Assembly (NCBI RefSeq): GCF_053078305.1 | Contig: NZ_CP166879.1 | Length of the DNA: 64,000 nt | Strand: one strand, 5' to 3' | Shown: piece after piece, positions 1-64,000 of the stretch | Layout of the letters: each line of letters opens with the position of its first letter | How positions within the stretch are numbered: the first letter of the stretch is position 1 | Notes under the pieces: generated by a model | The model's input: the letters and a program-made list of their open reading frames with translations, nothing else | The model's database searches: none | What the model was told of the DNA's origin: nothing | Position numbers and translations under genes: made by a program

Positions 1-228
1 CGCCGTAGAAACTTCATTAATGGTGCCATCGCCACCACCGGCAATCACCGTTGCGACGCCCAACTTCCGGGCCTCCTCTACATATCGTGCGGCATCGCCT
101 TTCTCCCAGGTGACCCGCACATGGATCGTCATTCCTTCCTCACGCAACAGCATAATTGCTTCGCGCAATGGTAAATTGTCAGTACTTTTGCCATTAAGAA
201 TCAGTAAGCTGGCGGGAAATTCTGCCAT
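1..228 (-). CDS. yegS: lipid kinase YegS, N-terminal part (gene runs off window start)
   Basis: Minus-strand translation from ATG at 226-228 reads [69 protein letters not shown]...; ORF-track entry 20..259(+) is the antisense shadow. Confidence 0.85.
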
Positions 229-633
229 GATCGTATGTGCCTTTATGATTGGTCTGTAGATAGTGTAGAGCAGAAAAGAAAAGGTGGAGTCAGAACAGGA
301 TGAAAGTCGGAGGATAAATAGTCAGTTCAAGTATGGAGGATTCAGTGGTTACCACCAGGAGCTTGCAATGGGGACAGCGAATACTAACGGCAGCCACCGA
401 TAAATTTCAAAAAAGAGCATATACCTAATATTCAACTAAACAGTGGCATCTTCAATATAATATATTAAAGCCTCCATGGAGTTACCCGGAAGGGCCTCCA
501 TGTCCGTAATTCCTACTTATGTAGGAAATGTTGTACAGAACATTTATTATAATCCTATTCAATTATAATAATCATGCCATTATTATATTTAAACACTAGA
601 GAGTGTCGTTGGTATTTAATGGGGGAAGGTGAG

Positions 634-951
634 GTGAACAAGATAGCTGCTATATCATTAATTAGTGTTTTTCTTATGTCTGGTTGTGCTGTGCATAATG
701 ATGAGACAAGTATCGGTAAATTTGGCCTTGCATATAAAAGTAATATTCAGCGTAAACTCGATAACCAATACTACACCGAAGCCGAAGCTTCTTTAGCCAG
801 GGGCAGAATATCTGGTGCAGAAAATATAGTAAAAAATGATGCAGCCCATTTCTGTGTTACTCAGGGCAAAAAAATGCAGATAGTTGACCTGAAGACAGAA
901 GGTGCAGGATTACATGGCGTCGCTCGTCTGACATTCAAATGTGGAGAGTGA
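634..951 (+). CDS. yegR: YegR small protein (105 aa from GTG at 634 preceded by GAAGGTGAGG; ORF-track frame 574..951)
   Basis: ORF-track protein; signal-peptide/lipobox-like LMSGC near N-terminus; start choice from recalled K-12 length. Confidence 0.7.
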   Translation: MNKIAAISLISVFLMSGCAVHNDETSIGKFGLAYKSNIQRKLDNQYYTEAEASLARGRISGAENIVKNDAAHFCVTQGKKMQIVDLKTEGAGLHGVARLTFKCGE

Positions 952-1109
952 GAATATTTTTTGGTAAGCGTCAAACATGCGCGTTCTGGTTGTGCTTAGC
1001 CGGAACCTGTGCGAGCACGATGCCAATAAGTGAAAGGCATCGTGCTATGAAGGGAAATTCTATCGATGTGGTCAATGGAAGATGGTTACCAGAGATAGGG
1101 CTTATGCAT

Positions 1110-1196
1110 AAAAAATAAGCCCGTGTAAGGGAGATTACACAGGCTAAGGAGGTGGTTCCTGGTACAGCTAGCATTTTATGGGTTATGTTTTTCAGC
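1110..1196 (-). ncRNA. cyaR: CyaR (RyeE) Hfq-dependent sRNA
   Basis: Minus-strand sequence GCTGAAAAACATAACCCATAAAATGCTAGCTGTACCAGGAACCACCTCCTTAGCCTGTGTAATCTCCCTTACACGGGCTTATTTTTT matches recalled CyaR including CCUCCU seed and terminal hairpin plus U-run. Confidence 0.8.
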
Positions 1197-1280
1197 GAAA
1201 CGGATGATAACCTTAATAAATGCAGCTGTATGTGATCGGTTTCTAAGAATTTTCCATCCGGGAAAAATAATCGAAATTAA

Positions 1281-2642
1281 TCACTTACCGTGTGGGTTAC
1301 GCGTGGTTTCCCCGGAGAAATTACGCATCAGCAGAGCGTAATTGAGCTCAAGATCCTGCGGGACCGGGAGCCACACAGTATAACCATCGCCTGGTGCGAC
1401 CGGCATCGCTTCGCCTTTGGCGTTTTCCATATGCTCAAGGGTAAAGTTAATGTTGCCTTGCGGCGTCATCAGCTCAAGGCTGTCGCCAACGGAGAATTTA
1501 TTTTTCACCGCTACCGCCGCGAGGTCCCCCTTGCGCTCACCGGTAAACTCACCAACAAACTGCTGGCGGTCAGAAACCGAATAACCGTATTCGTAGTTCT
1601 GATAATCGTCGTGAGTATGACGACGCAGGAAACCTTCGGTATAGCCACGATGCGCCAGACCTTCCAGAGTTTCCAGCAGGCTGGTATCGAACGGTTTGCC
1701 CGCAGCGGCATCATCGATAGCTTTACGATAAACCTGTGCGGTGCGTGCGCAATAGTAGAAAGATTTAGTACGGCCTTCGATCTTCAGCGAATGCACGCCC
1801 ATTTTGGTCAGGCGCTCAACGTGGGCGATGGCACGCAGATCTTTCGAGTTCATAATGTAAGTGCCGTGTTCGTCTTCAAACGCGGTCATATACTCGCCCG
1901 GACGCTGGGCCTCTTCGATCATAAACACTTTGTCGGTTGGCGCGCCAATACCAAGCGTAGGCTCAACGTTTTGCACCGGAATCGGCTCGTACTTGTGTAC
2001 GATGTTGCCAACGTCATCTTCTTTACCTTCCTGTACGTTGTACTCCCAGCGGCAGGCGTTGGTGCAGGTTCCCTGGTTCGGGTCGCGTTTGTTAATGTAG
2101 CCCGAGAGCAGGCAGCGGCCGGAGTAGGCCATGCACAGTGCGCCGTGAACGAAGATCTCGATCTCCATATCCGGCACCTGATTGCGGATCTCTTCAATCT
2201 CTTCCAGCGACAGCTCGCGAGAGAGGATCACGCGGGTCAGGCCCATTTGCTGCCAGAATTTCACCGTCGCCCAGTTCACGGCGTTAGCCTGTACCGAGAG
2301 ATGGATCGGCATTTCAGGGAAGTGCTCACGCACCAGCATAATCAGCCCTGGATCGGACATAATCAGCGCATCCGGCCCCATTTCCACCACCGGTTTCAGG
2401 TCACGGATAAAGGTTTTCAGCTTGGCGTTGTGCGGTGCAATGTTGACCACGACATAAAACTTTTTCCCCAGCGCGTGGGCTTCATTGATGCCGAGCTGAA
2501 GGTTTTCGTGGTTGAATTCGTTGTTGCGCACACGCAGGGAGTAACGCGGCTGGCCCGCATAAACAGCATCTGCGCCATAAGCGAAAGCGTAACGCATATT
2601 TTTCAGCGTTCCCGCCGGGGAAAGGAGTTCCGGTTTAAACAT
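1281..2642 (-). CDS. yegQ: peptidase U32-family protein YegQ/TrhP (tRNA hydroxylation)
   Basis: 453-aa ORF, MFKPELLSPAGTLKNMRYAFAYGADAVYAGQPRYSLR...; 1290..2684(+) is an antisense shadow ORF. Confidence 0.9.
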   Translation of the reverse strand: MFKPELLSPAGTLKNMRYAFAYGADAVYAGQPRYSLRVRNNEFNHENLQLGINEAHALGKKFYVVVNIAPHNAKLKTFIRDLKPVVEMGPDALIMSDPGLIMLVREHFPEMPIHLSVQANAVNWATVKFWQQMGLTRVILSRELSLEEIEEIRNQVPDMEIEIFVHGALCMAYSGRCLLSGYINKRDPNQGTCTNACRWEYNVQEGKEDDVGNIVHKYEPIPVQNVEPTLGIGAPTDKVFMIEEAQRPGEYMTAFEDEHGTYIMNSKDLRAIAHVERLTKMGVHSLKIEGRTKSFYYCARTAQVYRKAIDDAAAGKPFDTSLLETLEGLAHRGYTEGFLRRHTHDDYQNYEYGYSVSDRQQFVGEFTGERKGDLAAVAVKNKFSVGDSLELMTPQGNINFTLEHMENAKGEAMPVAPGDGYTVWLPVPQDLELNYALLMRNFSGETTRNPHGK

Positions 2643-2744
2643 AATTCTCTCGTTCTGATGACAGGTCAGATCCGCTTCACCTGATGAAGCGGTTAGGGGA
2701 GTGCCCCCACTTTAAGGGCGGGCATTGTAGCGCAATCGGCGGGT

Positions 2745-3041
2745 TTAGCTCCAGTGTAAATGTCTGGTGGCGTCCTGGTTTTGGTTAAGGATACGAATGA
2801 CGATAATTTCCCCTGGTGATTGCAGGAAATAAATTACGTGGCGTTCAAAAGGAAGAACAAAAATACCTTCGCCTAATTCAGGTCTGGGCGTACCTATATT
2901 ATTGTTACTCAGAATCTGGAGAACGTCTGAAAGATGTTCCACATATCTGTCGGCTTGTGGTTCGCCGAAATGGTGATAACTGTAATACCAGATGCCTTCT
3001 AAATCCTCATTGGCTTTTGGCATGAGTTTAATAATACGCAC
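2745..3041 (-). CDS. ParE/RelE-family type II toxin
   Basis: 98-aa ORF; ParE-like pattern ...ANEDLEGIWYYS...ADRYV...FERHVIYF...EIIVIRILNQNQDATRHL; starts 1 nt after antitoxin stop. Confidence 0.8.
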   Translation of the reverse strand: MRIIKLMPKANEDLEGIWYYSYHHFGEPQADRYVEHLSDVLQILSNNNIGTPRPELGEGIFVLPFERHVIYFLQSPGEIIVIRILNQNQDATRHLHWS

Positions 3042-3042
3042 A

Positions 3043-3294
3043 TTATTTCCTTATCCCTGCTTTCACCTTCCGTAAAAACGCGTCCTTTTCCCACGGCTGA
3101 GCTTCACCACTACTCAACCCTTCTGCAAGCATGTCACGTAATGCTTGCAGGCGAGACTCTGCTTGCTTTTCTCGAAGTAAGCGCAGTGACTCACGGATCA
3201 CTTCGCTTTGGGTGCGATAGTCGCCGGATTCAATTAAGGACTCGATAAATTCACGCAACTCATCGCCGAGATCAACCGTCATCGTTCTGGCCAT
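3043..3294 (-). CDS. ParD-family antitoxin (RHH/CopG-like DNA-binding)
   Basis: 83-aa ORF MARTMTVDLGDELREFIESLIESGDYRTQSEVIRESLRLLREKQ...; AGGAGA RBS upstream; immediately upstream of toxin. Confidence 0.8.
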   Translation of the reverse strand: MARTMTVDLGDELREFIESLIESGDYRTQSEVIRESLRLLREKQAESRLQALRDMLAEGLSSGEAQPWEKDAFLRKVKAGIRK

Positions 3295-3308
3295 GTTTAT
3301 GCTCTCCT

Positions 3309-3326
3309 GTAAGTAAAAATCTTACA
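3309..3326. promoter_or_regulatory. palindrome TGTAAG-N6-CTTACA just upstream of parD start, candidate autoregulatory operator
   Basis: Inverted repeat read directly at 3309-3314 / 3321-3326. Confidence 0.3.
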
Positions 3327-3537
3327 TCAGTGTATGTCATAAACCGGATAGCGTCACGAAAAGTATTAGAAGATATTTTGGCAGATGAACATGTTCAGGA
3401 GGATAAGCATGGAGATGTTAAACAAAGAAAGCACAATGAGTATTCATCAGTGTCCACTATTTTAATGGCGCAGGTAAATAAATAAGCGTTATTTGGAAAT
3501 AAAGCCGGACGCCAACAACCCACGCCCGGCATCGTAA

Positions 3538-3870
3538 TTACGTATTGTCTTTCACCGTCTGGCTTGTGCCATTGGCTTTAACGGAGGCAATTCCGGTTTC
3601 ACGAGATTGCGCGGTGGCATACATCTGGCTGGAGCCGATAATTTGATGATTGGCGGCTTTCAGATTGAAATAGAATTTGCCGTTGCTTGCCGTTTTTTTC
3701 TCATAGCGTTCTTCTTGCGGGCTGTTGCTACGCACCGACGCGATGCCCTTTTCCGCAGAGGCTTTTGAAGTATACAGCTCGCTGGTGAGGATAGTCTCAC
3801 CATTGCCCGCTTTTAGCACAAACCGGAACTGATTATCACTGCTCTTACTGAGTTCAAACCAACCAGCCAT
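3538..3870 (-). CDS. yegP: YegP (DUF1508/UPF0339) protein, 110 aa from internal ATG
   Basis: MAGWFELSKSSDNQFRFVLKAGNGETILTSELY...; ORF-track frame extends to 3909 but homolog start is M14. Confidence 0.85.
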   Translation of the reverse strand: MAGWFELSKSSDNQFRFVLKAGNGETILTSELYTSKASAEKGIASVRSNSPQEERYEKKTASNGKFYFNLKAANHQIIGSSQMYATAQSRETGIASVKANGTSQTVKDNT

Positions 3871-3900
3871 AATGACTCCTTGATTGAAATTGTGTATCGA

Positions 3901-3924
3901 AAACAGCATCTAAAGGTGCTGTTT
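3901..3924. terminator. hairpin AACAGCA-N8-TGCTGTT flanked by T/A runs between baeR and yegP, possible terminator/attenuator
   Basis: Perfect 7-bp stem read in sequence; U-run weak. Confidence 0.3.
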
Positions 3925-4060
3925 ACCGATTAAAGTATGAGCGATTTTCTGATGCCTGCCAGGGCGGAGAGATAATGTCAGTTTGCTGACCATGCGTGGG
4001 ATAATGTTGCCGGATCGGGTCTGAACGCCATCTCCGGCTAACAAAGTCATGTCGCTAAAA

Positions 4061-4783
4061 CTAAACGATGCGGCAGGCGTCGGCTTCCCAGCGGTAACCA
4101 ACGCCGTAAACGGCGCGGATAAATGACTGTTCGGCGTCGAGAGATTCCAGCTTGCGGCGCAGGTTTTTAATGTGGCTGTCGATGGTGCGGTCGGTTACTA
4201 CGCGGTAGTCGTCATAAAGATGATTGAGCAATTGCTCGCGGGAGAACACTTTTCCTGGTTCATGAGAGAGCGTTTTCAGCAGACGAAATTCCGCAGGCGT
4301 CAGGTCAAGCATTTTACCGCGCCATGAAGCCTGAAAACGGCCTTCGTCGATAATCAACGGGCTTTCAGCATCCTGTTGTTGCAACTCACGCTGCGGTTTG
4401 CAACGGCGCAAAATGGTTTTGACACGCGCTACCACTTCCCGTGGGCTGTACGGCTTGCAGATGTAGTCATCTGCGCCAATCTCCAGCCCCAGCAGGCGGT
4501 CGATCTCTTCGATTTTTGCTGTCACCATCACGATAGGAATGTCAGAAAAACGACGAATTTCCCGGCACAGCGTCAGGCCATCGGTGCCAGGGAGCATCAG
4601 ATCCAACAGGATCAGATCCGGTGGTGTCTGGCGCACATACGGCAGTACCTGATCGCCGTGACTGATAAGCGTCGGCGCATAGCTCGCAGCACGCAGATAA
4701 TCAATGAGCAACTGCCCCAGCTTCGGTTCATCTTCCACGATCAAAATACGCGGTGTGTTTTCGTCGATTGGTAACTCGGTCAT
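4061..4783 (-). CDS. baeR: response regulator BaeR (OmpR family)
   Basis: 240-aa ORF, receiver domain plus winged-helix; synteny after baeS. Confidence 0.95.
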
Positions 4784-6183
4784 ACTTCTCTCTGTAAATC
4801 CCGTTCCAGCGGTAACTCTACTGTAATGCTTACCCCGCCAAAAGGCGAATGGGCGGCAATAATGCGGCCATTATGTGCTTCAACAATGTTCAGGCAAATC
4901 GCCAGCCCCAGCCCGGAACCGCCGCTGGCACGGTTGCGGGAACCTTCGGTGCGATAAAAACGTTCAAACAATTTTTGTAGCTGATCGTCACTGACACCTG
5001 GCGCACTGTCGGCAAAGGTCAGGCGCACCGTTTTGTCGTGCTGCTCGGCAGAGATTTTCAGGCTGCCGCCGCTGTCAGTGTAGCGCAGGCTGTTTTCCAG
5101 TAAGTTATTGAACAACTGCATTAAACGGTCGCGATCGCCAAATACGGTAATACTGTCTGGCAGGGAAAATTGCAGTTTCAGGCCACGGCTGGCGAATCGT
5201 TCGCGAAATGCGCCGCCCGCCACTTCCAGCAGTGGGATCAAATCTACCGGTGCTTTTTGATAGGCGAGAGCGCCTTCATCAGACATCGACAACTGATGAA
5301 GATCGTCAACCAGTTTGGTCAGTGTACCGACCTCCGCCTGTAAAGACGCCACCGTCTCCGGCGTGAATTTACGCACGCCATCCTGAATGGCTTCCAGTTC
5401 ACCGCGCAGCACCGCTAATGGCGTACGCAGTTCGTGAGAAATATCGGCCATAAAATCGCGCCGCATTTGCTGGTTTTTCTCCAGCGTGCTGGCGAGCTGG
5501 TTGAAGTCTTGCGCCAGTTTGCCCAGTTCATCTTCACTGGTGGGCGTTACGCGGGTAGTGAAATCGCCCGCCGCCAGTTTGTGCGTGCCGTCTACCAGCC
5601 GTTTGACCGGGGCCAAAAGACCACGCGCCAGCAGAAAGGTGGCGAGCGCCGCGAGTAACGTTGCCAGGGCGACAATCAGCCAGCTGGTTTGCCGTTGTTG
5701 TTTATCGAAATTGATATCAGTATTGCGGGTCAGCCGCTCAACGGGGGAGGCAATCACCGCGCCCACTTCCGCACCGTTGACCAGAATGGGTCGCCGTGTA
5801 CCGTCAGGTGGAATCGGCGCTCGCGGACCAACCAGCACCTTGTTGTTTTGATCAACCACCCAGAACTGAGTACGCCAGCCGTGTGGTGGCATACCCGGGC
5901 CGGGTTTATCTTCCGAATTATCGTGTTCAAATGAACGCAGGATCTGAAAGACAAAGCGATCATTGTTGCGCAGGAAGCGCCAGTTGCCATGCTGCGCATA
6001 CTGCTCGCCAAGCGCATCACTTAACAGTTGTAATCGCTGTTCATTACCATGCTTGATGTAATCAATAAAGCCACGCTCAAAACTGATACGCACCGCCCAG
6101 TGCATACTGATCAGCAAGACAATGCAGGTGGCGAAAATCGCCAGAAACAGTTTGCCGGTAATACCGGGTCGCCAGAACTTCAT
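4780..6183 (-). CDS. baeS: sensor histidine kinase BaeS
   Basis: 467-aa ORF with H-box (ISHELRTPL) and ATPase motifs; 4-bp overlap with baeR. Confidence 0.95.
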
Positions 6184-7595
6184 TGCGCGCTCCTTTTTCG
6201 CCGCGAAATAGCTACATTTTGATGCGTATCGTTCGGCACTCTGGCAAAGATGAACGCCGGAAGGGCGATGATAAACGCCATGCTAAGCCAGGTGTACATA
6301 AAGACGGTTTGTGTGGTGCCGCTGTCGACGCTGACATGCTGCGAACCAAAAAGTCCCAGCAACAGCCCGGCGATGGTGACGCCGATACTCATCGACAATT
6401 GCATAATCATCGACAGCAGACTGTTGCCGCTGCTCGCCAGGTTGTCCGGGAGATCTTTCAGCGTCAGGGTGTTCATGGAGGAGAAACGGGTCGAGTTGAC
6501 CATCCCTTGTAAAAACAGGACGAACGGCAAAACGTAGTACCAGCCCAGCAGCGCGGTGGTCATAAACAACAGGCTGACCAGCGACAGGCCCAGCGTGGTC
6601 GCCACCAGTACCCGACGATAACCAAAGCGATTCACTACCTGCACCACAATCCGCTTCATTCCCATGCTGCCGAGCACCATCGGGATCATCATCAGTCCGG
6701 CATGAAACGGCGAGAAACCGAGGCCAATTTGCAGGAACACCGGCGTCATAAAGGGCAACATGCCGCTGCCGATACGTCCGGCAAAACTCCCCGCCAGACC
6801 CAGCGAAAAGGTACGAGTACGGAACAGTTTCAAACTGAACAGGGCGCGGTTGTTGTTTCTGGCGTGCAGCAGATAAAGCGCAATGGCTACCACGCCCACC
6901 GCGACCAGTCCTGCGATTGCCAGCGTCGGTAAGCCCGTACCTTTACTGCCATCCAGCGCCAGGGTTAATACCGCCATGCCAACCGCCAGCAATAAAAAAC
7001 CTGAGAGATCGAAGCGCCGCGTCTGCATGGTGTAGTTCGGCATTAACATCAATGTGGCGATCGCACCAATAATTCCCACCGGAATGTTGATCAAAAAGAT
7101 CCAGTGCCACGACGCGTACTCCACCAGCAGGCCGCCGAGCGCCGGACCGAGCAGCGGACCGACCTGACCGGGTAACGTGACAAAGGTCATCGCCGCCATA
7201 TATTGCTCGCGCGGTACGATTTTCATCACCGTAAGCCTTCCGACCGGCACCATCATCGCACCGCCAACGCCCTGTAACGCGCGTGCCAGCAACAGTTCGT
7301 TCAGCGTGCCGGAAAGCGCGCAAAACAATGAACCGAGAGTAAACAGCACGATGGCGGTAAAGAAAATATTGCGCACGCCGACCTTGTCCGCCAGCCAGCC
7401 GCTGGCGGGCAGCATCACCGCCACGGTCAGCACATAAGAGACAATGACCATGTGCATATGCAACGGACTTTCCCCGAGGCTTTGCGCCATTGAGGGAAGG
7501 GCGGTGTTTACGATGGTGGTGTCCAGCGACTGCATAAAGAAGCCGAAAGCCACAATCCACAATTGCCAGCGGGTGCTGTCAGGAAGATCTGTCAT
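6180..7595 (-). CDS. mdtD: MFS transporter MdtD
   Basis: 471-aa polytopic membrane ORF; synteny. Confidence 0.95.
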
Positions 7596-10500
7596 TTACT
7601 CGGTTACCGTTTGTTTAGGTTTACGCGAAAAACGCAGCCGCAGACGGTCGAAAAAGAGATACACCACCGGCGTGGTATACAGCGTCAGGAGCTGGCTCAT
7701 TACCAGACCGCCGACAATGGTGATCCCCAGGGGTTGCCGCAGCTCAGAGCCGTCACCGCCCGACAATACCAGCGGCAGCGCACCAAACAGCGCCGCCAGG
7801 GTGGTCATCATAATCGGGCGAAAACGCAGCAGACAGGCCTGGAAAATAGCTTCCTGCGGCGTCAGGTTACCGTGCCGTTGGGCTTCGAGCGCAAAATCGA
7901 CCATCATAATGGCGTTTTTCTTCACGATGCCGATTAATAACATAATCCCTATCAGGGCGATTAGGCTGAACGGGGCATTGAACAGCTCCAGCGCCAGCAG
8001 CGCTCCAACGCCCGCCGAGGGCAGGGTGGAGAGAATCGTCAGCGGATGTACGTAACTCTCGTAAAGGATACCCAGCACGATATACACCGTGGCGATGGCG
8101 GCGATAATCAGGATCACCTGTGAGTTCATCGTCTCCTGGAACACCTGCGCCGTGCCGGCAAAACTGCCGCGCACCGTCGAAGGCACACCAAGCTGGGTCA
8201 TTGCGCGATCGATCGCCGCACTGGCGTCCGAGAGCGATTTTCCGGTCGGCAGGTTAAACGAGATGGTCGAGGCTGCCGATAATCCCTGATGATTCACCGA
8301 TAGCGGAGCATTCGCCGGTTGCCATTTAGCGAAATACGACAGCGGGATCGCTTTGCCTTCGTTATTGATAACGAACATTTTTTCCAGTGCACTGATGTCC
8401 TGGGTATAGCGCGGATCCACTTCCATCACCACTTTATACTGGTTCATCGGCTGGTAAATGGTCGAGATTTGCCGCTGACCGAAGGCGTTATTTAACAGGC
8501 TGTTGGCGGCCTGCACGTCGATTCCCAGCCGTGCCATCGTGTCGCGATCGTAAACCAGATTCATCTCCGCGCCGTTATCCTGCTGATCGGAGTTCACGTC
8601 CGCCAGTTCCGGCAATGTCGCCAGTTTTTTGCGGATTTTCGGCTCCCATTCGCGCAGTGCCGCCAGGTCGTCGGATAACAACGTGTACTGGTAGCTGGCG
8701 TTCGACTGACGTCCGCCAACGCGAATATCCTGTACCGCCATCAGGAACAGATTCGCCCCCGGTTCTTTTGCCAGCTTCACGCGCAAACGGTCGATAATTT
8801 GCTGCGCCGTTTCGCTGCGTTCGTCGCGTGACTTCAGAGTGATAAACATCATCCCACTGTTAACTCGTGAACCGCCGGTAAAGCCGGTGACATTATCCAC
8901 TGCCGGATCGTCACGGATAATTTTCATGAAATCCTGCAATTTGCCGCGCATTGCCTGAAACGAAATACTCTGATCTGCCTGTATCCCGCCCATCAACACG
9001 CCGGTGTCCTGCTCCGGGAAGAAGGTTTTCGGGATCGAGATATACAGCCAGATATTCAGTGCAATGGTGCCAAGCAGCACCACGCCCACCAGACGGGTAT
9101 GATTGAGCACCCATTTCAGCGACTTACCATAGCCTTGTTGCAGGGCTACCAACATGCGACCAAAACCACGCAGTCGCTTTTGCTCACGCGGCTTGCTGGC
9201 TTTCAGCATCCAGCCACACATCATTGGCGTTAGCGTCAGGGAAACCAGCAGCGAAATCCCAATGGCGACAGAAAGCGTCACGGCAAATTCGCGTAACAGG
9301 CGACCCGGCAATCCGCCCATCAACAGCAGCGGCAGGAACACCGCCACCAGTGACAGACTCATCGACAGCACCGTAAAGCCGACTTCACGGGTGCCTTGCA
9401 GCGCGGCCTGTAGTGGTTTCATTCCCGCTTCCAGATGACGGGCAATGTTTTCCAGCACCACGATGGCGTCATCCACCACAAAGCCTGTGGCGATGGTGAG
9501 CGCCATTAACGACAGGTTATTGAGACTGAATCCGCACAGGTACATCGCCGCAAACGTACCAATCAGCGAAACCGGCACTGCAACGGCGGGAATAATAGTG
9601 GCGCGACCCGAGCGCAGGAATAAAAAGACCACCAGAATCACCAGCGCCACCGAGATAATCAGCGTTTGCTCGACTTCTTCCAGCGAGGCGCGAATGGTGG
9701 GGGAGCGATCCTGAGCAATTTGCAGATCAATCGCCGCCGGAATGGTTTCCTGCAACTCCGGTAATTTTGCCCGGATGCTGTCAACCGTCTGGATAATATT
9801 GGCTTCCGGCAGCTTGCGGATCATCAGCAAAATAGCCGGTTTGGCGTTGGTCATCCCGGCGTTGCGCACATCCTGCACCGAGTCGGTCACCGTCGCCACA
9901 TCGCCCAGACGAACCGCGCCGCCGTTGTTGTAATGAATAATCAACGGCTGATATTCAGCGGCGGTTTTTAGCTCATCATTGGTCTGGATCTGCCAGCGGT
10001 GAGTGCCATCTTCCAGCGCCCCCTGCGGTTTACGCACGTTGGCATTGCTGATGGCAGTGCGTACGTCGTCCAGCGACACGCCCTGATTAAACAGCGCCTG
10101 CGGGTTCAGCCCGACGCGCACGGCGGGCAGCGAGCTGCCGCCGACATCGACATCACCGACGCCGTCGATTTGCGAAATCGTCGGAGCCAGCTGCGTCGAG
10201 GCGAAATCGTACAATTCACCCTGCGAATAAGTATCGGAGGTTAGCGTCAGGATCATAATTGGCGCATCCGACGGGTTCGCTTTGCGATAAGTCGGGCGGC
10301 TGGGCATCCCACTGGGCAGCAGACTTTGTGCGGCGTTGATCGCCGCCTGCACATCACGCGCTGCGCCGTTGATATCCCGGTCAAAATCAAACTGCAAAAT
10401 AATGCGCGTGCTGCCGAGCGAACTGCTGGAGGTCATTTCACTGACCCCGGCAATGCGCCCAAGTGAGCGCTCCAGCGGCGTGGCAACGGCAGACGCCATT

Positions 10501-10673
10501 GTCTCCGGCGACGCACCGGGCAGCGAGGCGCTGACCATAATCACCGGAAAATCGACCTGCGGCAGCGGGGCGACCGGCAGCATACGGAAACCCAGTATGC
10601 CGCACAGGGTAATGGCAACCGACAGTAAAATCGTCGCCACCGGGCGGTAAATGAAGAGGGCAAAAAACTTCAC
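7596..10673 (-). CDS. mdtC: RND efflux pump subunit MdtC
   Basis: 1025-aa RND transporter ORF. Confidence 0.95.
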
Positions 10674-13600
10674 TTACGCCTCCTCTTCATGACGGGCAAA
10701 GCGGCTTTTGGTCCACAATGCCAGACGGTCAAACAGCAGATAAATCACCGGCGTGGTGAACAGCGTCAGCACCTGGCTGACAATCAGGCCGCCGACCATG
10801 CCGATACCTAACGGACGACGCAGTTCCGCGCCGACCCCGGTACTCAACATCAGCGGCAGCGCGCCAAGCAGAGCCGCCAGGGTGGTCATCAGGATCGGAC
10901 GAAAACGCAACAGACAAGCCTGGTAGATTGCATCGCGCGGCGACATGCCTTGCTCGCGCTCAGCAGCCAGCGCGAAGTCGATCATCATGATGGCGTTCTT
11001 CTTCACGATACCGATCAGCAAAATAATGCCGATAATTGCGATCACATCCAGTTCGCTACCGGCAATCAGTAACGCCAGCAGTGCGCCGACCCCTGCCGTG
11101 GGCAACGTCGAGAGAATGGTGATTGGATGAATAAAGCTCTCGTACAGAATGCCGAGCACGATATACATCGCCACCACCGCCGCGACAATCAGCCAGACAG
11201 TGCTGCCCAGCGCCGACTGGAAGGCGAGGGTGCTGCCCTGGAACTGCGTGGTGATATCCACCGGCAGATTCAGCGTCTTTTCGGTGTCCATAATCGCCTG
11301 CACCGCATCGCCCAGCGAATAGTTATCTGGCACGTTAAAGGAGATGGTCGTTACCGGGAACTGATCCAGATGGTTGATGGAGAGCGGTGCAAAACGCTGC
11401 TCAATTTTGGCAATCGAACTTAGCGGAACCACGCCACCGTCGCTGCTGGTCAGGCGAATAGTATCCAGCGCCGCAAGCCCTGGGGTATTTTCGGTGTTGT
11501 GCTCCAGCACCACGCGATACTGGTTAGCCTGAGTATAAATAGTGGAAATCAGCCGCTGACCAAATGCGTTGTACAGGGCGTTATCGACGTCCGCCATGCT
11601 GATCCCCAGACGGCTGGCGCTGTCGCGATCAACATTGACATACGCCACCAGCCCTTTGTCCTGCCAGTCGCTGGAGACATCAGAAAGCTGTGGCAGCTGC
11701 TGGAGTTTTTCCATCAACTGTGGCACCCAGGTACTGAGCGCATCCAGTGACGTGGCCTGCAAGGTAAACTGGTACTGGGTGCGGCTGACCTGAGTATCAA
11801 TAGTCAGATCCTGCGTTGGTTGCAGGAAGAGATCGATGCCCGGCACTTTATCCACCGCCGTTTGCAGACGGGCGATGACTTTTTGCACCCGATCATCACG
11901 TTCATCCAGCGGTTTGAGGTTGATCTGTAAACGCGCACTGTTCAGCGACGGGTTAGTGCCATCAACGCCCACAAATGAGGTCAGACTTTGCACTGCCGGA
12001 TCCTGCAAAATCACGTCCGCGACCTGGCGTTGCCGCTGGGCCATATTGGCAAAGGAGCTGGATTGCGGTGCCTGCAAAGTGCCCTGAATAATGCCGTTAT
12101 CCTGTACCGGGAAGAAACCTTTCGGAATGAACACCCACAATAGAACGCTAAGCAGCAGCGTGCTGAGCGCCACGCTTAAGGTCAGCCACGGATGATTCAG
12201 CACTTTCGTTAGTCCACGACCATAGGCGGCGATTATCCTGTCGAACATTCTTTCCGAGGCACGGGAGAAGCGGTTCTGTTTACGCAGCGACTCCTGGCTG
12301 AGCATCCGTGCGCACATCATCGGTGTCAGGGTTAGCGACACCACGGCTGAGATTAAAATCGCTACCGCCAGGGTAATAGCAAATTCGCGGAACAGTCGCC
12401 CGACGATATCGCCCATAAACAGCAGTGGGATCAACACCGCAATCAGCGAGAAGGTCAGCGAGATAATGGTAAAGCCGATTTCACCTGCGCCTTTGAGCGC
12501 CGCCGCCAACGGTTTTTCGCCTTTTTCGATATAGCGGGAAATATTTTCGATCACCACGATGGCGTCATCGACCACGAACCCGGTGGCGATAGTTAACGCC
12601 ATCAGCGTCAGGTTATTGATTGAAAAATCGAGAAACACCATGACCGCGAAGGTGCCGATTAACGACAGCGGCACTGCGACGCCGGGAATGATGGTCGCCG
12701 GAATATTGCGCAAAAACAGGTAGATAATCATTACTACCAGCGCGATAGCCATCATCAATTCAAACTGAGTATCGTCGACGGATGCGCGGATATTGGTGGT
12801 ACGGTCAGAAAGTACCGTCACCTTCACCGATTTCGGCAAACTCTCGGTGAGCTGTGGCAGCATCTGCCGGATGCTGTCGGCGGTGGAGATAATGTTAGCA
12901 CCGGGCTGGCGCTGAACATTCATCACAATGGCCTGTTCTTTGTTCGCCCATGCGCCGAGCCAGCTGTTTTCTGCACCTTGCTCTACAGTTGCGACATCGC
13001 CCAGACGAATCGGCGCGCCGTTCTGGTAGGCGATGATTAGCTGGCGATACTCTTCGGCGGATTGCATCTGGTCGTTAGCGGAAAGCGTGACCGCACGGGA
13101 AGGGCCGTCGAGGCTACCTTTTGCCGAGTTAACGTTAGCGCCGGTAATGGCGGTTCGCACGGTTTCGCTGGTCAGGCCGAGGGCGGCAATCGCCTGAGCG
13201 TTAAGTTTGACGCGAACAGCCGGACGCTGGCCGCCGGAAAGCGTCACCAGGCCGACGCCGGAAATCTGCGAGATTTTCTGCGCGACGCGGGTTTCCACCA
13301 TATCTTCCACTTGCGTCATCGGCATGGCTGTTGAGGTGACGGCGAGCGTCATGATCGGCGGATCTGCCGGGTTCACTTTGCTGTAAACCGGCGGGTTAGG
13401 CAGATCGCTCGGCAACAAGTTGGTCGCAGCGTTAATCGCGGCCTGCACTTCCTGCTCGGCGACATCGAGCGGTAATGTTAGCTGGAACTGTAAAGTGATA
13501 ACTGACGCACCGCCGGAACTTTGCGACGACATCTGTTTCAGGCCAGACATCTGCCCGAACTGGCGTTCGAGCGGCGCGGTAACGGCAGAGGTCATGACAT

Positions 13601-13796
13601 CCGGGCTCGCACCTGGGTAGAGCGTGACCACCTGAATGGTCGGATAGTCCACTTCCGGCAGCGCCGAAACGGGCAGGGCGCGATAACCGATAATCCCGGC
13701 GAGTAAGATCGCCACCATCAGCAGCGTGGTGGCCACAGGACGCATAATAAACAGGCGCGACGGGCCACCTGTGCTGCTCGGGGGTAACACCTGCAT
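10674..13796 (-). CDS. mdtB: RND efflux pump subunit MdtB
   Basis: 1040-aa RND transporter ORF. Confidence 0.95.
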
Positions 13797-15043
13797 CAGG
13801 AGCGAGCTCCTTTTTTCGCGTATTCGCGGCTGGTGGCTTTCTCTTCCGGAGTGGTGGCGCTCTGGGCTTCCACCACTTCCACTTTCGCCCCTTCGGTCAG
13901 GCGATCAATGCCGTCTGTCACCACGCGATCGCCCGCAGAAATACCTGCGCGGATCACCACTTTCTGACTGTCCTGAATGCCCGGCGTCACCAGATGTTTG
14001 CTGACCTTGTTTTCGCTATTCAGCACCCAGACAAAATGGCCTTCATTGCCCATTTGCAGGGCGGCTGTTGGGATCACTACGGCGTTTTGTTCGGTGTCGA
14101 CTAACATGCGCGCGTTAACAAACTGATTGGGAAACAGCGCATCATCCTGATTATTAAAGCGTGCTTTCACTTTAATCGTACCGGTAGTGGCATCGATTTG
14201 GTTATCGAGACTTAACAGCGTGCCTTCACTTAATTTCTTTGAATTGGTGCGATCCCAGGCTTCTACCACCAGCGGTTTTCCGGATTTCTGCGCCTGCACG
14301 ACGGTAGCGATATCGCTTTCCGGCAGGGTAAAGAGCAAATCGATAGGATGCGTCTGGGTGATCACCACGATCCCGGTGGTATCACCACTGGAGATTTGGT
14401 TACCAACATCAACCTGCTTGAGACCAACGCGACCATCGACTGGTGCGGTGATGCGGCTCCAGTCGAGTTGCAGCTGCGCGCTGGCGACGCTTGCTTCATC
14501 AGCCTTAATGGTGCCTTCGGTTTCACTGACCAGTGCCTGTTGGGCATCCAGCTCCTGACGGGATACGAGATTGGTTTTTGCCAGTTGCTGATAACGCGCC
14601 AGATCACGGCGGGCGTTAGCAAGCGTGGCTTTATCTTTTGCCAGTTGGCCCTGGGCTTGTGCTAATGCAACTTTGAACTGGCTGGGGTCAATTTCTGCCA
14701 GTAAATCGCCTGCTTTGACCTGCTGGCCTTCCTGGAAATGTAACGCCATCAGTTGACCATCCACGCGGCTGCGCACCGTAACAGTATTAGCGGCGGTAAT
14801 GGTGCCAAGCCCGGTGAGGTAACGCGGAACTGCCTGTTCTACGGCGGTCGCCGCCTGAACCGGGGCTAATGGGCCGGAACGCATACCACGGCGACCACCC
14901 GCAGGTGGGTGCTGCGCTTGTTTCGTCGCACCTGGTGCTGCGCTCTGGGGTTCATTGCGGCCTTGCCAGAACCAGAATGCGGCGATGGCGGCGATAACCA
15001 CCACGATTACGATTACCCAACGGGATTTATAACTGCCTTTCAT
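13796..15043 (-). CDS. mdtA: RND membrane-fusion protein MdtA (415 aa from ATG at 15043)
   Basis: ORF-track frame 13796..15190; homolog start [15 protein letters not shown]... Confidence 0.9.
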
Positions 15044-15096
15044 CGTTAAGAGTTTCTCTTCCTGAAACGTTTCGCGGAATGATACTAGTGTAGCCA

Positions 15097-15114
15097 GCCA
15101 ATAAGGGAGAAAAA
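15097..15114 (-). promoter_or_regulatory. BaeR box upstream of mdtA
   Basis: Minus-strand TTTTTCTCCCTTATTGGC vs recalled consensus TTTTTCTCCATDATTGGC, ~55 bp upstream of mdtA start. Confidence 0.5.
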
Positions 15115-15284
15115 TGGAGGAATTATGAAACACTGTCGGGAATCGTCTGAATGGCGGGCACATTTGCGAGCACGCATCCAGTAATAACACAGGAAACTAT
15201 TTTATCTACGCGTTAGCGATAGACTGCATGCATGGCGAAAGGAGGTAAGCCGACGATTTCAGCGGGATGCTGAAACGGGAAAGC

Positions 15285-15425
15285 CCCTCCCGAGGAAGGG
15301 GTCTTAAATAAGGAAAGGGTCATGATGAAGATACTCATCATCGTGGTGCTCTTAGTGATTAGCTACCCAGCATACTAAGACTACCAGGGCGGGGGAAACC
15401 CCGCTCTACCCTCACTCCTGAAAGT
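15285..15425 (-). ncRNA. Sib antisense sRNA (antitoxin) copy 1, boundaries approximate
   Basis: Inferred from Ibs/Sib architecture: antisense RNA covering ibs ORF and 5' UTR; boundaries not determinable by eye. Confidence 0.4.
15322..15378 (+). CDS. ibsB: Ibs-family type I toxin peptide (MMKILIIVVLLVISYPAY), IbsB-like
   Basis: ATGATGAAG...TACTAA with AGGAAAGGG RBS; not in ORF track (under 60 aa). Confidence 0.7.
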   Translation: MMKILIIVVLLVISYPAY

Positions 15426-15612
15426 ATGCCTTCACGTTCAGAATGTCAATCCGCAGGCTTTGCAGTCTGCGATCCTGCCAGCAAATATTCTTTGCGAGAC
15501 GTTACGCAATAATAACACAGGAAACTATTTTATCTACGCGTTAGCGATAGACTGAATTCAGGGCGAAAGGAGGTAAGCCGACGATTTCAGCGGGACGCTG
15601 AAACGGGAAAGC

Positions 15613-15753
15613 CCCTCCCGAGGAAGGGGCCTTAAATAAGGAAAGGGTCATGATGAAGTGGATCATCATCGTGGTGCGCTTAGTCATAAGCTTCCCGGCT
15701 TACTAAGACTACCAGGGCGGGGGAAACCCCGCTCTACCCTCACTCCTGAAAGT
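15613..15753 (-). ncRNA. Sib antisense sRNA copy 2, boundaries approximate
   Basis: As copy 1. Confidence 0.4.
15650..15706 (+). CDS. Ibs-family peptide variant (MMKWIIIVVRLVISFPAY) with Arg inside the hydrophobic core
   Basis: Same repeat position and RBS as copies 1 and 3; charged substitution may impair toxicity. Confidence 0.55.
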   Translation: MMKWIIIVVRLVISFPAY

Positions 15754-15941
15754 ATGCCTTCACGATAAGATTGTCAATCTGCAGGCTTTGCAGTCTGCGA
15801 TCCTGCCAGCAAATATTCTTTGCGAGTCGTTACGCAATAATCATAGAGGGAACTATTTTGTTCACGCGTTAGCGATAGACTGCATTCAGGGCGAAAGGAG
15901 GTAAGCCGACGATTTCAGCGGGACGCTGAAACGGGAAACAC

Positions 15942-16085
15942 TCTCCCGGAGAAGAGGGCTTTTAATAAGGAAAGGGTTATGATGAAGCACGTCATCATAC
16001 TGGTGATACTCTTGGTGATTAGCTTCCAGGCTTACTAAGAACACCAGGGGGAGGGGGAAACCTCTCCCTAACCCTCACTCCTGAA
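15942..16085 (-). ncRNA. Sib antisense sRNA copy 3, boundaries approximate
   Basis: As copy 1. Confidence 0.4.
15979..16038 (+). CDS. ibsA: Ibs-family type I toxin peptide (MMKHVIILVILLVISFQAY), IbsA-like
   Basis: One substitution vs recalled IbsA MMKHVIILVILLVISFPAY. Confidence 0.7.
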   Translation: MMKHVIILVILLVISFQAY

Positions 16086-16258
16086 ATTATGTCACTCCGC
16101 CCTTAGTGTCAATCGACGGCTCTCCGTTCTTGCGAGGCGAATAGCAAAATTTTCTGCGCCGCCGGGCCTAATTCTGAAAGTTTCTTCGTTTGCTCTTATT
16201 TCATTATTGCAATCGGTATGATACCGGACCTCAATAATTCTCTAAGAAAGGATTTCTT

Positions 16259-16918
16259 ATGAGCGAACAAATCACGTTTGCCACCAGCGATTTTGCCAGT
16301 AACCCGGAACCACGTTGCCCCTGCATTTTGCTGCTGGATGTTTCTGGTTCGATGAACGGTAGACCCATTAATGAACTTAACGCCGGATTGGTTACCTTTC
16401 GCGATGAGCTGCTTGCCGACCCGCTGGCCTTAAAAAGAGTGGAACTTGGTATTGTGACGTTCGGCCCGGTGCATGTGGAACAACCCTTTACCAGCGCCGC
16501 TAATTTTTTCCCGCCCATCCTGTTTGCCCAGGGCGATACACCAATGGGTGCCGCCATTACCAAAGCCCTGGATATGGTAGAGGAGCGGAAACGTGAGTAT
16601 CGTGCAAATGGTATTTCGTATTATCGCCCGTGGATTTTCCTGATCACCGATGGTGCACCAACCGATGAGTGGCAGGCTGCCGCCAACAAAGTGTTTCAGG
16701 GGGAAGAAGATAAGAAGTTTGCCTTCTTTTCCATCGGTGTTCAGGGGGCGGATATTAAGACTCTGGCACAAATCAGCGTTCGTCAGCCTTTGCCACTGCA
16801 GGGATTACAATTCCGTGAACTGTTTAGCTGGTTATCCAGTTCGCTGCGTTCGGTTTCCCGCTCCACGCCGGGAACGGAAGTTGTGCTGGAAGCGCCAAAA
16901 GGCTGGACGTCAGTTTGA
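16259..16918 (+). CDS. yegL: von Willebrand factor A (vWA) domain protein YegL
   Basis: 219-aa ORF; MIDAS-like DVSGSM motif. Confidence 0.9.
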
Positions 16919-17676
16919 GCTGGCGTCTGGTTTATGCATCCGCTGTTGGAACGTCGCACATTAGCGCTGATTTACCTTGTCAGGATGCCTGCCAGATGCA
17001 GGTTGCCTGGCTAAATGACCAGCAGCCATTACTGGTGATGTTCCTTGCTGATGGCGCAGGCAGTGTCTCGCAGGGTGGCGAAGGCGCGATGCTTGCCATC
17101 AATGAAGCGATGGCTTATGTGTCGCAAAAAGTGCAGCACGGTGAATTTGGACTCAATGATATCCTCGCCACGGATATTGTGCTGACCGTTCGTCAGCGAC
17201 TTTTTGCCGAGGCAGAAGCCAAAGCATTAGCAGTTCGCGATTTTGCCTGCACGTTTCTGGGATTGATTTCATCGGCTAACGGCACCTTGATTATGCAAAT
17301 TGGCGACGGCGGTGTAGTGGTGGATTTTGGTCGTGGTCTGGAACTGCCGCTTACGCCGATGGTGGGTGAATATGCCAATATGACGCATTTCATTAGCGAT
17401 GAAGATGCTGTTTCCAGACTGGAAACTTTCACCAGCACTGAGCGTGCGCATAAAGTTGCAGCATTTACGGATGGTATTCAGCGACTGGCGTTAAATATGC
17501 TGGATAATTCTCCGCATGTGCCTTTCTTTACCCCGTTTTTCAATGGACTGGCGGCAGCAACGCAGGAACAACTCGATTTATTACCTGAATTGTTAAAGCA
17601 GTTTTTGTCGAGCCCGGCGGTAAACGAGCGTACCGATGATGATAAAACGTTGGCACTGGCGCTGTGGTTACCATGA
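16915..17676 (+). CDS. yegK: PP2C-family Ser/Thr phosphatase YegK
   Basis: 253-aa [10 protein letters not shown]...GGEGA / IGDGG motifs; 4-bp overlap with yegL. Confidence 0.9.
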
Positions 17677-19613
17677 AACCCACTTTATATACTGCTACTG
17701 GTGAGTGCATTACGCCAGGCCGTGAACTGGGCAAAGGTGGCGAAGGCGCGGTTTATGATATCAATGAGTTTGTCGATAGCGTCGCCAAGATTTATCACAC
17801 GCCGCCACCCGCCTTAAAACAGGACAAACTTGCCTTTATGGCTGCGACAGCTGACGCGCAGTTGTTGAATTATGTCGCCTGGCCGCAGGCAACGCTTCAC
17901 GGTGGACGAGGCGGAAAAGTTATCGGTTTTATGATGCCAAAAGTTTCTGGTAAAGAACCGATTCATATGATCTATAGCCCGGCACATCGTCGCCAGAGTT
18001 ACCCTCATTGTGCGTGGGATTTTCTACTCTATGTTGCGCGCAATATTGCTTCATCTTTTGCTACGGTTCACGAGCACGGGCACGTCGTGGGTGACGTAAA
18101 CCAGAACAGCTTTATGGTAGGTCGCGACAGCAAAGTGGTGTTGATTGATAGCGACTCCTTTCAGATTAACGCTAATGGCACGTTGCATTTATGCGAAGTT
18201 GGCGTGTCGCATTTTACGCCGCCAGAGCTACAAACCTTGCCATCATTTGTCGGCTTTGAACGCACCGCGAATCACGATAATTTTGGCCTTGCGTTGCTGA
18301 TTTTTCACGTCTTGTTTGGTGGGCGGCATCCTTATTCTGGTGTGCCGCTTATCTCTGATGCGGGTAATGCGCTGGAGACGGATATTGCCCATTTCCGTTA
18401 TGCCTACGCGTCAGATAATCAGCGGCGTGGTTTAAAACCGCCGCCACGATCTATTCCGCTGTCGATGTTACCGGGCGATGTTGAAGCCATGTTTCAGCAG
18501 GCATTCACGGAAAGTGGCGTGGCAACGGGGCGTCCGACGGCTAAAGCGTGGGTAGCGGCACTGGACTCTCTACGCCAACAGTTAAAGAAATGTACCGTTT
18601 CAGCAATGCATGTTTACCCCGCTCATTTGACTGATTGCCCGTGGTGTACGCTGGATAATCAAGGCGTTATCTATTTTATTGATCTCGGCGAAGAGGTCAT
18701 TACCACCAGTGGTGATTTTGTGCTGGCGAAAGTCTGGGCGATGGTGATGGCGTCAGTAGCACCGCCAGCATTGCAATTGCCATTACCCGATCATTTCCAA
18801 CCGACTGGCAGGCCGCTTCCTTTAGGCCTGTTACGGCGCGAATACATCATTCTGATTGAGATCGCACTGTCAGCGTTATCGCTGTTGCTTTGCGGCCTTC
18901 AGGCAGAACCGCGTTATATTATTTTGGTTCCTGTGCTGGCGGCTATCTGGATTATTGGCAGTCTGACAAGCAAAGCTTATAAAGCAGAAATCCAGCAACG
19001 CCGTGAGGCATTTAATCGCGCGAAAATGGACTATGACCATTTAGTCAGCCAGATCCAACAGTTGGGCGGGCTGGAAGGTTTTATCGCCAAACGGACGATG
19101 CTCGAAAAAATGAAGGACGAAATGCTCGGGTTACCGGAAGAAGAAAAACGTGCTCTGGCAGCACTTCACGACACCGCAAGGGAACGGCAGAAGCAGAAGT
19201 TTCTGGAGGGATTTTTTATTGATGTTGCCTCTATTCCCGGCGTTGGCCCTGCGCGTAAAGCGGCGTTACGGTCCTTTGGTATTGAAACAGCAGCGGATGT
19301 TACCCGTCGTGGGGTTAAGCAAGTGAAAGGGTTTGGTGATCATCTGACCCAGGCAGTTATCGACTGGAAAGCAAGTTGCGAACGCCGTTTTGTGTTCAGG
19401 CCGAATGAAGCGGTAACGCCAGCAGACAGACAAGCGGTAATGGCGAAAATGACCGCCAAACGACATCGGCTGGAATCGACGTTGACTGTCGGCGCGACAG
19501 AGTTGCAGCGATTTCGCCTTCATGCTCCAGCACGGACCATGCCGTTGATGGAACCTTTACGTCAGGCGGCAGAAAAACTGGCTCAGGCGCAAGCAGATTT
19601 AAGCCGCTGCTGA
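17664..19613 (+). CDS. yegI: atypical Ser/Thr protein kinase YegI
   Basis: 649-aa ORF; kinase-like N-terminal domain (HGHVVGDVNQNS, IDSDSF), C-terminal TM and coiled-coil region; 13-bp overlap with yegK. Confidence 0.9.
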   Translation: MVTMKPTLYTATGECITPGRELGKGGEGAVYDINEFVDSVAKIYHTPPPALKQDKLAFMAATADAQLLNYVAWPQATLHGGRGGKVIGFMMPKVSGKEPIHMIYSPAHRRQSYPHCAWDFLLYVARNIASSFATVHEHGHVVGDVNQNSFMVGRDSKVVLIDSDSFQINANGTLHLCEVGVSHFTPPELQTLPSFVGFERTANHDNFGLALLIFHVLFGGRHPYSGVPLISDAGNALETDIAHFRYAYASDNQRRGLKPPPRSIPLSMLPGDVEAMFQQAFTESGVATGRPTAKAWVAALDSLRQQLKKCTVSAMHVYPAHLTDCPWCTLDNQGVIYFIDLGEEVITTSGDFVLAKVWAMVMASVAPPALQLPLPDHFQPTGRPLPLGLLRREYIILIEIALSALSLLLCGLQAEPRYIILVPVLAAIWIIGSLTSKAYKAEIQQRREAFNRAKMDYDHLVSQIQQLGGLEGFIAKRTMLEKMKDEMLGLPEEEKRALAALHDTARERQKQKFLEGFFIDVASIPGVGPARKAALRSFGIETAADVTRRGVKQVKGFGDHLTQAVIDWKASCERRFVFRPNEAVTPADRQAVMAKMTAKRHRLESTLTVGATELQRFRLHAPARTMPLMEPLRQAAEKLAQAQADLSRC

Positions 19614-19625
19614 GCCATTTTTCAA

Positions 19626-20978
19626 TTAACGAAACACCACTTCCGCCCAGCGTGCCAGCCCGGCGGTGACGGAGCCAAAGTCATCGCCGCCTGCAATCGG
19701 AATGCCCGGCAACTGTTCTGCCAGCGCTTTTTTAATCAGCGGCGAACGGGCGCTACCGCCGGTCAGGTAGATGACATCCGGTTTTTCCTGGGCGTTATCC
19801 AGGGCCAGTTGCACCTGTTCCAGAATCCGCGCCAGTGGCTGGCTGAGGGCGCTTTCCAGCCCTTGCTGGCTAATCAGCGTAGCCAGTTCATCGCTGATAA
19901 ACGGCAGTGAGGCGCGGATTTCCGCTACGCTTGAAAGAGCAATTTTGCACTCTTCTGCGCTACGCACCAGGCGATAGCTTAAACGCTGACGCCAGACTTT
20001 CTGTAGCAGGGCCACTTTTTCCGGTTCGCGGGCATCGCGTACCAGATCGTTAAGCAGACGACCGTTGGCACTACTGTAGAAATCACTCTGCGCAGGAACG
20101 TCGTTGATGGCAACCGCATTCCACCACGGCAGAATCGGCAGGGCGATGCCTTTTTCGGTTTCGCCGCCCATGCCCAGTAACGGCATCAGGTTTTTAAACG
20201 CCAGCGCGATATCCAGATCGTTACCGCCAATACGGCAACCACTGTGACCCAGCAGGCTGGCTTCACGATCGAGACGCGAACGCCACTGCGGCCCCATCAG
20301 CAGCAATGAACAGTCAGTCGTACCACCGCCGATATCCACCACCAGCACCCGTTTTTCTTCCTGCAAAGTCGCTTCGTAATCCAGCCCTGCCGCTACCGGC
20401 TCGTACTGGAATACCACATCCTTAAACCCGGCACGCTTCGCCGCGCGTTCCAGAATCCCTTGCGCCTGGGCGTTTGCTTCATCGCCGCCCAGCCCCTGGA
20501 AGTTGATCGGGCGACCAATCACCGCCTGAGTAATCGCTTCTGGCAGCTGCGCCTGCGCCTGCTGGCGAATGTGCAACATCATTGCGCAGACCAGATCCTC
20601 AAACAGCGCTACCTGCTGCGGTTTTAAGCCGCTGGCACCGAGGAACGATTTTGGTGATTTCACAAACCACACTTCTTCTGGATCATCAATGTACTGTGCC
20701 AGTGAGGAAAGACCGAACTGCACGCTTTTCGCCGTAACATCGATATCTTCTTCGCGGTTATAACGAATCGCCCGACGCAACAGCGCCTGCGTTTCATCGT
20801 CGTCTGCCGGAACATCATGATGGCGGTACAGCCATTCGCTTACCGCTTCACGCGTTGGCGCGCAAAGCATTGAAGGCAGCAGCGTGCTGTCGTTTTCCAT
20901 TTTTAGCAAGTGCGGTTTACCGTCACGCATGACCGCCACTGAACAGTTTGCTGTACCGTAATCAAAACCAATAAACAC
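19626..20978 (-). CDS. yegD: Hsp70-like actin-fold ATPase YegD (450 aa from GTG)
   Basis: ORF-track frame 19626..21041; ...FIGFDYGTANCSVAVM... and DIGGGTTD motifs. Confidence 0.9.
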   Translation of the reverse strand: MFIGFDYGTANCSVAVMRDGKPHLLKMENDSTLLPSMLCAPTREAVSEWLYRHHDVPADDDETQALLRRAIRYNREEDIDVTAKSVQFGLSSLAQYIDDPEEVWFVKSPKSFLGASGLKPQQVALFEDLVCAMMLHIRQQAQAQLPEAITQAVIGRPINFQGLGGDEANAQAQGILERAAKRAGFKDVVFQYEPVAAGLDYEATLQEEKRVLVVDIGGGTTDCSLLLMGPQWRSRLDREASLLGHSGCRIGGNDLDIALAFKNLMPLLGMGGETEKGIALPILPWWNAVAINDVPAQSDFYSSANGRLLNDLVRDAREPEKVALLQKVWRQRLSYRLVRSAEECKIALSSVAEIRASLPFISDELATLISQQGLESALSQPLARILEQVQLALDNAQEKPDVIYLTGGSARSPLIKKALAEQLPGIPIAGGDDFGSVTAGLARWAEVVFR

Positions 20979-21049
20979 GAAATAATCCCCATGCCGGTGA
21001 AGAAGGGGCGTGACTTTAGCGAAATGTTGCCGTCGCGACAACCGGAATA

Positions 21050-21063
21050 TGAAAGCAAAGCGC
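21050..21063 (+). promoter_or_regulatory. Ada box (AAAGCGCA with upstream A-tract) in alkA promoter
   Basis: GAAAGCAAAGCGCA about 50 bp upstream of alkA ATG. Confidence 0.5.
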
Positions 21064-21111
21064 AGCGTCTGAATAACGTTTATGCTGAAAGCGGATAAAC
21101 AAGGAGATGCG

Positions 21112-21960
21112 ATGTATACCCTGAACTGGCAGCCGCCGTATGACTGGTCGTGGATGTTGGGATTTCTCGCCGCCCGTGCAGTGAGTGGTGTGGAAACGGT
21201 CGCGGACAGTTATTATGCCCGTAGTCTGGCGGTGGGCGAATATCGCGGCGTGGTGACTGCTATTCCGGATATAGCCCGCCATACTCTGCACATAAATTTA
21301 AGTGCAGATTTAGAACCCGTTGCCGCTGAGTGTCTGGCGAAAATGAGCCGCCTGCTTGATCTGCAATGTAACCCGCAGATTGTTAACGGTGCGTTGGGCA
21401 AGTTAGGCGCGGCGCGGCCCGGATTGCGTTTACCCGGCAGTGTTGATGCTTTTGAGCAGGGCGTGCGGGCGATTTTAGGCCAACTGGTGAGCGTGGCGAT
21501 GGCGGCAAAATTGACCGCCAGAGTGGCACAGCTTTATGGCGAACGGCTGGATGATTTTCCGGAGTATATCTGCTTCCCCACGCCTCAGCGGCTGGCAGCA
21601 GCCGACCCGCAGGCATTAAAAGCGTTAGGCATGCCGTTGAAACGGGCAGAGGCACTGATTCATCTGGCAAATGCGGCGCTGGAGGGCAGCTTACCAATGA
21701 CAATTCCGGGCGATGTGGAGCAGGCGATGAAAACGCTGCAAACTTTTCCGGGTATCGGGCGCTGGACGGCGAATTATTTCGCCTTGCGCGGCTGGCAGGC
21801 GAAAGATGTTTTCCTGCCGGATGATTATCTGATTAAACAGCGATTTCCGGGAATGACACCGGCACAAATCCGCCGTTATGCCGAGCGCTGGAAGCCCTGG
21901 CGTTCTTATGCGCTGTTGCATATCTGGTATACGGAAGGCTGGCAGCCAGACGAAGCATGA
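21112..21960 (+). CDS. alkA: 3-methyladenine DNA glycosylase II AlkA
   Basis: 282 aa from MYTLNWQPPYDWSWMLGFLAARAVS...; ORF-track frame starts at 21082. Confidence 0.9.
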   Translation: MYTLNWQPPYDWSWMLGFLAARAVSGVETVADSYYARSLAVGEYRGVVTAIPDIARHTLHINLSADLEPVAAECLAKMSRLLDLQCNPQIVNGALGKLGAARPGLRLPGSVDAFEQGVRAILGQLVSVAMAAKLTARVAQLYGERLDDFPEYICFPTPQRLAAADPQALKALGMPLKRAEALIHLANAALEGSLPMTIPGDVEQAMKTLQTFPGIGRWTANYFALRGWQAKDVFLPDDYLIKQRFPGMTPAQIRRYAERWKPWRSYALLHIWYTEGWQPDEA

Positions 21961-22010
21961 CGTTGGTCGCCGGAAGCGGTGCGAGCGCCTTGCGGAATGA
22001 GCGATTTGTA

Positions 22011-22043
22011 GGCCTGATAAGACGCGTTAGCGTCGCATCAGGC
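22011..22043. repeat. REP element (GCCTGATAAGACGCG...CGTCGCATCAGGC)
   Basis: Characteristic palindromic REP sequence read directly. Confidence 0.6.
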
Positions 22044-22060
22044 AATGGGCAAACGCTCCC

Positions 22061-25000
22061 TCAGTTAATCGCGAAATAACTGCTATTCACCAGCAAATCC
22101 AGCGGTTGGGCATCGGCAATCACATCACCATAAATCAGATCGACGCCGATGCCAGAAAGCGTATCCATCACTAAGGGTAAAACGACTGGCCCGGCGATGG
22201 TTTTCATCCCGAGTCGCTGAGCGTGCCCCTGAATAATCGTAATCAGCATCTCATCCATCAAATTACCCTGCACGTTGGCGCATAACTCACCATCAAGTAG
22301 CAGATAATCTGCCATATTCGCTTTCAGCGAGTTGAAGATTTGCAGATCGCGGCCCACCTGGCTGAGCACTATCCGACATCCCGCCAGCCGCAGTTTTTGC
22401 ACGCTTTCTGCGTGATCTAAAATCGCTTCAGCCGGAATAATCAGATGTAATAACCGTGGTGGTAGAGGGCTATTTTCCAGCTGCTCAAGCAGATCATTCA
22501 CCAGCGTGGCGCTACTCAAACCGGCAACGGAAAGGGGGAGGGCGATGCTTATGCCTTTACTGGCAACTGCTTTTGCGGCCTGCTGGAAAAATTCGTGGAA
22601 TACCCTGCGGTCAAGAGCATGGCTAAGCGCCGGATCGCTGAAGCTACGACGAAATGTTTGTTCATCAATAATCTCGCCTTCGCAACTCCAGAGCTTAAGT
22701 GAAATCAGCCACAAATTACGCGCTTCCGGGATCCGTGGCGAAGCGACACCGTGGGCGAGCATCATCAACTGATTCTCTTTAATCATCCGCCACTGTTCAT
22801 CAAGCGATATCGCCGCCCGTTCGCTATGTGCGGCAGCTTGCTGCGGTTCGTAAACCGTCACCCGGCCCCGGCCACCATTTTTGGAGGCATAACAGGCGAT
22901 ATCAGCCTGCGACATCACTTCTGCCGCCTGATGATTGTTGTCATCGATCAAGGTAATCCCGGCGCTGGCACCTACCCGATGTACCCGGCCTTCCCATATA
23001 AAGTGATAGTCATTCACAGCACTGATAATACGTGTAGCGATAAAACGAGCGCTTTCAACATTGCAGTCTGGCAGCAGCAGACCAAATTCATCACCGCCGA
23101 GCCGCGCCAGCACGTCACTGGAGCGCAGCATACTCAGCATCAACGACGCCAGTTCGCGCAGCAAAGCGTCGCCCGCCGCATGCCCGGCGCTGTCATTCAC
23201 CGCTTTAAAGCGATCAAGATCGATAAACACCAGTGCATGTCGCTGATGCGTACTGTTTACCGTTTGCAGCAGGATACGCAGTTGTTTCTCAAAACTGGCG
23301 CGGTTGGCGAGATGCGTCAGTGCATCATGGGAGGCGCTGTAGCTCAGCTGGCGCAGCATTTTGCGTGATTCGGTAACGTCCTGAATCACCAGAACCGAAC
23401 CAATATTGCTGCCGTCCAGAGTACTTAACGGCGTAATACTGTAATGCACGTCGTAACTGCCGCCGCTCCGACAGTGCAACACCACATCTTGTTCGATCGC
23501 GGAACGTGAGGTGTCGGCACTGTAAATATTCTCCATTAATGGCCCGTTGTCGCCAAAAGTAATATGCAACACCGTCAGGAGCGGAACACCTAATGCTTCT
23601 TCCTGCGTCCAGCCGCTCATCTTCTCCGCCACTGGATTCATAAAGGTAATTTTCATCGCCATATCAATACAGACCACGGCTTCGCCGATGGAGTCCAGCG
23701 TAATGTGCAGGCGCTCTTTTTCCTGAAACAATGCCTCGTTAAGCTGTTTCACTTCGGTCATATCCATATTGATGCCGAGGAGACGTTCGACTTCGCCTTC
23801 TTTATTCAGTACCCGGTTGGCGAGGGCGCGGATATGGCGGATGCCATCTTTCACGGCAATGCGAAATTCCAGCTTAAAGGGCGAGCGCGATTGCAATGAA
23901 TCGCGAATCACTTTTTCGGCGTGTTGGCGATCTTCCGGCAGCACGCACTCGTACCACACTTGCCAGTTCGGTTTGATATGCGGAGGAATTTCATACAGCT
24001 CGAACATCCGCTTATCCCAGCTAAAAATATTCGGCTTCAGCTCCCACTCCCAGATGCCAATCCCGCCCGCTTCGTTAGCCAGCGTGATGCGTTCCATCAG
24101 TTGCTGATTCACCTGTTCGGTGCGTTTTAGCTCGTTAATGTCTTCAATCTGAGCGATAAAATAGAGCGGCGTGCCATCCGTGTGGCGCACCAGTGAGACG
24201 GCAAGCAACGCCCAGACAACATCGCCATTGCGGTTGTAGTAACGTTTTTCCATTGAATAGGTGTTTATTTCACCGCTTATCAGCTTTTCAACCTGTTGGA
24301 GATCTTTATTGAGATCCTCCGGCCAGGTCAGTTGCTGGAAGGTGAGTCCGCGCAGCTCTTCCTGACTGTAACCGAGAAACTGGCAGAGTGCTTTGTTGGA
24401 TTGCAGCCATTGTCCCTCGGTGCCCACTAACGCCATGCCGATAGCGGAATATTCCATCGCGTTTCGAAAGCGGGTTTCGCTTTCGGAAATGTGTTTGCGT
24501 TCCGCACGAAAGGCATACATCACCATCGTCATGATGTTGGCGGGCAGCAGGATCAGCAAAAACGGTAGCCACGGCATATGGCTCATCAGGTACGTACGCG
24601 GCGTAGCAAGCAGGGAGGGATCCGCGGCCATCATCAGCGACACCATCATCACCGTGGTAAGGAAGATCAAAAAGGCTTCCATTCGTGGCAGGCGCACGGC
24701 GCTCCACATCAACAGCACAATAATGAAAGTAAAAGGCCACGGCAGATACAGCATCGAAAGCCAGCTTAACGTCAGTGTGATGGCTAACGTGAGCAGCGAC
24801 TCAAAAAGCAACCGTGGGTTGCGATGGCGCAGCAGATAGTGTGGTTTAAATAACAATCCCAGCGGCACCAGTGCCAGAGCGCCGATGGATTCTGACAGTA
24901 CCCATATCAAAAATGCCCTGAGAGGATCGTCTCCGGGCGTCAGCAGGACAACCAGAACACCCCCCAACAGAGGTGGAACAATGGCGCTGCCGAGTGCCAG

Positions 25001-25378
25001 ACGCAGCCAGTCAGCCAGATTTTGCAAGGGGTTATACCACGGCAGCAATTTACGTAGCAGCACTGCCCCGACCACGGCTTCAACAATATTGATGGTCGTC
25101 CAGGTCATGTTCAGCGAGCTGGTGGAAAAAAGCAGGATGGATGCGGCGATATTTCCCAGCGAACAGCTCAGCGCAATTCCCGGCCACATGCGCCCGGCAT
25201 GGCGATAAAACGCCACCATCATGATGGACGTCGGGAACCACAGTGGGGCGAGTTGGGTGCCAAACTGCGAAAGCTCAAGCGAGAAAAGGGTAAAGATAAA
25301 CGAGACTAAACCTAAACTGACCAGGTGAAGCAGCGGGTGGGGCAGGGCAATTAATACATGCTGTGATTGTTTGCTCAT
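22061..25378 (-). CDS. dgcE: diguanylate cyclase DgcE (YegE): MASE1-PAS-GGDEF-degenerate EAL
   Basis: 1105-aa ORF; GGDEF motif (RLGGDEFGLL) present. Confidence 0.9.
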   Translation of the reverse strand: MSKQSQHVLIALPHPLLHLVSLGLVSFIFTLFSLELSQFGTQLAPLWFPTSIMMVAFYRHAGRMWPGIALSCSLGNIAASILLFSTSSLNMTWTTINIVEAVVGAVLLRKLLPWYNPLQNLADWLRLALGSAIVPPLLGGVLVVLLTPGDDPLRAFLIWVLSESIGALALVPLGLLFKPHYLLRHRNPRLLFESLLTLAITLTLSWLSMLYLPWPFTFIIVLLMWSAVRLPRMEAFLIFLTTVMMVSLMMAADPSLLATPRTYLMSHMPWLPFLLILLPANIMTMVMYAFRAERKHISESETRFRNAMEYSAIGMALVGTEGQWLQSNKALCQFLGYSQEELRGLTFQQLTWPEDLNKDLQQVEKLISGEINTYSMEKRYYNRNGDVVWALLAVSLVRHTDGTPLYFIAQIEDINELKRTEQVNQQLMERITLANEAGGIGIWEWELKPNIFSWDKRMFELYEIPPHIKPNWQVWYECVLPEDRQHAEKVIRDSLQSRSPFKLEFRIAVKDGIRHIRALANRVLNKEGEVERLLGINMDMTEVKQLNEALFQEKERLHITLDSIGEAVVCIDMAMKITFMNPVAEKMSGWTQEEALGVPLLTVLHITFGDNGPLMENIYSADTSRSAIEQDVVLHCRSGGSYDVHYSITPLSTLDGSNIGSVLVIQDVTESRKMLRQLSYSASHDALTHLANRASFEKQLRILLQTVNSTHQRHALVFIDLDRFKAVNDSAGHAAGDALLRELASLMLSMLRSSDVLARLGGDEFGLLLPDCNVESARFIATRIISAVNDYHFIWEGRVHRVGASAGITLIDDNNHQAAEVMSQADIACYASKNGGRGRVTVYEPQQAAAHSERAAISLDEQWRMIKENQLMMLAHGVASPRIPEARNLWLISLKLWSCEGEIIDEQTFRRSFSDPALSHALDRRVFHEFFQQAAKAVASKGISIALPLSVAGLSSATLVNDLLEQLENSPLPPRLLHLIIPAEAILDHAESVQKLRLAGCRIVLSQVGRDLQIFNSLKANMADYLLLDGELCANVQGNLMDEMLITIIQGHAQRLGMKTIAGPVVLPLVMDTLSGIGVDLIYGDVIADAQPLDLLVNSSYFAIN

Positions 25379-25695
25379 TACCGCTTTATCCGCAAGGCCA
25401 GGTCGCCAGTATTCGTTTCTGTGTTTATGCTAGTACAAAAGTTTTACATTTTATATGCGAATTGCTCATAAAGTGACGTAAAGGCGGATAATTTGCGCAA
25501 CTGCGTATAACATTTTTTACCTTACATAAAACTAATCAACGTAATTTGCCACCGGGAATTCTTTGTCAACAATTAACTCTGAGCGCGCGGCAACGCTATT
25601 CGACTGGTATCAGGCGGATGAAATCCCTATAATTGCCGCGTTTGGCGCTTCGTCGCCCCCTTCCTAACATCCAGGTTAATCAGGTCGCTAAATAT

Positions 25696-26337
25696 ATGAC
25701 TGATCAGTCTCATCAGTGCGTCATTATCGGTATCGCTGGCGCATCGGCTTCCGGCAAGAGTCTTATTGCCAGTACCCTTTATCGTGAATTACGTGAGCAA
25801 GTCGGTGATGAACACATCGGCGTAATTCCCGAAGACTGCTATTACAAAGATCAAAGCCATCTGTCGATGGAAGAACGCGTTAAGACCAACTACGACCATC
25901 CCAGCGCGATGGATCACAGCCTGCTGCTTGAGCATTTACAAGCGTTGAAACGCGGCTCGGCAATTGACCTGCCGGTTTACAGCTATGTTGAACATACGCG
26001 TATGAAAGAAACGGTGACGGTTGAGCCGAAGAAGGTCATCATTCTCGAAGGCATTTTGTTGCTGACGGATGCGCGTTTGCGTGACGAACTTAACTTCTCC
26101 ATTTTCGTTGATACCCCGCTGGATATCTGCCTGATGCGCCGCATCAAGCGTGACGTTAACGAGCGTGGGCGTTCAATGGATTCCGTGATGGCGCAATATC
26201 AAAAAACCGTGCGCCCGATGTTCCTGCAATTCATTGAGCCTTCTAAACAATATGCGGACATTATCGTGCCGCGCGGCGGGAAAAACCGCATCGCGATCGA
26301 TATATTGAAAGCGAAAATAAGTCAGTTCTTTGAATAA
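25696..26337 (+). CDS. udk: uridine/cytidine kinase Udk
   Basis: 213 aa from [22 protein letters not shown] (P-loop); ORF-track frame starts at 25633. Confidence 0.9.
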
Positions 26338-26428
26338 GCTTGATAAATTGTGTACCGTTCAGTGATAACCTGGTATGCCCTTGACGTAATTGGCGTTAAG
26401 GGAGTGATGCGCGAAAGGAGAAAATGCC

Positions 26429-27010
26429 ATGCGTCTGTGTGACCGAGATATTGAAGCCTGGCTTGATGAAGGCCGTTTGTCGATCAACCCACGTCCGCCA
26501 GTGGAGCGTATTAACGGCGCGACGGTGGATGTACGCCTGGGCAATAAATTTCGTACCTTCCGTGGTCACACGGCAGCGTTTATCGATCTGAGCGGTCCCA
26601 AAGATGAAGTGAGCGCCGCGCTTGACCGCGTGATGAGCGATGAGATCGTTCTCGACGAGGGCGAGGCGTTCTATCTTCACCCAGGAGAGCTGGCGCTGGC
26701 GGTGACGCTGGAGTCGGTGACGCTGCCAGCCGATCTGGTGGGCTGGCTGGACGGGCGTTCCTCTTTGGCGCGTCTGGGGCTGATGGTGCACGTCACCGCA
26801 CACCGTATCGATCCGGGCTGGTCTGGCTGCATTGTGCTGGAGTTCTACAACTCCGGTAAGCTGCCGCTGGCGCTGCGTCCGGGCATGTTAATTGGTGCGC
26901 TGAGCTTTGAGCCGCTTTCCGGCCCGGCGGCGCGACCTTACAACCGCCGTGAAGATGCGAAATATCGCAACCAGCAGGGCGCGGTAGCCAGCCGAATCGA
27001 TAAAGACTAA
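26429..27010 (+). CDS. dcd: dCTP deaminase Dcd
   Basis: 193-aa [26 protein letters not shown]... Confidence 0.95.
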
Positions 27011-27031
27011 TTCAGGCCCATTGAGGATACC

Positions 27032-28885
27032 ATGAGACGATTTCTGACGACGCTGATGATACTCCTGGTCGTGCTGGTGGCCGGGTTATCTGCGTTAGTG
27101 TTGCTGGTGAATCCGAATGATTTCCGCGACTATATGGTCAAGCAAGTTGCTGCACGTAGCGGTTATCAATTGCAGCTCGACGGGCCACTGCGTTGGCACG
27201 TCTGGCCGCAGCTTAGTATCCTCTCCGGGCGAATGTCTCTCACCGCCCAGGGCGCGAGCCAGCCACTGGTTCGCGCCGACAACATGCGCCTGGACGTGGC
27301 GCTTTTACCACTACTGAGTCATCAACTGAGCGTTAAGCAGGTGATGCTAAAAGGGGCAGTGATCCAACTGACGCCGCAGACGGAAGCGGTGCGCAGTGAA
27401 GACGCTCCGGTTGCACCGCGCGACAATACCTTGCCGGATCTGTCAGACGATCGCGGATGGTCGTTTGATATATCCAGTCTTAAGGTGGCGGACAGCGTTC
27501 TGGTGTTCCAGCATGAAGATGACGAGCAGGTGACAATCCGCAATATCCGCCTGCAAATGGAACAAGATCCCCAACATCGTGGCTCATTTGAGTTTTCCGG
27601 GCGGGTTAATCGCGATCAGCGCGATCTCACGATATCCCTTAACGGTACGGTAGATGCTTCTGATTATCCGCATGATTTAACGGCGGCTATTGAACAAATT
27701 AACTGGCAGTTGCAGGGTGCAGATTTACCAAAACAAGGTATTCAGGGGCAGGGGAGTTTCCAGGCCCAGTGGCAGGAGTCACATAAACGCCTTTCATTTA
27801 ACCAAATTAGTTTGACCGCCAATGATAGTACGCTGAGCGGGCAAGCACAGGTCACGCTGACAGAGAAACCGGAATGGCAGCTGAGACTGCAATTCCCGCA
27901 ACTGAATCTTGACAACCTCATCCCGCTTAATGAAACCGCGAATGGTGAAAACGGTGCCGCGCAGCAGGGGCAGAGCCAATCAACGTTGCCGCGCCCGGTC
28001 ATTTCTTCGCGTATTGATGAACCGGCCTATCAGGGACTGCAAGGCTTTACGGCTGATATTTTGTTGCAGGCCAGTAACGTGCGCTGGCGCGGAATGAATT
28101 TTACAGATGTTGCCACGCAAATGACCAACAAGTCGGGTTTGCTGGAAATTACTCAACTGCAGGGCAAACTTAACGGTGGACAGGTTTCACTGCCGGGCAC
28201 GCTGGACGCGACATCAATAAATCCGCGGATAAACTTCCAGCCACGGCTGGAAAACGTTGAGATTGGTACCATTCTGAAGGCGTTTAACTATCCGATTTCG
28301 TTGACCGGAAAGATGTCACTGGCTGGTGATTTCTCCGGTGCTGACATAGATGCCGACGCATTCCGCCACAACTGGCAAGGACAGGCACATGTCGAAATGA
28401 CCGACACGCGCATGGAAGGGATGAACTTCCAGCAGATGATTCAGCAAGCGGTAGAACGTAATGGTGGTGATGTGAAGGCCGCTGAAAACTTCGATAACGT
28501 AACGCGTCTTGACCGCTTTACCACCGATTTGACGTTGAAGGATGGCGTCGTGACGTTAAACGACATGCAAGGTCAATCGCCTGTGCTGGCGCTGACAGGG
28601 GAAGGCATGTTGAATCTGGCAGATCAAACCTGCGACACCCAGTTTGATATTCGGGTCGTGGGTGGCTGGAACGGGGAAAGCAAACTGATTGATTTCCTCA
28701 AAGAAACGCCAGTACCGCTGCGGGTTTATGGCAACTGGCAGCAACTCAATTACAGTCTGCAAGTGGATCAGTTACTGCGCAAACATCTACAGGACGAAGC
28801 GAAACGTCGCCTGAATGACTGGGCCGAGCGGAATAAAGATTCCCGCAATGGCAAAGATGTGAAGAAGTTGCTGGAGAAGATGTAG
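27032..28885 (+). CDS. asmA: outer-membrane assembly protein AsmA
   Basis: 617-aa ORF with N-terminal signal anchor. Confidence 0.9.
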   Translation: MRRFLTTLMILLVVLVAGLSALVLLVNPNDFRDYMVKQVAARSGYQLQLDGPLRWHVWPQLSILSGRMSLTAQGASQPLVRADNMRLDVALLPLLSHQLSVKQVMLKGAVIQLTPQTEAVRSEDAPVAPRDNTLPDLSDDRGWSFDISSLKVADSVLVFQHEDDEQVTIRNIRLQMEQDPQHRGSFEFSGRVNRDQRDLTISLNGTVDASDYPHDLTAAIEQINWQLQGADLPKQGIQGQGSFQAQWQESHKRLSFNQISLTANDSTLSGQAQVTLTEKPEWQLRLQFPQLNLDNLIPLNETANGENGAAQQGQSQSTLPRPVISSRIDEPAYQGLQGFTADILLQASNVRWRGMNFTDVATQMTNKSGLLEITQLQGKLNGGQVSLPGTLDATSINPRINFQPRLENVEIGTILKAFNYPISLTGKMSLAGDFSGADIDADAFRHNWQGQAHVEMTDTRMEGMNFQQMIQQAVERNGGDVKAAENFDNVTRLDRFTTDLTLKDGVVTLNDMQGQSPVLALTGEGMLNLADQTCDTQFDIRVVGGWNGESKLIDFLKETPVPLRVYGNWQQLNYSLQVDQLLRKHLQDEAKRRLNDWAERNKDSRNGKDVKKLLEKM

Positions 28886-28904
28886 GTTACCAGGTGACCT
28901 GTCC

Positions 28905-28945
28905 TGTAGGCCTGATAAGACGCGTAAAGCGTCGCATCAGGCGTT
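28905..28945. repeat. REP element
   Basis: GTAGGCCTGATAAGACGCGTAAAGCGTCGCATCAGGC. Confidence 0.6.
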
Positions 28946-29335
28946 CGCGGCGGCACCATTATATTCTGAATATGTAAGATCGAAGGCTGTTCCGTTCACT
29001 TGATGTTCCTCACTACTATGGAACGCTCAAGCCGGTGAACGTGCCAGGGTGGCTCAATCGCCACCACCCTGGCAACCCGGGCTCCCGGCGGTAAATCGCC
29101 GCTGGCGCGGTTCCCTCATCTTATTCCTTTCGGCTATCGGGTATGGGCGCGAGGTAACATCCCTGTAAAACGCGCCCTCAGCCCACATCCATGTGGGCTG
29201 CCCCGGCCTACAGGAAACGATTCGGCGATTTACAGCCGGACCCACCCCCCGCTGTAATGTCCATGTACCACAGACAACGCTTCATTGCTGAAGTTATAAG
29301 GCGTTACGCAGCATCGGGTAAAATGACCGATACCA

Positions 29336-30301
29336 TCACACCTCGTACTCCATCTCGCCATCCTTACGCAGCGGTATAATCTGCACCTTCTGCACGCGAT
29401 GGCTTTCTACCTGCAACGTTTTAAGCAAATAATCCCCCACCTGAACTTCTTCGCCAGGTTTTGGAATACGCTGCAAATATTCCATCAACAGCCCGGCAAT
29501 GGTGTGATATTCACGTTTTTCATCCAGCGGCAGCGGCACATATTGCACCAGATCCTCCAGCGGCATATGACCATTCGCCGTCCAGGAACCGTCCGCATTC
29601 TTCTGAATATCATGGCGGGCGTCGATCTCTTCCACTTCGTTCGGTAAGTTACCGGCAATGGTTTCAGTGACGTCACTTAATGTCACAATCCCTTCCACCG
29701 AGCCAAACTCATCCACCACAAAAGCAAAGTGCGTGCGGGCATTACGGAACTGCTCCAGGGCAGGTAACAACGGCAAGGTTTCCGGGAACACCAGCGGCTG
29801 GCGAATCAACACCCGCAGGTTGAGCGGTTCGCCACGCAGAGACTGTTGTAGCAGGTCGATAACGTGAACAACACCGAGCAAATCTTCTGCGTCATCGCCA
29901 TCAGTAACCACCAGCCGCGTATGCTGATTTCGCTCCAGTAACTGGCGGATCTCGTCTTCCGGCGCGTTGAGATCGATATGCTCAATATCGTGGCGCGACG
30001 TCATAATGCTGCTGACGGTACGCTGGTTAAGATTAAGTACCCGCTCAATCATCCGCCGTTCCTGCGGATTAAAGATCTGCTGGTTACCATGATCCACCAG
30101 CATGGACGCGGTTTCGGCGTCCAGTTCCGCATCTTCTTTTTGCCCGCTAAGCAGGCGCATTACCGCTTCGGTAGTCCGCTGGCGCAGCGTCTGGTTAGCG
30201 GAAAGAAAACGTCGCCGGTTAAAGATAGCCAACTGATTGAGCGCCTCGATCATCACCGAGAAACCAATAGCAGCGTACAGGTAGCCTTTCGGAATGACGA
30301 A
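29336..30301 (-). pseudogene. yegH: yegH (TerC-CBS-CorC membrane protein) 3' fragment, truncated by prophage insertion
   Basis: Frame encodes ...GFVIPKGYLYAAIGFSVMIEALNQ... through C-terminus (~321 aa); upstream of 30301 the frame hits a stop and sequence becomes AT-rich prophage-end DNA. Confidence 0.8.
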
Positions 30302-30429
30302 TATAGCGCGGCGATTTTTTTGATACCGATTTGCATTTCATTTGATACCGCTGAAAAACGCCGATACGCAACTTATTTGATACTAAATCGGCGCTTTTCT
30401 TTTGAGTTTTAGAATGAGTTTTTAAGCGC
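30302..30429. promoter_or_regulatory. prophage terminal region with iterated TTGATACCG-like motifs (candidate transposase-binding end repeats)
   Basis: TTGATACCG at 30322 and 30343, CCGATACGC at ~30361, TTGATACT at ~30385, spaced ~21 bp. Confidence 0.45.
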
Positions 30430-31167
30430 TCATTCACTCTCTTTCAAACCAGTTTTAACTGTTTGTGGTTTTGGGTAAGGCTGGACTTTGAATAGCTTTG
30501 TGTTGAGGCGTTTTCTGGCCCTCTTGTTCAGAAACCGGATGTAACGAAACTGTCGGAACTTATGCACACTGGCTCTGTCGATATTAGCCCTCAGATGTTC
30601 ACCTCGTTGTCCGCCTCGTTTAATGGCATTCCTGCAAATCTCGTGATACCACTCGCCATCAAGTTCATAGAATGTTGATTCATGGCTGCCTACATAATCA
30701 AAATTGCTTGCCTGATACACGACACCAAGACAGCCACAACGCTCATCTGCAAACGACTGAACCCACTGTACCTGCGGATAAAGATGCCTGATTAGCTTGA
30801 GCGCGTAACTGATTGCCCTTGATTCGGAGTTTCTCGGCATACAGTCATGCATCCATAGCCGGTTAAGCTCCATATATTCTCGGTTCTGCGTACCCGTTAC
30901 GACGCGTGCACCACTGTTTGGGTTAAGGGCGTAACCCCATTGCATTACGCCAACAAGTTCCCGTTCTGAAAATATACCCAGATGAAGGTAGGAATTATTT
31001 ACGAAACGGTGGCTGTAATGTTTATTGACGATAACCAGTCTGGCCAGCCAGCAACTTATTGTCTCAACCCGCAACTCACGGGAGCCATAACCAACGATAT
31101 TGTCGTTATAGCGAATAAGTTCAGGCGTGCTGATGATTCGGGATGTGACTTGCTTTCTGTTCCCCAC
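30430..31167 (-). CDS. mom: Mom-like DNA modification protein (call by position and operon context; GTG start)
   Basis: 245-aa ORF last before prophage end, overlapping upstream com-like gene as in Mu com-mom; sequence identity to Mu Mom not verified. Confidence 0.55.
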
Positions 31168-31321
31168 GACAGGATTTCCTTGTGTATGTGGGGTGCTCTG
31201 TGGCGCTCGGAGATGTGATTTGATTGAGGGTTTTACAGCGCGGACATTTTACTTCCAGATAACTGAAACTGGCCCGTGCCAGTAGCTTATTGCAGTGTCG
31301 GCACCGTATGTTTCGATACAT
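31121..31321 (-). CDS. com: Com-like zinc-finger translational activator (66 aa from internal ATG)
   Basis: [32 protein letters not shown]... resembles Mu Com (C-x2-C...C-x2-C); AGGAGG upstream. Confidence 0.7.
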
Positions 31322-31368
31322 GGCCGCATAACCTCCTGCTTTGTTGTTGATGTCTTTCTCATGCAATC

Positions 31369-31542
31369 GATCGACAAAAACGATCGATTCGATTTGTTTA
31401 ATTGATACAACAAATAGATTGAAAAGTCATCAATAATGATTCAGGGAGGTGATTATTTACTTAAAGAAAACGAAGAGTTAGGTGGTGAAAATGATCATAA
31501 AATGATCATTTTATTGACTTTTTATACAGTGAAGGTAGGATC
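31369..31542. promoter_or_regulatory. GATC-rich region upstream of com-mom (5 GATC in ~175 bp), candidate Dam/OxyR-controlled promoter
   Basis: GATC at 31369, 31382, 31493, 31504, 31539; 10-bp inverted repeat ATGTAGTATG/CATACTACAT at ~31550-31588. Confidence 0.4.
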
Positions 31543-31730
31543 GCGCGTATATGTAGTATGTTTCAAATCAATGGGATACTACATACATAAAGGGCGACCC
31601 AGATAGCGCGAACTATTCTGGGCCGATTTAGACAATTTTGCATCAATGCTTTACTTCGAGCTCGTGGCGTATCCTATGATATTCCCCGGTCTCCTGTAAA
31701 GCAGAGATGCATAAAAAGGAGATCTTTATC

Positions 31731-31901
31731 ATGGATAAAGAGCCTGTTTGCCCTGCCTGTAAGACTCCCTTACAGCTCATCTATCGCCGTTCTCGATCTC
31801 AAAATGGCAAGACATACAAACCAAAAAATGCTTCCTGTTTCAGGATGCTGATATGTCCTGCCTGTTCTCCCCGGAGGGAAAATACACAAAACGTGCATTA
31901 A
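31731..31901 (+). CDS. small zinc-ribbon protein (56 aa), opposite strand to surrounding phage genes
   Basis: AAAGGAG RBS 7 nt upstream of ATG; MDKEPVCPACKTPL...LICPACSP. Confidence 0.35.
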   Translation: MDKEPVCPACKTPLQLIYRRSRSQNGKTYKPKNASCFRMLICPACSPRRENTQNVH

Positions 31902-31939
31902 CAAATTCACCCGGCAGGGAAACCTGCCGGTCGGTATTG

Positions 31940-32185
31940 TTACATCATAGTACCGTCAGTTCCGGGCTGAACCGGCTCTGGTTGCTCTACGGGTTGAGGC
32001 TCATTTTCCGTGCTGTTTTCAGCCGGAGAACGACCAACCATTCGGGCCAGCACTTCATCAACATATGCGTCGATTTGTGCCTCAAAATCCTTGCGAACCT
32101 GCGCCTTCAGCACGCGGTTCACTTCTTCAGAATAAAGTGCCTGTTTGACAAGCTCTTCAGTAACCGTGCCTTTAATCTCTGGCAT
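31940..32185 (-). CDS. hypothetical 81-aa acidic protein
   Basis: ORF-track entry; no recognisable motif. Confidence 0.4.
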   Translation of the reverse strand: MPEIKGTVTEELVKQALYSEEVNRVLKAQVRKDFEAQIDAYVDEVLARMVGRSPAENSTENEPQPVEQPEPVQPGTDGTMM

Positions 32186-32220
32186 GAATATTCTCCTTTC
32201 CTTTTCTGGTTCACAAAAAA

Positions 32221-32400
32221 TTAAATCTGACCGGAGTCTTTCGGCTGCGGCATTACAGCACCGCTTTTTATCTTTTCCTCGGCAGCTGCATCAATTTTAT
32301 TTCGAAAATAATTGCGAATAATTTTATAACCACCGCTGACAAGCAACAGACAACAAACCACCGTGCAGAAATACAGCAGGCAGACGTTTATATATGTCAT
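32221..32400 (-). CDS. hypothetical small hydrophobic protein (59 aa)
   Basis: My own translation (under 60 aa, not in ORF track): MTYINVCLLYFCTVVCCLLLVSGGYKIIRNYF...; GTGAGG RBS upstream. Confidence 0.3.
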   Translation of the reverse strand: MTYINVCLLYFCTVVCCLLLVSGGYKIIRNYFRNKIDAAAEEKIKSGAVMPQPKDSGQI

Positions 32401-32457
32401 ATAAGCCTCACTCTTATTAACTGATGTTACAGCCGGATAAATTCCCGGCCGTCACGA

Positions 32458-34515
32458 TTATGCCGCAGGGGTATTAACCTCAAGGACAACGCTCTCAAAA
32501 GACACGCCATAAGTTGCCCCTTTGGTGACATCTGTCAGTGTCAGCGTATCTTTGGCAGGGGAAAGTGCATCTTTCACCATCTGGAATGCCTGGCCCGGAG
32601 TGCCATCCAGCACAGGCGTTACCTGGGCACTTCCCGCAGTAAACTTCAGGACAAGTGTATGCCACTGGTTATTGTAGGCTCCAAATGATCCCAGTTTCGT
32701 ATTCCCCCCTGTTTTATGGTGCATCAGATTTAACTGGCCGCCTGTTGTCTGGAGATAATACGCCATCAGGAACGGTGTGCCTGTACCACTCATGGTTACA
32801 CCTTCCGGGACCGTATCGGTGTGGAGGTAAATACCCAGAGCAAACTGGCCTTCTTTTACTTCACCTGACAGACGGAATTTACAGGTCAACTGACCACCAT
32901 GCTTCAGAAGTTCACCGGCTGCATCAGTTCCATGGGTAAGCGTCCAGGTTTTTCCGCTTTGTTTGGATACGGTCAACGCTTTACCTTCGTCCGTCAGCTG
33001 GATTGTACCATCTGTAATTTTCCATCCCTGAGCCGGGGCTTCCCCTGCTGATGCTTTAAGTGAAAGCAGCGTACGGAGTGACGGGGATGTCGGCTGGGGG
33101 GACTCACTGCTTCCTGGCTGACTACCTGTCGGAGCTTCCGGTTTTCCACCCGGCGCGGGCTGAGGCAGGGCTTCACCATCAGGGGCCACACCGGCAATAA
33201 ATGCAGAGGTCAGACCTGCATATTTAAGAATTGCTGATGCAAAACGATCTGAGACCAGAAAACGGCGCGCCCAGGAGCTAAAATGGGTTGCCCTGGATGC
33301 TGTTGTCCAGTTGCCATCTCCCCGTGATTCCGCACCATAATACCCGGCAGAAGCGATATCCGGGTCGTGCTCCGGCAGGTTGGTCGCGGTTTTATTACCG
33401 AACTCATCGTGCATCAGTGGAACAAAGTGAATGTTCTCGGAAGCCCGGTTTTTATATCCGCTATAAATGGTTTCATATGCCGCCGGGTTCTTCTCTTTCC
33501 AGTCATAGGTTGTGTCACCACATAACCACGGCACACTGTCTGATGAACCACCAATACACTGACCGGAGAAAGCACCAAGATCCGCACGGAATTTTTTCAC
33601 CATCGCAGTAAACTGGGCACCATGCTGGGCCGGGGTCGCTTTAAGGTCTCCTTCCCCCTGAATCCATACGACAGATAACAGCACATTCTTTGGATTCGCC
33701 TCAAGTGCCGCTTTCGTTCGACTGACAAGATCCTGATACAGTGGGGTATCCACTCCCCAGCGTAGTGACGCCTCGGCTGCACCACTTGCCGGATCGAATG
33801 AGCCAACTGCGCCGGTTGTAAAAGCAGAGCCGCCACGGGCACAGGGAACCAGTAAAATCCCGGCATCAGCAGGAATCACCGGTAATACTTTTTTCGCAAT
33901 ATGAAGTCCCTGACCCACACAACCATACTGCCCTTTTTTCAGGTCTGCTTTTGGATGGTTCAGCAGACTCATATTCTGAACATCATGAAGGCAGTGATCT
34001 GCTGGAATGATTTCATTGTATTTGCAGGGAATACCCCCGGGGGTTTGTGTATTCCTGCGTGCCAGCTGCATAATACGTGGATCAGGACGATCATAAGAAT
34101 CCGGCAGGGGCAACCCTTCACCATAAGATGAAGCATTGGACTGACCGGCTATAACAATCACGTAATACCAGGAAGGGGAGCTGGAAGCCGTTTCATTTCC
34201 TGCCGGACGGGTATGTGTGTCAGCATTATCCCAGTCTGACGGTTCAGCAGTACCGGCAACATCAGCACTTAACGGAATGACAGCACCAATACCCGCTCCG
34301 GTAATTTCCACGTTCGGATCACCGGATACTGGCCTTACCCACAGGCAATCCCGTGTATTAAAACTGATGAGACAGTCAGCAAATGTCATTCCTCCTTTCG
34401 TTTCAGCCGGAGGAAAGGGAGCCTCAAGAAATGCCGCTGTACCACCGGAAACTTTAACGGTAAAGTTTCCGGGCATTGATGATAGTTGAACCCATTTGGA
34501 CGTCATAATATTCAT
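32458..34515 (-). CDS. SGNH/SASA-family carbohydrate esterase, NanS-p-like (putative sialate O-acetylesterase) with C-terminal lectin-like domain
   Basis: 685-aa ORF; VIVIAGQSNASSYGEG (GQSN block I), CARGGSAF, IQGEGD, DGNW...H blocks; Pro/Ser linker then beta-rich C-terminus. Confidence 0.55.
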   Translation of the reverse strand: MNIMTSKWVQLSSMPGNFTVKVSGGTAAFLEAPFPPAETKGGMTFADCLISFNTRDCLWVRPVSGDPNVEITGAGIGAVIPLSADVAGTAEPSDWDNADTHTRPAGNETASSSPSWYYVIVIAGQSNASSYGEGLPLPDSYDRPDPRIMQLARRNTQTPGGIPCKYNEIIPADHCLHDVQNMSLLNHPKADLKKGQYGCVGQGLHIAKKVLPVIPADAGILLVPCARGGSAFTTGAVGSFDPASGAAEASLRWGVDTPLYQDLVSRTKAALEANPKNVLLSVVWIQGEGDLKATPAQHGAQFTAMVKKFRADLGAFSGQCIGGSSDSVPWLCGDTTYDWKEKNPAAYETIYSGYKNRASENIHFVPLMHDEFGNKTATNLPEHDPDIASAGYYGAESRGDGNWTTASRATHFSSWARRFLVSDRFASAILKYAGLTSAFIAGVAPDGEALPQPAPGGKPEAPTGSQPGSSESPQPTSPSLRTLLSLKASAGEAPAQGWKITDGTIQLTDEGKALTVSKQSGKTWTLTHGTDAAGELLKHGGQLTCKFRLSGEVKEGQFALGIYLHTDTVPEGVTMSGTGTPFLMAYYLQTTGGQLNLMHHKTGGNTKLGSFGAYNNQWHTLVLKFTAGSAQVTPVLDGTPGQAFQMVKDALSPAKDTLTLTDVTKGATYGVSFESVVLEVNTPAA

Positions 34516-34605
34516 CCTGTTCCTGAATAAACAGAATTATCATATCCACAGACCGATAAACGCCATTTTGCGTTAATTCAGTAAAGGCCCAACAAAGGGA
34601 GCGTC

Positions 34606-34910
34606 TTATTTTTCCGAAATGCTCGCAGGATAATAACGATAAAGGGTTGAAAGGCCGATATCAAAAATAAGTGCCACCTGTCTTCGGCTGACACCCCCGG
34701 CCAGTAAACGCCCGACCTGCTCGTATTGTTCCTGCGTGAGACGACGGGGTCTGCCGCCGGTTCGTCCCCTTTCACGGGCAGCTGCAAGACCAGCCCGTGT
34801 CCGTTCGACAATCAATTCACGCTCCATTTCTGCCAGCGCACCCATTATGTGAAAAAAGAAGCGCCCCATGGGGGTTGACGTATCAATGTTGTCAGTAAGA
34901 CTACGAAAAT
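34606..34910 (-). pseudogene. gin: gin/pin-family DNA invertase, C-terminal fragment (HTH domain)
   Basis: Encodes FRSLTDNIDTSTPMGRFFFHIMGALAEMERELIVERT...GGRPRRLT...; matches Gin from about residue 90 onward. Confidence 0.8.
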
Positions 34911-34996
34911 GTAAGCGTAAACTGACCGCCGTATGTAGCCATTAAGCCAGTATTGGTAACGTAGGTGCCCACCTTTTCAACTAGTGGACACCTGTT

Positions 34997-35422
34997 ATGG
35001 AACAGAAAATATTATCCTCAGAACCCCGCAGATCATTTTCAAATGAGTTTAAACTTCAAATGGTTAAACTGGCTTCACAACCAGGAGCCTCTGTTGCCCG
35101 TATTGCCCGGGAACACGATATCAATGATAACCTCCTGTTCAAATGGCTCAGGCTCTGGCAGAACGAAGGGCGTATATCGCGGCGTCTTCCGGTAACAACC
35201 TCTTCTGGCGCTGGCGTTGAATTATTACCTGTTGAGATAACGCCTGATGAGCAGAAAGAGCCTGTGGCGGCTCTTACTCCGCTTTTATCCACTCCTTCAC
35301 AAAGCACAGTCAGTGCCAGTTCCTGTAAAGTTGAGTTCCGCCACGGTAACATGACGCTGGAAAATCCTTCACCAGAGCTGCTCACGGTGTTGATCCGTGA
35401 ACTGACCGGGAGGGGACGATGA
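34997..35422 (+). CDS. tnpA: IS66 family accessory protein TnpA (orf1)
   Basis: 141-aa ORF with HTH-like N-terminus. Confidence 0.85.
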   Translation: MEQKILSSEPRRSFSNEFKLQMVKLASQPGASVARIAREHDINDNLLFKWLRLWQNEGRISRRLPVTTSSGAGVELLPVEITPDEQKEPVAALTPLLSTPSQSTVSASSCKVEFRHGNMTLENPSPELLTVLIRELTGRGR

Positions 35423-35769
35423 TCTCGCTCCCATCAGGCACTCGAATCTGGCTGGTTGCCGGCGTTACTGATATGCGTAAATCCTTCAACGGTCTGGGAG
35501 AACAGGTACAACATGTGCTGGATGAGAACCCCTTCTCCGGTCACCTGTTTATCTTTCGCGGCCGACGGGGTGACACGATTAAAATTCTGTGGGCTGATGC
35601 TGATGGTCTGTGCCTGTTCACCAAACGTCTGGAGGAAGGCCAGTTTATCTGGCCTGCGGTGCGTGACGGTAAGGTATCCATTACCCGCTCGCAGCTGGCA
35701 ATGCTCCTCGATAAACTGGACTGGCGTCAGCCCAAAACATCCCGCCTTAATGCACTGACAATGTTGTAA
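35419..35769 (+). CDS. tnpB: IS66 family protein TnpB (orf2)
   Basis: 116-aa ORF MISLPSGTRIWLVAGVTDMRKSFNGL...; 4-bp overlap with orf1. Confidence 0.9.
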   Translation: MISLPSGTRIWLVAGVTDMRKSFNGLGEQVQHVLDENPFSGHLFIFRGRRGDTIKILWADADGLCLFTKRLEEGQFIWPAVRDGKVSITRSQLAMLLDKLDWRQPKTSRLNALTML

Positions 35770-35799
35770 AAATGTCATGGCCGGATTATAAAAACGGTC

Positions 35800-37413
35800 A
35801 TGAGTCGGAAATACCTCATTCGTATCACTGAGCTGGAAAGGCTGCTCTCTGAGCAGGCTGAAGCCCTCCGTCAGAAAGATCAGCAACTGAGTCTGGTTGA
35901 AGAGACGGAGGCCTTCCTGCGCTCTGCACTGGCACGTGCCGAGGAAAAGATCGAAGAGGAGGAGCGGGAAATAGAACATCTGAGGGCCCAGATAGAAAAA
36001 CTGCGCCGGATGTTGTTCGGTACCCGTTCTGAAAAACTGCAGCGTGAGGTTGAACAGGCTGAGGCCCAACTGAAACAACGCGAACAGGAAAGCGATCGTT
36101 ACAGTGGGCGTGAGGATGACCCGCAGGTTCCCCGCCAGTTGCGACAGTCACGTCATCGTCGTCCGTTACCGGCACATCTTCCCCGTGAAATACACCGTCT
36201 GGAGCCTGAAGAAAGTTGTTGCCCGGAGTGTGGCAGTGAGCTGGATTATCTGGGGGAAGTCAGTGCTGAGCAGCTGGAACTGGTGAGTAGCGCCCTGAAA
36301 GTGATCCGCACTGTTCGGGTAAAAAAAGCCTGTACAAAATGTGACTGTATAGTTGAAGCGCCAGCGCCGTCCCGCCCGATAGAGCGCGGCATCGCGGGCT
36401 CCGGATTACTTGCCCGCGTGTTAACGGGAAAATACTGCGAACACCTGCCACTGTATCGTCAGAGTGAAATCTTTGCCCGCCAGGGCATCGAACTGAGCCG
36501 GGCATTACTCTCCAACTGGGTTGACGCATGTTGTCAGTTAATGACTCTGCTGAATGATACCCTGTACCGTTACGTGATGAACACCCGCAAGGTTCACACT
36601 GACGACACACCAGTAAAAGTGCTGGCAGCGGGCAGAAAAAAGGCAAAAACAGGACGCATCTGGACGTATGTCCGGGATGACCGGAATGCGGGCTCATCAG
36701 AGCCACCGGCGGTCTGGTTCGCCTACTCACCAGACAGGCAGGGAAAACATCCGGTACAACACCTTCGTCCCTTCCGGGGTATCCTGCAGGCGGATGCGTT
36801 CAGCGGTTACGATCGGCTGTTCAGTGCAGAACGTGAAGGTGGTGCACTGACAGAAGTTGCGTGCTGGGCCCATGCCCGGCGAAAAATCCACGATGTATAC
36901 ATCAGCAGCAAAAGTGCGACGGCAGAAGAAGCCCTGAAGCGAATCAGTGAACTGTACGCCATCGAGGATGAAATACGGGGATTACCGGAGTCAGAGCGTC
37001 TTGCCGTCAGGCAGCAGCGAAGCAAAGTGTTACTGACGTCACTGCATGAATGGATGGTGGAGAAGAATGGTACGCTGTCGAAAAAATCCAGACTGGGCGA
37101 AGCGTTCAGCTATGTACTGAATCAGTGGGATGCCCTCTGTTATTACAGTGATGACGGTCTGGCGGAGGCGGATAATAATGCTGCGGAAAGAGCGCTTCGT
37201 GCAGTCTGTCTCGGAAAGAAAAACTTTATGTTCTTTGGCAGCGATCACGGCGGCGAGCGTGGAGCACTGTTGTACGGGCTGATCGGCACCTGCCGTCTGA
37301 ACGGTATCGATCCGGAAGCGTATCTGCGCCATATCCTGAGCGTACTGCCAGAATGGCCTTCCAACCGAGTTGATGAACTCCTGCCATGGAACGTAGTACT
37401 CACCAATAAATAA
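35800..37413 (+). CDS. tnpC: IS66 family transposase TnpC (orf3)
   Basis: 537-aa ORF with leucine-zipper N-terminus, CxxC zinc motifs and DDE-type core. Confidence 0.9.
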   Translation: MSRKYLIRITELERLLSEQAEALRQKDQQLSLVEETEAFLRSALARAEEKIEEEEREIEHLRAQIEKLRRMLFGTRSEKLQREVEQAEAQLKQREQESDRYSGREDDPQVPRQLRQSRHRRPLPAHLPREIHRLEPEESCCPECGSELDYLGEVSAEQLELVSSALKVIRTVRVKKACTKCDCIVEAPAPSRPIERGIAGSGLLARVLTGKYCEHLPLYRQSEIFARQGIELSRALLSNWVDACCQLMTLLNDTLYRYVMNTRKVHTDDTPVKVLAAGRKKAKTGRIWTYVRDDRNAGSSEPPAVWFAYSPDRQGKHPVQHLRPFRGILQADAFSGYDRLFSAEREGGALTEVACWAHARRKIHDVYISSKSATAEEALKRISELYAIEDEIRGLPESERLAVRQQRSKVLLTSLHEWMVEKNGTLSKKSRLGEAFSYVLNQWDALCYYSDDGLAEADNNAAERALRAVCLGKKNFMFFGSDHGGERGALLYGLIGTCRLNGIDPEAYLRHILSVLPEWPSNRVDELLPWNVVLTNK

Positions 37414-37443
37414 GCGTCAATACGGTGCTCCGTTGACGCTTAC

Positions 37444-37705
37444 GAAAATTTATCCCCTGTTGCTGTAATTCATCTGTCAGCGCAACAAGGTGGCGCATAC
37501 TGCGCCCCAGCCTGTCCAGTTTCCAGACCATCAGCGTGTCACCGGGTTTTAGTTTCTTCAGTGCCCGCTTCAGTCCCGGCCGCTGCGTTGTTTTTCCGCT
37601 CATTTTATCTTCAAAAATCAGCTCACATCCTGCACATTCCAGCGCATTTCTTTGTAAACCTGTGTTCTGGTCATTTGTTGATACGCGTATATAGCCAATC
37701 AGCAT
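37444..37705 (-). pseudogene. gin: gin/pin-family DNA invertase, N-terminal fragment (catalytic Ser domain)
   Basis: MLIGYIRVSTNDQNTGLQRNALECAGCE...GDTLMVWKLDRLGRSMRHL...GINFR then IS-derived tail; ORF-track 37400..37705. Confidence 0.85.
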
Positions 37706-37759
37706 GTATTTACCTTCCTTAAAAAGAGGTGAAAATGCCTTTTAAAGCAGATATACGAC

Positions 37760-37785
37760 ATACCTGAAACCTCGGTTTACGGGAA
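37760..37785 (-). promoter_or_regulatory. gix-like recombination site (invertase crossover site), gin-proximal
   Basis: Minus-strand TTCCCGTAAACCGAGGTTTCAGGTAT vs recalled Mu gix TTCCTGTAAACCGAGGTTTTGGATAA (21/26). Confidence 0.6.
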
Positions 37786-38154
37786 ACGGTAAACAGGGCT
37801 GCAAATGCCCTGCCATCGAATGGTACAGCCGTAGCGGCAAACAAGCTGTCTGCGGCACGTAAAATTAACGGTGTTGCGTTCGATGGCACAAAGGACATCA
37901 CTATTACATCCGGGATGACCCAGTCTACAGCAGACGGCAGATATGTTCGTAATGTGCAACTTGGTGCTCAGAGCCGCCACTCTCCTGCGGGTAATGAAGT
38001 CACCTGGGATTATAAAACGCCAGCAGGTTGTATGCTTTCTGGTATTCATGTGCAGGATACCGGCTCCCGGTCTGCGGATAATATCGGTGGGGTCTATTAT
38101 CGCCCGGTTCAGATTTATATTAATAATGCCTGGAGAACGGTAAGTTCAGTGTAA
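37768..38154 (+). other. silent alternative tail-fibre C-terminal cassette (Sv'-like), no own start codon
   Basis: Frame open from 37768: NLGLRETVNRAANALPSNGTAVAANKLSAARKINGVAFDGTKDITITSGMTQSTADGRYV..., paralogous to C-terminus of the 38790..39677 fibre. Confidence 0.6.
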
Positions 38155-38188
38155 ACCACAGAAAAGGGTGCTGAATGCACCCTCTGAA

Positions 38189-38710
38189 TTATTCCGGTTT
38201 TTCCGGCCAGGAAATCGCCAGGTAATGTCTCTCGCTGGCAATATCATTAAGGTGCATTTCTTTAAGCTGTCGGATATACGCCATCCAGCGCGTCAGCTTT
38301 AATTTATTTTCATCGCTAATCATGTCCAGTTTTAGTTCTGTTTTCCAGTCATCCACGGTTCCGTTGGCCTCCTGGAGCAGCGATGAACGGCGATTTTCAG
38401 CAACCGTATTCCAGTTTACCGGCACCTTTGATATCAGGCCATCAGAAAACTGCCAGTTACCGTCAATATTCACACCTTCCGGCAGTTGGTCCACTTCAAC
38501 AACAGTAAAACCCGCCGGATATAAAGCAGAGACATCTTCAGCAACAGAGCAGATAATACCCGTTACAGGCGAAATACAGAGTTTGTATTTCTTTGTGAAA
38601 AGCGGGATAGATTCATAAAAATCCCTTCCGTCCTCACTCTGGAAATACTGAACATTCTCACCATAGGGTTTGTGTTCTGGGTAATATCGTTTTACGTTAA
38701 TAAGCTCCAT
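38189..38710 (-). CDS. tail fibre assembly protein (Tfa/U-like), 173 aa from MELINVK
   Basis: ORF-track frame 38189..38821; AAGGTGA RBS before ATG at 38710. Confidence 0.75.
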   Translation of the reverse strand: MELINVKRYYPEHKPYGENVQYFQSEDGRDFYESIPLFTKKYKLCISPVTGIICSVAEDVSALYPAGFTVVEVDQLPEGVNIDGNWQFSDGLISKVPVNWNTVAENRRSSLLQEANGTVDDWKTELKLDMISDENKLKLTRWMAYIRQLKEMHLNDIASERHYLAISWPEKPE

Positions 38711-38789
38711 TATTTCACCTTGTTTTTGTTGAAAAGACAAAATCATCATATATTTATTCAGATAATCTGTTTTTTGAACTACTGCACTT

Positions 38790-39677
38790 TTATGCGCTGG
38801 AAGCTGTTTTCCACGAACCATTTATCAGAAACTGAACAGGTCGATAATATGCGGTTACCGTCGCATTACCATCACCAGCGACATCAAGCCCTGTAAGTAC
38901 GCATCCGTCAGGAACTTCAAAAATATTATATTGCATTCCAATCGTTGACCTTGAACCTCTTCGAATGCTTTGAACATAACGTGAGTCAGCCACAGACTGC
39001 GTCATCCCCGATGTAATATTTATATCCTTCGTTCCGTCGAAAGGAACCCCATTAATATTTACTGGGGTGGCGAGTTTATTCGCTGCCACGGCGGTTCCAC
39101 CCGATGGCAGGGCATCAGCAGCCTTATTTACCGTTTCCCGTAAACCGACGTTATCGATAAAGGTTCCTTTGTCCGGGATATCCGCGCCATTCTGGTCCCT
39201 GCGCAGATAACGCGCATCGCCTTCTCCCTTACTGTAAACATCAAGATTCAGACGAGCCGTCGGTTTATCCGGTACATCGTCAAAATTCCGGGATTTCTCC
39301 AGTGCTCCCACATCAGCAGCAGCCAGGCTGTCTTTTCCTGATAATCCTCCCAGCCCCAGATGACGGCGGGCAGCAGCCTGTGCTTCTGCACCTGCATCCG
39401 CAATCTCCTTAAGGTTGTTTTTCCGGCTGTATGCGTTTGCTGCAATGATTGCCTTAATGGCTGTCACCAGCTGGTTCAGTTTTGCCTTATCCGGCTGAAC
39501 CTTTCCTTCTGTCAGAATGGCAAGCAGCTCTGCCTGCACGATGTTCAGCCAGTCCTGACCGATATAGCTGATCCCTTTGCGTCCGTCACCTTCAGTAAAC
39601 CATTTAACCTGCGTACCCTGAGAGGGGGCCAGTGGTGGCATATCGGTCACACCTGAATTGTTGTCGACAAAATACAT
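38790..39677 (-). CDS. tail fibre protein (S-like; constant N-terminal part plus currently expressed variable C-terminus)
   Basis: 295-aa ORF; C-terminal third is paralogous to the plus-strand cassette; gix-like site inside at the constant/variable junction. Confidence 0.8.
   Translation of the reverse strand: MYFVDNNSGVTDMPPLAPSQGTQVKWFTEGDGRKGISYIGQDWLNIVQAELLAILTEGKVQPDKAKLNQLVTAIKAIIAANAYSRKNNLKEIADAGAEAQAAARRHLGLGGLSGKDSLAAADVGALEKSRNFDDVPDKPTARLNLDVYSKGEGDARYLRRDQNGADIPDKGTFIDNVGLRETVNKAADALPSGGTAVAANKLATPVNINGVPFDGTKDINITSGMTQSVADSRYVQSIRRGSRSTIGMQYNIFEVPDGCVLTGLDVAGDGNATVTAYYRPVQFLINGSWKTASSA
39135..39160 (+). promoter_or_regulatory. gix-like recombination site inside tail-fibre gene
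   Basis: TTCCCGTAAACCGACGTTATCGATAA; inverted relative to site at 37760-37785. Confidence 0.6.
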
Positions 39678-40234
39678 TACTCCGTCTCCTCATGACTGTT
39701 TTCGTACAGATATAAAAACGTCTGCCAGGCTGGCTTATAACGGTTTAAAATGCACTCCAGCGCACTTGCATCATAAATTCGCAGTGGTGTAAGAATATCG
39801 TCCAGTACATTCATGTGACGGTATCCCACCGCCGTCTTCACTGTCACAATACTGATCCATTGTGATTCCGGTGATGGCTGGATATCTATTTCATAACCAA
39901 ACTCTGCCGCAAACCGGATATAAAATTCACGGTTAAGAGAGGGTTTCATCCGGTATTTATTCCCGGCATAACGCTGACGCTCCTGAATGGTTGCGCCGGT
40001 CATATCACATTCCGGTAACCCCAGATAACGCTCCCAGTCTTCCAGTAGCAGACGGGATGAATCAGGAAAACGTTCTGCCAGCATCTGGTTACCGGTCCAG
40101 GAAACACGCTCCGTGGAATGACTGAGACCCAGGCACAAAGCTGCAAGAACGGATGACGGCCGCTTATCCCATGCCAGCCCGTCAGGCAGCAACTGCAACA
40201 GGGCGCGCTGATGCGGGGTCAGGGTTACAGCCAT
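39677..40234 (-). CDS. Mu gp48-like tail protein (DUF2313/YmfQ-like)
   Basis: 185-aa ORF; position between baseplate J and tail fibre. Confidence 0.7.
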   Translation of the reverse strand: MAVTLTPHQRALLQLLPDGLAWDKRPSSVLAALCLGLSHSTERVSWTGNQMLAERFPDSSRLLLEDWERYLGLPECDMTGATIQERQRYAGNKYRMKPSLNREFYIRFAAEFGYEIDIQPSPESQWISIVTVKTAVGYRHMNVLDDILTPLRIYDASALECILNRYKPAWQTFLYLYENSHEETE

Positions 40235-41310
40235 GTGATTTCCCCCACGGTCAGCAACTCTGTATCTCCGGCCATTACGGACTTCAGCGGACTGCGAACT
40301 TCAAAATCCTCCAGTCCTTTCACCCCTGCAACAGCCCGCCAGAATGATGAAGGCAATACAAGTCCACCCGGCCGCGATTCGTTATAAAGCAGGTCCGTTA
40401 ATGCCTGTTTTACGGCAGCCTGATTTTCCGGCGTTTTGGGTACAATCCTGATCTCAAACGCCACCGGCTTATTGGTCAGCTTAAACACGCTGATTGTCGG
40501 CCCAAGTGGCTGACCAACGGGCTGGCCCGTCGCCGGATCATCATGACTGCGGATATAATCCGCCACCCGCTTCACATCACCTTCTCCGGGGAAAATGTCA
40601 GGGTTATTATCCTGAACAAAAGTCACACCAACACTACCCGCCTCTGGCCATTCAGGCTTACACCATGCCCGCGTCACGCCCGGTACTTCCCGTGCCCAAC
40701 GTTCAAAATCATACTGTGTTCCCCCTGATGGCGGGTTCTGTACCCGGAATACCAGCCTGGACAGCAACTCCGGCACCGTTTCCACATCCGCACCACCGGT
40801 GAGTCCCGTGCCGGTAACCGTGGCTGTCTGGTTGATGCCCGCCTGTGGCGTGATAAAGGACAGGCGGGTTCCGGTCGGGGTATTTCCGGCGCGCCCCGCA
40901 CTTTCCGCCTCCACATTAACATTCAGTGTTCCGGCTTTTCCGGTCGCAGAGCCGGTGATGCGGTACACAACACCATCGCTTCGCTGAAGGAGTACGCCTT
41001 CCGTGATCCCTGCATCCGTGGTCAGCATCAGTTGTACCGGTCCGTCAGCGCGGGAAGCCGGTTTACGGATGACACCCCAGAATGCGCAGTGTTTCAGGAG
41101 TTCGGCTTCATCAGCTTCTGTCGGAATTATCTGCCGGGAGATCCAGGCCAGATGTTCATGCTCCTGTGCTGACAGACCCGCCAGTGCATACGCAATGGCA
41201 TTCAGGGTGGTTTCATTCACGCCCGGCTGCGAACCGGGCAGGCGCTGGCTGATATCCTGTTGTGTCTGTGTGATCAGTTGCGCCAGTGGTAAGGGCTGAT
41301 AAGGCATCAT
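40225..41310 (-). CDS. baseplate J-like protein (Mu gp47-like)
   Basis: 361-aa ORF; synteny. Confidence 0.8.
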   Translation of the reverse strand: MMPYQPLPLAQLITQTQQDISQRLPGSQPGVNETTLNAIAYALAGLSAQEHEHLAWISRQIIPTEADEAELLKHCAFWGVIRKPASRADGPVQLMLTTDAGITEGVLLQRSDGVVYRITGSATGKAGTLNVNVEAESAGRAGNTPTGTRLSFITPQAGINQTATVTGTGLTGGADVETVPELLSRLVFRVQNPPSGGTQYDFERWAREVPGVTRAWCKPEWPEAGSVGVTFVQDNNPDIFPGEGDVKRVADYIRSHDDPATGQPVGQPLGPTISVFKLTNKPVAFEIRIVPKTPENQAAVKQALTDLLYNESRPGGLVLPSSFWRAVAGVKGLEDFEVRSPLKSVMAGDTELLTVGEITWL

Positions 41311-41744
41311 TCCCCCTTCATATCAGCATAAAAAATCATCGGATGTCTGCTTCCGTCCGGCAGGGTGATTTTCACGGAAAGCGAAAGGCGATCATGCCCC
41401 ACACGCATGGCATGACATACCACGGATGTGGCAGCACCGCTTTTATGCAGCCACGCCAGCGCTTCATCAGCATAGGCCTGTGCACGGCTGACCACGGAGG
41501 ACAGCGTCTTTTCACGGCTTAACAGCCAGAGACGGGAGCCAACGGGGCGCTCCCGGAAACTGTCTCCCCACCATCCCCGACGGTCACGGGTGCCGTCAGG
41601 GATTTCATCGGAATCCAGCGCCCGCCTGTCCGTAAACAGTGAAATAATGACCGCAGTCAGCAGGCTGTTATCCGTCAGAAGATCTGCGCCGTTCAGTTGC
41701 AGGGAACCACAACCCTGATCCCAGACGACAGCAATATCAGCCAT
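41307..41744 (-). CDS. Mu gp46-like baseplate protein (145 aa from MADIAVVWDQ)
   Basis: ORF-track frame 41307..41957; start chosen to give 8-bp overlap with upstream gene. Confidence 0.6.
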   Translation of the reverse strand: MADIAVVWDQGCGSLQLNGADLLTDNSLLTAVIISLFTDRRALDSDEIPDGTRDRRGWWGDSFRERPVGSRLWLLSREKTLSSVVSRAQAYADEALAWLHKSGAATSVVCHAMRVGHDRLSLSVKITLPDGSRHPMIFYADMKGE

Positions 41745-42351
41745 TCTCTGGTCCTCCCGTTTTGCTGCCTTCACCGTTATCGTGATGCACATGACCTGAA
41801 TAGGCGATCCCGGCAATAACCGCTTCGGACATCGTGAACGTCCCCTGTGATCTTCCGGTGCCGTCAATGGACACATTGCCTTTGACATGCAGGTTCTTAT
41901 CCACTGTGACATTACCGGTAAAGTGAGCCTCCGGTGTATCCACCTGAACACCTTCATCGGCGTAAATCTCCAGCGTCTTACAGGTCACAATGATCCGGCC
42001 GTTCTTTGTCAGACGTATACGGTGCCCCTCATGGTGATACACGCCGGTATCTCCGGCGGTAAGTCCGGTCGGGCGACTGCGGCGGTCTTCCACCACAAGC
42101 ACCACGGCCTGATCCCGTTGTCCGCCAGCACAGGCCAGAAAAACTTCCGCACCAGGCAGGGGGACGCTGATTTGCCCGTACTGCTGGGGGCGCTCAACGT
42201 CATCAAAGGTTTCACCATCCATACAGGTGATTTGCACATTCTGGATTTTCAGCGTGTCCGTTGTGCCGGTCAGTACACCACGCCCGAACAGCAGACGAAC
42301 ACCCCGCATCACGGGGGCCAGAAGGCGGCTGATGACTTCGTCATTCATCAT
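41737..42351 (-). CDS. baseplate assembly protein V / spike (Mu gp45-like)
   Basis: 204-aa ORF; gpV-like. Confidence 0.75.
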   Translation of the reverse strand: MMNDEVISRLLAPVMRGVRLLFGRGVLTGTTDTLKIQNVQITCMDGETFDDVERPQQYGQISVPLPGAEVFLACAGGQRDQAVVLVVEDRRSRPTGLTAGDTGVYHHEGHRIRLTKNGRIIVTCKTLEIYADEGVQVDTPEAHFTGNVTVDKNLHVKGNVSIDGTGRSQGTFTMSEAVIAGIAYSGHVHHDNGEGSKTGGPENG

Positions 42352-43465
42352 TGAATTTAATCCCCTGTTTTTTCATCTGTGCCCGCACGAAGGCGTCCAC
42401 GTCACCCGCATTTCCGCTTCCGCTGTTTCCCGGCTCTGCCGGAACAATAAAGCCGTCACGGGGTGCCAGAATCAGACGGGTGGTTTCGCCGTGATTTGCA
42501 TCCAGCGAAAACTCCACCTGACAGACAAGAAGATCACGCTCTTCCACTCCGGTGCGGGGAGCCGTGACAGCCGTCAGCAGGTTGATATCCCACAACTGGC
42601 CGTTCTCCCGAAACCAGTGCCGCACGGTGGCTGTCAGGCGCACAGAGCGGGCAACCGCCCGGCGCATTTCCCGGACAGCCCTCTGGCGTGCACCGTCTGC
42701 ATCAACAGCATGATCCGCCAGCACAATTTTCGGTCTGTAACGGTGGATGGCACTGTCTGTCACCGTACCAACGGGTGCGGCCAGCGTTCCGGCTGTCAGT
42801 GCATCCCCGGCATGACCACCACCACGCCCGTGCCCCCGTACACGGTATTCACTGTGGCGCAGACGGTGATCCACGTTGTGATCCAAATCCAGCAGATTTT
42901 CGCCCAGCGTCAGCGTGTCGCCACGCTGACTGCCGGCCTGAGTGAAAACCAGTTCACCGGCGGCATTACTGGTTACCAGGACGCCTCTGTGTCTCGCGGC
43001 CCGTGTCAGCGCATCTGCCACGGTTTCTGAGTTTTCCAGTGTGAAGGTGGAAAAGGGCCGGGCTGCCGTTGCATCATTTACCTGCCAGCGCACCGTGACC
43101 CCGAACGGAGCACACAAATCTGAAGCAATGTGCTCCAGCGTGCGGTTCCTCCACTGGCTGCCCGGATGAATGGCTGAACAGTCCACCAGGTCACCGGTTT
43201 TATCCCGTCCGCTGAGCGTGATCTGAAAACGCGTGGCGCTGATGCGCTGCCGGACCTGATCCAGCCAGCCAGTGATCACAGGCTGACCGTCAATGCGCAA
43301 TTCCAGAGACTGACCGGCACGGACGGATGACGGAAGGCGTACACCTGGCATCATTACCCCCAGTTCAAAGGAGCCCGCCAGATGTTCAAGAGAGCGACGA
43401 ACACTCACCGTCAGCCAGCCGGAAAAAATCTCACCGCCCAGATACAGTTCAACCCTGCTGCTCAC
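42341..43465 (-). CDS. Mu gp44 / P2 gpD-like tail protein
   Basis: 374-aa ORF; synteny. Confidence 0.7.
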   Translation of the reverse strand: MSSRVELYLGGEIFSGWLTVSVRRSLEHLAGSFELGVMMPGVRLPSSVRAGQSLELRIDGQPVITGWLDQVRQRISATRFQITLSGRDKTGDLVDCSAIHPGSQWRNRTLEHIASDLCAPFGVTVRWQVNDATAARPFSTFTLENSETVADALTRAARHRGVLVTSNAAGELVFTQAGSQRGDTLTLGENLLDLDHNVDHRLRHSEYRVRGHGRGGGHAGDALTAGTLAAPVGTVTDSAIHRYRPKIVLADHAVDADGARQRAVREMRRAVARSVRLTATVRHWFRENGQLWDINLLTAVTAPRTGVEERDLLVCQVEFSLDANHGETTRLILAPRDGFIVPAEPGNSGSGNAGDVDAFVRAQMKKQGIKFNDE

Positions 43466-44819
43466 TAATCACCTCCACTGAATGGCCTCCGGGAATGAAC
43501 AGCGGATCAACAATACCGTTACGGCGCACAAAACGTTGCCAGCCGGTACTGTTCCCGGTGGCACGGTACAGGGTCACCAGTGCAGGCTCGGTGGTACGTA
43601 CAGTCACTACTGTTGCACCGGATAGCTGAACTCCCCGTGTATTCAGATCCTCTGTCAGTGCCAGTCTGGCATCACGAAGCGTCAGCGCCGTGGCGGTATA
43701 CCCCTGCCCGGACAGTGTCATCACCTGCCGTTCGAGCGCTTCGCTTAAGTCACGGTTAATGCGCTGAAGATCAACTGAACTTTCCAGCCAGACAGGCCAG
43801 GTACGGTGGGCTGCGTCACTGTCCGGCAGGGTTTCCTGACTGAGAACCTGATCCAGCAGTTTTCCCACGGTCTGTGCCTGGGCCACCACGGCAGCACTCT
43901 GCATTACCGCCCGTATCAGACGAATATTCTTTTGTGCTGCCGGTGTCAGACCGATGAGAGTCTGCGGATTATCCTGCTCATCCAGCACGTAACGCAGGGA
44001 AGATAATGTCCTGTACAGTTGCGGCATTCCCTGAGAGACGGCGGATGTCGTCCGGCCGATACTGCCACCGGGCCGGGTATTCAGGCCTCCTGAAGACAGT
44101 GACGGCAGCGATGGCAGGGTGATCAGGGCACTGAAAAGCCCCGCAAAAGATGAGGCCATGCGGGAAGGTGCTGTCAGTAATGCCGTGGCATTCCCTTTCA
44201 GCGCCGTGAACGTGGCAGTAAAGGCACTGATATCCTGTACAATCCCCATGCCGGAAACGGCATTTTCCAGGGCGGACACCTTATCGCTGATGGTTTCGGT
44301 CATTGCCTGGACATCGTGCATTCCGTCAGAAATCACCGTCCAGCCCGCTTCCAGGGTTTCAAAAACCTGCCCGAGCGCGGTGGTACTCTTCTGCTCCAGA
44401 ATGGCGGCCGTGTCCTGTGTGACAGCAGGTGCAGTATCATCACTTACCGGCGTGACATTAATGGTGAACTCAACCACGCCCTGTTCAGCGGCGTTATAAC
44501 GACTTTCAAAGCTGTTTATCAGCACATTTAACGTGCCGTAATCCGGGTGAAGCAGCTCCCCGGCACCGGGAGCACGAAGGGCATCACGCAGACGATTTCG
44601 CTGCGTCTGAACATCATCCCCCATCACAAGTACACTGAACGTAAATTCAGCCAGTTTAGGTCCCAGATCGTCTGCCCCACCGGTTTCCCGTAACGGATAT
44701 TCCCGACGGACAATGTTTCGCCCGCCACGTTCGCGCTGCTCACGCCAGACGAGGAACGGCACACCACGGAACGCACCACGACCGTCACCAGAGGCCATAA
44801 TTCCCTCCGTTCCAGACAT
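43449..44819 (-). CDS. Mu gp43-like (DNA circulation protein family) tail protein
   Basis: 456-aa ORF between tape measure and gp44. Confidence 0.7.
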   Translation of the reverse strand: MSGTEGIMASGDGRGAFRGVPFLVWREQRERGGRNIVRREYPLRETGGADDLGPKLAEFTFSVLVMGDDVQTQRNRLRDALRAPGAGELLHPDYGTLNVLINSFESRYNAAEQGVVEFTINVTPVSDDTAPAVTQDTAAILEQKSTTALGQVFETLEAGWTVISDGMHDVQAMTETISDKVSALENAVSGMGIVQDISAFTATFTALKGNATALLTAPSRMASSFAGLFSALITLPSLPSLSSGGLNTRPGGSIGRTTSAVSQGMPQLYRTLSSLRYVLDEQDNPQTLIGLTPAAQKNIRLIRAVMQSAAVVAQAQTVGKLLDQVLSQETLPDSDAAHRTWPVWLESSVDLQRINRDLSEALERQVMTLSGQGYTATALTLRDARLALTEDLNTRGVQLSGATVVTVRTTEPALVTLYRATGNSTGWQRFVRRNGIVDPLFIPGGHSVEVISEQQG

Positions 44820-46854
44820 TCACATCCAGTCCGTGACCGGACGTGTCATCAATATCAATACTGCGAGCCTGCCACCCTTCCGGGGCAACCAGCTCCACAC
44901 GGGCAGAGGCTTTTTGTACCGCCTGTCCACTGCTTTCATCATCACTGCCCCGTAATTTCTGCCAGGCTTCAGTCAGCCACCCCCCCAGATAGTTACCGAG
45001 ATAGCTGCCCACCGTGGAACCAATGGCAATCCCCACAGGTCCGGCTGCCGCCCCCAGCGCACCACCGGCAATACTGCCTGCAAGAGAGCCGACCGCTTCT
45101 CCCTTGTCTGTGATACTGGCGCTGCCATCCAGCAGAACCGGGGCTGCCATCGCGCCAGCCCACAGGGCACCGCCACCCAGCCGTCCAGCCAGTCCACCGG
45201 CACTGCGGAAAAAGCCGGAGAAACGCCCCAGTCCCATGCGGTTACCGGCAGACGAAAGCAACCCACCGGCGCGCCCCATCATGCGCCCCCAGAACCCTGA
45301 CCCACCAGAAGAGGGCGACGGTGGCACAGGGGACGGTGGCAGGGGAGGCGTGACCGGTCTTCCGCGCCCCGGTCCGCGTTTCCTGCGACCCCGCCCCTGA
45401 CGTCCGCCTGAGGATGTATCGGTCGCGCCGGTGCCGGACAGCCCTCCTGCGGGCCAGTTTGTTACAAGCACTGGCTGAACGGCTGCCGGATTTACCCCGG
45501 TAAGAAAGTTTATAAAGCGCTGGCCGCGTCCTGGCGGCGTTCCCGGTACGGTAGTTTGTGGTTTGCGGAAAGGAGAGGTCAGCACGGCCGCCGCGGATAA
45601 TCCGTACCCCAACAATGCCGCTCCTGGTCGCAGTGCTCCCAGCCCGATTGCGCGGACTACCTTCAGTGCACGGGTGGCGAGATACATGTACAGCAGGTAT
45701 TTCGCGGCGGTCTGTGCCCCCTGACCAATGCGATCCAGCGCATCACCATAGCCCGCATCCCGCAGAGCCTGAAGCGTGTCGCGTACCTTTCTGATCGCCT
45801 GATAAAACCCTGTCACTGCATCACGGGCATACTCAAAGCCCTGGTTCATGGCTGATGCTGTGCTTTCCGCCAGGGAATGGTAACTGCCATCAGATTTGGC
45901 ACTGTCAACCCATGAAAGAAATCCCCTGAGATTACCCTTCAGTTTTTCAAATGGCCCACTGTCCATCACATCCCGGGCAAACTGATCCCAGACGTCACCC
46001 ATCATGGCCGTCAGGCCACTCCAGGAATTCATTGCGTCCTTTTGTGCTCCCCTGGCCTGTTCCGCCAGCGTCTGAAATAACAGGCGAATACTGTCCGGCC
46101 CAAGCAGCCCTTTTTCACCAAGTTTTCTGACCACTTTCTGGTCCACACCCAGACGATCAGCCAGCACGCGGTAGGCATTAATGCCGTAGGTGGCAAGAAT
46201 ATTTGCATCCGCCGCCTGAATACTGCCTCTTGCATACATCTGTTTCAGTTGCAGGGATGCCCCCTGTGCATCGGACAGTGACCAGCCGCCCACGGCACCC
46301 TGATCCTGAAGCATGGTGACAAAATTTCGGGCCTCCCTGTCACTCATACCAAAGCCCAGACTGGACGTATATTCCTGCATGACGCCAGCCAGCCCCCAGG
46401 TGGTTTCCTTCGCATTCTGTATTGCCCACCTGCGGACATCATCCGTTTTCGCCCGATCCCCTTTGTAAAGGGAGTTCAGGCGAATCATATAGGTTTCCAT
46501 CTCCGCTGCCGGGCGAATAAATCCCCGGTTAAAGCCATATACAGCAGCACCACCGGCCAGCATTCCGTAAAGATTGCTGATCCGCCCGATGGTGCCGGTA
46601 ATACTGCCCTGAAGACGGTCAAAATCAGAAGTAACATGGCGGATACTGCCCCGCACCCCGGCCAGCGTGCGCTGCATCCTGCTTCCGAGTACATCTGTTT
46701 CCTGCCCGGCACGGCGGGCAGCATTTCCCAGACCACCCAGCCCCGCCTGGCCGGAGTGTGAGAATGCCCCCAGCTCCTGAGACCACTGGCGGGATTTGGC
46801 TGAGATATTGCCGAGCAAATCAACTATCAGAGATGCTCTGAGATTTCGGGCCAT
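44785..46854 (-). CDS. tail tape measure protein (Mu gp42-like)
   Basis: 689-aa ORF with long helical regions and Gly/Pro-rich low-complexity stretch. Confidence 0.8.
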   Translation of the reverse strand: MARNLRASLIVDLLGNISAKSRQWSQELGAFSHSGQAGLGGLGNAARRAGQETDVLGSRMQRTLAGVRGSIRHVTSDFDRLQGSITGTIGRISNLYGMLAGGAAVYGFNRGFIRPAAEMETYMIRLNSLYKGDRAKTDDVRRWAIQNAKETTWGLAGVMQEYTSSLGFGMSDREARNFVTMLQDQGAVGGWSLSDAQGASLQLKQMYARGSIQAADANILATYGINAYRVLADRLGVDQKVVRKLGEKGLLGPDSIRLLFQTLAEQARGAQKDAMNSWSGLTAMMGDVWDQFARDVMDSGPFEKLKGNLRGFLSWVDSAKSDGSYHSLAESTASAMNQGFEYARDAVTGFYQAIRKVRDTLQALRDAGYGDALDRIGQGAQTAAKYLLYMYLATRALKVVRAIGLGALRPGAALLGYGLSAAAVLTSPFRKPQTTVPGTPPGRGQRFINFLTGVNPAAVQPVLVTNWPAGGLSGTGATDTSSGGRQGRGRRKRGPGRGRPVTPPLPPSPVPPSPSSGGSGFWGRMMGRAGGLLSSAGNRMGLGRFSGFFRSAGGLAGRLGGGALWAGAMAAPVLLDGSASITDKGEAVGSLAGSIAGGALGAAAGPVGIAIGSTVGSYLGNYLGGWLTEAWQKLRGSDDESSGQAVQKASARVELVAPEGWQARSIDIDDTSGHGLDVNVWNGGNYGLW

Positions 46855-46856
46855 AC

Positions 46857-47039
46857 TTACTGCTTCGTTCTGATGATTTTTTCTGTCTGTCGGCAGTGCC
46901 GGTAAAGTTGCGACAGGGGGAGGTTAAGCGCCCATTCCGGGCCGCTTTTTGTCACCATCCCCAGGATAATTGCCGCTTCTTCAATCTGATCCCGACACTG
47001 CGCCTGATCGCCCCCGGTCAGCTGCCAGCTTTCCGGCAA
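46857..47039 (-). CDS. overlapping +1-frame ORF downstream of chaperone, candidate frameshift extension
   Basis: Overlaps 3' end of 46981..47475 in +1 frame; G-run CCGGGGGC in overlap. Confidence 0.3.
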   Translation of the reverse strand: MPESWQLTGGDQAQCRDQIEEAAIILGMVTKSGPEWALNLPLSQLYRHCRQTEKIIRTKQ

Positions 47040-47475
47040 GCGCGGTATCCAGCAGGCTGACCGCTGCCATCAGGCGGGAGAGATCGCGCTCGCTTAACTG
47101 TCCAATCTGACGGGGTGACAACGGACCTTCAATGTCTCCCACTTCGGCAATCTGACGGCGCAGCAGTGCAACACCGCGTAACGACGGAGACGCTATCAGC
47201 ATCGGGCCATTGTTTGTCTCCACCACGCGCTCGGCTTCTGCTTCTGCGTCAATACTGTCTTTCGCTGTCAGTTCCCGGAACGTGACACGATATTCACGGG
47301 TCTCACCAAACGGCAGACCATCAAGCAGATCCACATATCCCTTTGCCAGTTGCTCTGTCAGCCCGGCAGTGCGTGGATCAGCCCCCTCAAGTGCTTCCCG
47401 GATTGCCTCCATCACGGCTGCCTCGGAAACTGCCGTTTTTTTCTTACGTGTGGTCATTTTATTTTTCCTGATCAC
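46981..47475 (-). CDS. tail assembly chaperone (Mu gp41-like)
   Basis: 164-aa acidic ORF between tail tube and tape measure. Confidence 0.6.
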   Translation of the reverse strand: MIRKNKMTTRKKKTAVSEAAVMEAIREALEGADPRTAGLTEQLAKGYVDLLDGLPFGETREYRVTFRELTAKDSIDAEAEAERVVETNNGPMLIASPSLRGVALLRRQIAEVGDIEGPLSPRQIGQLSERDLSRLMAAVSLLDTALAGKLAADRGRSGAVSGSD

Positions 47476-47837
47476 TGAACACGGGTACTGGTGGCGCTGG
47501 CGAACTTCACGGAGATCTCCCCGCCACCGTCAAGCGAGGCCGGTTCACTGCTCCAGGCCTTCGTCATCATGTGGACTTCGCCGGTATCCGCCACAAACTC
47601 GATAGTGACCGCAGTCCAGTTGTTGATTTCATCAGCGGCTGGTGAGCCTTCTCCGCCTGCCGGAAATTTGCAGTCCAGCGTCGCTTCACGTGGTTTCTGG
47701 CGGTAACCATAGACTTTCGCGCCTTTCACCACTTCACGTTCAAAACCTGACGGAGAAAATGTAGCCCCCTCAAGCGTCTCGTATTCCTGACCGTTCACAC
47801 GGATAGTGGCCGTGCCCTGATACTGTTTTCCGCTCAT
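47472..47837 (-). CDS. tail tube protein (Mu gp40-like)
   Basis: 121-aa ORF directly after sheath. Confidence 0.7.
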   Translation of the reverse strand: MSGKQYQGTATIRVNGQEYETLEGATFSPSGFEREVVKGAKVYGYRQKPREATLDCKFPAGGEGSPAADEINNWTAVTIEFVADTGEVHMMTKAWSSEPASLDGGGEISVKFASATSTRVQ

Positions 47838-47845
47838 GCCTTACC

Positions 47846-49348
47846 TCACAAAATGAAACGGATCTGTGCTGCCAGGAAGCGGAACTGGTTAACCAGATCC
47901 GGCGTGCATAACACGTCAAGACGGTTTCGATCTGACGCATTACGCTCCACAAGCAGATTCTTTTTAAAGGTGTCCAGATTTTCGACCAGCCCGAGTTCCA
48001 CCCACTCTTCACCCAGCGAAATTAACTGAAGCTTCATGATCTCCGGTGTCACGATATTCTGACCGGCACGAACGGGCGTCCCGTCATCAGCCAGTTTATG
48101 GCGCGGAAAACGTTGTGTGATAAAAGTACGCAGGGAATAACGCAGCCAGGAGAGGGTGTAGATGGTTTCCACATCCAGATAGCTGGGATCACTTTCGCCG
48201 TACACGTTCTGGCGATACATGGTCACCTGACGTTCGATCTGAACCACATCACCGGCAGCCACACTGACCGTGGCAATCCCTCCCCACAGCAGACTGTTAC
48301 GCTCTTCACGCGTCAGACGATCGGCCGGAGCCGGGGCCATGCGTGACGGAAGCGCCAGCGTCTGAAGCGGACGCGCAGGATCTGCTCCCAGAGAGGGTGC
48401 ACAGGTGGCGCAGACCGCCGCGGCCCAGAGGTAATCCGGTTCAGGGGCTTTGGGAATGGATGTGCAGGTCGCCAGAAAATCATTGCGTTTTGCCCCGAAT
48501 GCCTGCACCTCACCAAACGTGCCGGTATGTGCCAGCCACAGCACGCCGTCAGACATTTTGGCCGGTCCCCAGCGTTTCAGAAGCTCATCACTGATGATTT
48601 TCAGGTTTGCATCATCCTTATAGGGCATGACGACATAGTTGTACTGGCGATCGCCCATACCCGCCACGCTTCGGGTGATATCCGGGTTAGCCGCTTTTTG
48701 TTTCGGATAGGCTATAGCGACCTGTATTCCTTCCGGGGTTGCTTCCCCGTCGTGATAGTTCAGGCGCACATCATGCACGGAGCATTCACCGGTAAACCGG
48801 GCGGTGATCCCCAGAGACCCTTTCAGACCTGCGCCATTATCACCACTTCCTGCACCAGAGGAGGCCGTGAAGGGCGCGTCAGGATCGGCATTGATCAGCG
48901 CGGCCAGCTCGTCGGTCAGTTCTTTGCCTTTCTTACCTTTTGGTGCCGGGAGTGTATAACGTCGCCCCCCCACGCAGGCATAAACAATCCCGTCACGGGT
49001 GACCGTTCCGGTCAGATTCATGGCCGCAGCCGTTGCCTGTCCGGTGCCGTTCCCCTGAGCAATGGCATACAGTTCAGCATCAGGATTGATGGCGATAAAT
49101 TCCGCCACCATCAGGGCAATCATGGAGCCGCGCCCCCAGAGTTCTGTTGCCTGAGACGCACGGGTGATCCTGACCGGAACATCCAGAACACCGGTACCGT
49201 CCACGGCATTCTCTTTCATTCTCGCCTGACCAAACAGCAGTACACACTGACGCTGTGCCGGGGTGCCGGTGACAGCCATGGAGTTATTAAACTCAACCTC
49301 AATCAGCGGTATACGGCGGTCATTACCGATCCCGTCAAAATTAATCAT
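47846..49348 (-). CDS. tail sheath protein (Mu gp39/L-like)
   Basis: 500-aa ORF. Confidence 0.85.
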   Translation of the reverse strand: MINFDGIGNDRRIPLIEVEFNNSMAVTGTPAQRQCVLLFGQARMKENAVDGTGVLDVPVRITRASQATELWGRGSMIALMVAEFIAINPDAELYAIAQGNGTGQATAAAMNLTGTVTRDGIVYACVGGRRYTLPAPKGKKGKELTDELAALINADPDAPFTASSGAGSGDNGAGLKGSLGITARFTGECSVHDVRLNYHDGEATPEGIQVAIAYPKQKAANPDITRSVAGMGDRQYNYVVMPYKDDANLKIISDELLKRWGPAKMSDGVLWLAHTGTFGEVQAFGAKRNDFLATCTSIPKAPEPDYLWAAAVCATCAPSLGADPARPLQTLALPSRMAPAPADRLTREERNSLLWGGIATVSVAAGDVVQIERQVTMYRQNVYGESDPSYLDVETIYTLSWLRYSLRTFITQRFPRHKLADDGTPVRAGQNIVTPEIMKLQLISLGEEWVELGLVENLDTFKKNLLVERNASDRNRLDVLCTPDLVNQFRFLAAQIRFIL

Positions 49349-49590
49349 TGCGGTTTCTCCTTATCGGATGCCGGTTGGGCGACCGGTTTTTCTGTCGCAG
49401 TCGTTGCATCCGCAGATACAGCCGGAGCCTCTTCAGCGGCTTTTTCAGCCTGAATGACATCGCCGTCATCAAGACGCCGACACCAGAACGGCGTGAAGGG
49501 CTTTTCCTCCCCCTCCTGTGCCAGCGGGCGCATTGTGTCGGGATCACGAATCAGGCGTCCCGGCGCGGGTTTGATAAAGATGGTTTTCAT
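49345..49590 (-). CDS. Mu gp38-like small protein
   Basis: 81-aa ORF; synteny only. Confidence 0.5.
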   Translation of the reverse strand: MKTIFIKPAPGRLIRDPDTMRPLAQEGEEKPFTPFWCRRLDDGDVIQAEKAAEEAPAVSADATTATEKPVAQPASDKEKPQ

Positions 49591-50151
49591 TTACAGTTCC
49601 TCCGGCGGTTCGACCGCCGTTGTCGTGTTCCCCGGCAAATCAATATGTGCCTCAAACGGCAGCGTACCGGGCGGCTCCACAAAGGTTTCGTAATGACGCA
49701 GGAAGTCGTCCAGCGAGCTGATATCCGTCAGTGGCGCGATCATTTCCTCGCAGGAGAAATAAAGCGCATACATCACCGCACCACTGTCCGCCTGGGTTTC
49801 AGTGTAACCGTTGACCGCCTTTTCAAAGTAAAGCGGTGAGGTTTTTTCTGTTCTGAAGCCGTTAAGCACGGCAATCAGCCGGGCCACAATCTGATACAGT
49901 CCGGGACGGCTGGCCTCACGCCCGTTGAGCATGTCGCCGATGACGTAGAACACCCAGTGACTGACCAGGCGACCACGGGTACGGCCTTCACCGGCACCCA
50001 GCCAGGCAACGTAGATCGCCGGGGCGTTAATCAGCATGGTGCGCAGTACGCTGTCGCTCCAGTCGCCGGGATGCGTGTCAACAGACACAAGTTCATTCCC
50101 GAAATACTCACGGATACGGGCGATGTATGCCTGTTCGGTTTCCGTAATCAT
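49591..50151 (-). CDS. Mu gp37-like protein
   Basis: 186-aa ORF; synteny. Confidence 0.55.
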   Translation of the reverse strand: MITETEQAYIARIREYFGNELVSVDTHPGDWSDSVLRTMLINAPAIYVAWLGAGEGRTRGRLVSHWVFYVIGDMLNGREASRPGLYQIVARLIAVLNGFRTEKTSPLYFEKAVNGYTETQADSGAVMYALYFSCEEMIAPLTDISSLDDFLRHYETFVEPPGTLPFEAHIDLPGNTTTAVEPPEEL

Positions 50152-50567
50152 ATGAAGCCCTTCTGGTTGCGCCCGAATACCGCTGCATCAGACTGAACCT
50201 GTGGTAAATCCCCGGATTCAGGGGCCGCTCCGTTCGTATCCACACCTACCGGCACATTGCCGTTCATGACATCTTTCAGCCAGGCCAGCGCCTCACGGTA
50301 ACGGTCACGCGCCTGATCGGAGGCTCGCTGATCGCACAGGTAATAAAAGGCAATCGCGCAACAGTGCTGAACAAGAACAGCCGGGATAACCTCCAGCGGC
50401 AGCGTGTAACGGGCGGACAGATAGCTGTCGATAAGGGCTGACGCATCTGTCAGCGCCCGGTTCAGCTTGCGCATGTCCGGCTCATCCGAACGGGGCACAG
50501 CCAGTAACGGCCTGAGCAAATCCTCGCGGTAACGCGCCCGCATATCGGTTTCAGTGGCGTAATTCAT
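50148..50567 (-). CDS. Mu gp36-like protein
   Basis: 139-aa ORF; synteny. Confidence 0.55.
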   Translation of the reverse strand: MNYATETDMRARYREDLLRPLLAVPRSDEPDMRKLNRALTDASALIDSYLSARYTLPLEVIPAVLVQHCCAIAFYYLCDQRASDQARDRYREALAWLKDVMNGNVPVGVDTNGAAPESGDLPQVQSDAAVFGRNQKGFI

Positions 50568-50917
50568 GCGCGGGCCTTTTTCGCCTGTTTCGCTTTGTTA
50601 CCGGTCTTTTTCCGGGGAGCATCCTGTCCGGCTTCGGCTAAATCTGTACCGGCCACTGCATGAACCACACCCGCCACGCTCCCCGCATCATCAGCAGACG
50701 TCTGTAGTATTCGCACAGTGAGGCATGGCTCCGCCTCCAGTCGGGCAAGCTGCTCCGGGGTGACCTCAACCTGCTGACGTCCACGCGTGAACAGGAACCC
50801 CGCACGACGAAACGCCGAACGACTGCAACGCACTTCTGCCAGCACCGTGACAGAATTGTCACCACTGACCTGAAGACCTGAATCATCTGTTGCTGCCACA
50901 GTGTGATGTTCATTCAT
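50564..50917 (-). CDS. Mu gp35-like protein
   Basis: 117-aa ORF; synteny. Confidence 0.5.
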   Translation of the reverse strand: MNEHHTVAATDDSGLQVSGDNSVTVLAEVRCSRSAFRRAGFLFTRGRQQVEVTPEQLARLEAEPCLTVRILQTSADDAGSVAGVVHAVAGTDLAEAGQDAPRKKTGNKAKQAKKARA

Positions 50918-50960
50918 ATTTGCCCTCCGCAGGGGCCGGGCCGTAAGCCCGGCTCACCAT

Positions 50961-51908
50961 TTACAGATAATCCGCGACAACCAGCTCCAGCTTGCCCTTC
51001 ATCTCGTTAGAGACGGTTGCGTTTCCGTCTGCGAACAGTTCACGCTCCAGCAGCTGCACCGCCTGTTTTTCCAGCGAGGTGGGGACAACAATATGGGTGG
51101 GTTTTATGCCTAATTTGCGGCCACCGTCAGCGGTAAATTCGCGCATGGCTGACCAGCCGTGCCACAGTGCATCCAGCGTCAGCGGTGACTGCATCATGTA
51201 GGCCATCTGCCAGAAGCCGTAGCCCACGTTGTGACGAACGGATGCACCGAACACAAACTCGTTATCAGTGAATGCGCGACCTTCATCAATTTTGGTCTGT
51301 GCAACCAGTTCAACCTTGCGGCGGCTCTGATAGATGATGGGTTTTATTGCACGGGAGCAGTCGAGCAGATACCAGGCCGGTCCGCTGTAATCCGCCTGTG
51401 CACCGACAGAGCCGGTTTTTGCCACAAACATGTTGCTGACCAGCGCCACATCACCGGTACCATCCACATTTGGGTAGACGGGGTGTTCGGTATCAAAGAA
51501 GTTCTGACCGTCGTAACACGCACTTTTCAGACCATCACGCAGAGCAGCAAATACAAGCTCATCCGGCTGAACAGCAGCGGCACGACCAAGCTCCTGAAAT
51601 AAAGGCGAGTAAATACCGAGATTATCGTCCTCAAAATCATCACGATTAACAGGGACGGTATCTTCCCAGGTCTTGTTTACAATGGAATAACCGTGCGCTT
51701 TCATTTTCTGGATCACACGAGAACCAATCCACTCACGAAAATGAGGCGCATGCCCCAGCCAGCCGTAGGTGTTGGATTTCGATGTGGAGGGCACGGTCAT
51801 CGCAATTTTTTTGTACTGCGACGGGGCCATGGACATCCCGGCCTGAAAATCAGAACGGTAGCCCGTCATCAGGGCGGTGATCATCGCCGGTGTAATCGGG
51901 GTAGGCAT
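50961..51908 (-). CDS. major capsid protein (Mu T-like)
   Basis: 315-aa ORF; gene order after I. Confidence 0.85.
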   Translation of the reverse strand: MPTPITPAMITALMTGYRSDFQAGMSMAPSQYKKIAMTVPSTSKSNTYGWLGHAPHFREWIGSRVIQKMKAHGYSIVNKTWEDTVPVNRDDFEDDNLGIYSPLFQELGRAAAVQPDELVFAALRDGLKSACYDGQNFFDTEHPVYPNVDGTGDVALVSNMFVAKTGSVGAQADYSGPAWYLLDCSRAIKPIIYQSRRKVELVAQTKIDEGRAFTDNEFVFGASVRHNVGYGFWQMAYMMQSPLTLDALWHGWSAMREFTADGGRKLGIKPTHIVVPTSLEKQAVQLLERELFADGNATVSNEMKGKLELVVADYL

Positions 51909-53041
51909 TATTGCATTTCCTCTTTCATTTTCAGGAACTCGGCTTCGGTTTTACCCAGCAGTTTGGCGGCCGCGATATCTTCAGCCGACAGCACAGCGGT
52001 GGCAGTCTTTTTATCCGGCACGGTCACGGTGTCGGTCTGAAGACCGGTCAGGGCCGCAACCGGCTGTCGGGCGTCAAGCTGTGCAGAAAGTGCCGCCACG
52101 CCAATCTGCCCGCCCAGTTGTTCCAGATAGCCGCGTTCACTTTTGAAGATGCGTCCTTCGGACTCGGCCTTGTCCAGCAACTGCTCCAGCGTGGTGCTGC
52201 CGTGCTGCGCCGACAGCGCAACGTATTCGGTACGCAGGGCGTTATACGTTTCAACGGGCACGTATTTCGTCAGATCAATACTGCCGCCAGCCGGTGTGCC
52301 TTTTGCAGTTTCCAGCTCTGCCGACAGACAGGCGACCTGTGTTTTCAGGTTGTCGTGTGCATCCGCACGGGTTTTGATCCCGGTGAGGGCAGACAGCGCT
52401 GCCGTGCCCAGCTCCGGCGTAAATTCGTCACCATCAGCCACGGTCAGACCGAGCGCCGTCAGCAACTGGCGTAATTGCTCATTCATGGGGTGTTGCTCCT
52501 GAGAAGGGGAAACTACATAGAGATCGTCAGCACTGAGTGCTGCGACAGGGTTCATACCCGTAATACCTGGATCATTCGTCAGGGAAGCCATGCGCAACAG
52601 GTAGGGTTCCCCGGTGTCAGCGAAATAATGCATATACGCAGACAGATAGGCATATTCACGGTCATCAATATGTTTTTGGGCCTGCGGCGTCCATTCAGGT
52701 TTAATGAAAATCCCCTGACCCTCACGCCATTCGATGTTTTCCGGCTTAACCCAACCTGCGGCAATGGCCTTGAATCCGTTTTTCCGCGCATTCATGGAGT
52801 GATGGTCATAATCAATCAGTAACGGCTGATTCAGGGCGGAAAGCCCGGCTTTCATCCGGTTGCAGGCGGATTCGTTAATCAGCCAGCCTTCAGCCGGTTT
52901 TTCCGGGCGACCGTCACGGGCCTTTACCCTGCCTGCTGGCAGTAACTGACACCATCCGTCGCCGGATGCAGTCAGCGAAGCTGAAAGCACGGCTAAACCA
53001 GAGGGGCGATTTGCGTCTTTTGGGTGATTTTCTGTCTTCAT
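51908..53041 (-). CDS. head maturation protease/scaffold (Mu I-like)
   Basis: 377-aa ORF with Ala-rich C-terminal scaffold-like region. Confidence 0.8.
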   Translation of the reverse strand: MKTENHPKDANRPSGLAVLSASLTASGDGWCQLLPAGRVKARDGRPEKPAEGWLINESACNRMKAGLSALNQPLLIDYDHHSMNARKNGFKAIAAGWVKPENIEWREGQGIFIKPEWTPQAQKHIDDREYAYLSAYMHYFADTGEPYLLRMASLTNDPGITGMNPVAALSADDLYVVSPSQEQHPMNEQLRQLLTALGLTVADGDEFTPELGTAALSALTGIKTRADAHDNLKTQVACLSAELETAKGTPAGGSIDLTKYVPVETYNALRTEYVALSAQHGSTTLEQLLDKAESEGRIFKSERGYLEQLGGQIGVAALSAQLDARQPVAALTGLQTDTVTVPDKKTATAVLSAEDIAAAKLLGKTEAEFLKMKEEMQ

Positions 53042-53216
53042 ACCGGCAGCATAAGCCGGGAATTTTCAGGGCGGGTTTTGCGGGATTTCAGGAAGTATTT
53101 TCAGGGAAAAATGCAAAGGCGCTTCACGCAGATTTTAAAGCCCGTTAAATACAGGTTAGAAAATCACGACACGCGCCTGAAGGGGGTAAGGTAATGCATT
53201 TGCATACCTTAAACAA

Positions 53217-53690
53217 TTAAGGCGTTTCTGTGGCCTTTTTAAAGCGTTTTCTGATTTCGTCCATGATCTCCTGCTCTGCCACCTGATCAAAGCCCATATA
53301 CGGACGTGCACCAATGGCCGCCGGTCCAGGCGGCATACCTGGCAGGCCACCCCACTGATGAATGGCCGCATAAGGCTCATTTGATCCAATCAGCGCCCAG
53401 GTATCTCCATAATCCGTGGTCAGGCGTCGGGCCAGATCGCCGTTCAGCGTCAGGATTTTGCCGGGCATGTATCCCTTACGGGTACGCCACTTGCGGTAAG
53501 GATCTGACCAGTCATGCCAGCGTTCGCCGTCCGGCTCTTTTTCCTGTTCAAACGCCATTTCTGACGATGACAGAAGACTCGCCGCCACACTGCGGGCCAG
53601 GTCTTTTCCACCACCCACAAACTGAAGCCGGGCAAAGACCCGCTGGAGACGCGTAACGTCAACAACGACAGCGGCATCAATGGATGACAT
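53217..53690 (-). CDS. virion morphogenesis protein (Mu G-like)
   Basis: 157-aa ORF; synteny. Confidence 0.7.
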   Translation of the reverse strand: MSSIDAAVVVDVTRLQRVFARLQFVGGGKDLARSVAASLLSSSEMAFEQEKEPDGERWHDWSDPYRKWRTRKGYMPGKILTLNGDLARRLTTDYGDTWALIGSNEPYAAIHQWGGLPGMPPGPAAIGARPYMGFDQVAEQEIMDEIRKRFKKATETP

Positions 53691-53815
53691 ATTGCCTCCG
53701 TGAAACTACCTGGTTAAAATAAAAGCAGGTCGGTGTACTCTTAACTGGTAAAGCGGCACCTGAGGGATATCTTCACCCGAAGGATGTTTATGTGGGTTCG
53801 ACCCCCACCACCGAC

Positions 53816-55141
53816 TTACAATTTCCCTTCGAGGATCTCCATCTTACCTCCCTGAACAGCATCAATCAGAGTATTCCTGCTCACTCTATAGGCATTAATC
53901 ACCACATCCAGCTTATCCGGCTGACGTTTCACACTATAAGGCGCATTGACGGCAATCTTTGCCGTTCCGTCACGGGTTTCAGTGATGTAAAGCAAGTTCT
54001 GATGGACATGATCCCACAGCACGGCATCGGGGGCAGCCAGCATGGCGGGAAACTGCGCGAAATCCTCCGGCGTCAGGGCGATACCGTCATTCTGATGTTT
54101 CACGCTGTCCGCATGGAGCACATTTTTACCGCTCATCGCCAGCAGGCGGGCCGGTGGCGTTCCCGTCCGGCTTTCCACCGCCTGCGCAATACTTTCGGTC
54201 ATAAAGCCCAGCGTGCGGATATCGTTACCGCCTCGCCGGGTTTTCATGATGTTTTTTGCCCAGATGCGGAACGCCAGCTGCCGCTCCGGGCTGTTGTTCA
54301 TCTCCTGAACCACCATTTCCCGTAACGCCGGGCTTTTCACCTCGATCAGTTTACGGATCAGCGCCTGGTCTGTGCCGAACGCCGCCGAACCGGGGTTATA
54401 TGACCAGCCCACATCCGGTGTCATGGTTCTGGTGCCATCTGAATATGTGGTCACCGGCATTTCTCTGACTTCCCCGGTCTGCTTATCCACGCCAGCCTCA
54501 ACATTGCGGGTGGAGAGATGATCCTGACCGGATGAAACAGACAGCCCCATCGCATCCAGACGGGCCTGAGACAATGGCCGGACACGGCAGCGGCAGTTCC
54601 AGCCATTGGGCGGGTAGTGTGTTTTCCAGAACGGATCGTCATAGCGGAATACCAGCCCGTTAAGGGCGGAATGCGCCGGGCGGGTGCGGCTGTCCATCAC
54701 CGCCACATACTGCCAGAACGGATGCGTGTCCGTGTTGTTCATCATCTGCGTGTAACGCCCGGCATTGTAAGCCACGCGGGTGTTCACGTTGTAAATCAGC
54801 GCCAGACGGCGGGGACTGCCCAGCTGCACTTCTTCTGCGTTACCAGCGCTGTCCACCACAATCTGCTTTCCCCACCATCCCAGCTTTTGCAGGCGGGGGG
54901 TCAGTGTGCGGATAAATGCTTTCTGTGAAATCCCCTCATCAATAGCCCGTTGCACTTCCGCCTGTAGTGTAGTCAGTACGTCCAGGCGTGCCGCTTTTGC
55001 CGCCGTGAATGAACGGGCATGAACATCCGCGTCTGTTTCGAACCAGTTCCAGCTGATATGCGCCCCTTTGGCGCGGAAGTATGCCACCGCCTCTTTTGAG
55101 GGAAGGGTGGCGGCATAACCTAAATCAATCCCCTGTGCCAT
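53816..55141 (-). CDS. minor head protein (Mu F-like)
   Basis: 441-aa ORF following portal. Confidence 0.8.
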   Translation of the reverse strand: MAQGIDLGYAATLPSKEAVAYFRAKGAHISWNWFETDADVHARSFTAAKAARLDVLTTLQAEVQRAIDEGISQKAFIRTLTPRLQKLGWWGKQIVVDSAGNAEEVQLGSPRRLALIYNVNTRVAYNAGRYTQMMNNTDTHPFWQYVAVMDSRTRPAHSALNGLVFRYDDPFWKTHYPPNGWNCRCRVRPLSQARLDAMGLSVSSGQDHLSTRNVEAGVDKQTGEVREMPVTTYSDGTRTMTPDVGWSYNPGSAAFGTDQALIRKLIEVKSPALREMVVQEMNNSPERQLAFRIWAKNIMKTRRGGNDIRTLGFMTESIAQAVESRTGTPPARLLAMSGKNVLHADSVKHQNDGIALTPEDFAQFPAMLAAPDAVLWDHVHQNLLYITETRDGTAKIAVNAPYSVKRQPDKLDVVINAYRVSRNTLIDAVQGGKMEILEGKL

Positions 55142-56723
55142 CCAGCATCCCCTTCATTTCCGCAGCAAACATGGCATCACTGAGCAGCGTCATCAGGCGG
55201 GAATCATCCATTTCACGGTAAAGGGCGGGCAGGTCTGCCAGTGCCTCCGCCAGCCCCCGCGTTCTGATGGCATCAATGACCGGCTCCAGTAGCGGGTCGA
55301 TGGCCTCCTGTAACCGGCGGGCAGGCACCGCATCCCCCATGTCGTCCAGTTCATCACGGGGGCTGCTTTTCGCTTCCGGCAGTCTGGCAGCCAGCGCTGT
55401 CTGCTCTGTCTTCTCCTGTTTTTCCGGTGGCATCTCTTTGTCTGTCTGAGCAGGTTCATTTCCACTCTGACGGACACGGAAGATGGCTTCACCGGGCGTG
55501 GGCTGCGGAATACCGGTCTGCTCCCTTATCCAGGGATCAGGAATATCCATCCCCGTACTGAGCTGCATCACCGCACTGGTGATTTTGGTGATATCCCCCG
55601 GCTCTTTTGTCTGGAAACAGATACGCGGCAGGCGACGGATATCAATGGCGTGGGCGGTGTTCAGGGCATACAGCGGATACACCAGATCGCGGTTCAGCGT
55701 GGCGGCCAGCTGGCGTAAATCAGAATCCCTGATTTCCCGGCGCACCTCGTTATGCACTTCACCCAGCGAGCGCGCGCCTTTGTCTCCGGCTTCCGTGGTC
55801 AGCGTGCCGCCGAGTATTGCTTTGGAGATGGAACGCTCCCCCCACGAAATCATGGTTTCAAACGGATCGGCCTGACCGTTCGCGGCTGCCTGAAACTCCA
55901 GCGACATCCCGGCCGGGATGATCCCGCCTGTACGTCGCCCGATATCCATCACCGCCCGCATCAGGGCGCTTTTCTGCTCCGGTGTTGCCCCGGACGGGTA
56001 TTTACCGACCTTCATCGGCAGGCCGTACACCTCCAGAAATTCAGCCAGATCGCGCACGGAATAGTTTTTGAAAATGAACGGCCAGATAAGCGTTCTGACA
56101 AGCCCTGTTGCGCCGCCGTAACCGGTGCGTGAACGTGACTGATGCACTATCCAGCCAAAGGGCTGAAACGCCACCCCGGCATGGCTGCCGTCACGCAGCC
56201 GCAGTTCGCTCAAATCATCCGGGTTAAGGCAGAAATGCCCGCTGTCACGCCAGCGGATGGCGCGGATGATGTGCATTTTACCGAGCATCCCGTGCTCAAT
56301 CTCCATGCAGGAATAGCCTTTCAGGATGGCATCGGTGGCATCAAACAGCATGGCATCAAACCAGTCGGCGGAATGCAGGTATTCGTCGAGCATTTCCGCG
56401 TCCTTTTTCTCATTCGCGCTGGCGTTCGGGGGCGGCTCAATACTCCAGGGCACCCCCTGAATGGCAAGACGTCGCTTGCCCAGCTCTGCAAAAAGATGGG
56501 TATCCTTTTCTTCAATGTCAGCGGCCAGATCGGACTGGGCAATCAGATCGCCACGTTCAGCCCCGCGAAGGCACTGTGCCGCCCGGTTCGGGGTGATACC
56601 CGAGGCCGGATGCTCAATATAACGGCTGGCAATCTGCGGAATATCCAGCACGGCACTCTGCATCTCCGGGTCAAAGGAGAAAGGTTTTCCGTCAAGATCA
56701 ATTATGCGTCCCACTACCAGCAC
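55125..56723 (-). CDS. portal protein (Mu gp29-like)
   Basis: 532-aa ORF after terminase large subunit. Confidence 0.8.
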   Translation of the reverse strand: MLVVGRIIDLDGKPFSFDPEMQSAVLDIPQIASRYIEHPASGITPNRAAQCLRGAERGDLIAQSDLAADIEEKDTHLFAELGKRRLAIQGVPWSIEPPPNASANEKKDAEMLDEYLHSADWFDAMLFDATDAILKGYSCMEIEHGMLGKMHIIRAIRWRDSGHFCLNPDDLSELRLRDGSHAGVAFQPFGWIVHQSRSRTGYGGATGLVRTLIWPFIFKNYSVRDLAEFLEVYGLPMKVGKYPSGATPEQKSALMRAVMDIGRRTGGIIPAGMSLEFQAAANGQADPFETMISWGERSISKAILGGTLTTEAGDKGARSLGEVHNEVRREIRDSDLRQLAATLNRDLVYPLYALNTAHAIDIRRLPRICFQTKEPGDITKITSAVMQLSTGMDIPDPWIREQTGIPQPTPGEAIFRVRQSGNEPAQTDKEMPPEKQEKTEQTALAARLPEAKSSPRDELDDMGDAVPARRLQEAIDPLLEPVIDAIRTRGLAEALADLPALYREMDDSRLMTLLSDAMFAAEMKGMLDGTGD

Positions 56724-58378
56724 CCCCGATCAAATTCATGATATGCCTCATCGTCATCACGATAACCGCCCTCCATTGCCCGCGACCGCTCCGGCAGCGC
56801 CTGACAGGCTGATTCATCCAGGATGAAGCCCTCCATGTATGACGCCCGGTTTGCCATACAGAGCGCCACGGCAAAATCGCCATGGCGGCGGGCGTTCACA
56901 GCCGTTGCGTTCTGGTCCTTCGTGCGCCCCTTGTCGATTTGCGGGATACCGTTCACCATCTTCACATGGCGCAAATCATCAAGCGTGGTCTGATGGCGGG
57001 CGACGAGGATATTCTGATCTTCAAACTCGGCCTTCAGTTTTGGCATCCACTCGCCGTACCACTTCGGCGATAACATCACGCAGTCGATGATGTCCGGGCC
57101 AAAGGCCAGCAGCGCGGCTTCGGCCAGATAGCCGCCGTTACCGGTGGCGTCGAACGCCGCACCGACCAGCGCCGGAACGCGGGTCAGGATGTACATCATC
57201 ACCTGCTCCTGCTGGGCATACGGCAGGTTGCGCAGCTCCACGCGAAACACCTCGCGTTTTGCCAGGGATTCAGTGATTTCCAGCAGCACAAAGCAGGACA
57301 GGTCACCGGTGCGGGCAAAGTCTTCCCCGAAGCTGAAGCGGGAACGGGGATTTAACGCCTCTAAAAGCGGTTTTAAATGTTCTTCACACCAGGTTAAAAC
57401 TTCCGATTCACGCAGCCATGCGGCACGGCTGATGAAGTCGTCCGGGGCTTCAAACGTCAGAATCGGGATGTCGCGGATCATCGCCATTTCAATAAGTGCG
57501 TGAGGAATATAGGCACCGCCGGATTTTTTCGGGATACAGCCGTATTCCTCGTCGGCATCCTCACGGGTCGGGGCGTTTTTGTAGAGATCATCACGCCACT
57601 TCTGCTCGCTTTCCGGTGACCATTCGCGGCCGGTGACATAACAGATACGACGGTACAACCCGTCCGTAATGGCATCATCCAGGGTAATGCGGTGGACGCT
57701 GTAATCCTTGCGCCCCTCGCGGGCTTCCTGAATGTACTGATTAAACAGATTATCGACGCCGTTATGCGTGGAGATAATACGCACGCGCGCGCCCCACATG
57801 GTAAGCGCCATTGCCGCCTTGAGAAGTTCATCCAGCGACTCGTGGAACGCGGCTTCATCAATCACCACATCCCCCTGAAGGCCGCGCAGGTTTGACGGAC
57901 GGGAAGACAGCGCCTGAATTTTGAATCCACTGTTCGGAAAGCGGATCATGTAGGTCAGAATTTCTTCTTTTTTATCCCGATCCCAGAAGGTCTGCTCATA
58001 CACATCAGCATCGGCCAGCTGGTTAAAGGCACGGGAGAACAATGCACAGGCAGAAATATATTCCAGCGCCATCTCCTGCTTTGACCCCACATAAAACACA
58101 TTGCGGCCACCACGCCGCTTCGGTTTTGCAGCGGTAATGACGTTACGCCCGGCTTCCGCCCAGGTAAGCCCGGTGCGGCGGGATTTTTCCGCGATGCAGA
58201 CCTCGCTTTCATCCTCAAACCAGCGGGCCTGATAATCCAGAAACACCGGCATATCACCGGGCAAATCAAGGCTGTCCGGCACATCCACGCCCAGCAGGGC
58301 TTTTTCACCGGCCAGATCAATTTTGCGGGTGGAGACGGTATTCGTCAGTAAGGGTGAGCGTTCTTCGGCGTTATTCAT
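56714..58378 (-). CDS. terminase large subunit (Mu gp28-like)
   Basis: 554-aa ORF. Confidence 0.85.
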   Translation of the reverse strand: MNNAEERSPLLTNTVSTRKIDLAGEKALLGVDVPDSLDLPGDMPVFLDYQARWFEDESEVCIAEKSRRTGLTWAEAGRNVITAAKPKRRGGRNVFYVGSKQEMALEYISACALFSRAFNQLADADVYEQTFWDRDKKEEILTYMIRFPNSGFKIQALSSRPSNLRGLQGDVVIDEAAFHESLDELLKAAMALTMWGARVRIISTHNGVDNLFNQYIQEAREGRKDYSVHRITLDDAITDGLYRRICYVTGREWSPESEQKWRDDLYKNAPTREDADEEYGCIPKKSGGAYIPHALIEMAMIRDIPILTFEAPDDFISRAAWLRESEVLTWCEEHLKPLLEALNPRSRFSFGEDFARTGDLSCFVLLEITESLAKREVFRVELRNLPYAQQEQVMMYILTRVPALVGAAFDATGNGGYLAEAALLAFGPDIIDCVMLSPKWYGEWMPKLKAEFEDQNILVARHQTTLDDLRHVKMVNGIPQIDKGRTKDQNATAVNARRHGDFAVALCMANRASYMEGFILDESACQALPERSRAMEGGYRDDDEAYHEFDRGCW

Positions 58379-58959
58379 CAGGCTTTACCCAACAGAATCC
58401 CCTTAATACGGGACTCAAGCTGTTCACTCATCCCGTCCACGCCGCGCAGCTCGTCGGTGACGGCGTTTGCCATCTCTTCAGCAAATGCAGCCCGGATTTC
58501 TTTTTCACGCTTAATGCTGCGCTCGGCGGCACTTTCCGCACGCTGTGCTGACAGGAGGATGTCCTTAATAAGACGCATATCCACGTCGCTGTCGCTGTTC
58601 AGGGATTCGGTGGCGGCACGCAGACGGCGGTACATCAGGGCGCGGGACATCTCCAGAATCAGTGCAGTGGTTTCACCGGTCGGCTTGTCCCCCAGTTCGG
58701 CCATCATGGCTTTTGTCTGCTCGCGTAAATCACGCAGGTTACGGGCAATCAGCTCATTACGGGAGGCTTCCCGGCTGATGGCCGCCGGTGAAAGCTGCTG
58801 CTCTTCCGGCAGGCCCGCCTCACGGATCAGACGGTTGATTTCCTCGCGGATCTGGACCTGCGTCAGACGTTTTTCACGCAGCATTTCCAGCAGCGGCTTA
58901 CGGATACTGTCGGGGAGCAAATCCACCTTGCGTACACGACCACGCGTCGGCTTGTCCAT
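58378..58959 (-). CDS. terminase small subunit (Mu gp27-like)
   Basis: 193-aa ORF immediately upstream of large subunit. Confidence 0.65.
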   Translation of the reverse strand: MDKPTRGRVRKVDLLPDSIRKPLLEMLREKRLTQVQIREEINRLIREAGLPEEQQLSPAAISREASRNELIARNLRDLREQTKAMMAELGDKPTGETTALILEMSRALMYRRLRAATESLNSDSDVDMRLIKDILLSAQRAESAAERSIKREKEIRAAFAEEMANAVTDELRGVDGMSEQLESRIKGILLGKA

Positions 58960-58961
58960 CG

Positions 58962-59252
58962 TTACCCCCTTGCGCGTGGTTTCTTCACACCCGGAACACT
59001 GGCGCGGCCTTCCGCCACATCCTGCCCCCGGCCGGTCAGCTCTGCGATGAAATAACCGTTAATCAGAACACGTTTGCGCACCAGTCCCTGCTCGGCAAGC
59101 CAGGCAATGTGGGTGTGAACGGTGTCGCGGGACACGCGGTGGCCGTAATCATCCAGACAGTCCTGGAGCACGGATTCACCCAGTTCACCGTTGTAATCTG
59201 CCAGCGACCGCAGAATGACCAGACGCTGATCTTCAGTAATGAAATCACTCAT
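58962..59252 (-). CDS. Mu gp26-like small protein
   Basis: 96-aa ORF; synteny. Confidence 0.5.
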   Translation of the reverse strand: MSDFITEDQRLVILRSLADYNGELGESVLQDCLDDYGHRVSRDTVHTHIAWLAEQGLVRKRVLINGYFIAELTGRGQDVAEGRASVPGVKKPRARG

Positions 59253-59557
59253 TGCGTTTTTTTCCTTACAGCCTGCTCCAGCAGCAGTTCGTTCTGATAG
59301 GAGACAGAGCGGAGCGTGGCGTTCGTGGTTTTCAGTTCACCCCGCAGGGTCACGATTTCCACATTCAGACGGTTGACCTCGGCTTCTGTCGGCAGTGACG
59401 ACAGACGGGTTTCCACCTTCTCAACGCGGTCGGAGAGTTTTTCAAAGGCCTCGCGGGGGACAAACGTTTTGCGCATCAGCGCCATGAATATCCCGCCAGC
59501 GGTTGCCGTCGCCGAAAGGATCGGCACAACATAATCTTTAACGATGCTGACCCACAT
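59249..59557 (-). CDS. membrane-anchored coiled-coil protein (Mu gp25-like, possible lysis accessory)
   Basis: 102-aa ORF; N-terminal TM then coiled coil. Confidence 0.45.
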   Translation of the reverse strand: MWVSIVKDYVVPILSATATAGGIFMALMRKTFVPREAFEKLSDRVEKVETRLSSLPTEAEVNRLNVEIVTLRGELKTTNATLRSVSYQNELLLEQAVRKKTQ

Positions 59558-59831
59558 GACGGGCCTCCATGATGTTCTGGCAGTTCACACAACGGATGGC
59601 ATCCGGCACAGCAACAAGACGTGCGGCGGGGATCTCTCCGCCACAGTCCGCGCAGACACGTCTGCCCGGAGCATCCACTGCCCGGCGCTTACGTGTCAGC
59701 CGGTTACAAAGGGCGCGTTCTGATCCCCGCTCCATCACAGCCTGAGCACGATCTGAATCATCCATACCTTTTTCCTTACTTCGTCTTTCCTGCCGGAACA
59801 GCAGGCGTTCCGGCCATATCAGTAAATTCAT
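59538..59831 (-). CDS. TraR/DksA-family C4 zinc-finger protein
   Basis: C-terminal CADCGGEI...CVNCQ motif. Confidence 0.6.
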   Translation of the reverse strand: MNLLIWPERLLFRQERRSKEKGMDDSDRAQAVMERGSERALCNRLTRKRRAVDAPGRRVCADCGGEIPAARLVAVPDAIRCVNCQNIMEARHVGQHR

Positions 59832-60147
59832 GTTGTCGCCGCGCCTCCAGACGACGAATACTGGCCTTATCCACGTTGCAGTTCTTGATCACCGCCAGCA
59901 GTTGCAGGTTGTAAGTGACCGATGCCCCAAACGTGAACGGCTCCGGCGCAGGAGGGACCAGGCAGTCAGCCAGCCATTCAGCGGGGATCGGCACCGGCTT
60001 CACAGGCACGTATTTCACAGACGGCCCGGCGCACCCGGTCAGCCACATCATCAGGAACAGGGACAGAGGCCGCAGGCACTGCTGCCAGCGACCGGCGGAC
60101 AACGCTCTGCTGCTCCTCGCTGTGCTGAATGTTCTGTTGCTTTTCAT
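59776..60147 (-). CDS. Rz1-like o-spanin lipoprotein overlapping i-spanin in another frame
   Basis: Signal peptide ending in lipobox LTGC, Pro-rich mature region; ORF-track frame 59776..60342. Confidence 0.45.
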   Translation of the reverse strand: MKSNRTFSTARSSRALSAGRWQQCLRPLSLFLMMWLTGCAGPSVKYVPVKPVPIPAEWLADCLVPPAPEPFTFGASVTYNLQLLAVIKNCNVDKASIRRLEARRQHEFTDMAGTPAVPAGKTK

Positions 60148-60499
60148 TCGTGGCCGCCTCACTGATTTGTGAAATGAGTTGCAGGGTGTGCTGCTGATTT
60201 GCCAGCACCTGACGCGCCTCATCCCGCTCACGCACAAGCACCTGATTATTGTCTTCAAGGCGCTGCGTCTTCTGGTGCATTCCCCATATCGCGGCAACCA
60301 GTACAGCGATAGTCCCCAGCGCCGCCATGCACGCCCCGGCAATCAGGGCCGGTAAGGCGTTATTCACCGCAGCCACAGGACACCCCGTAACAGCAGTACC
60401 GCACACAGCAGCGCTATCATGAGCGGTCGCCAGAAGCGGTTCAGACTTTCGGCAAGTCGTAGCGACATAACCATTCATCCGCCGAACGGCGGGCCTCAA
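59978..60499 (-). CDS. Rz-like i-spanin (start uncertain)
   Basis: TM segment LPALIAGACMAALGTIAVLVAAIWG then coiled coil; overlaps lysozyme 3' end. Confidence 0.5.
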   Translation of the reverse strand: MRPAVRRMNGYVATTCRKSEPLLATAHDSAAVCGTAVTGCPVAAVNNALPALIAGACMAALGTIAVLVAAIWGMHQKTQRLEDNNQVLVRERDEARQVLANQQHTLQLISQISEAATNEKQQNIQHSEEQQSVVRRSLAAVPAASVPVPDDVADRVRRAVCEIRACEAGADPR

Positions 60500-60941
60500 G
60501 GCCGGGAAGTTTCACCCCCTTTGAATAAATCCAGCGGATATACTGCTTACAGGACGCGGGCATCTGCCCGGCATTGATCAGGCGCAGAAGCGTGGAGTTG
60601 CGAAAGTTCGTTTCACCGGCCCAGAAGATCCACGAAGCCAGCGCCACCGTCTGACCACGGGTAAGCGGCACCTGAACACGCCGATCAATGGCCGCAAAGG
60701 CCCATTTCATGTCCTTTTCCAGTAGTTCCAGGCATTCTTCATCTGTCAGGGTCATACCCGGTTTCACATCCGGGCCGGTATGGCCGTAACAGATGGTGGG
60801 TGTACCGGTGGGATCGATATACGTGGAGTTTTCTTTCCCTTCCCAGTAACCGGTGTAATGCGTGGCAATCGTGAACGTCCCGGCACCGGCCAGAACAAGG
60901 GCAATCAGCTTTTTACGCAGTGGTGCGGGGAGTTTTGGCAT
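60441..60941 (-). CDS. SAR-type endolysin (lysozyme family)
   Basis: N-terminal signal-anchor LIALVLAGAGTFTIA; YWEGKENSTYIDPTGTPTICYGHT lysozyme catalytic motif. Confidence 0.75.
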   Translation of the reverse strand: MPKLPAPLRKKLIALVLAGAGTFTIATHYTGYWEGKENSTYIDPTGTPTICYGHTGPDVKPGMTLTDEECLELLEKDMKWAFAAIDRRVQVPLTRGQTVALASWIFWAGETNFRNSTLLRLINAGQMPASCKQYIRWIYSKGVKLPGLEARRSADEWLCRYDLPKV

Positions 60942-61012
60942 TGTTACGCTGTCTCATGATGTTCTCTGAGTCAGCGTAACGGTGAAGGAGAGGCGGCAGG
61001 CTTTGCGGAATA

Positions 61013-61438
61013 TCAGAAAAGTGGCGGTTGCGTTCTTGCCAGATGCAGACGGCGCTGTTCACGTATGACGGTATAAATCTGGGTTTCTGACATCCGGTAA
61101 TGGCGGCGAAGGGATTCAATCTTCTCGCCCCGGTCCCAGCGCGAAAATATCTCATTGTTTCGCAGCTCGGCAAAGAGAGATTCCCCGACCGGCAGGTAAT
61201 AACCCCGTCCGCCCATATAGGCTGCCTGAGCCGCAGCCACCTTGCGTGCCAGTTTACCGGCCAGTACCGGCTCAATCCCCTGACGCTGAAGTTCTGCGCC
61301 GGTGACTTCAACCAGTTCTGACAGGGTCCGCGGCCAGTTCTTTTTGAGAACATCATCAGGGATGTCATCAAGGCGGTCGATAAGGGCGTGCAGTTGCTCA
61401 CTGTCACCACCAAACATGCTCATCTGAGTTTCTGCCAT
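61013..61438 (-). CDS. Mor/C-family transcription activator (middle/late operon regulator)
   Basis: 141-aa ORF with C-terminal HTH; located between early genes and lysis genes. Confidence 0.8.
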   Translation of the reverse strand: MAETQMSMFGGDSEQLHALIDRLDDIPDDVLKKNWPRTLSELVEVTGAELQRQGIEPVLAGKLARKVAAAQAAYMGGRGYYLPVGESLFAELRNNEIFSRWDRGEKIESLRRHYRMSETQIYTVIREQRRLHLARTQPPLF

Positions 61439-61507
61439 ATCAGCCTCCGGTTCTCGCGTTCCCGGTAAGTTTAAAATAAAAATCCCGCGTTGTGGCGGGA
61501 TTTGGGG

Positions 61508-62017
61508 TTAACGGGGAAGTGATTTTTCATACTGCCTGCAAACGGCGTCATACCCCATCAGCGTGCGTTCGGGCATTCCCATCGCGGCCAGCATTTTGCG
61601 GCGGTGCCATCGCTTGAGACGCTCCAGCACATCTGAGGCCAGGGCGGGGTGTTGCTCCAGCCACTGCCAGTTTGCCACACCTTCGCCGCCGTTCTGCGCG
61701 GCCGTCTGCGATTTCACCCAGCGGTTAAGAGCGGTTTCCGCACCATCAGAGATAAAGCCCTGCCGGTGCATCACTTTCCAGATGGCGCGAATTCTGGCGG
61801 TCACCGTACCCGGTTTTAAGGCCCGGTTAACCGGTTTCTGACGCACTTTAAAACCGCGTTTTTTGAAAACATCCAGCACGCGGGATAACTCACCGGGTGA
61901 CATATCCCGGCAACTGGTTTTGCCGGTGGCTGCCAGTAGTACGAATGTGTAGGTCTCATCATCCAGGGCAAGCTCGCGCTTTGCCACATGAATGGCGGAT
62001 ATCAGTTTTCCTCTCAT
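61508..62017 (-). CDS. Mu gp16 (GemA)-like protein
   Basis: 169-aa ORF immediately upstream of Mor-like gene. Confidence 0.55.
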   Translation of the reverse strand: MRGKLISAIHVAKRELALDDETYTFVLLAATGKTSCRDMSPGELSRVLDVFKKRGFKVRQKPVNRALKPGTVTARIRAIWKVMHRQGFISDGAETALNRWVKSQTAAQNGGEGVANWQWLEQHPALASDVLERLKRWHRRKMLAAMGMPERTLMGYDAVCRQYEKSLPR

Positions 62018-62310
62018 ACCGTATTTACCTTTTTACGGACATGGAAAGCCTTTTCTGCCTCATCCCACCGGGCATGGTGTGTTGGCGGAATAATCATTAT
62101 GTGCCAGCCATCTCTGGTTGTTATCCGGCAGAAAAATTCACCGCTATATAACACAATGGCCTGCTGAATGAGCGCATCAGCCGCCCGTTCAACCGGATGT
62201 CTTTTATCAAAAAAGCAGATGATTTTTCGACATAACCACCGGGTAATAACAAATGCGCCGAAAAAGGATGTGATATATAAGCACCAGAACAACAGAGAAC
62301 TATTGTCCAT
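62014..62310 (-). CDS. hypothetical membrane protein (prophage early region)
   Basis: 98-aa ORF with N-terminal TM. Confidence 0.4.
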   Translation of the reverse strand: MDNSSLLFWCLYITSFFGAFVITRWLCRKIICFFDKRHPVERAADALIQQAIVLYSGEFFCRITTRDGWHIMIIPPTHHARWDEAEKAFHVRKKVNTV

Positions 62311-62497
62311 TATCTTTCTCCTTATTCACTCTTCTGCGGCATTCGGCACAGTCATCAGGGCTTTCAAATGTATCCGGCTCGCGATTATGAGCCAGATATA
62401 ACCACCGTCCACATATACTGATATTTTCGCCTGTTTTAAAAAAATGATGCTTCCTGGCCATTAGTGGCCGCGCCCATCCAGCGGGTAGACTATTCAT
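62300..62497 (-). CDS. hypothetical small Cys-rich protein
   Basis: 65-aa ORF; CGRW...CAEC. Confidence 0.35.
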   Translation of the reverse strand: MNSLPAGWARPLMARKHHFFKTGENISICGRWLYLAHNREPDTFESPDDCAECRRRVNKEKDNGQ

Positions 62498-62825
62498 TTG
62501 CTTTATCCTCCATACTGGAGAGAATCATATGTATTAATGTCGGGCGTGGAGATATACGCATTTCATTAAGCGTCTGAAGGGCAGCAACAGCTGCCTGTTT
62601 ATCGGTGCCTTTGGCAATTTCAGCAAGAGAATGCACAATCCATAACGGGCTTAACGCTACGGCTGAATGCAGAATCATGTCATCCATAATAATTTCTGGC
62701 ATATCCCGTTTGTCACATTCTTTATCCATAAAAGAAACAATTTTTTCTGCATCTTCCGGTTTCATGCCTCCGGCGATGAGAATTTTACGATATTCATAAG
62801 ACGATCTTAATTCAATACTCATCAT
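62490..62825 (-). CDS. hypothetical protein (prophage early region)
   Basis: 111-aa ORF. Confidence 0.4.
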   Translation of the reverse strand: MMSIELRSSYEYRKILIAGGMKPEDAEKIVSFMDKECDKRDMPEIIMDDMILHSAVALSPLWIVHSLAEIAKGTDKQAAVAALQTLNEMRISPRPTLIHMILSSMEDKANE

Positions 62826-62837
62826 TCACCTGCCTGT

Positions 62838-63230
62838 TTAATCAGTTTCCAGTGCTTTGCTACGGGCAACAGCCTCACACTCAAAAAATACCGACTCCGG
62901 CACACGTTCTTTTAATTCACGAACAAGGAAGTTATTAACGCGCTCGTGACATCTTATATTTCTTTCCTTTTCCTCCTGGCGTAATACAGCAAGGCGGTAT
63001 TCAACAGTCCGGCGTTGTTTCTGAAAGACAGCCAGTGCTTTTCTGGCAGAGTTACGCCATGTATCATCACCACAGGGTGCGTATTCAAGCTGAAATTTAA
63101 TCTCTTCAATGGTTTCTTTTATTTTTGCCAGCAAGCTAAGACAGTCGCTGATTGTCTTCAGTTTTTCATTATCAATATAACTTCTCACGCATTCACCTCC
63201 CGTCATTCCGGTAAAGCTGAAATATGGCAC
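62838..63230 (-). CDS. hypothetical protein (prophage early region)
   Basis: 130-aa ORF. Confidence 0.4.
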   Translation of the reverse strand: MPYFSFTGMTGGECVRSYIDNEKLKTISDCLSLLAKIKETIEEIKFQLEYAPCGDDTWRNSARKALAVFQKQRRTVEYRLAVLRQEEKERNIRCHERVNNFLVRELKERVPESVFFECEAVARSKALETD

Positions 63231-63514
63231 CAGTGCGTCACCTGTCCGTCCTCATCTTCAAGGCAGGCTCCGGTTTCTTCATCAATAAAAAAGCCTTCAT
63301 ACCCCATATGGCCGATGCGCAGTTCCTGTTGGTCACCATACTGAACAATCAGCACGACTGCCTCCATATCAGGCGGAAATGCGTCATCCAGTGAATGCCA
63401 GGGATAACCGCGCAAATCCCCGAAATAAACACCGGTCAGCGTTCCGCCACAAACCGGCATTCCGGCGGCACATACCAGAGGCTCGTCTGATTCAACAAAT
63501 AATGTCGTTATCAT
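63203..63514 (-). CDS. hypothetical acidic protein (prophage early region)
   Basis: 103-aa ORF. Confidence 0.4.
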   Translation of the reverse strand: MITTLFVESDEPLVCAAGMPVCGGTLTGVYFGDLRGYPWHSLDDAFPPDMEAVVLIVQYGDQQELRIGHMGYEGFFIDEETGACLEDEDGQVTHWCHISALPE

Positions 63515-64000
63515 GGCATTAACTCCCGTAATACAACATCTTCGGCAGTCCGGCGATGGTGATAAATAAAATTCACCGTACTCTCGGATAATTCAAATTT
63601 CTCGCCTATTTCCCGGAAGGTAATACGTCGTGGCGATTCAGCATCCCGTAATTCACGAATAAGACGAACATCATCGTCAGGTATACGGGTGAAGGGCAGC
63701 AATTCACCACACTTTTTTAAGCTGACGCCAGTCACTCGTGCCCGGCAGCGGATGCTGTCATGATGTCGCCCGAGATACTCCCCCATTTGCCTGCTGGTCA
63801 TCGTTCTGGCATTTTTTCGGATAAATTTATCTTCATCAGGTTTAAATCTGGGGCGTTTGCATTTGAGCAACTCCGGGTAAGTACCGCGTAATAAAACAAT
63901 CCGGTTATATACACCCCAGAAACTTCTTTTTACCCTGACAGCAATATCCTTAACCGGGGTGGATGGATAAAGCGCAATCAGCAGTGCATCTTCTTCAGGT
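63511..64000 (-). CDS. HTH-containing early-region protein, 5' end beyond window
   Basis: Frame stays open from 63870 to window end (...PEEDALLIALYPSTPVKDIAVRVKRSFWGVYNRIVLLRGTYPELLKCKRPRF...); ORF-track start at 63870 is an internal TTG. Confidence 0.45.
   Translation of the reverse strand, partial: PEEDALLIALYPSTPVKDIAVRVKRSFWGVYNRIVLLRGTYPELLKCKRPRFKPDEDKFIRKNARTMTSRQMGEYLGRHHDSIRCRARVTGVSLKKCGELLPFTRIPDDDVRLIRELRDAESPRRITFREIGEKFELSESTVNFIYHHRRTAEDVVLRELMP

Follow-up and report, generated by a model that had tools for sequence, protein, structure and literature searches.

Results

A Mu-like prophage interrupts yegH

The window (the whole stretch of 64,000 nucleotides that was analysed) is E. 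coli DNA in which the minus-strand host gene yegH is cut by a Mu-like prophage. The features around the cut, each with its basis in brackets, are the following:

29336..30301, minus strand: 3' part of yegH, a TerC-family host gene cut by the prophage (host-genome matches and comparison with K-12)
30298..30301, no strand: CGAA, right-end copy of a predicted 4-bp target duplication (from 7 of 7 insertions elsewhere; the second copy would lie beyond the window)
30302..30303, no strand: terminal dinucleotide TA (17 independent right junctions including the window, plus Sakai Sp18 and Kp4866-3)
30302..30429, no strand: attR, the non-coding right end of an Sp18-type prophage, from the terminus to the mom stop codon (98–99% identity to other copies)
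30307..30328, plus strand: R1, putative transposase-binding site with core TTTGATAC at 30319–30326 (22-bp extent by analogy with Mu R1, positions 6–27)
30329..30350, plus strand: R2, putative transposase-binding site with core at 30341–30348, abutting R1 (Mu R2 occupies positions 28–49)
30353..30399, minus strand: hairpin enclosing R3, with a 13-bp stem GAAAAGCGCCGAU/AUCGGCGUUUUUC on the mom sense strand (inverted repeat, 92% complementary)
30364..30385, plus strand: R3, putative accessory transposase-binding site with core at 30376–30383, oriented as R1 and R2 (repeat family and comparison with Mu)
30430..31167, minus strand: mom (DNA modification), the last prophage gene (Pfam Mom, 257 bits; 79% identical to Mu Mom)
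31121..31321, minus strand: com, translational regulator of mom (Com-family annotation in homologous copies; 46% identical to Mu Com; coordinates transferred from copy L001)

To the right of mom and com follow more than 33 kb of Mu-like late genes, also on the minus strand.

The host–prophage junction is at 30301|30302, where yegH is interrupted. The last 40 host bases (30262–30301, annotated as yegH) have matches in about 5000 complete E. coli genomes, and all of these matches end at 30301; prophage copies at other sites match the window from 30302 onward. The uncut K-12 gene reads ...ggaatgacgaa|gccgaaacc, the window reads ...ggaatgacgaa|TATAGCGCGGCG, and the prophage side begins TATAGCGCGG. 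The start coordinate given in a first-pass annotation of this DNA, 30302, is thus the exact terminus. The segment 30302–30429 is 98–99% identical to the right ends of the copies L001, L023, L024 and L025, all at different chromosomal sites, and is the attR of an Sp18-type Mu-like prophage in yegH.

The right terminus in the window reads 5'-TATAGCG, so that its terminal dinucleotide is TA and the transferred strand ends ...GCGCTATA-3' and not ...CA-3'. A further 16 right junctions in unrelated flanks all start with TATAGCGCGG behind a variable base; the TATAGCG end is also found in L023, L024, L025, L030 and Sp18 of strain Sakai. At 14 of 17 junctions (L002–L016 and the window: T 8, A 6, G 2, C 1) an A or T precedes TATAGCG as the final base of the duplication, a bias that may reflect a target preference.

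That the true junction lies elsewhere and carries Mu-consensus sites and a terminal TG, with the TTGATAC repeats described below merely internal, is an outcome that the first-pass annotation had named as refuting its reading; we found nothing in its favour, and it has next to no chance of being correct. The yegH identity runs exactly to 30301, the 17 right junctions in unrelated flanks start TATAGCG, and the Mu consensus YGTTTCAYTNNAARYRCGAAAR, searched with up to three mismatches, gives no match in the window or in L001 with its flanks. The same search in phage Mu, used as a positive control, recovers four sites (L1, L3, R2 and R3). The first-pass annotation was therefore right that Mu-type sites are missing here.

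The prophage is of the Sp18 type

The right end and most of 30302–64000 are 93–99% identical to L001, L023, L024 and L025, and such copies occupy many sites in Shiga-toxin-producing (STEC) and other E. coli; compared with copies in STEC genomes, the prophage is 96–99% identical for most of its extent. Of 5426 complete E. coli genomes, about 225 (~4%) carry an Sp18-type copy, at many different sites; none of the 5426 has one in yegH, which makes this a new insertion site. The prophage measures 38.7 kb in L001 and 38,755 bp in Sakai (L033/L034, NC_002695.2), where Sp18 has the same termini as the other copies. The Sakai record places the Sp18 feature at 5040971..5079729, whereas we find the termini at 5040970 and 5079724, an offset of 1 and 5 bp.

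Sp18 was described between 2001 and 2009 as an intact, packaged, non-circularising Mu-like phage (PMC2669165), and its variable insertion sites have been noted (PMC7430833, PMC10132054). The prophage family has hence been known since 2001, as Sp18 of O157 Sakai. In the freely readable literature we found nothing on the ends or binding sites of Sp18 or on a 4-bp duplication in Mu-like phages.

Three inward-pointing repeats mark the right end

On the plus strand TTTGATAC occurs at 30319–30326, 30341–30348 and 30376–30383, with all three copies pointing inward and core distances of 19, 41 and 76 from the right terminus. A repeat search returns them as a three-copy family of 16 nt with spacings of 22 and 35 bp. 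The motif reported in the first-pass annotation is thus present and non-random, but the spacing of about 21 bp given there fits the first interval alone. Pooling the sites yields the consensus A-W-N-T-Y-W-TTTGATAC-Y-R, and the terminal 10–12 bp (TATAGCGCG / TGTAACCAGG) are also conserved across relatives. No TTTGATAC is found at the ends of phage Mu. One site, R2 (CATTTCATTTGATACCG), partly resembles the first half of the Mu consensus; R2 alone does so, and we take this as coincidence.

Could the repeats be a chance cluster in A+T-rich sequence? Over the whole window TTTGATAC is found 4 times against 1.65 expected, a count that 9 of 100 shuffles reach and that is not significant by itself. Against chance stand the three copies within 65 bp on one strand, the conservation of the repeat positions in three diverged relatives, and the complete copy L001 (NZ_CP027368), which with its flanks holds 8 matches against 1.05 expected (0 of 100 shuffles reach 8), 6 of them inward-pointing and at most 170 bp from the two termini. 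We consider a chance origin to be vanishingly improbable.

L001 carries one extra TTTGATAC, at 36413–36420 on its plus strand, where a short gap separates the transposase gene from the B-ATPase gene, a region beyond the window. It may be a chance match or an internal binding site.

The left end mirrors the motif, and insertions duplicate 4 bp

The window includes neither the left end nor the transposase gene, and both are described from copies elsewhere. Left junctions were read in five copies with flanks, in one contig that starts at the terminus, and in L028, L029, L030 and Sakai. Every one has TGTAACC; the ends begin TGTAACCAGGTGAATCATTTGATACC, or TGTAACCAGGTAAATCATTTGATACC in the L029 variant. 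The earlier remark that the junction shows no terminal TG accordingly holds for the right end, which is TA at 17 junctions, but not for the left end, which does have TG.

The first-pass annotation had also looked to the other prophage end for inverted copies of the motif, and there they are: complete copies have TTGATAC cores at 19, 114 and 166 from the left terminus, inverted relative to the right end and likewise pointing inward. At both ends the first core stands at position 19 from the terminus. The earlier suggestion that the repeats are plausibly bound by the transposase gains support from this mirrored arrangement and from the conserved positions. By comparative anatomy, we assign R1–R3 as probable sites for the phage's own transposase, each with a putative extent of 22 bp.

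A 4-bp target duplication is present in all seven insertions for which both junctions could be read:

L001: TCCA (the rejoined flanks restore intact ydjL, 240/240 nt, 100% identity)
L008/L021: TTCT (two contigs of one genome; the pairing is probable, not certain)
L023: GTAA (in irp1)
L024/L028: AACA
L025/L029: TGAC
L030: CTCT (GenBank record LC727895)
Sakai Sp18: TAAA

The duplication in L030 was evidently noticed by the depositors of LC727895, whose annotation contains a 4-bp 'duplication due to insertion'. In L001 a 5-bp duplication, TCCAT, could also be read, because the next host base there is T. The other six insertions and the host sequence of the window (next base G) exclude this reading, since in 6 of 7 cases and in the window the next host base is not the phage terminal T. 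For the copy in the window we predict a left junction ...CCTGGTTACA|CGAAgccgaaacc about 5 kb past position 64000.

A hairpin downstream of mom encloses R3

The inverted repeat at 30353–30399 is predicted to fold as RNA at -23.6 kcal/mol (z = -3.6), and 0 of 200 shuffles fold as well. It ends in a U-run and lies 35 nt downstream of the mom stop. A simple terminator scan of the window did not report this hairpin, whose loop exceeds the 8 nt that the scan allows. The hairpin is probably the mom terminator.

The repeats might then serve mom expression, as part of a terminator or as sites for Com or another regulator. The stable hairpin with its U-run, which encloses R3, speaks for this, as does an analogous inverted repeat that, by eye, flanks R3 in the Yersinia phage vB_YpM_5. 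At the left end, however, some 38 kb away from mom, the motif is again present in three copies, the outermost of them equally far from the terminus, and the right-end variant L030 has no homology to the window across 30403–31153 (the mom region) yet keeps all three sites. L030 is 93% identical to the window over the first 101 bp (39830–39930 of that record), with R1–R3 at their positions. We regard a role of the repeats in mom expression as highly unlikely. A terminator at this place is compatible with transposase sites: the two would be overlapping functions and not alternatives, and the hairpin does not compete with the reading of 30302–30429 as an att site.

The transposase is related to that of SuMu, in an otherwise Mu-type genome

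In a local tblastn against Mu, 37 of 53 prophage proteins match, at 30–79% identity when the transposase is excluded and mostly at 35–79%. Identities are 79% for Mom, 75% for Gin, 73% for the large terminase, 67% for the major head protein, 57% for Gam and 48% for the B ATPase. The remainder of the genome is collinear with Mu at 35–79% protein identity, in agreement with the conserved gene order noted at first sight.

The transposase, taken from L001 (696 aa), stands apart from the other proteins with a Mu match. The comparison with MuA, which the first-pass annotation had proposed for this protein from outside the window, gives 24.5% identity in a 416-aa alignment (E 1.5e-7) that covers the core and the C-terminal part, against 35–79% for the rest. 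Its identity to the transposase of Haemophilus phage SuMu is 43% over 637 aa. The B ATPase has the opposite pattern, with 48% identity to MuB and 29% to SuMu B; it adjoins the transposase and gives a match to Pfam Phage-MuB_C. Pfam finds HTH_Tnp_Mu_1 (28.7 bits) and Mu-transpos_C (63 bits) in the transposase, with sub-threshold matches to rve, but neither DDE_2 nor HTH_Tnp_Mu_2, both of which MuA gives. A phmmer search of the PDB with the transposase yields no MuA, and weak matches to retroviral integrase cores alone. By sequence comparison the transposase groups with SuMu and not with MuA.

Residues D309, D375 and E415 are invariant in 65 homologues. An AlphaFold2 model built with 65 diverse homologues has a mean pLDDT of 87.4, and its best PDB match is MuA in the transpososome 4FCY (E 5e-18, 549 aligned columns), followed by TnsB of Tn7 and of CRISPR-associated transposons. 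The modelled structure thus places the transposase in the MuA/TnsB fold family. Of the methods applied, local tblastn, Pfam and the predicted fold were the ones to reveal the kinship with MuA. Members of this transposase family abound in E. coli, Salmonella, Shigella and Yersinia, and one cluster at 90% identity holds 7044 member sequences.

Mu and Sp18 are homologous to about the end of mom, beyond which the last ~130 bp of the two show no relation. This break supports co-evolution of a transposition module. The first-pass annotation had suggested a lineage distinct from Mu and D108: this stands for the transposition module, that is, the A gene and both ends, but not for the remainder, which is a Mu-type genome of a family known since 2001.

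The motif follows the transposase in Yersinia and Klebsiella phages

The transposase of Yersinia phage vB_YpM_5 (L031, MT374853) is 79% identical to that of the Sp18 type. Its ends (4540–5000 of the record) have cores at 19/41/76 and 19/123/165 when the termini are set by the first motif at 19, with unrelated spacers. The left-end spacer has kept a likeness to that of Mu (CCGGGAGG...GATGGGAT), in contrast to the sites, which are TTGATAC-type. Both vB_YpM_5 and vB_YpM_6 (L032) belong to the genus Muvirus and have gene sizes near-identical to Mu, with an Sp18-type transposase and TTGATAC-type ends. Their artificially circularised records diverge after ...GCGCGCTTTAAT and before CTATGAAGAGG; with the first motif at 19 their termini would be TAAAGCG and TATGAAG, a reading from two records in which chance matches of the flanks are possible. 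That Muvirus phages have an Sp18-type A gene and ends suggests that the A gene and the ends form a module that appears exchangeable between Mu-type backbones.

Klebsiella phage Kp4866-3 (L035, OK490420) has a transposase 56% identical to that of the Sp18 type and asymmetric termini, TGTTACTAGG at the left and TATAGCGCGCG at the right, the right-terminus motif lying 3 bases inside the end of the record. Its TTGATAY cores are at 19/89/131 at the left end (TTGATAT at 19) and at 19/41/75 at the right end. The Yersinia vB_YpM phages and Kp4866-3 thus share the transposase clade and the site positions with the Sp18 type, but their backbones differ.

These relatives, together with the left-end variant L029, also bear on whether another phage protein, a repressor or a Ner-like protein, binds the repeats at both ends while the transposase reads a less obvious terminal sequence. 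Several Mu proteins bind the regulatory region at the left end of Mu, and the terminal 10–12 bp are conserved across relatives too, which would suit such an arrangement. However, the motif tracks the transposase clade, being present in Sp18, vB_YpM_5 and Kp4866-3 and absent at the ends of Mu; the sites at 6–27 and 28–49 coincide with the MuA sites R1 and R2 of Mu; and L029 has different left-end spacers and a different repressor gene from L001, with the cores at identical positions. We hold a repressor or Ner-like protein to be an unlikely reader of the repeats.

Discussion

A variant of the Mu kind of end

Mu is the textbook example of DDE transposition, with a CA-3' terminus, 22-bp MuA sites and a 5-bp stagger as its hallmarks. 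Like those of Mu and D108, the non-coding ends of the Sp18 type lie just past mom and carry three sites each (the stretch after mom is 115 bp in Mu). If the sites are taken as 22 bp, R1 and R2 occupy exactly the positions of the abutting sites R1 (6–27) and R2 (28–49) of Mu. The left-end layout is also shared, with L1 separated by a gap from L2/L3, which lie ~100–150 bp inward (in Mu, L1 6–27 and L3 151–172). Further likenesses to Mu and D108 are the left TG, random insertion, a MuB-type ATPase and, as modelled, the MuA transposase fold. The differences are in the recognition sequence, A-W-N-T-Y-W-TTTGATAC-Y-R against YGTTTCAYTNNAARYRCGAAAR in Mu and D108; in R3, direct in the Sp18 type and inverted in Mu; in the right terminus, TA and not TG; and in the duplication, 4 bp and not 5.

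Of what defines a MuA att site, the Sp18 type therefore has the layout, but not the consensus sites, the TG...CA at both ends, the 5-bp duplication or the MuA-type Pfam set. Taken more broadly, as a transposable (Mu-like) phage, it has a DDE transposase of the predicted MuA/TnsB fold, a MuB-type ATPase, insertion at many sites with a short duplication, a genome of ~37–39 kb and Mu-like head and tail genes. The copy in the window belongs to the Sp18 type by near-identical DNA at its right end, its left end lying beyond the window. The ends are a variant of the Mu kind, with a new site specificity, TG/TA termini and a 4-bp duplication, and we found no paper describing them.

Among the compared phage transposases with published descriptions, that of SuMu is closest (43%), and D3112-like transposases are ~30% identical; the structural genes and the B ATPase of the Sp18 type are nevertheless closer to Mu than to SuMu. 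In the SuMu record neither end starts with TG, and both look like host flank. Target duplications measure 5 bp in Mu and 6 bp in B3, and according to a 2021 survey all Mu- and B3-like phages described so far had TG-CA ends, with the TA-TA prophages of Leptospira as unusual cases (PMC8705779). The Sp18 type, with 4 bp and TG/TA, does not fit the B3/Tn552 type, which has 6-bp duplications and TG-CA ends (PMC8705779). The Leptospira prophages (Olo Ndela et al. 2021, PMC8705779) share the terminal TA with the Sp18 type and are the sole published exception to TG-CA that we found. They have TA at both ends, a 6-bp duplication, a B3/Tn552-type transposase and unrelated genomes, whereas in the Sp18 type TA is confined to the right end.

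A proposed mechanism

We are confident that the window holds the attR of an Sp18-type prophage in yegH, that the TTTGATAC repeats are the sites of its own transposase, and that this transposase has the MuA/TnsB fold and acts by a Mu-like mechanism; the reading as a whole is very probable. The prophage would have entered yegH by transposition. Transposase bound to R1, R2 and L1, with R3, L2 and L3 as accessory sites, would pair the ends in a Mu-like synaptic complex, which would nick the 3' ends, ...ACA-3' at the left terminus and ...ATA-3' at the right. The complex, together with the MuB-like ATPase, would then join these ends to target phosphates staggered by 4 bp, and repair or replication of this stagger would give the 4-bp duplication. 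The chemistry, like the binding by transposase and the extent of the sites, is proposed here by analogy with Mu. In this transposase family an end in TA-3' is uncommon, and it might be expected to reduce activity.

What do these ends imply for the family at large? They may belong to an undescribed transposition module in a widespread enterobacterial clade of Mu-like phages, consisting of a MuA-fold transposase, TTTGATAC sites, CA-3'/TA-3' termini and a 4-bp stagger, and moving as a unit. The A gene and both ends would move between Mu-type backbones, while the MuB-like ATPase stays Mu-like. The clade would include the Sp18-type prophages of E. coli, Shigella and Salmonella as well as Kp4866-3; the vB_YpM phages of Yersinia would probably belong to it too. 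We put this joint reading forward tentatively, as one that has a real chance of being right but that we would stop just short of calling probable. If true, it would provide a natural specificity-swap system for end reading, tolerance of non-CA termini and target-cut spacing in the MuA family.

The Sp18 type, found in the reference genome of O157 Sakai and in ~4% of the complete E. coli genomes, breaks three Mu hallmarks. It keeps the geometry of the Mu sites, and both its B ATPase and its virion genes are Mu-like. Within the MuA/TnsB family, which includes the CRISPR-associated transposons, it is a closely related natural case for comparing how ends are recognised, which terminal bases are tolerated and what sets the spacing of target cuts. 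When the rules of Mu are assumed, prophage boundaries and duplications are easily mis-annotated: an example is the offset in the Sakai record, and some genes called by PGAP extend past the junction.

Other features of the prophage in the window

An IS66-family element occupies 34910–37441, inside the gin-like invertase gene of the prophage, and has three ORFs with the Pfam domains HTH_Tnp_1, TnpB_IS66 and DDE_Tnp_IS66. The breakpoint corresponds to L001 5639–5647 within the CDS 5343–5903, and the 9-base overlap of the alignments suggests a duplication of ~8–9 bp. The insertion has probably locked the invertible tail-fibre segment in this copy. Relative to other copies, 37768–39152 aligns in reverse; this is the G-like invertible tail-fibre segment, lying in the opposite orientation.

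Between com/mom and the invertase, 32458–34515 on the minus strand encodes a cargo protein of 685 aa with SASA (sialate O-acetylesterase) and DUF6645 domains, which has no Mu counterpart. The variant L030 (LC727895), an Sp18-type phage, sits within an Stx1a phage; over the baseplate and tail-tip region (38997–48688 of the window) it is only 78–80% identical to the window. In L001 (22023–22102) and L023 (21234–21314) the PGAP annotation has a 'tRNA-OTHER' between F (gp30) and G, two genes with no space between them in Mu; an ARAGORN search of the window gives no tRNA. The stretch 52491–52874, beside the position of this 'tRNA-OTHER', is variable between copies.

Follow-up and report, generated by a model that had tools for sequence, protein, structure and literature searches.

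The prophage end described here very probably carries a com-mom operon that belongs to an Sp18-type prophage of Escherichia coli, a Mu-like transposable element inserted in yegH, with the chemistry of Mom, the RNA binding of Com and the binding of OxyR extrapolated from phage Mu. The window, which is the whole stretch of DNA analysed, comprises 64,000 nucleotides of NZ_CP166879.1 (GCF_053078305.1) and is read as one strand from 5' to 3'. The identities of the two genes, the catalytic residues, purifying selection, covarying RNA helices and the conservation of a GATC pair upstream of com are established in this work and, judged from the sequence, the operon is real and probably functional. The departures from the known system would be confined to the transcriptional control region.

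Because RefSeq annotation and the literature name Mom and Com, com-mom at this place is already known. In about 200 complete E. coli genomes, proteins 98% identical to those of the window bear the RefSeq names Mom ("tRNA(Gly)-dependent adenine aminoacyltransferase Mom") and Com. For Sp18, homologues of Mom and of its regulators have been described at the equivalent place (PMC3299994). Many other records still call Mom a "hypothetical protein". The main value of the analysis is correct annotation, and the mechanism of com-mom as known stays unchanged. The features discussed below are the following.

30302..30383, right end of the prophage, with three TTTGATAC-containing repeats at 30311-30326, 30333-30348 and 30368-30383
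30430..31167, minus strand, mom, 245 aa, with the GTG start at 31167
31121..31321, minus strand, com, 66 aa, ATG start; predicted CxxC...CxxC zinc-finger translational activator
31162..31193, minus strand, predicted translation-inhibition stem-loop in which CCCCAC (31193-31188) pairs with GUGGGG (31167-31162) and the mom GUG is buried
31193..31206, minus strand, predicted Com target hairpin with stem 31206-31203 / 31196-31193, loop CACAGA and the motif CC-ACA-GAG
31332..31337, minus strand, Shine-Dalgarno sequence AGGAGG of com, 10 nt before the ATG, read from the sequence
31369..31385, conserved GATC pair (31369-31372 and 31382-31385) within the palindrome AATCGATCG-N7-CGATCGATT; candidate Dam-sensitive OxyR half-site
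31488..31542, plus strand, three distal GATC sites (31493, 31504 and 31539), on the plus-strand promoter and the palindrome that abuts its -35; assigned outside com-mom
31514-31519 (TTGACT) and 31536-31541 (TAGGAT), plus strand, sigma70-like promoter with a 16-nt spacer, from the promoter scan
31550..31585, plus strand, 10-bp inverted repeat, predicted leader hairpin 1 in the RNAalifold consensus of seven variants; assigned outside com-mom

Prophage context

The left part of the window, from baeSR and mdtABCD on to asmA, we take to be E. coli chromosome from the sizes and order of its ORFs. The host flank ends in the 3' part of yegH (29336..30256). The prophage boundary at 30302, where the sequence starts with TATAGCGCGGCG, is common to four independent insertion sites, and host yegH sequence runs from 30301. 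Within the next 80 bp lie the three TTTGATAC repeats of about 16-22 bp, presumably transposase-binding sites by analogy with Mu. The stop codon of mom is 128 bp from the prophage end (115 bp in Mu), and the original prediction that the two genes occupy the extreme end of a prophage was thus borne out.

The window is colinear with a RefSeq relative (L003) that has the full Mu gene order of repressor, Ner-like protein, A, B, lysis, head, tail, gin, com and mom. Target duplication was examined in L003, the left end of the window's own prophage lying outside the window, and no 5-bp duplication was present in the L003 flanks. The prophage family is present in about 200-230 of 5,426 complete E. coli genomes, and the many different chromosomal sites that it occupies imply recent transposition; the exact yegH insertion was absent from all 5,426. 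Sp18 of E. coli O157:H7 Sakai and other STEC relatives share 98-99% DNA identity with the window over com-mom and the sequence around it, and this copy differs from them by its location in yegH and by an IS66 element inside its gin homologue. Sp18 itself has been judged an intact Mu-like prophage (PMC2669165).

Identity of mom

The GTG at 31167 is the first start codon after the preceding in-frame stop. The resulting 245-aa protein covers positions 1-202 of the 202 positions in the Pfam model PF25680 Mom (1.4e-76), and it also matches PHROG 1384, "Mom-like DNA modification protein" (9.9e-84), both far beyond chance; in an NCBIfam search no model matched. The named RefSeq Mom protein to which it is 98% identical is WP_009668291.1. 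Aligned to Mu Mom, the protein shows 79% identity across 233 aa, and its match to the crystal structure of Mu Mom (PDB 8bv8) reaches 1.7e-124. The HTH-like insertion (~175-209) is ungapped in the alignment to Mu Mom.

Mu Mom has recently been described to move glycine from Gly-tRNA(Gly) onto N6 of adenine in double-stranded DNA at SAS sites, whereupon the adduct rearranges to a carbamoylmethyl form (PMC13219725, 2026). The same study names W48, H58, Y59, R111, S124, D149, R151, Y159 and W181 as residues required for Mom activity, numbered from an ATG that precedes the GenBank start by ten codons, which equals the AF083977 numbering plus 10. With this offset corrected, all nine residues are identical between Mu and the window protein. 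The original prediction of a Mom relative was thereby confirmed, and the 245-aa ORF is, on this likeness, a true Mom, a predicted GNAT-fold tRNA(Gly)-dependent adenine aminoacyltransferase whose chemistry is carried over from Mu. As in Mu, the enzyme would take glycine from Gly-tRNA(Gly) and attach it to N6 of adenine in SAS context on double-stranded DNA, and the product would rearrange to N6-carbamoylmethyl-adenine, so that phage DNA would resist many restriction enzymes. Packaged prophage DNA should be shielded from many restriction systems, helping the phage to spread between STEC and other strains.

Identity of com and selection on both genes

The criterion applied to the zinc finger of Com was a small protein with an N-terminal CxxC-X16-CxxC. 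The 66-aa protein matches Pfam PF10122 Zn_ribbon_Com (2.2e-12, again far beyond chance) and PHROG 13819 "gpCom" (7.8e-13), and shares 47% identity with Mu Com, the four zinc-binding cysteine residues all being aligned. In its N-terminal finger, C7, C10, C26 and C29 stand opposite C6, C9, C26 and C29 of Mu Com. An 81-aa ORF with a TTG start is a longer form of the same reading frame. The Shine-Dalgarno sequence before the ATG is kept in the relatives L007, L008, L022, L032 and L033. The RefSeq protein that is 98% identical to the 66-aa product, WP_001443803.1, is named "Com family"; RefSeq labels Com a DNA-binding transcriptional regulator, wrongly so, since Com activates translation by binding RNA.

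The last 47 nt of com overlap mom in a different frame. A Com-like zinc-finger ORF overlapping the start of a 245-aa ORF had been proposed from the outset, and both ORFs, their overlap, the Pfam and PHROG matches and the alignment to Mu Com agree with it. With the overlap region left out, the dN/dS of com is 0.044 versus L022 and 0.06-0.09 versus L032 and L033, and that of mom is 0.065 versus L022. Both genes are under strong purifying selection, with dN/dS of 0.04-0.09 versus relatives.

RNA structure at the com-mom junction

Mu Com binds a short hairpin directly 5' of a "translation inhibition structure", the stem of which holds the mom GUG; its native target is the 19-mer GAAUGCCUGCGAGCAUCCC, and the recognised loop motif is CC(N)2-3GAG (PMC6483171). 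The window RNA GAGCGCCACAGAGCACCCC lines up base for base with GAAUGCCUGCGAGCAUCCC. The hairpin of the window, GCGC-CACAGA-GCAC, sits in the 3' end of com and contains one C.A mismatch in this copy. In the adjoining inhibition stem-loop a Shine-Dalgarno-like stretch, AAGGAAA, occupies the loop, and the stem appears in MFE and centroid folds alike, for the window RNA and for the Mu RNA.

Because single-sequence folding of the junction did no better than shuffles (z = 0.03 and -1.1), the structure was tested comparatively, by covariation. From 80 Mom loci in viral contigs, 13 distinct alignable junctions were obtained. The Com hairpin shows compensatory changes on both sides at all four stem pairs across the 13 relatives, for example AUGC/GCAU in Mu, GCAC/GUGC in L037 and GCGU/ACGC in L034, and 97% of the cells are paired. 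These values were reached in none of 500 column shuffles and in no slid register. In the inhibition stem 100% of the cells are paired in the 13 relatives, and the closing pair covaries, being U:A in seven junctions and C:G in the other six. Since both hairpins fall within coding sequence of com, coding constraint may account for part of this conservation. In the distant relatives L075, L076 and L079, inspection by eye showed a GCC-N-GAGC hairpin and, after it, a stem that covers the start codon or the Shine-Dalgarno sequence.

The base 31193 is the outer base of both helices, which therefore compete for it, and we infer that this competition accords with the published proposal of an inhibition stem loosened by bound Com. 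The translation of mom would be blocked by default, with its GUG start paired in the stem-loop; Com, translated from the upstream ORF that overlaps mom, would bind the adjacent hairpin with its CC-N3-GAG loop and open the mom start. [quoted passage not shown] The stem-loop for Com that had been anticipated at the start of mom was thus recovered when the junction RNA was folded, together with a covarying stem that buries the start codon. The covariation of the Com target and the start-codon stem across Mu-like phages is a modest but usable by-product of the analysis.

A conserved GATC pair upstream of com

In Mu, OxyR acts on mom at unmethylated GATC sites, and its binding is blocked by Dam methylation. 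Five GATC sites within ~175 bp and a 10-bp inverted repeat upstream of com had been reported in the original prediction and were all located again, the sites starting at 31369, 31382, 31493, 31504 and 31539, i.e., five in 174 bp. Their density is unremarkable: the window holds 274 GATC sites where 258 +/- 15 are expected, and five per 175 bp are also reached in three other stretches of it. Density was accordingly rejected as evidence; the above-chance feature of the GATC sites is their conservation.

The two com-proximal sites, 13 bp apart, precede the com ATG by 51 and 64 nt and fall within a 9-bp inverted repeat at 31365-31373 / 31381-31389. They are homologous to the Mu GATC sites 2 and 3 (ATCAATTAAA...TCGATCG-N-GATCGATT). 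The 13-bp spacing is held in every distinct relative of this lineage and also in Mu-type loci. At least two GATC sites with a stereotyped spacing of 13 and/or 18 bp occur in 42 of the 44 distinct com-upstream sequences. By spacing, these form a Mu type with 18 + 13 bp, a class with 18 bp alone, and a class with 13 bp alone, to which this lineage belongs. A second modest but usable by-product is that conservation within the control region is highest at the GATC pair, with promoter and activator sites varying between lineages.

Against the OxyR half-site consensus ATAGnTnnnAnCTAT (PMC2909390), ATCGTTTTTGTCGAT, formed by the pair, agrees at 7 of 10 specified positions, counted by hand, as does the Mu equivalent; a second half-site, agreeing at 6 of 10, is unconvincing. 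In the gtr operon of P22, two GATC sites 13 bp apart in one OxyR half-site give methylation-sensitive binding of OxyR (PMC2909390). Gating by Dam and OxyR is a reasonable inference because of the homology of the GATC sites, the 7/10 half-site match and the gtr-like 13-bp arrangement. OxyR would bind the unmethylated pair 31369/31382, Dam methylation would prevent this binding, and the transcription of mom is most likely gated by the host in this way. The earlier assignment of the whole upstream region to Dam/OxyR control was upheld for the two com-proximal sites, with their Mu homologues, but not for the three distal sites and the 10-bp repeat.

The region upstream of the GATC pair

The distal sites lie on what appears to be a divergent unit on the plus strand. 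Its predicted promoter overlaps GATC 31539 with the -10, and a palindrome containing GATC 31493 and 31504 (an 11-bp inverted repeat, 31488-31498 / 31502-31512) adjoins the -35. Both hexamers are kept in L032 and L033, where the -10 reads TAAGAT and TATAAT, respectively. The perfect 10-bp inverted repeat TATGTAGTAT/ATACTACATA at 31550-31559 / 31576-31585 falls within a leader of ~180 nt that runs to the ATG at 31731 of a 56-aa zinc-ribbon ORF. Compared with shuffles, this leader folds far more stably (z = -3.7, 0/200), and the consensus fold of the seven variants has three hairpins, of which the second shows compensatory changes at several pairs and the third contains G:U pairs that would mismatch on the opposite strand. 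An Rfam search of 30250-32300 gave no meaningful match. The 56-aa ORF fits no PHROG, NCBIfam or Pfam family, and its only relatives in a large database are four near-identical unnamed E. coli proteins.

One alternative holds that all five GATC sites and the 10-bp repeat form a single extended Dam/OxyR control region for com-mom. All five do lie upstream of com on the same DNA, and OxyR or another protein could also bind the distal palindromes. The alternative is nevertheless quite improbable. In L007 and L022, the closest com-mom relatives with Mom proteins 96-98% identical, similarity to the window ends ~95 nt upstream of com, where the distal GATC region is replaced by unrelated sequence and the proximal pair alone is kept. 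The distal sites coincide with a plus-strand promoter whose hexamers L032 and L033 retain, the inverted repeat forms the first hairpin of the plus-strand leader, the same leader module precedes a different gene in L097, and a comparable crowding of GATC sites recurs elsewhere in the window. Since the conservation of the distal region points to the plus strand, the three distal GATC sites and the 10-bp repeat are assigned to the predicted divergent neighbouring unit and not to com-mom.

Promoter and activator of com-mom

The C-binding site of Mu, TTATgccccaATAA (TTAT-N6-ATAA), is absent upstream of com in the alignment to Mu, and the T6 spacer and the TAAGAT -10 of Mu mom likewise have no counterpart upstream of com. 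The distance from the last GATC to the com ATG is about 51 nt as against about 78 nt in Mu, i.e., ~27 nt shorter, and close relatives diverge most in the stretch that separates the GATC pair from com. A consensus promoter scan of this stretch found no sigma70-like -10/-35; the hand-picked -10 candidates AAAGAC and TAAACA were weak and not conserved and were dropped. The prophage has one activator gene of the Mor/C family (61013..61438; product 39% identical to C and 27% to Mor), compared with two in Mu. From the regions upstream of lys and I a candidate late-promoter motif, ATYCCGCAAARCCYGCC-N16-TAYGCT, was derived; it occurs only upstream of these two genes, and ATYCCGCAAARCCYGCC is absent near com within three mismatches. 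A Mu C site and the prophage's own activator motif were accordingly rejected as elements upstream of com.

These results bear on three further readings of the region. Transcription of com-mom might start from TTTACA-18-TAGGAT (31700..31671, minus strand) with a leader of ~340 nt, the GATC pair then acting as an OxyR roadblock within the transcribed region, as in agn43, instead of lying upstream of the promoter as in Mu. This is the sole sigma70-like minus-strand match in the 600 bp upstream of com, both of its hexamers are conserved in L032 and L033, no strong intrinsic terminator lies between it and com, and no proximal promoter was recognised. However, the match is 9/12 with an 18-nt spacer, of a kind found twice where 3.6 are expected in shuffles, its conservation is explicable by its location in hairpin 3 of the plus-strand leader, and L007 and L022 are without the region yet have an intact com-mom under purifying selection, so that such a start is unlikely. 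A second possibility is that the operon is a silent relic, with intact coding sequences in a decaying prophage that has lost promoter and activator site and modifies nothing. The lack of a recognisable promoter or C site, the loss of GATC site 1 and the IS66 in the gin homologue would suit it, but the low dN/dS of both genes and the retention of all catalytic residues speak against decay, as do the recent transposition implied by the many chromosomal sites, the intactness ascribed to Sp18, and the fact that the mom promoter of Mu is itself non-consensus and activator-dependent (PMC3378877). A relic is therefore highly improbable.

A functional operon with Dam/OxyR gating at the proximal GATC pair is consequently preferred. 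A bolder proposal, distinctly unlikely, is that the mom control region has been rewired in the Sp18-type lineage. The C-activator site and the first GATC would be gone, the remaining pair would lie inside or just downstream of the promoter, and Dam and OxyR would be the main gate as in agn43 and gtr; expression could then be bistable in lysogens and not strictly late-lytic, and might be coupled to the divergent unit.

Comparison with known systems

The com-mom region of Mu (AF083977, 35693-36602) has the same two genes in the same order, with an out-of-frame overlap of 50 nt compared with 47 nt in the window, at the same place beside the right phage end. The GUG start is buried in the same CCCAC/GUGGG stem, and the Com-target hairpin and its motif are the same. 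GATC sites 2 and 3 are present in both with their 13-bp spacing, whereas site 1 of Mu has no counterpart in the window. The gene gin adjoins com in Mu, whereas ~3.3 kb of cargo (DUF6645, DUF1378, DUF826 and the divergent small unit) separates the two in the window.

The agn43 and P22 gtr switches likewise have GATC in an OxyR half-site, and each gtr half-site contains two GATC sites 13 bp apart, as in the window (PMC2909390). These switches govern phase variation of host surface structures from defined promoters. In FluMu, Pnm1 and Haemophilus influenzae biotype aegyptius a Com-family zinc finger also precedes a DNA-adenine-modifying gene at the right end of a Mu-like prophage (PMC3299994). 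The gene after com in these three (hin1523, nma1821 and hia5) encodes an unrelated, non-specific m6A methyltransferase, whereas the gene in the window encodes a predicted true Mom.

A divergent unit beside com

The following features lie on the side of com away from mom.

31488-31901, plus strand: divergent unit adjoining com, made up of a promoter, a leader and a 56-aa ORF
Within 31488-31901, plus strand: conserved sigma70-like promoter TTGACT-16-TAGGAT (hexamer match and conservation)
31731..31901, plus strand: 56-aa CxxC...CxxC ORF, the third part of the unit
31671-31700, minus strand: promoter-like TTTACA-18-TAGGAT facing com (hexamer match)

The -10 hexamer of the plus strand promoter overlaps a GATC site. 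The leader of approximately 180 nt folds into three hairpins with a z-score of -3.7 against shuffled sequences, and clear compensatory changes were found for one of the three. No Rfam match to the leader was obtained when 30250-32300 was searched, and PHROG, NCBIfam and Pfam assigned no family to the 56-aa ORF; PGAP annotates 31436..31901 as a pseudogene with a frameshift. Three relatives (L092, L095 and L097) carry the leader module as a tandem duplication, and in L097 the gene downstream of it is a different one.

The minus strand site is located about 350 nt upstream of com, and both of its hexamers are kept in L032 and L033, two com-mom relatives retaining this region. Its product could be an antisense RNA to the plus strand leader or a com-mom transcript with a long leader.

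Prophage right end and host gene

Four independent insertions place the right end of the prophage at 30302, with the terminal sequence 5'-TATAGCGCGG. Accordingly, a transferred strand ending in ...CTATA-3' would be expected, whereas that of Mu ends in CA-3'. A 5-bp target duplication is absent between the two flanks of L003, a colinear relative annotated in RefSeq. The interrupted host gene is yegH (29336-30301), of which the 3' part alone, 306 codons, lies on this side. A search of 5,426 complete E. coli genomes found this insertion in none of them.

Cargo, activator and tail-fibre inversion

31940-34515, minus strand: cargo block between gin and com (a DUF6645 protein gene, then DUF1378 and DUF826 genes)
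53070-53086 and 60995-61011, minus strand: candidate late-promoter motif ATYCCGCAAARCCYGCC-N16-TAYGCT, common to the regions upstream of the lysis and protease (I) genes
34911-37440: IS66-family element in the middle of the gin-like recombinase gene
34997..35422: IS66-family tnpA
35419..35769: IS66-family tnpB
35800..37413: IS66-family transposase

Mu lacks the cargo block. Its DUF6645 protein (685 aa, PHROG 143) contains a GQSN esterase-like motif; DUF6645, DUF1378 and DUF826 are typical of lambdoid and Stx prophages.

The prophage encodes only one activator of the Mor/C family (61013..61438). Judged from sequence, ATYCCGCAAARCCYGCC-N16-TAYGCT is a candidate late-promoter signature, distinct from the CCATAACCCC of Mu.

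Between its G and F homologues L003 carries a RefSeq "tRNA-OTHER" (21773-21852), which would correspond to about 53.7 kb in the window; ARAGORN detected no tRNA or tmRNA in 30000-64000.

Relative to L003, some 9 bp appear to be duplicated at the IS66 insertion, and this copy of the prophage can probably no longer carry out tail-fibre inversion. The invertible tail-fibre segment (37768-39155) is oriented opposite to that of L003.

Follow-up and report, generated by a model that had tools for sequence, protein, structure and literature searches.

The DNA between gin and com-mom in this Mu-like prophage is, with high probability, the standard accessory module of the Sp18 type, in which a NanS/NanS-p esterase combines an N-terminal domain linked to the phage backbone with a swappable enzyme cassette. 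What is new is the N-terminus: in place of DUF1737 it has an all-beta domain of some 80 aa that is not related to DUF1737. The module thus adds a modest variation to an established enzyme family and does not amount to a new kind of system.

Locus layout and neighbouring genes

The window, the whole 64,000-nt stretch of contig NZ_CP166879.1 (GCF_053078305.1) analysed here, contains homologues of Mu C, lys, G, I, T and N. The C activator lies at 61016-61426, the major capsid protein at 50961-51908 (- strand) and the sheath at 47846-49348. The 685-aa, 59-aa, 81-aa and 56-aa ORFs reported in a preliminary description of the sequence were all found where it had placed them (Table 1), and searches with NCBIfam and PADLOC gave no match for any ORF of the block. 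That description had proposed that the block separates gin from com-mom at a place where Mu has no such insertion, and comparison with Mu confirmed this: the distance from the gin stop (34606) to the com start (about 31321) is about 3.3 kb, as against a gap of 94 bp in Mu that holds Pmom alone. For SfMu, a 1.5-kb gin-mom PCR product fits a compact Mu-like layout (PMC4406740).

Table 1. Features of the gin to mom region, in window coordinates
Feature	Coordinates	Strand	Basis or remark
mom	30430-31167	-	phrog_1384, E 1e-83; 79.5% identical to Mu Mom
com, translational activator of mom	31121-31321	-	phrog_13819, phrog_6417; RefSeq 'Com family' at homologous position
Frameshifted remnant of 154-aa gene (Sakai ECs_4996 homologue)	31436-31901	+	
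GC-rich hairpin CCGGCAGG-TTTC-CCTGCCGG	31911-31930		in the gap where DUF826 and the + strand ORF converge
DUF826 protein, 81 aa, acidic	31940-32185	-	phrog_311, E 5e-30; RefSeq name
DUF1378 small membrane protein, 59 aa	32221-32400	-	phrog_494, E 4e-29; RefSeq name of homologue
Esterase ORF, 685 aa	32458-34515	-	NanS-p family; Pfam SASA and DUF6645; phrog_143, E 2e-273
C-terminal lectin-like jelly-roll domain, residues 479-682	32461-33072	-	DUF6645
Pro/Ser linker between catalytic and lectin-like domains	33073-33210	-	
NanS-like SGNH/SASA catalytic domain, residues 112-432	33211-34173	-	aligned to 3PT5 and 933W L0105
Disordered Ser/Thr/Pro/Asp-rich linker, residues 81-111, ending ...ASSSPS	34174-34266	-	
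N-terminal all-beta domain, residues 1-80 counted from MTSKW	34267-34506	-	
gin, 3' part, immediately upstream of esterase	34606-34910	-	blastn against Mu gin and intact L004 gin
IS66-family element splitting gin	34911-37442	+	three transposase-type ORFs
gin, 5' part	37443-37705	-	ORFs and blastn

The IS66-family element in gin ends in GTAAGCG...CGCTTAC and is flanked by a direct repeat of about 8 bp (ACGAAAAT). With gin split by this element and a frameshift in the adjoining 154-aa gene, the prophage copy in the window may be in decay.

The small ORFs had been described as having no assignable function, a view superseded by PHROG and RefSeq, which identify the 59-aa product as DUF1378 and the 81-aa product as DUF826. 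The former has one N-terminal hydrophobic helix and lies inside the diverged, swapped segment, and the latter, which shows 98-100% identity across alleles starting with the first codon, belongs to the conserved Mu-type backbone. In lambdoid phages, members of both families lie between nanS-p and S. The 56-aa ORF (ATG 31731 to 31901, + strand, inside a 64-aa ORF starting at 31707) had been read as an independent zinc-ribbon gene. It is instead the tail of a frameshifted 154-aa gene, as judged from an intact homologue and RefSeq: it aligns to codons 100-154, the C-terminal third, of an ORF that is intact in FRIK804 and named ECs_4996 in O157:H7 Sakai. DNA alignment places an indel patch and a 1-nt deletion in the window copy, and RefSeq labels the gene 'frameshifted' in two near-identical prophages; the 154-aa gene gave no Pfam or PADLOC match. 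The strong ribosome-binding site noted for the 56-aa ORF does exist as AAGGAG, 8 nt upstream of the 31731 ATG, but this is internal coding sequence in the intact homologue.

The hairpin downstream of DUF826 has a predicted RNA fold of -21.2 kcal/mol (z -3.3) and fails the T-run rule of the terminator scan; it is likely a two-way transcription stop. A sigma-70 scan of the block gave nothing above chance. The esterase leader was also compared with the C-dependent late promoters of this phage, among which the equivalents of Plys and PI have the box ATxTCCGCAAARCCYGCC in common. The leader has only CGCAAAA, then 21 nt, then TATGAT, without the CCYGCC half, a partial match to the late box. An equivalent of PP was not recognised in this comparison.

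Domain architecture of the esterase

By sequence, the 685-aa protein is a member of the NanS/NanS-p sialate O-acetylesterase family, as the preliminary description had recognised. Residues 108-432 match E. coli NanS (PDB 3PT5; phmmer E 3.7e-110, about 65% identity), the Pfam SASA match has E 7.5e-13, and the protein is about 50-61% identical to more than 300 Stx-phage NanS-p genes. NCBI already names the Mu-type protein 'sialate O-acetylesterase'. Its AGQSN, CARGGS, QGEGD and RATH blocks align with those of NanS and 933W. We take the catalytic residues of NanS to be Ser19 and His301, and alignment indicates that both are conserved here, as the serine of AGQSN, which is Ser123 of the 682-aa form and Ser126 of the 685-aa form, and the histidine of RATH. 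Of the SGNH blocks originally listed, GQSN, CARGGS and GEGD are present, but the D..H is not the relevant block: where canonical SGNH block V has D-x-x-H, this protein has R-A-T-H, an R-x-x-H form found in all NanS/NanS-p proteins (RSSH/RASH). The sequence blocks of the family, with RSSH/RASH as the histidine block, were defined previously (PMC10462455).

The lectin-like character proposed for the C-terminus was borne out by matches of residues 481-682 to the NanS-p lectin-like domain (PDB 6YP6, E 1e-41) and to Pfam DUF6645 (E 2e-25). This domain is 61% identical to the C-terminal type of the lambdoid Stx1a_EH2115 and 41% identical to that of 933W. The proposed binding-site aromatics Y510/Y515/Y540/F611 correspond to F/Y/Y/gap, so that two tyrosines are kept, one position is Phe and one is deleted. 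Given this divergence (41% to the crystallised type, one aromatic deleted), glycan specificity may differ. A single-sequence AlphaFold model of the whole 685-aa protein has a mean pLDDT of 32; for the catalytic and lectin domains, solved structures were matched at the sequence level. The esterase has no signal peptide.

The first ATG gives 685 aa, and a second ATG at 34506 (MTSKW), with AGGA 8 nt upstream, gives 682 aa. The second is the more likely start on sequence grounds, and the ORFs of the related loci L001 and L004 begin at the equivalent ATG. The later start at Met14 chosen by RefSeq is disfavoured because Trp5 is invariant among divergent homologues.

The N-terminal domain has no Pfam match. 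The DUF1737 domain that had been expected in this protein is absent by Pfam; the N-domain is 18-21% identical to lambdoid N-termini, and its predicted fold is all-beta. The AF2 model has five beta strands with pLDDT 75-89, followed by a linker below 50, and DUF1737 consists of one helix and three strands (bioRxiv 10.64898/2026.04.10.717836). Comparison with the FORC_029 allele (pN 0.24, pS 0.79) indicates that the N-domain is under purifying selection, and it is kept in a Salmonella relative at 25-35% identity.

A full HMMER scan of 1.84 billion representatives for homologues of the N-domain returned only NanS-like fragments and one discounted low-complexity repeat protein; word-indexed searches returned partial E. 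coli, Shigella and Salmonella entries alone; a genome-contig scan gave no match, and in the window and the compared loci no further ORF matches. By Foldseek, the fold occurs in stand-alone proteins of 75-83 aa, such as UniProt Q8EDQ7, A0A2U3ERC9 and A0A2P5GQN2, one of the proteins found being a Shewanella 'Mu phage uncharacterized protein' and one labelled 'phage tail protein'. A fold search of the PDB found weak cupin-like barrels alone, and BFVD unnamed phage proteins alone, of about 90 aa, at E >=0.01. The motif W-[IVC]-R-R-x-x-x-G-D/E-V is common to the N-domain and Mu gp38 (DUF2635) and had prompted the idea of a gp38 origin. This was rejected on an hhalign probability of 3% for the N-domain alignment against a 27-sequence DUF2635 alignment.

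Distribution and cassette exchange

The block had been taken for an unusual cargo event at this position. It proved to be a standard module: all Sp18-type Mu-like prophages examined have it at this position, those of the O157:H7 Sakai type among them. The backbone occurs in about 200-216 of 5,426 complete E. coli genomes (about 4%), the window esterase allele in 42 genomes, and this DUF826 DNA allele in only 206 genomes. At least four esterase alleles occupy the gin/com-mom position in E. coli. The order gin-esterase-DUF1378-DUF826-(ECs_4996)-com-mom was seen in five annotated genomes, and a distant Salmonella Mu-like prophage also has an esterase downstream of gin.

Between alleles, both flanks are 97-100% identical and the interior 30-75%, and identity breaks down within the linker. 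Relative to the FRIK804 allele it falls at about 34190, and the breakpoint with STEC1587 is the start of the Ser/Thr/Pro/Asp-rich linker. Among three Mu-type alleles the N-domain is 99-100% identical, whereas their enzyme and lectin cassettes are 36-70% identical. This pattern indicates that recombination in the linker exchanges the catalytic, lectin and DUF1378 cassette and that the N-domain is inherited with the Mu backbone. A search of the 5,426 E. coli genomes and the phage collection found no recent lambdoid donor of the window cassette; the best candidates are 60-80% identical. Among the full texts searched, no paper linked NanS-p to Mu-like prophages or mentioned ECs4993-4996.

Function and comparison with known systems

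These data allow us to propose how the module would work. Esterase, DUF1378 and DUF826 form a three-gene unit homologous to the nanS-p-DUF1378-DUF826 unit of the lambdoid late region. The AGQSN serine and RATH histidine would remove 9-O-acetyl groups from mucin sialic acids while the lectin-like domain held the enzyme on glycans, and de-acetylation would free Neu5Ac for sialidases and the E. coli nan pathway. Given the missing signal peptide, the esterase would have to act after phage-induced lysis or attached to the particle. Lambdoid NanS-p alleles remove acetyl groups from Neu5,9Ac2 and from mucin glycans and can sustain growth (PMC8065619), and by analogy the Mu-type alleles should be active on Neu5,9Ac2 or O-acetylated mucin.

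A tentative addition to this model, which extends the module reading and does not replace it, is that the beta domain is a virion adaptor that ties the esterase to Mu-type particles (head or tail), with later cleavage in the Ser/Pro linker. The DUF1737 domain of phi24B gp84 is a capsid-binding hexamer from which the enzyme is processed off (bioRxiv 10.64898/2026.04.10.717836), and the beta domain stands at exactly the DUF1737 position, ahead of a disordered linker with SSSP. It has remained on the Mu backbone across three or more cassette swaps, also in Salmonella, and under purifying selection, and its stand-alone fold relatives echo the mostly stand-alone distribution of DUF1737. However, the fold searches gave weak matches (E 1e-3 to 5e-2), with no known decoration or tail-accessory protein among them; DUF2635 (Mu gp38) is unrelated to the domain, and the late-promoter box matches the esterase leader only in part. 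We infer a phage-type-specific adaptor, and it is possible, if rather doubtful, that NanS-p-type esterases in general are modular virion-displayed enzymes in which such an adaptor carries an exchangeable enzyme-lectin payload. DUF1737 would then adapt to lambdoid, phi24B-like capsids and the beta domain to Mu-type particles. Were this true, Sp18-type phages would be myoviruses decorated with a mucin sialate esterase, and linker recombination would let unrelated phage lineages swap payloads.

The gene lies directly after the tail-fibre, invertible-segment and gin cluster, and its lectin domains vary greatly from allele to allele, a tendency of receptor-binding parts. Both observations fit an enzyme that serves infection as a tail-fibre/G-segment accessory, stripping O-acetyl groups from O-antigen or capsule (for example O-acetylated polysialic acid) and so exposing a receptor, a role raised as an open possibility for NanS-p (PMC8065619). 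We consider it improbable: the catalytic domain is about 65% identical to chromosomal NanS, a catabolic sialate esterase, those NanS-p enzymes that have been tested use free Neu5,9Ac2 and mucin glycans as substrates (PMC8065619), and PHROG and Pfam found no tail-fibre-like or baseplate-binding sequence in the esterase. The decay signs nearby, in gin and the frameshifted neighbouring ORF, would suit a passive relic, that is, a lambdoid late-region fragment captured once by an ancestral Mu-like phage, with the N-terminal extension as junction read-through. This is already disfavoured and very improbable, given that hundreds of genomes and four deeply diverged alleles have an intact ORF, that every domain, the N-domain among them, has a pN far lower than its pS, that the N-domain folds with fair confidence and is kept in Salmonella, and that the reading frame has survived repeated cassette replacement.

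[quoted passage not shown] The module reading adds a transposable Mu-like lineage, common in STEC including O157:H7, that carries an enzyme of this family with its own backbone-linked N-domain, behind which the enzyme cassette has been swapped several times. It also adds a nanS-p copy missing from counts based on lambdoid prophages, and offers a testable model of a phage-specific anchor with an exchangeable payload; one NanS-p esterase has also been reported as a capsid decoration protein (bioRxiv 10.64898/2026.04.10.717836). The advance is modest because the enzyme is an ordinary one and the sequence of the block has been available, with that of Sp18, since 2001.

Compared with known systems, the esterase resembles the NanS-p proteins of lambdoid Stx phages (933W L0105/z1466, phi24B vb_24B_21/gp84) in its SASA domain with the same Ser and R-x-x-H blocks, its jelly-roll lectin domain (DUF6645; 6YP6), its Ser/Pro-rich interdomain linkers, the lack of a signal peptide and the downstream DUF1378 and DUF826 genes. 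Identity to the 933W protein is 68% in the catalytic and 41% in the lectin domain. It differs in having the all-beta domain in place of a DUF1737 N-terminus, in being carried by a transposable Mu-like myovirus and not a lambdoid phage, and in lying between gin and com-mom, whereas lambdoid nanS-p sits between Q/stx and holin S (933W, PhiR12_2). Chromosomal NanS (YjhS, 3PT5) aligns with the catalytic domain end to end, with the AGQSN serine and histidine block conserved, but belongs to the nan regulon and consists of one domain of about 326 aa; the phage-borne esterase adds the N-terminal beta domain, two linkers and the lectin domain.

Sp18, the Mu-like prophage of O157:H7 Sakai, shares the backbone and the layout gin-esterase-DUF1378-DUF826-ECs_4996-com-mom. 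In the FRIK804 copy of this type, the N-domain is 99% and DUF826, com and mom are 98-100% identical to the window. Its cassette, in contrast, is a different allele (67% catalytic and 41% lectin protein identity); the Sakai-type cassette is about 78-81% DNA-identical to lambdoid nanS-p and the window allele about 67-68%. The window prophage differs further in the IS66-family insertion in gin and the frameshift in the ECs_4996 homologue. Mu, D108 and SfMu have the same right-end order of S/U, G segment, gin, com and mom on one strand. Mom is 78-80% identical, with gin and mom DNA only about 71% identical, and Mu has no esterase, DUF1378, DUF826 or ECs_4996-like gene between gin and com.

Layout of the prophage right end

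[quoted passage not shown] Read along the minus strand, corresponding to left to right in Mu, the genes follow the order in the table. All ORFs listed in the preliminary description were found in their places. In phage Mu, the interval from the end of gin (35673) to the start of com (35768) contains the Pmom promoter alone, and therefore ~3.3 kb is interposed in the window prophage. Homology and the comparison with Mu uphold the core of the earlier reading, namely that a NanS-p-like esterase is interposed within a right end of Mu type.

Features of the prophage right end and adjoining chromosome, in Mu gene order (window coordinates)
Feature	Coordinates	Strand	Remarks
G-segment tail-fibre genes		minus	first in order, before gin
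gin, split	37443-37705 + 34606-34910	minus
IS66-family element in gin	34911-37442	plus (ORFs)	~2.53 kb
Large ORF	32458-34515	minus	685 aa
Small ORF	32221-32400	minus	59 aa, DUF1378
Small ORF	31940-32185	minus	81 aa, DUF826
Hairpin	31911-31930		-21 kcal/mol, z -3.3
Two ORF pieces	31436-31901	plus (opposite)	broken 154-aa gene
com	~31121-31321	minus
mom	30430-31167	minus
yegH-like ORF, truncated	29336-30256		chromosomal

The IS66-family element carries three transposase-type ORFs and has the ends GTAAGCG...CGCTTAC, with a direct repeat of ~8 bp (ACGAAAAT). It splits gin; inversion of the G segment should be frozen in the window copy.

A NanS-type esterase in a lambdoid-type module

Pfam searches of the 685-aa ORF returned SASA at residues 119-315 (E 7.5e-13) and DUF6645 at residues 537-647 (E 2e-25), and did not find DUF1737. 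Against solved structures, residues 108-432 align end to end with E. coli NanS/YjhS (PDB 3PT5; E 3.7e-110, ~65% identity), and residues 481-682 match the C-terminal NanS-p domain whose crystal structure is known (6YP6; E 1e-41). Further matches of the ORF were phrog_143 (E 2e-273) and, by tblastn, nanS-p genes in 353 phage records, mostly of Stx-converting phages, at ~50-61% identity. Its AGQSN nucleophile block, CARGGS, QGEGD and RATH histidine block align with their counterparts in NanS and 933W L0105; a D-x-x-H histidine block had been expected, but RATH is of the R-x-x-H type (RSSH/RASH) of the family (PMC10462455). Together the domain matches and conserved blocks place the protein, by sequence, in the NanS/NanS-p sialate O-acetylesterase family, as a Ser/His esterase of NanS type that also has a lectin-like domain. 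The lectin domain is of a divergent type, with 41% identity to the 933W/phi24B type and 61% to that of the lambdoid phage Stx1a_EH2115, and of four aromatics proposed for sugar binding it retains two, has Phe at a third position and lacks the fourth through a deletion. NanS-p enzymes strip O-acetyl groups from Neu5,9Ac2 and mucin O-glycans, permitting growth on these (PMC8065619). The window enzyme would act extracellularly once Mu-type lysis has occurred, or on particles; inspection of its N-terminus revealed no signal peptide.

Known DUF families account for two of the three small ORFs, namely DUF1378 (59 aa; phrog_494) and DUF826 (81 aa; phrog_311), names that their homologues carry in RefSeq. 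In Stx phages these families are reported to lie after nanS-p and before the holin gene S (PMC10462455), and phage PhiR12_2 has the order esterase, 60-aa ORF, DUF826-like ORF, S. Family names and gene order thus show that esterase, DUF1378 and DUF826 make up the module known from lambdoid phages. The third small ORF, previously taken for a 56-aa zinc-ribbon gene of its own, is a pseudogene fragment; an intact 154-aa ORF, named ECs_4996 of strain Sakai by one source, spans the region in O157:H7 FRIK804. An indel patch and a 1-nt deletion break this frame twice in the window and two near-identical prophages, and copies with a broken frame are marked "frameshifted" in RefSeq. The intact 154-aa protein had no match in Pfam or PADLOC. 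The ECs_4996-type gene is low in G+C (~39%), is transcribed divergently from com (intact at 4537-5001 of comparison locus L004) and encodes a protein ending in a CPAC-x26-CPAC zinc ribbon; it is intact in >1,000 contigs and frameshifted in the lineage with the window esterase allele. An extra 66-aa hypothetical gene lies between DUF826 and the remnant of this gene in two further Mu-like prophage variants, FORC_029 (locus L025, 4498-4698) and STEC1587 (locus L026, 4578-4778). Located where DUF826 and the remnant converge, the strong hairpin probably ends both transcription units.

Distribution and transcription of the block

The whole gin-to-mom stretch occurs at ≥98.6% identity in 42 of 5,426 complete E. 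coli genomes, mostly STEC, with O157:H7 among them. In keeping with a transposable phage, it lies at many different places in the chromosome and, in one case, on a plasmid. The plasmid copy is full (167-kb plasmid of strain 8479, NZ_CP074995.1 103277-107774) and is accompanied by a chromosomal one; some genomes have up to 4-5 matching places. Other prophage copies lie in or near unrelated genes (an Ig-like adhesin, near prpE, near gabP, elf fimbrial genes, paa genes), as transposition would lead one to expect. Within the same set, ~200-216 genomes carry the 551 bp nearest com and the DUF826 allele. All five annotated examples have the order gin-esterase-DUF1378-DUF826-...-com-mom, and the name ECs_4996 assigns the block to Sp18, the Mu-like Sakai prophage that was predicted to be intact (PMC2669165).

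A Mu-like prophage of Salmonella enterica encodes a distant homologue (25-28% identity in the N-terminal domain), whose gene follows gin and two small ORFs and lies where a Mu-type tail/baseplate cluster ends. In locus L006 (S. enterica GCA_037428405.1) the gin-esterase gap (9426-9910) holds a 58-aa ORF with a C-terminal hydrophobic helix, and the second small ORF, of 87 aa, is HTH-like in appearance. In LC727881.1 (locus L001, 4963-6214) and LC727895.1, com is followed by a 350-aa ORF resembling a cytosine-C5 DNA methyltransferase, which replaces mom; the LC727881.1 phage has itself transposed into an Stx-converting prophage, inside an Stx2c phage.

The esterase block is thus missing from Mu itself and lineage-wide in this branch of Mu-like phages. 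It is ordinary for Sp18-type prophages, and databases already give the enzyme its correct name, NCBI labels being "sialate O-acetylesterase" or "DUF6645 domain-containing protein"; among the full texts searched we found no paper discussing it.

Transcription of the esterase could come from gin by read-through or from a late promoter. A terminator scan found no terminator-like site in the ~100-nt gin-esterase gap; in the window copy, the IS in gin would block any read-through from the gin promoter. Upstream of the esterase ORF, CGCAAAA is followed after 21 nt by TATGAT, a spacing as in the Plys and PI equivalents of this prophage; the conserved CCYGCC half is missing, and the match is only partial. 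The lys and I homologues share an upstream box, ATATTCCGCAAAGCCTGCC / AAATCCCGCAAAACCCGCC (60995-61013 and 53070-53088, minus strand), with a T-T-A-x-G-C hexamer 15 nt after it and 21 nt after its CGCAAAR core. This box, which differs from the ATAACCCC-type box of Mu, is probably the late-promoter (C-activator) site of the window phage. For lambdoid phages, the late genes with the strongest up-regulation upon prophage induction include nanS-p (z1466 of 933W; PMC8065619).

The N-terminal domain and exchange of the enzyme cassette

The N-terminal segment of the window esterase, in the place of DUF1737, is unrelated to it. AlphaFold, run on a four-sequence alignment, predicts an all-beta N-domain (residues 1-78, pLDDT 75-89) and a disordered linker (residues 80-110) ending in ...ASSSPS just before the catalytic domain. 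HMMER against 1.84 billion representative proteins, together with word-indexed searches, found the N-domain solely at the front of NanS-like proteins from E. coli, Shigella sonnei and Salmonella; one other HMMER match was discounted as a low-complexity repeat protein.

DNA identity between the window and FRIK804 is 97-100% from gin to ~34190 (the linker end), and 30-75% from there to 32185 (catalytic domain, lectin domain and DUF1378). The third zone, which begins with the start codon of DUF826 and extends to mom, is again 98-100% identical. Of four E. coli alleles compared, three share the N-domain at 99-100% identity, against 58% for the fourth. Their catalytic domains share 64-70% pairwise identity, no closer mutually than to lambdoid alleles, and their lectin domains (36-73%) individually resemble different lambdoid types. 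The Sakai-type cassette has 78-81% DNA identity to lambdoid nanS-p genes, starting exactly where the catalytic domain begins, and comparison with STEC1587 gives a second, independent breakpoint between N-domain and catalytic domain. Purifying selection on the N-domain (pN 0.24, pS 0.79) is as strong as on the catalytic domain. Together these identities, breakpoints and selection values indicate that N-domain and DUF826 are fixed and backbone-linked, and that the intervening enzyme cassette has been replaced several times.

Fold searches with the N-domain model gave weak matches in the PDB, to cupin-like barrels only, and unnamed phage proteins of ~90 aa in a viral structure library (E ≥0.01). 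In AFDB50 the first matches of the model (m330aaa06ba53) were its own family, including a 777-aa Salmonella "sialate O-acetylesterase", followed by many stand-alone, uncharacterized proteins of 75-83 aa (E 1e-3 to 5e-2, TM 0.65-0.77 on target) from Salmonella, Citrobacter, Morganella, Pantoea, E. coli and a Shewanella Mu-like prophage (Q8EDQ7). Two carry labels, one reading "Mu phage uncharacterized protein" (Shewanella oneidensis), the other "phage tail protein". Identity of these relatives with the Mu gp38/DUF2635 family was rejected (profile comparison probability 3%); the window prophage encodes a member of that family at 49345-49590.

The N-terminus of lambdoid NanS-p is DUF1737, which in phi24B reportedly binds the capsid as a hexamer on central hexons, the enzyme part being cleaved off at linkers containing Ser-Ser-Pro (2026 preprint, bioRxiv 10.64898/2026.04.10.717836). 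By this analogy, and from its position, backbone linkage and selection, the N-domain might tentatively be viewed as a putative adaptor, a role we hold to be possible rather than probable. Two features go beyond the known picture: the clean pattern of cassette swapping, and an esterase N-terminus at which lambdoid NanS-p has DUF1737 whereas the window protein has a backbone-linked beta domain instead.

Follow-up and report, generated by a model that had tools for sequence, protein, structure and literature searches.

The 64,000-nucleotide stretch of DNA analysed here (hereafter the window) belongs to E. coli strain 48 and very likely carries, within an Sp18-like Mu-like prophage, an invertible segment that governs host range and whose cognate invertase gene has been split by IS682 (Table 1). 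Inversion of homologous segments in relatives with an intact invertase, together with the exact restoration of the invertase frame upon removal of the insertion element in silico, is among the grounds for this assignment.

Organization of the prophage locus

The right (mom) end of the prophage is at approximately 30300 and its other end lies beyond the window. It is integrated into the host gene yegH, a remnant of which was identified, and the host flank is that of E. coli. Blocks collinear with the FWSEC0008 prophage show 94–99% identity over the whole prophage part of the window. The Mu-type late region ends with the genes of invertase, com and mom and the chromosomal site is strain-specific, as in other members of the Sp18 family, which has a representative in E. 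coli O157 Sakai and is common in STEC. Flanking genes of the Sp18-like relatives differ in every genome, and the search for close relatives with a prophage at the same chromosomal site found none. The SASA/DUF6645 gene is conserved in the relatives and belongs to the context of the locus, being outside the switch.

Table 1. Features of the prophage locus, with positions in the window
Feature	Position	Strand	Remarks
Sp18-like Mu-like prophage	30300-64000	-	collinear with FWSEC0008 prophage except IS and variable fibre segment
SASA-esterase/DUF6645 gene, 685 aa	32458-34515	-	Pfam SASA + DUF6645; phrog_143; directly downstream of invertase
Invertase C-terminal fragment, residues ~89-186	34606-34910	-	helix E and HTH DNA-binding domain; tblastn match of reconstructed protein at 34609-34914, 98%
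Direct repeat GAAAAT, left copy	34905-34910		8 bp ACGAAAAT from 34903 if terminal AC of IS is counted
IS682 (IS66 family), complete, 2533 bp	34911-37443	+	99.9% over full length to annotated IS682 copies
tnpA	34997-35422	+	NCBIfam IS66 TnpA above cut-off
tnpB	35419-35769	+	NCBIfam IS66 TnpB above cut-off
tnpC	35800-37413	+	NCBIfam IS66 transposase above cut-off
Direct repeat GAAAAT, right copy	37444-37449		read from sequence
Invertase N-terminal fragment, residues 1-87 including catalytic Ser9	37450-37705	-	71% nucleotide identity to first 256 nt of Mu gin
Left crossover site, gix-like	37760-37785	+	ATACCTGAAACCTCGGTTTACGGGAA; 21/26 as in Mu gix; core TC
Sv', silent alternative fibre tip, 122 codons	37786-38154	+	phrog_1833 C-terminal part, E 1.5e-51
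GC-rich hairpin, candidate bidirectional terminator	38163-38185		between convergent Sv' and tfa; terminator-like site on - strand
tfa, tail fibre assembly chaperone, 173 aa, only copy	38189-38710	-	phrog_136, E 4.8e-57; Pfam Caudo_TAP
Sv, active variable fibre tip, 114 codons, fused to Sc	38790-39134	-	intact ORF
Right crossover site, gix-like	39135-39160	-	TTATCGATAACGTCGGTTTACGGGAA; 22/26 as in Mu gix; core TC
Sc, constant N-terminal fibre part	39161-39677	-	phrog_1833, full length, E 1.3e-121

The segment between the two crossover sites is 1349 bp long and contains two fibre tips, of which one is active and the other silent, and only one tfa, in good agreement with the first-pass annotation of this DNA, which proposed a segment of ~1.4 kb with two oppositely oriented tips, one of them fused to the fibre gene. 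As found, the tail fibre gene (38790–39677) is an intact ORF of 295 aa, and flipping the segment in silico joins Sv' to Sc in frame, giving a fibre of 303 aa, so that two alternative tips share one N-terminal part. Sv and Sv' are 53% identical and Sv has 40% identity to the tip of Mu S; Sv' is the active tip in relatives L003 and L004. The hairpin between the convergent genes has folding energies of −15.1 and −17.5 kcal/mol for the two strands. A broken fibre gene in the window orientation, considered in view of PGAP annotation that gives only fragments in loci L001 and L006, was ruled out by the intactness of the ORFs.

Crossover sites were compared with the gix sequence taken directly from the Mu record (TTATCCAAAACCTCGGTTTACAGGAA), from which the left one deviates by 5 and the right one by 4 mismatches. 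Because of these differences, a search for Mu gix allowing up to 3 mismatches had no match in the window, and a core motif combined with a fuzzy search was used instead. With up to 7 mismatches the two sites are the sole matches in 64 kb, and shuffled sequences gave 0. Both have the same TC core and lie in inverted orientation, as is typical for crossover sites of Gin/Hin/Cin/Pin systems, where each site forms an imperfect palindrome centred on the same dinucleotide, and they are found exactly where a pair of 26-bp gix-like sites had been annotated in the first reading. The right site is located within the fibre coding sequence and encodes FIDNVGLRE. The outer half-sites coincide with those of Mu gix at 8/12 and 9/12 positions and are identical to, or at most one base different from, those of relatives that invert.

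IS682 in the invertase gene

IS682 interrupts codons 86–88 of the invertase gene. The N-terminal fragment reads on into the IS, forming a chimeric ORF of 101 aa, and the C-terminal fragment has neither its own start codon nor a promoter. All attributes of the IS66 family are present in the inserted element: intact tnpA, tnpB and tnpC with its DDE transposase, terminal inverted repeats of 24 nt starting with GTAAGCG, and a target duplication, usually of 8 bp, of which 6 bp are unambiguous here, the full 8 bp requiring that the IS share its terminal AC with the repeat. The GAAAAT repeat, which together with a complete IS66-family element was part of the initial description, is found on both sides of IS682. 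In silico deletion of 2539 bp (34911–37449) returned a continuous Gin-like ORF of 186 aa, as expected if the adjacent Gin/Pin-family invertase was indeed split into N- and C-terminal parts. Residues 1–182 of the reconstructed protein match Gin structures 3UJ3/4M6F (E 2.1e-90) with Ser9 kept, and the protein falls into phrog_125 (DNA invertase). With its length within the ~185–195 aa range, Ser near position 9–10, C-terminal HTH and location beside the segment the reconstruction has everything that characterizes small serine invertases. Since the gene as found is disrupted, the system belongs to the Gin/Hin/Cin/Pin family by descent and should be non-functional in cis. The comparison with IS-free homologous prophages, suggested along with the first annotation, was also feasible: uninterrupted relatives exist, and the restored DNA coincides with an uninterrupted E. 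coli locus at 987/1000 positions without gaps.

This insertion looks recent: an intact IS with 99.9% identity to other copies lies between perfect repeats, and the restored gene differs by ~0.4% from an intact allele. The allele is also rare. None of 5426 complete E. coli genomes and none of the GTDB representative genomes contains the IS/invertase junction, and the search for exact matches to the chimeric ORF of 101 aa returned a single assembly, namely the source itself (GCA_000736735.1, E. coli strain 48). The source assembly is a draft and E. coli has multiple copies of IS682, which would be in line with a repeat-induced misjoin. We consider such an assembly artefact highly improbable, however, as both IS junctions are on one 1.42-Mb contig, the flanking direct repeat is perfect and removal of the IS gives the exact target sequence.

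Inversion in related prophages

Among complete genomes with an intact invertase both orientations of the segment occur. Counted per genome at no less than 80% coverage in one place, 22 have the window-like orientation and 180 the flipped one, many of them being O157:H7 clones, so that these counts are phylogenetically non-independent. Junction queries of 801 bp gave 15 window-like and 181 flipped variants, and strain Z869 has two copies of the locus, one per orientation. The inner half-site marker GGGAA/GGGAT moves together with the segment, which fits crossover at the core and means that the site-specific switch is real. Judging by this comparison, host-range switches of the Sp18 type are active in nature across STEC.

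It could be argued that the two orientations in relatives arose from homologous recombination at the 181-nt inverted repeats, which are indeed present, and that the gix-like sites are mere conserved coding sequence, the right one lying in a region conserved with Mu S. But at 75% identity these repeats are ill suited to RecA, the last 8 nt of the left site fall outside the repeat, in non-coding DNA next to the invertase, and an orthologue of Gin (75% to Mu Gin) adjoins the segment in every relative examined. Moreover, the last base of the inner half-site, which is polymorphic, changes sides when the segment flips and the outer halves stay in place, which positions the crossover within the 26-bp site. 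This explanation therefore seems hardly credible, and site-specific inversion by the adjoining invertase is the reading followed below.

Comparison with known switches

The Sp18 prophage of O157:H7 Sakai and its STEC relatives share with the window the whole gene order, from baseplate J and gp48/YmfQ through the fibre of ~300 aa, the only tfa, silent tip and invertase to the SASA/DUF6645 gene, DUF1378, DUF826, com and mom, and their crossover sites are identical or almost so. A source other than E. coli, considered because the first match had only 88% identity, was rejected, since this low value is limited to the variable fibre region, the invertase DNA is 99% identical and the host flank is that of E. 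coli. What differs is the splitting of the invertase by IS682 and the location of the prophage in yegH, i.e. at a different chromosomal site.

Similarity to the G segment and Gin of Mu is also evident: the invertase matches Gin end-to-end with ~75% protein identity, the 26-bp sites coincide at 21–22 of 26 positions, have the same TC core and fall at the corresponding place in the coding sequence of the fibre, the tips share ~40% identity with that of Mu S, and the invertase gene is beside the segment, upstream of com-mom. However, the segment is 1.35 kb here and 3 kb in Mu, the fibre has 295–303 aa instead of 504 aa, U and U' are replaced by one tfa, invertase and com are separated by an additional SASA/DUF6645 gene, and the invertase is presumably inactivated. 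The P segment with PinE in the e14 prophage of E. coli K-12 is again a fibre-tip switch beside a small serine invertase, with the genes of baseplate J and YmfQ upstream of it, but both tfaE and tfaP are present there instead of a single tfa, the pix sites have 8 mismatches to gix, and e14 itself is a cryptic remnant, whereas the prophage studied here is collinear with apparently complete relatives. Other IS682 copies have the same length of 2533 bp, tnpA-tnpB-tnpC order, GTAAGCG termini and 99.9% identity; the three examined, which represent one shared insertion site, have a clear 8-bp duplication instead of the 6 bp that are unambiguous here.

Functional state of the switch

In intact relatives the Gin-type serine invertase of 186 aa would cut both 26-bp sites at the central TC, and the subsequent strand exchange would flip the 1.35-kb segment, joining Sc either to Sv, followed by tfa, or to Sv'. 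In E. coli 48 helix E and the DNA-binding domain are cut off by the insertion from the domain with catalytic Ser9, from which we infer that an active cognate enzyme cannot be made. With the segment in its present orientation, Sc-Sv and tfa should be expressed. Neither of the crossover sites is damaged, nor are the first 256 nt of the invertase gene, and their native spacing is retained. Having lost its cognate invertase and preserved the cis sites and the 5' part of the gene, the switch should be off unless a related invertase encoded elsewhere in the genome acts in trans, and we incline slightly to the view that it is effectively frozen in this strain, which tones down the probable locking proposed in the first-pass annotation.

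The recombinational enhancer of Mu, P1 and Salmonella is located in the 5' part of the invertase gene and is bound by Fis. By homology with gin/hin/cin, the stretch encoding the N-terminal fragment should carry such an enhancer, and inversion would then presumably depend on Fis. These 256 nt are contiguous with the left site and show 71% identity to Mu gin, with 82% in nt 1–60. When the 5' part of the invertase gene was scanned for the Fis consensus, a single position was shared with Mu and a convincing pair of sites did not emerge.

With the crossover sites and the 5' part of the gene preserved at native distances, there is a real possibility, falling somewhat short of probable, that the switch is not frozen and another Gin/Pin-family invertase (of e14, Rac, Qin, a P1-like plasmid or other prophage) flips the segment in trans; on this reading the IS would affect how often the segment switches, or how switching is controlled, without putting an end to it. 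Candidates are widespread, as at least one homologous invertase was found in 3692 of 5426 (68%) complete E. coli genomes and a near-full-length match in 1983 of them, and invertases of other prophages are reported to work in trans: PinQ, PinR and PinE each invert the e14 P segment, PinE inverts the G segment of Mu and Fin acts on the H segment of Salmonella (PMC12529663). Against this, there is no other invertase within the 64-kb window, and the outer half-sites differ from those of gix and pix. Locking as such is documented for the e14 P segment in invertase mutants (PMC12529663). The frozen state remains the reading we lean slightly towards for E. coli 48.

One chaperone gene for two tips

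No second tfa-sized ORF or Tfa match was found inside the segment by either the ORF list or profile search, and the pairing of each tip with its own co-oriented tfa (U and U'), typical of Mu and P1, is absent. The flipped state consequently lacks a co-oriented chaperone, just as the first-pass annotation supposed when it contrasted this locus with Mu; what did not stand is the peculiarity of this copy. The same one-tfa arrangement is present in five relatives, and a single tfa is, on the genomes compared, a conserved architecture and a family trait of Sp18-like Mu-like prophages rather than a defect. In Mu, P1 and e14 there is one chaperone per tip, and to our knowledge homologues of Sv' in other phages are always paired with a chaperone. 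The commoner orientation among sequenced genomes is the one with tfa antisense to the late operon, which implies that tfa may be expressed independently of orientation or that Sv' may fold chaperone-free. Only tentatively can one assume, therefore, that in Sp18-type switches one promiscuous Tfa serves two tips, either being transcribed in both orientations from a promoter inside the segment or leaving Sv' to fold without a chaperone. No sigma70-like promoter for tfa was detected in the 79-bp Sv-tfa spacer, and the regional counts of such promoters are no higher than in shuffles. This spacer is represented by two unrelated sequence types, so no conserved motif could be extracted from it.

Biological meaning

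The locus does not overturn current understanding and is an ordinary, well-documented knockout of an already known type of switch. It offers a clean natural example of an IS that disables a phase-variation enzyme and leaves its cis sites intact. Virions of the E. coli 48 prophage, if any, would probably carry a single fibre type and thus have a fixed host range. If the assumption made above on the Tfa of Sp18-type switches is true, either of its outcomes departs from the chaperone rule of Mu, P1 and e14. For the family as a whole, a switch running on a single tfa bears on chaperone–tip recognition and on host-range engineering with minimal cassettes.

Anatomy of the locus and type of the prophage

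From position ~30300 to 64000 the window is collinear, with 94-99% identity, with a Mu-like prophage found in E. coli O91:H21 FWSEC0008; only the IS and, within the invertible segment, the variable part depart from this. The FWSEC0008 prophage contains Mu-type transposase, Mor, head, tail and baseplate genes, with invertase, com and mom at its end, and its gene order recurs in O157:H7 and many other STEC. The prophage in the window is of the Sp18 type, Sp18 being the Mu-like prophage of O157:H7 Sakai. Chromosomal sites differ in each copy, as expected of a transposable phage. Here the right end adjoins the C-terminal remnant of a membrane protein near asmA and dcd, identified by its position as yegH, which is therefore interrupted by the prophage; no complete E. 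coli genome was found to have an Sp18-like prophage at this site. The window is identical to part of contig JPQG01000003.1 of GCA_000736735.1, the assembly of E. coli strain 48 (genome announcement, PMC5323612), which is the reference for subtilase cytotoxin variant subAB2-3. In FWSEC0008 (record L011, 19355-19442) RefSeq registers a "tRNA-OTHER" between head-morphogenesis and virion-morphogenesis genes, corresponding to ~53700-53800 of the window.

Features of the locus, read from the ORF map and raw sequence, with minus-strand genes listed from high to low coordinates
Feature	Position	Strand	Basis or assignment
gp44-like baseplate gene, Mu-type	42341-43465	-	ORF map
gp45-like and gp46-like baseplate genes, Mu-type	between gp44-like and baseplate J	-	ORF map
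Baseplate J	40225-41310	-	ORF map
gp48/YmfQ	39677-40234	-	ORF map
Tail fibre, 295 aa	38790-39677	-	phrog_1833, full profile length
Right crossover site	39135-39160		gix-like
Fibre-tfa spacer, 79 bp	38711-38789		AT-rich, from fibre stop codon to tfa start
tfa, 173 aa	38189-38710	-	phrog_136 (Caudo_TAP)
Silent fibre tip (Sv'), 122 codons	37786-38154	+ (opposite to fibre)	C-terminal third of phrog_1833
Left crossover site	37760-37785		gix-like
Serine recombinase, N-terminal part	37450-37705	-	ORF map
2.5-kb element, three genes	34911-37443	+	IS66 TnpA, TnpB, transposase
Serine recombinase, C-terminal part	34606-34910	-	ORF map
685-aa gene	32458-34515	-	SASA-type (sialate-O-acetylesterase) domain and DUF6645
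Membrane-protein remnant, 306 aa	29336-30300		CNNM/TerC-type

The 685-aa gene, located between invertase and com/mom, is kept in Sp18-like prophages and has no counterpart in Mu. Its product may serve as a tail accessory that modifies glycans, or the gene may act in lysogenic conversion, and the upstream IS could alter its expression.

IS682 in the invertase gene

The complete IS66-family element described in the first-pass annotation as splitting the invertase is IS682: over its full 2533 bp it is 99.9% identical to annotated copies in many E. coli genomes, it has 24-nt terminal inverted repeats (starting GTAAGCG), and all three of its genes exceeded curated NCBIfam cut-offs in family searches. 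GAAAAT is present on either flank, and the repeat extends to ACGAAAAT (8 bp) when the AC at the end of the IS is included; the sequence is compatible with a target duplication of either 6 bp or 8 bp. Three further IS682 copies have one common insertion site with a clear 8-bp duplication. Since the junction was found neither in 5426 complete E. coli genomes nor in GTDB representative genomes, and the chimeric 101-aa ORF created by it is on record in one assembly, the source, this allele is rare. Its pristine state indicates that the insertion is probably recent.

In silico excision of 2539 bp rejoined the fragments into one unbroken Gin-like ORF of 186 aa, and, compared with an uninterrupted locus of E. 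coli, the restored DNA matched 987 of 1000 positions without gaps. The restored gene is 99.6% identical to that of FWSEC0008. Residues 1-182 of its product align with Mu Gin (PDB 3UJ3, 4M6F; E 2e-90), retaining catalytic Ser9 and the wild-type Met at the position where M114V renders Gin Fis-independent. The element entered codons 86-88, within the catalytic domain, leaving an N-terminal ORF devoid of helix E and the DNA-binding domain and a C-terminal piece with neither start codon nor active site. Judging from the anatomy of these fragments, the split invertase should be inactive. The arrangement proposed earlier is correct, and the inactivation probably is too.

Crossover sites and inversion in related prophages

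The Mu record contains TTATCCAAAACCTCGGTTTACAGGAA (gix, the crossover site of Gin) at both boundaries of the G segment. The left site of the window, ATACCTGAAACCTCGGTTTACGGGAA, is identical to it in 21 of 26 positions and the right one, TTATCGATAACGTCGGTTTACGGGAA on the other strand, in 22 of 26, which bears out the predicted pair of inverted gix-like sites. They are the sole matches in 64 kb at up to 7 mismatches (0 in shuffled sequence), and both have a central TC dinucleotide. Inner half-sites share 11 of 12 bases with gix, outer ones 8/12 and 9/12. A 181-nt inverted repeat (75%) extends from the sites into the segment, representing the proximal part common to both tips. The right site falls within fibre codons FIDNVGLRE, homologous in position to the junction of constant and variable parts (Sc/Sv) in Mu S. 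A short ORF of 10 codons at 37736-37768 (+), equipped with a strong Shine-Dalgarno sequence (AAGAGGTGAAAATG), extends from the spacer between invertase and site into the left site, where it stops, in a frame other than that of the tip; it is probably fortuitous.

If the segment is flipped in silico, the fibre continues in frame into the other tip (303 aa). Among 5426 complete E. coli genomes, 22 contained the whole region in the window arrangement and 180 in the flipped one, counting matches that covered at least 80% of it at a single place; an 801-bp junction query gave 15 and 181, respectively; these genomes are phylogenetically non-independent and the counts therefore give no conclusion on bias. 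In annotated flipped genomes tfa (tail fibre assembly chaperone gene) lies on the strand opposite to the fibre, and in window-type examples on the same strand. The inner half-site ends in a base that varies within O157:H7 (GGGAA or GGGAT), and this base travels with the segment: on either side, T always adjoins the tfa-linked tip and A the other one, which is characteristic of exchange in the core of the 26-bp site and not along the 181-nt repeat. O157:H7 Z869 (NZ_CP062782.1) has two Sp18-like copies with fibre segments in opposite orientations (5037669-5040529 and 1674540-1677400). In relatives with the window's orientation (L001, 7267-8234; L006, 3767-4734) RefSeq/PGAP called the fibre gene only as fragments, a 204-bp "phage tail protein" and a hypothetical ORF, though the ~295-aa ORF is intact. 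Such mis-annotation would conceal the switch from gene-based surveys.

Single tfa and two tips

Only one tfa is present, as had been noted, but this is not peculiar to the window copy: every relative examined has one, and it is therefore a family trait. Active (Sv) and silent (Sv') tips each share ~40% identity with the distal Mu S tip, and 53% with each other. Tips with 38-59% identity to Sv' occur in P2-like phages, a Vequintavirinae-like phage and a Yersinia phage whose invertible region is of the classical two-chaperone kind; in all three contexts a co-oriented Tfa belonging to the same PHROG follows directly. By comparison with these contexts, an Sv'-type tip without its own chaperone appears unusual. 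Within the Sp18 family, nearly identical Tfa adjoins two different Sv types, one of which also adjoins a different Tfa (62% identical), so that Sp18-type Tfa does not look tip-specific. The fibre-tfa gap of 79 bp differs from the 2-3 bp of Mu and a P2-like phage; relatives have an unrelated ~120-bp spacer in this position, and neither a sigma70-like promoter ahead of tfa nor a spacer conserved among relatives was found. The possible expression of tfa while antisense to the late operon and a possible need of Sv' for Tfa are the sole non-textbook aspects.

Potential for switching

IS682 lies 323 bp away from the left site (measured to its centre), which leaves both sites and the gene's first 256 nt intact in their native spacing. 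This 5' region presumably includes a Fis-dependent enhancer, as in gin, hin and cin; a consensus scan identified no convincing Fis sites in it. No second invertase is encoded within the 64-kb window. At least one DNA homologue of the invertase gene, for instance pinE, is present in 3692 of the 5426 complete genomes. According to a 2025 paper (PMC12529663), PinQ, PinR and PinE each invert the P segment of e14, which is locked in pinE mutants; the paper also mentions action of Fin on the H segment of Salmonella and of PinE on the G segment of Mu. The first-pass observation was confirmed in every detail, but the peculiarity of the single tfa and the likelihood of locking were overstated. With its IS-split invertase the locus represents a new and rare allele of a switch that is known but little studied: the cognate invertase appears lost, its substrate segment is intact, and any continued flipping would depend on other parts of the genome.

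Follow-up and report, generated by a model that had tools for sequence, protein, structure and literature searches.

Just 5' of the tape measure gene of a Mu-like prophage, a short open reading frame overlaps the 3' end of a gene encoding a tail assembly chaperone. The question raised by this locus is whether the short frame is translated at all and, if it is, whether it represents a small gene in its own right or a C-terminal extension of the chaperone obtained by a change of reading frame, which could in turn be reached by slipping one nucleotide forwards or two nucleotides backwards. A preliminary description of this DNA had favoured a programmed frameshift extending the chaperone, a reading that finds support both in the homology with phage Mu and in the conservation of the locus among related phages. 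In the following, the window is the whole stretch of DNA that was analysed, 64,000 nucleotides long, and all coordinates refer to it.

The chaperone gene and the overlapping frame

From ~30300 onwards, the window consists of a Mu-like transposable prophage that continues past the last position (64000). On the minus strand, the genes around the overlap follow the order sheath, tube, chaperone, extension and tape measure, that is, the order of a contractile-tail module. The tail sheath gene (47846..49348, minus strand, 500 aa) matches Pfam Phage_sheath_1/1C/domII and phrog_165, the tail tube gene (47472..47837, minus strand, 121 aa) matches Pfam Tail_tube PF10618 (5.6e-31) and phrog_185, and the tape measure protein gene (44785..46854, minus strand, 689 aa) matches Pfam TMP_3 (1.8e-18) and phrog_973 (1.9e-217). 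Between tube and tape measure lies the gene for the gp41-like tail assembly chaperone (46981..47457, minus strand), whose zero-frame product of 158 aa belongs to the Gp41_Mu family (PF23746, 4.9e-32, 110.7 bits with a cut-off of 27) and to phrog_508, "tail assembly chaperone" (3.4e-48), and falls just below threshold for Pfam Phage_TAC_7 (24.3 bits, cut-off 25). In the list of open reading frames the chaperone begins at a GTG (47475..46981, minus strand), while its start is likely the ATG at 47457, the same as in RefSeq for near-identical prophages, the records of which contain the same 477-nt coding sequence; the exact 158-aa sequence is a member of a 227-member cluster.

The 60-codon ORF that overlaps the chaperone (47039..46857, minus strand, TTG start in the ORF list) had been described as lying in the +1 frame, and both the ORF list and a three-frame translation bear this out: 47475 – 47039 = 436, or 1 mod 3, which places the small ORF in the +1 (or, equivalently, –2) frame with respect to the chaperone. 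The +1 frame is open as far back as 47069 and closes at the TAA codon at 46859..46857, and the two frames are both open over an overlap of 89 nt (46981..47069, minus strand). As to the 3 bp that had been given for the distance to the tape measure gene, this figure is a difference of coordinates, the spacer between TAA and the ATG at 46854 being 2 nt. The G-run reported within the overlap is indeed there (CCGGGGGC, 47017..47010), containing in-frame CGG_GGG_CGA. This slip site (47008..47016, minus strand) is read in frame 0 as CGG (47016-14), GGG (47013-11) and CGA (47010-08), encoding Arg148-Gly149-Arg150, and its core, G_GGG_CGA, spans 47014..47008 on the same strand. From here, the +1/–2 frame provides an extension of 51 codons (GDQAQCRDQIEE...IIRTKQ) followed by TAA (46857..47012, minus strand), and the predicted –2 fused coding sequence, join(47457..47011, 47012..46857), would give a protein of 200 aa, ...AADRG-GDQAQCRDQIEE...TKQ. 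The extension belongs to phrog_12783 (6.9e-39), a PHROGs family of 54 residues with unknown function; searched alone it has no family in Pfam, and the fused protein has none in NCBIfam.

No canonical –1 slippery heptamer of the X_XXY_YYZ type is found in frame on reading the sequence of the overlap. The –1 frame closes after ~19 codons here; it runs 29 nt past the chaperone stop, and from 5 to 146 nt in the relatives, being short, erratic and unconserved.

Conservation of the slip site and of the extension

The comparison with related loci included the annotated phages Mu, D108 and SfMu and phages of Klebsiella, Alteromonadaceae, Pasteurella, Shewanella and Vibrio, to which E. coli prophage variants and two IMG/VR scans were added, for a total of 176 loci. 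[quoted passage not shown] All 114 distinct sequences have the heptanucleotide G_GGG_CGA, unchanged and in frame. For 12 loci the start of the tape measure gene is annotated or could be identified, and here the end of the extension falls between 17 nt past that start, inside the gene, and 14 nt short of it.

The pattern of nucleotide variation in the 42 distinct sequences of the Mu/E. coli lineage is also informative. The 7 nt of G_GGG_CGA have zero column entropy, against 0.9-1.4 bits for the three flanking positions on each side. In the region that precedes the site, the entropy at codon positions 1, 2 and 3 is 0.94, 0.77 and 1.25, respectively, the pattern of frame 0, whereas downstream of the chaperone stop it is 0.61, 0.35 and 1.15, the pattern of the +1 frame; in other words, it is at the site that the coding signature passes from one frame to the other. 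The codon before GGG is mostly CGG, replaced in some lineages by AGG, AAG, TCG or GAG (thus encoding Arg, Lys, Ser or Glu), and it ends in G whatever the amino acid encoded, which argues for selection acting on the nucleotide.

Taken alone, both the ORF and the motif could be due to chance. Many spurious ORFs of 60-300 codons occur in alternative frames within the 5-kb neighbourhood, and the 8-mer GGGGGCGA is found 4 times in the window versus 2.8 expected; a literal search of the literature for GGGGGCGA returned unrelated matches only. Spurious ORFs of similar or greater length nearby and an 8-mer that is not over-represented would agree with an overlap that is simply a chance open frame in GC-rich DNA, without a product. 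The signal rises above chance because the in-frame site and the same-frame extension are conserved together in 174 of the 176 loci: frame, length of 46-52 aa, end point and sequence are all maintained across 42 divergent clusters, and the +1 frame carries a coding signature. The comparative data thus already contradict a chance frame, the probability of which is negligible.

A second in-frame motif, in the sheath gene, serves as a negative control, since it is not preserved where no recoding is at stake. This is GTG_GGG_GGG_CGA, with 7 G (approximately 48962..48973, minus strand), encoding Val-Gly-Gly-Arg. It was considered as a second recoding site and rejected, as its codons vary freely and the shifted frames soon meet a stop: Gly-Gly-Arg is conserved in the sheath genes of the relatives but encoded differently in every one checked (GGT_GGA_CGA, GGG_GGG_CGG, GGC_GGT_CGC), and a –2 slip, leading to the +1 frame, would end after 17 more codons, a –1 slip after 10. 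On these comparisons, the sheath motif looks like a chance occurrence.

Conservation also bears on whether the small ORF might be a gene of its own, expressed from the TTG at 47039 or from an internal ATG as a free peptide of ~33-60 aa, with no recoding involved. A TTG does occur at 47039, D108 and some other genomes carry the annotation of a separate "gene 41.5" or of a hypothetical protein, and PHROGs holds phrog_12783 as a stand-alone family. Nevertheless, none of AGGA, GGAG and GAGG occurs in the 16 nt 5' of the TTG, and the small ORF has neither a start codon nor a Shine-Dalgarno motif that is conserved among the 114 distinct sequences: in 39 of these the +1 frame offers no ATG, GTG or TTG up to and including the slip site, an upstream start with an SD-like core is present in only 3, and the first start codon after the site may fall anywhere from codon 2 to codon 28, or be absent. 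The +1 frame of Mu is open for only 4 codons ahead of GGC, the first codon to be read after the slip, and its first NTG is codon 28 of 51; in D108, gene 41.5 must begin on a CTG. Moreover, the amino-acid conservation of the extension begins exactly at the slip site. Judging from the aligned sequences, a free-standing small gene would not explain the data, and it is to be considered extremely improbable. The preliminary description had named, as findings that would speak against a frameshift, the lack of a slippery site or of a conserved overlapping frame and a functional start belonging to the small ORF; instead, the slippery site is present, the overlapping frame is conserved and a conserved start is missing.

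Proposed mechanism and direction of the shift

In the mechanism proposed here, most ribosomes would read the chaperone gene (47457..46981) to its TGA codon, yielding the 158-aa protein, while a minority would pause with peptidyl-tRNA-Gly on GGG (47013..47011) and the rare, slow Arg codon CGA in the A site. The tRNA would then slip two bases back onto the overlapping GGG (47015..47013), and decoding would restart at GGC (47012..47010), adding a second Gly and proceeding for 51 codons to the TAA at 46859..46857, with the outcome of a 200-aa fusion produced at a fixed low ratio to the 158-aa form. The ribosomal nature of the event, its –2 direction, its efficiency and its role in tail assembly are properties that we infer from Mu and lambda. 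CGA is decoded via an inefficient I:A wobble and it accounts for 7 of the 1472 codons in the tail genes. The first base of this codon is required by neither frame, AGA and GGA being synonymous, and the invariance of the C therefore points to a codon-specific, i.e., ribosomal, signal.

The preliminary description had suggested a search for downstream structure near the site, and no conserved one is found in the Mu/E. coli lineage. Over 131 nt around the site, the predicted folding is no more stable than that of shuffled sequences (z = +0.26), the 60 nt downstream give z = 0.15 in the lineage of the window and 0.25 in Mu, and an alifold of 13 relatives yields a covariation term of –0.14 kcal/mol with 1 compensatory pair. 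Stable hairpins are present 6-60 nt after the site in the distant lineages L092, L011, L013 and L085 (z from –2.7 to –3.8 versus shuffles), where they may act as lineage-specific 3' stimulators. The absence of a conserved downstream structure at the window site fits with the behaviour of the Mu site, of which the 10-mer alone promotes ~14% shift into the –2/+1 frame in a purified system, where –2 and +1 are indistinguishable (bioRxiv 10.1101/2025.10.02.679949).

An Rfam scan over the whole window detects only CyaR and three Sib RNAs, with nothing at the site, and there are no tRNAs in the window. The CyaR/RyeE sRNA gene is at 1113..1198 on the minus strand (RF00112, 100.7 bits), and the three Sib antitoxin RNA genes are arranged in tandem at 15307..16112, also on the minus strand, in the host part (RF00113, 136-147 bits), presumably with ibs toxin ORFs opposite to them.

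The same frame could be entered by a +1 ribosomal shift at the same site, with the peptidyl-tRNA-Gly moving from GGG to the overlapping GGC and the slow CGA in the A site. The product would be a 199-aa fusion, ...ADRG-DQAQCR..., with one Gly fewer than the –2 product (...AADRG-GDQAQCR...). A forward slip would use the same pause codon and, with no upstream re-pairing required, it could equally operate in the relatives with AAG, TCG or GAG before GGG_CGA; in addition, the 2025 reporter assay cannot split –2 from +1, and +1 is said to be generally more frequent (bioRxiv 10.1101/2025.10.02.679949). On the other hand, the Mu product, whose site is identical to that of the window, has been annotated and curated as the –2 form, which contains the additional Gly, and the base before GGG is a G in 114 of 114 distinct sequences, an invariance that a backward slip would account for and a +1 slip would not. 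A forward shift at the window site is, for these reasons, unlikely.

Recoding at the level of transcription is a further alternative, in which the RNA polymerase would slip on the G5 run, adding two G or dropping one, and a fraction of the mRNA would encode the fusion. The slip site is a homopolymer run, and a transcript with two additional G would encode exactly the "–2" protein of Mu. That the run is prone to indels is shown by rare database sequences in which it is one G shorter (locus L055, IMG/VR 2758568005_000002; proteins P0001, P0099, P0100 and P0101), so that chaperone and extension are fused in frame at the DNA level with an RGD or RGE junction; the fused homologues found by the protein-database search were all of this type. 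They are probably homopolymer errors or mutations rather than annotated recoding and, if real mutations, would make the long form only. Five G are, however, few for transcriptional slippage, which in bacteria is known on runs of about 7 or more A/T. Some lineages have four G only (AAG_GGG_CGA, TCG_GGG_CGA), yet CGA is invariant including its first C, and the longer G7 run of the sheath gene is not conserved. The conserved feature is then G_GGG_CGA with its non-G bases and not the length of the run, which is not the mark of transcriptional slippage. The Mu 10-mer also shifts in the reporter assay, although that system includes transcription too. Altogether, slippage of the RNA polymerase appears very improbable.

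The variant slip sites found among the relatives, i.e., AAG_GGG_CGA, TCG_GGG_CGA, GAG_GGG_CGA(_TAG) and AGG_GGG_CGA (in the L036-L045 group, L050, L092/L160/L161 and L012/L069/L087/L174), deserve a separate comment. With AAG, TCG or GAG before GGG, re-pairing after a –2 slip entails a first-position mismatch. It is possible, if rather doubtful, that in these relatives the –2 slip tolerates such a mismatch or that the same frame is reached via +1, the family-wide signal being the 7-mer G_GGG_CGA and not the five-G run. With a +1 shift in these lineages, the conserved site would serve both directions of slippage in the same family of proteins, a matter that concerns the relatives more than the window, whose own site is the canonical one of Mu. 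Programmed –2 frameshifting is rare in nature, and the 114 aligned natural variants reveal its constrained bases, G_GGG_CGA; the minority lineages that have imperfect sites would be informative cases for the mechanism.

The evidence considered so far indicates that the programmed frameshift is genuine and that its direction is most likely –2, not +1. The +1 shift that the preliminary description had considered atypical is thus correct as far as the frame is concerned, while the event is most likely a –2 slip, atypical only in the way documented for Mu.

Annotation, spread and relation to known systems

Of 5426 complete E. coli genomes, 228 contain the prophage region. All four prophage records inspected list the 158-aa "phage tail assembly protein" as the sole RefSeq/PGAP product at this place and treat the following 126 nt as "intergenic". 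An exact look-up in a collection of ~15 billion proteins does not retrieve the predicted 200-aa product, whereas the 158-aa protein is common there. The missing fusion is probably an essential tail-assembly protein and, being unannotated and absent from the collection, it is invisible to calls of prophage completeness or function in O157-type strains. The main value of the present analysis is a correction of the annotation.

The annotated genes of a near-identical prophage in another genome include Com and a DNA methyltransferase at its end, as well as Mor, Gam and genes for lysis, head, tail and baseplate; this copy resides at another chromosomal site, beside a disrupted pgrR. The tail-fibre region of the window (~34900..39150) differs from that of an otherwise 97-99% identical prophage in NZ_AP045172.1, to which the segment 38995..39152 matches in inverted orientation, beside a recombinase gene. 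Judging from these alignments, the difference is probably due to a Gin/G-segment-like invertible host-range segment in the other orientation.

An AlphaFold model of the 200-aa fusion, obtained with 29 reconstructed fusions as input, is confident and has a mean pLDDT of 87.4, with values >92 for residues 31-130, 65-76 near the junction and 84-90 in the helical extension. The best match of the model in BFVD is FS-gp41 of Mu (P0DJY4, E=7e-19). Other predicted viral structures that resemble it are D108 gp41.5, over the extension, and, weakly, various chaperones of tail assembly or of the tape measure, and no meaningful relative is found in the PDB by either sequence profile or Foldseek.

As to function, the shared domain of lambda gpG and gpGT binds the tape measure protein and the extension of gpGT recruits the tube protein, neither of the two being kept in the virion (PMC5009743). 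By analogy, both proteins of the window would coat the tape measure protein via their common N-terminal domain and the less abundant C-terminal extension would bring in the tube protein, a model that is borrowed from a siphovirus while the phage considered here is a Mu-type myovirus.

The genetic arrangement is also like that of lambda gpG/gpGT, in that two proteins with a common N-terminus are encoded just 5' of the tape measure gene. Lambda, however, shifts by –1 through tandem slippage on a heptamer of the X_XXY_YYZ type (G_GGA_AAG), whereas the window employs the +1 frame and has no such heptamer; sequence similarity between the window chaperone and the lambda system was not detected. Another chaperone pair is gpE / gpE+E' of P2, a contractile-tailed phage in which the genes occupy the same genomic position and a –1 shift takes place on a T-rich run. 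P2 gpE and gp41 are grouped in Pfam Phage_TAC_7, "E, or 41 or 14", for which the window protein is just under the cut-off.

Outside bacteria, the arterivirus –2 frameshift requires a protein trans-activator, and nothing of that kind is indicated at the window site. The shifts producing arterivirus nsp2TF and that of Trichomonas vaginalis virus 1 have the –2 direction and reach the same frame as here, but they occur in eukaryotic hosts and on other slippery sequences (PMC5009743). The closest system is that of phage Mu.

Xu, Hendrix and Duda reportedly described in 2004 a programmed –2 frameshift in Mu gp41 / FS-gp41. The GenBank record of Mu (AF083977.1) has a joined CDS, Mu_56, marked as "verified -2 translational frameshift" in a note that cites PMID 15469818, and the gpGT analogue of Mu is stated to be made by a natural –2 frameshift (PMC5009743; PMC3498833; PMC2628397) with an efficiency of ~2.2% (PMC3498833). 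When the Mu –2 product is rebuilt from the sequence, the resulting 188 aa (...QERGGEWL...) match exactly UniProt P0DJY4, "Probable tail assembly protein FS-gp41", and have the same length as GenBank UIW09302.1; the rebuilt Mu +1 product is absent, by exact-sequence look-up, from ~15 billion proteins.

The comparison with Mu gp41, which the preliminary description had recommended, reveals an identical site and a colinear extension. The chaperone aligns to Mu with 49% identity in tblastn, and the window fusion aligns to P0DJY4 with 49% identity (E=4e-56), colinearly and with no gap across the junction. Both proteins belong to the Gp41_Mu family, with the site between the tube and tape measure genes, and share an identical in-frame CGG_GGG_CGA and a +1-frame extension of 51 codons. 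Unlike in Mu, the N-terminus of the window chaperone is ~14 residues longer, the zero-frame tail after the site has 9 codons versus 7, the extension stop is 2 nt from the tape measure ATG versus 14 nt, and the predicted product is unannotated. With a probability of about 0.84, the site serves a –2 slip of the ribosome by which the tail assembly chaperone of this Mu-like prophage in E. coli is recoded, and is orthologous to that of gp41 / FS-gp41 in Mu. The feature is of an already known kind, an unannotated orthologue of a known recoding event rather than a discovery.
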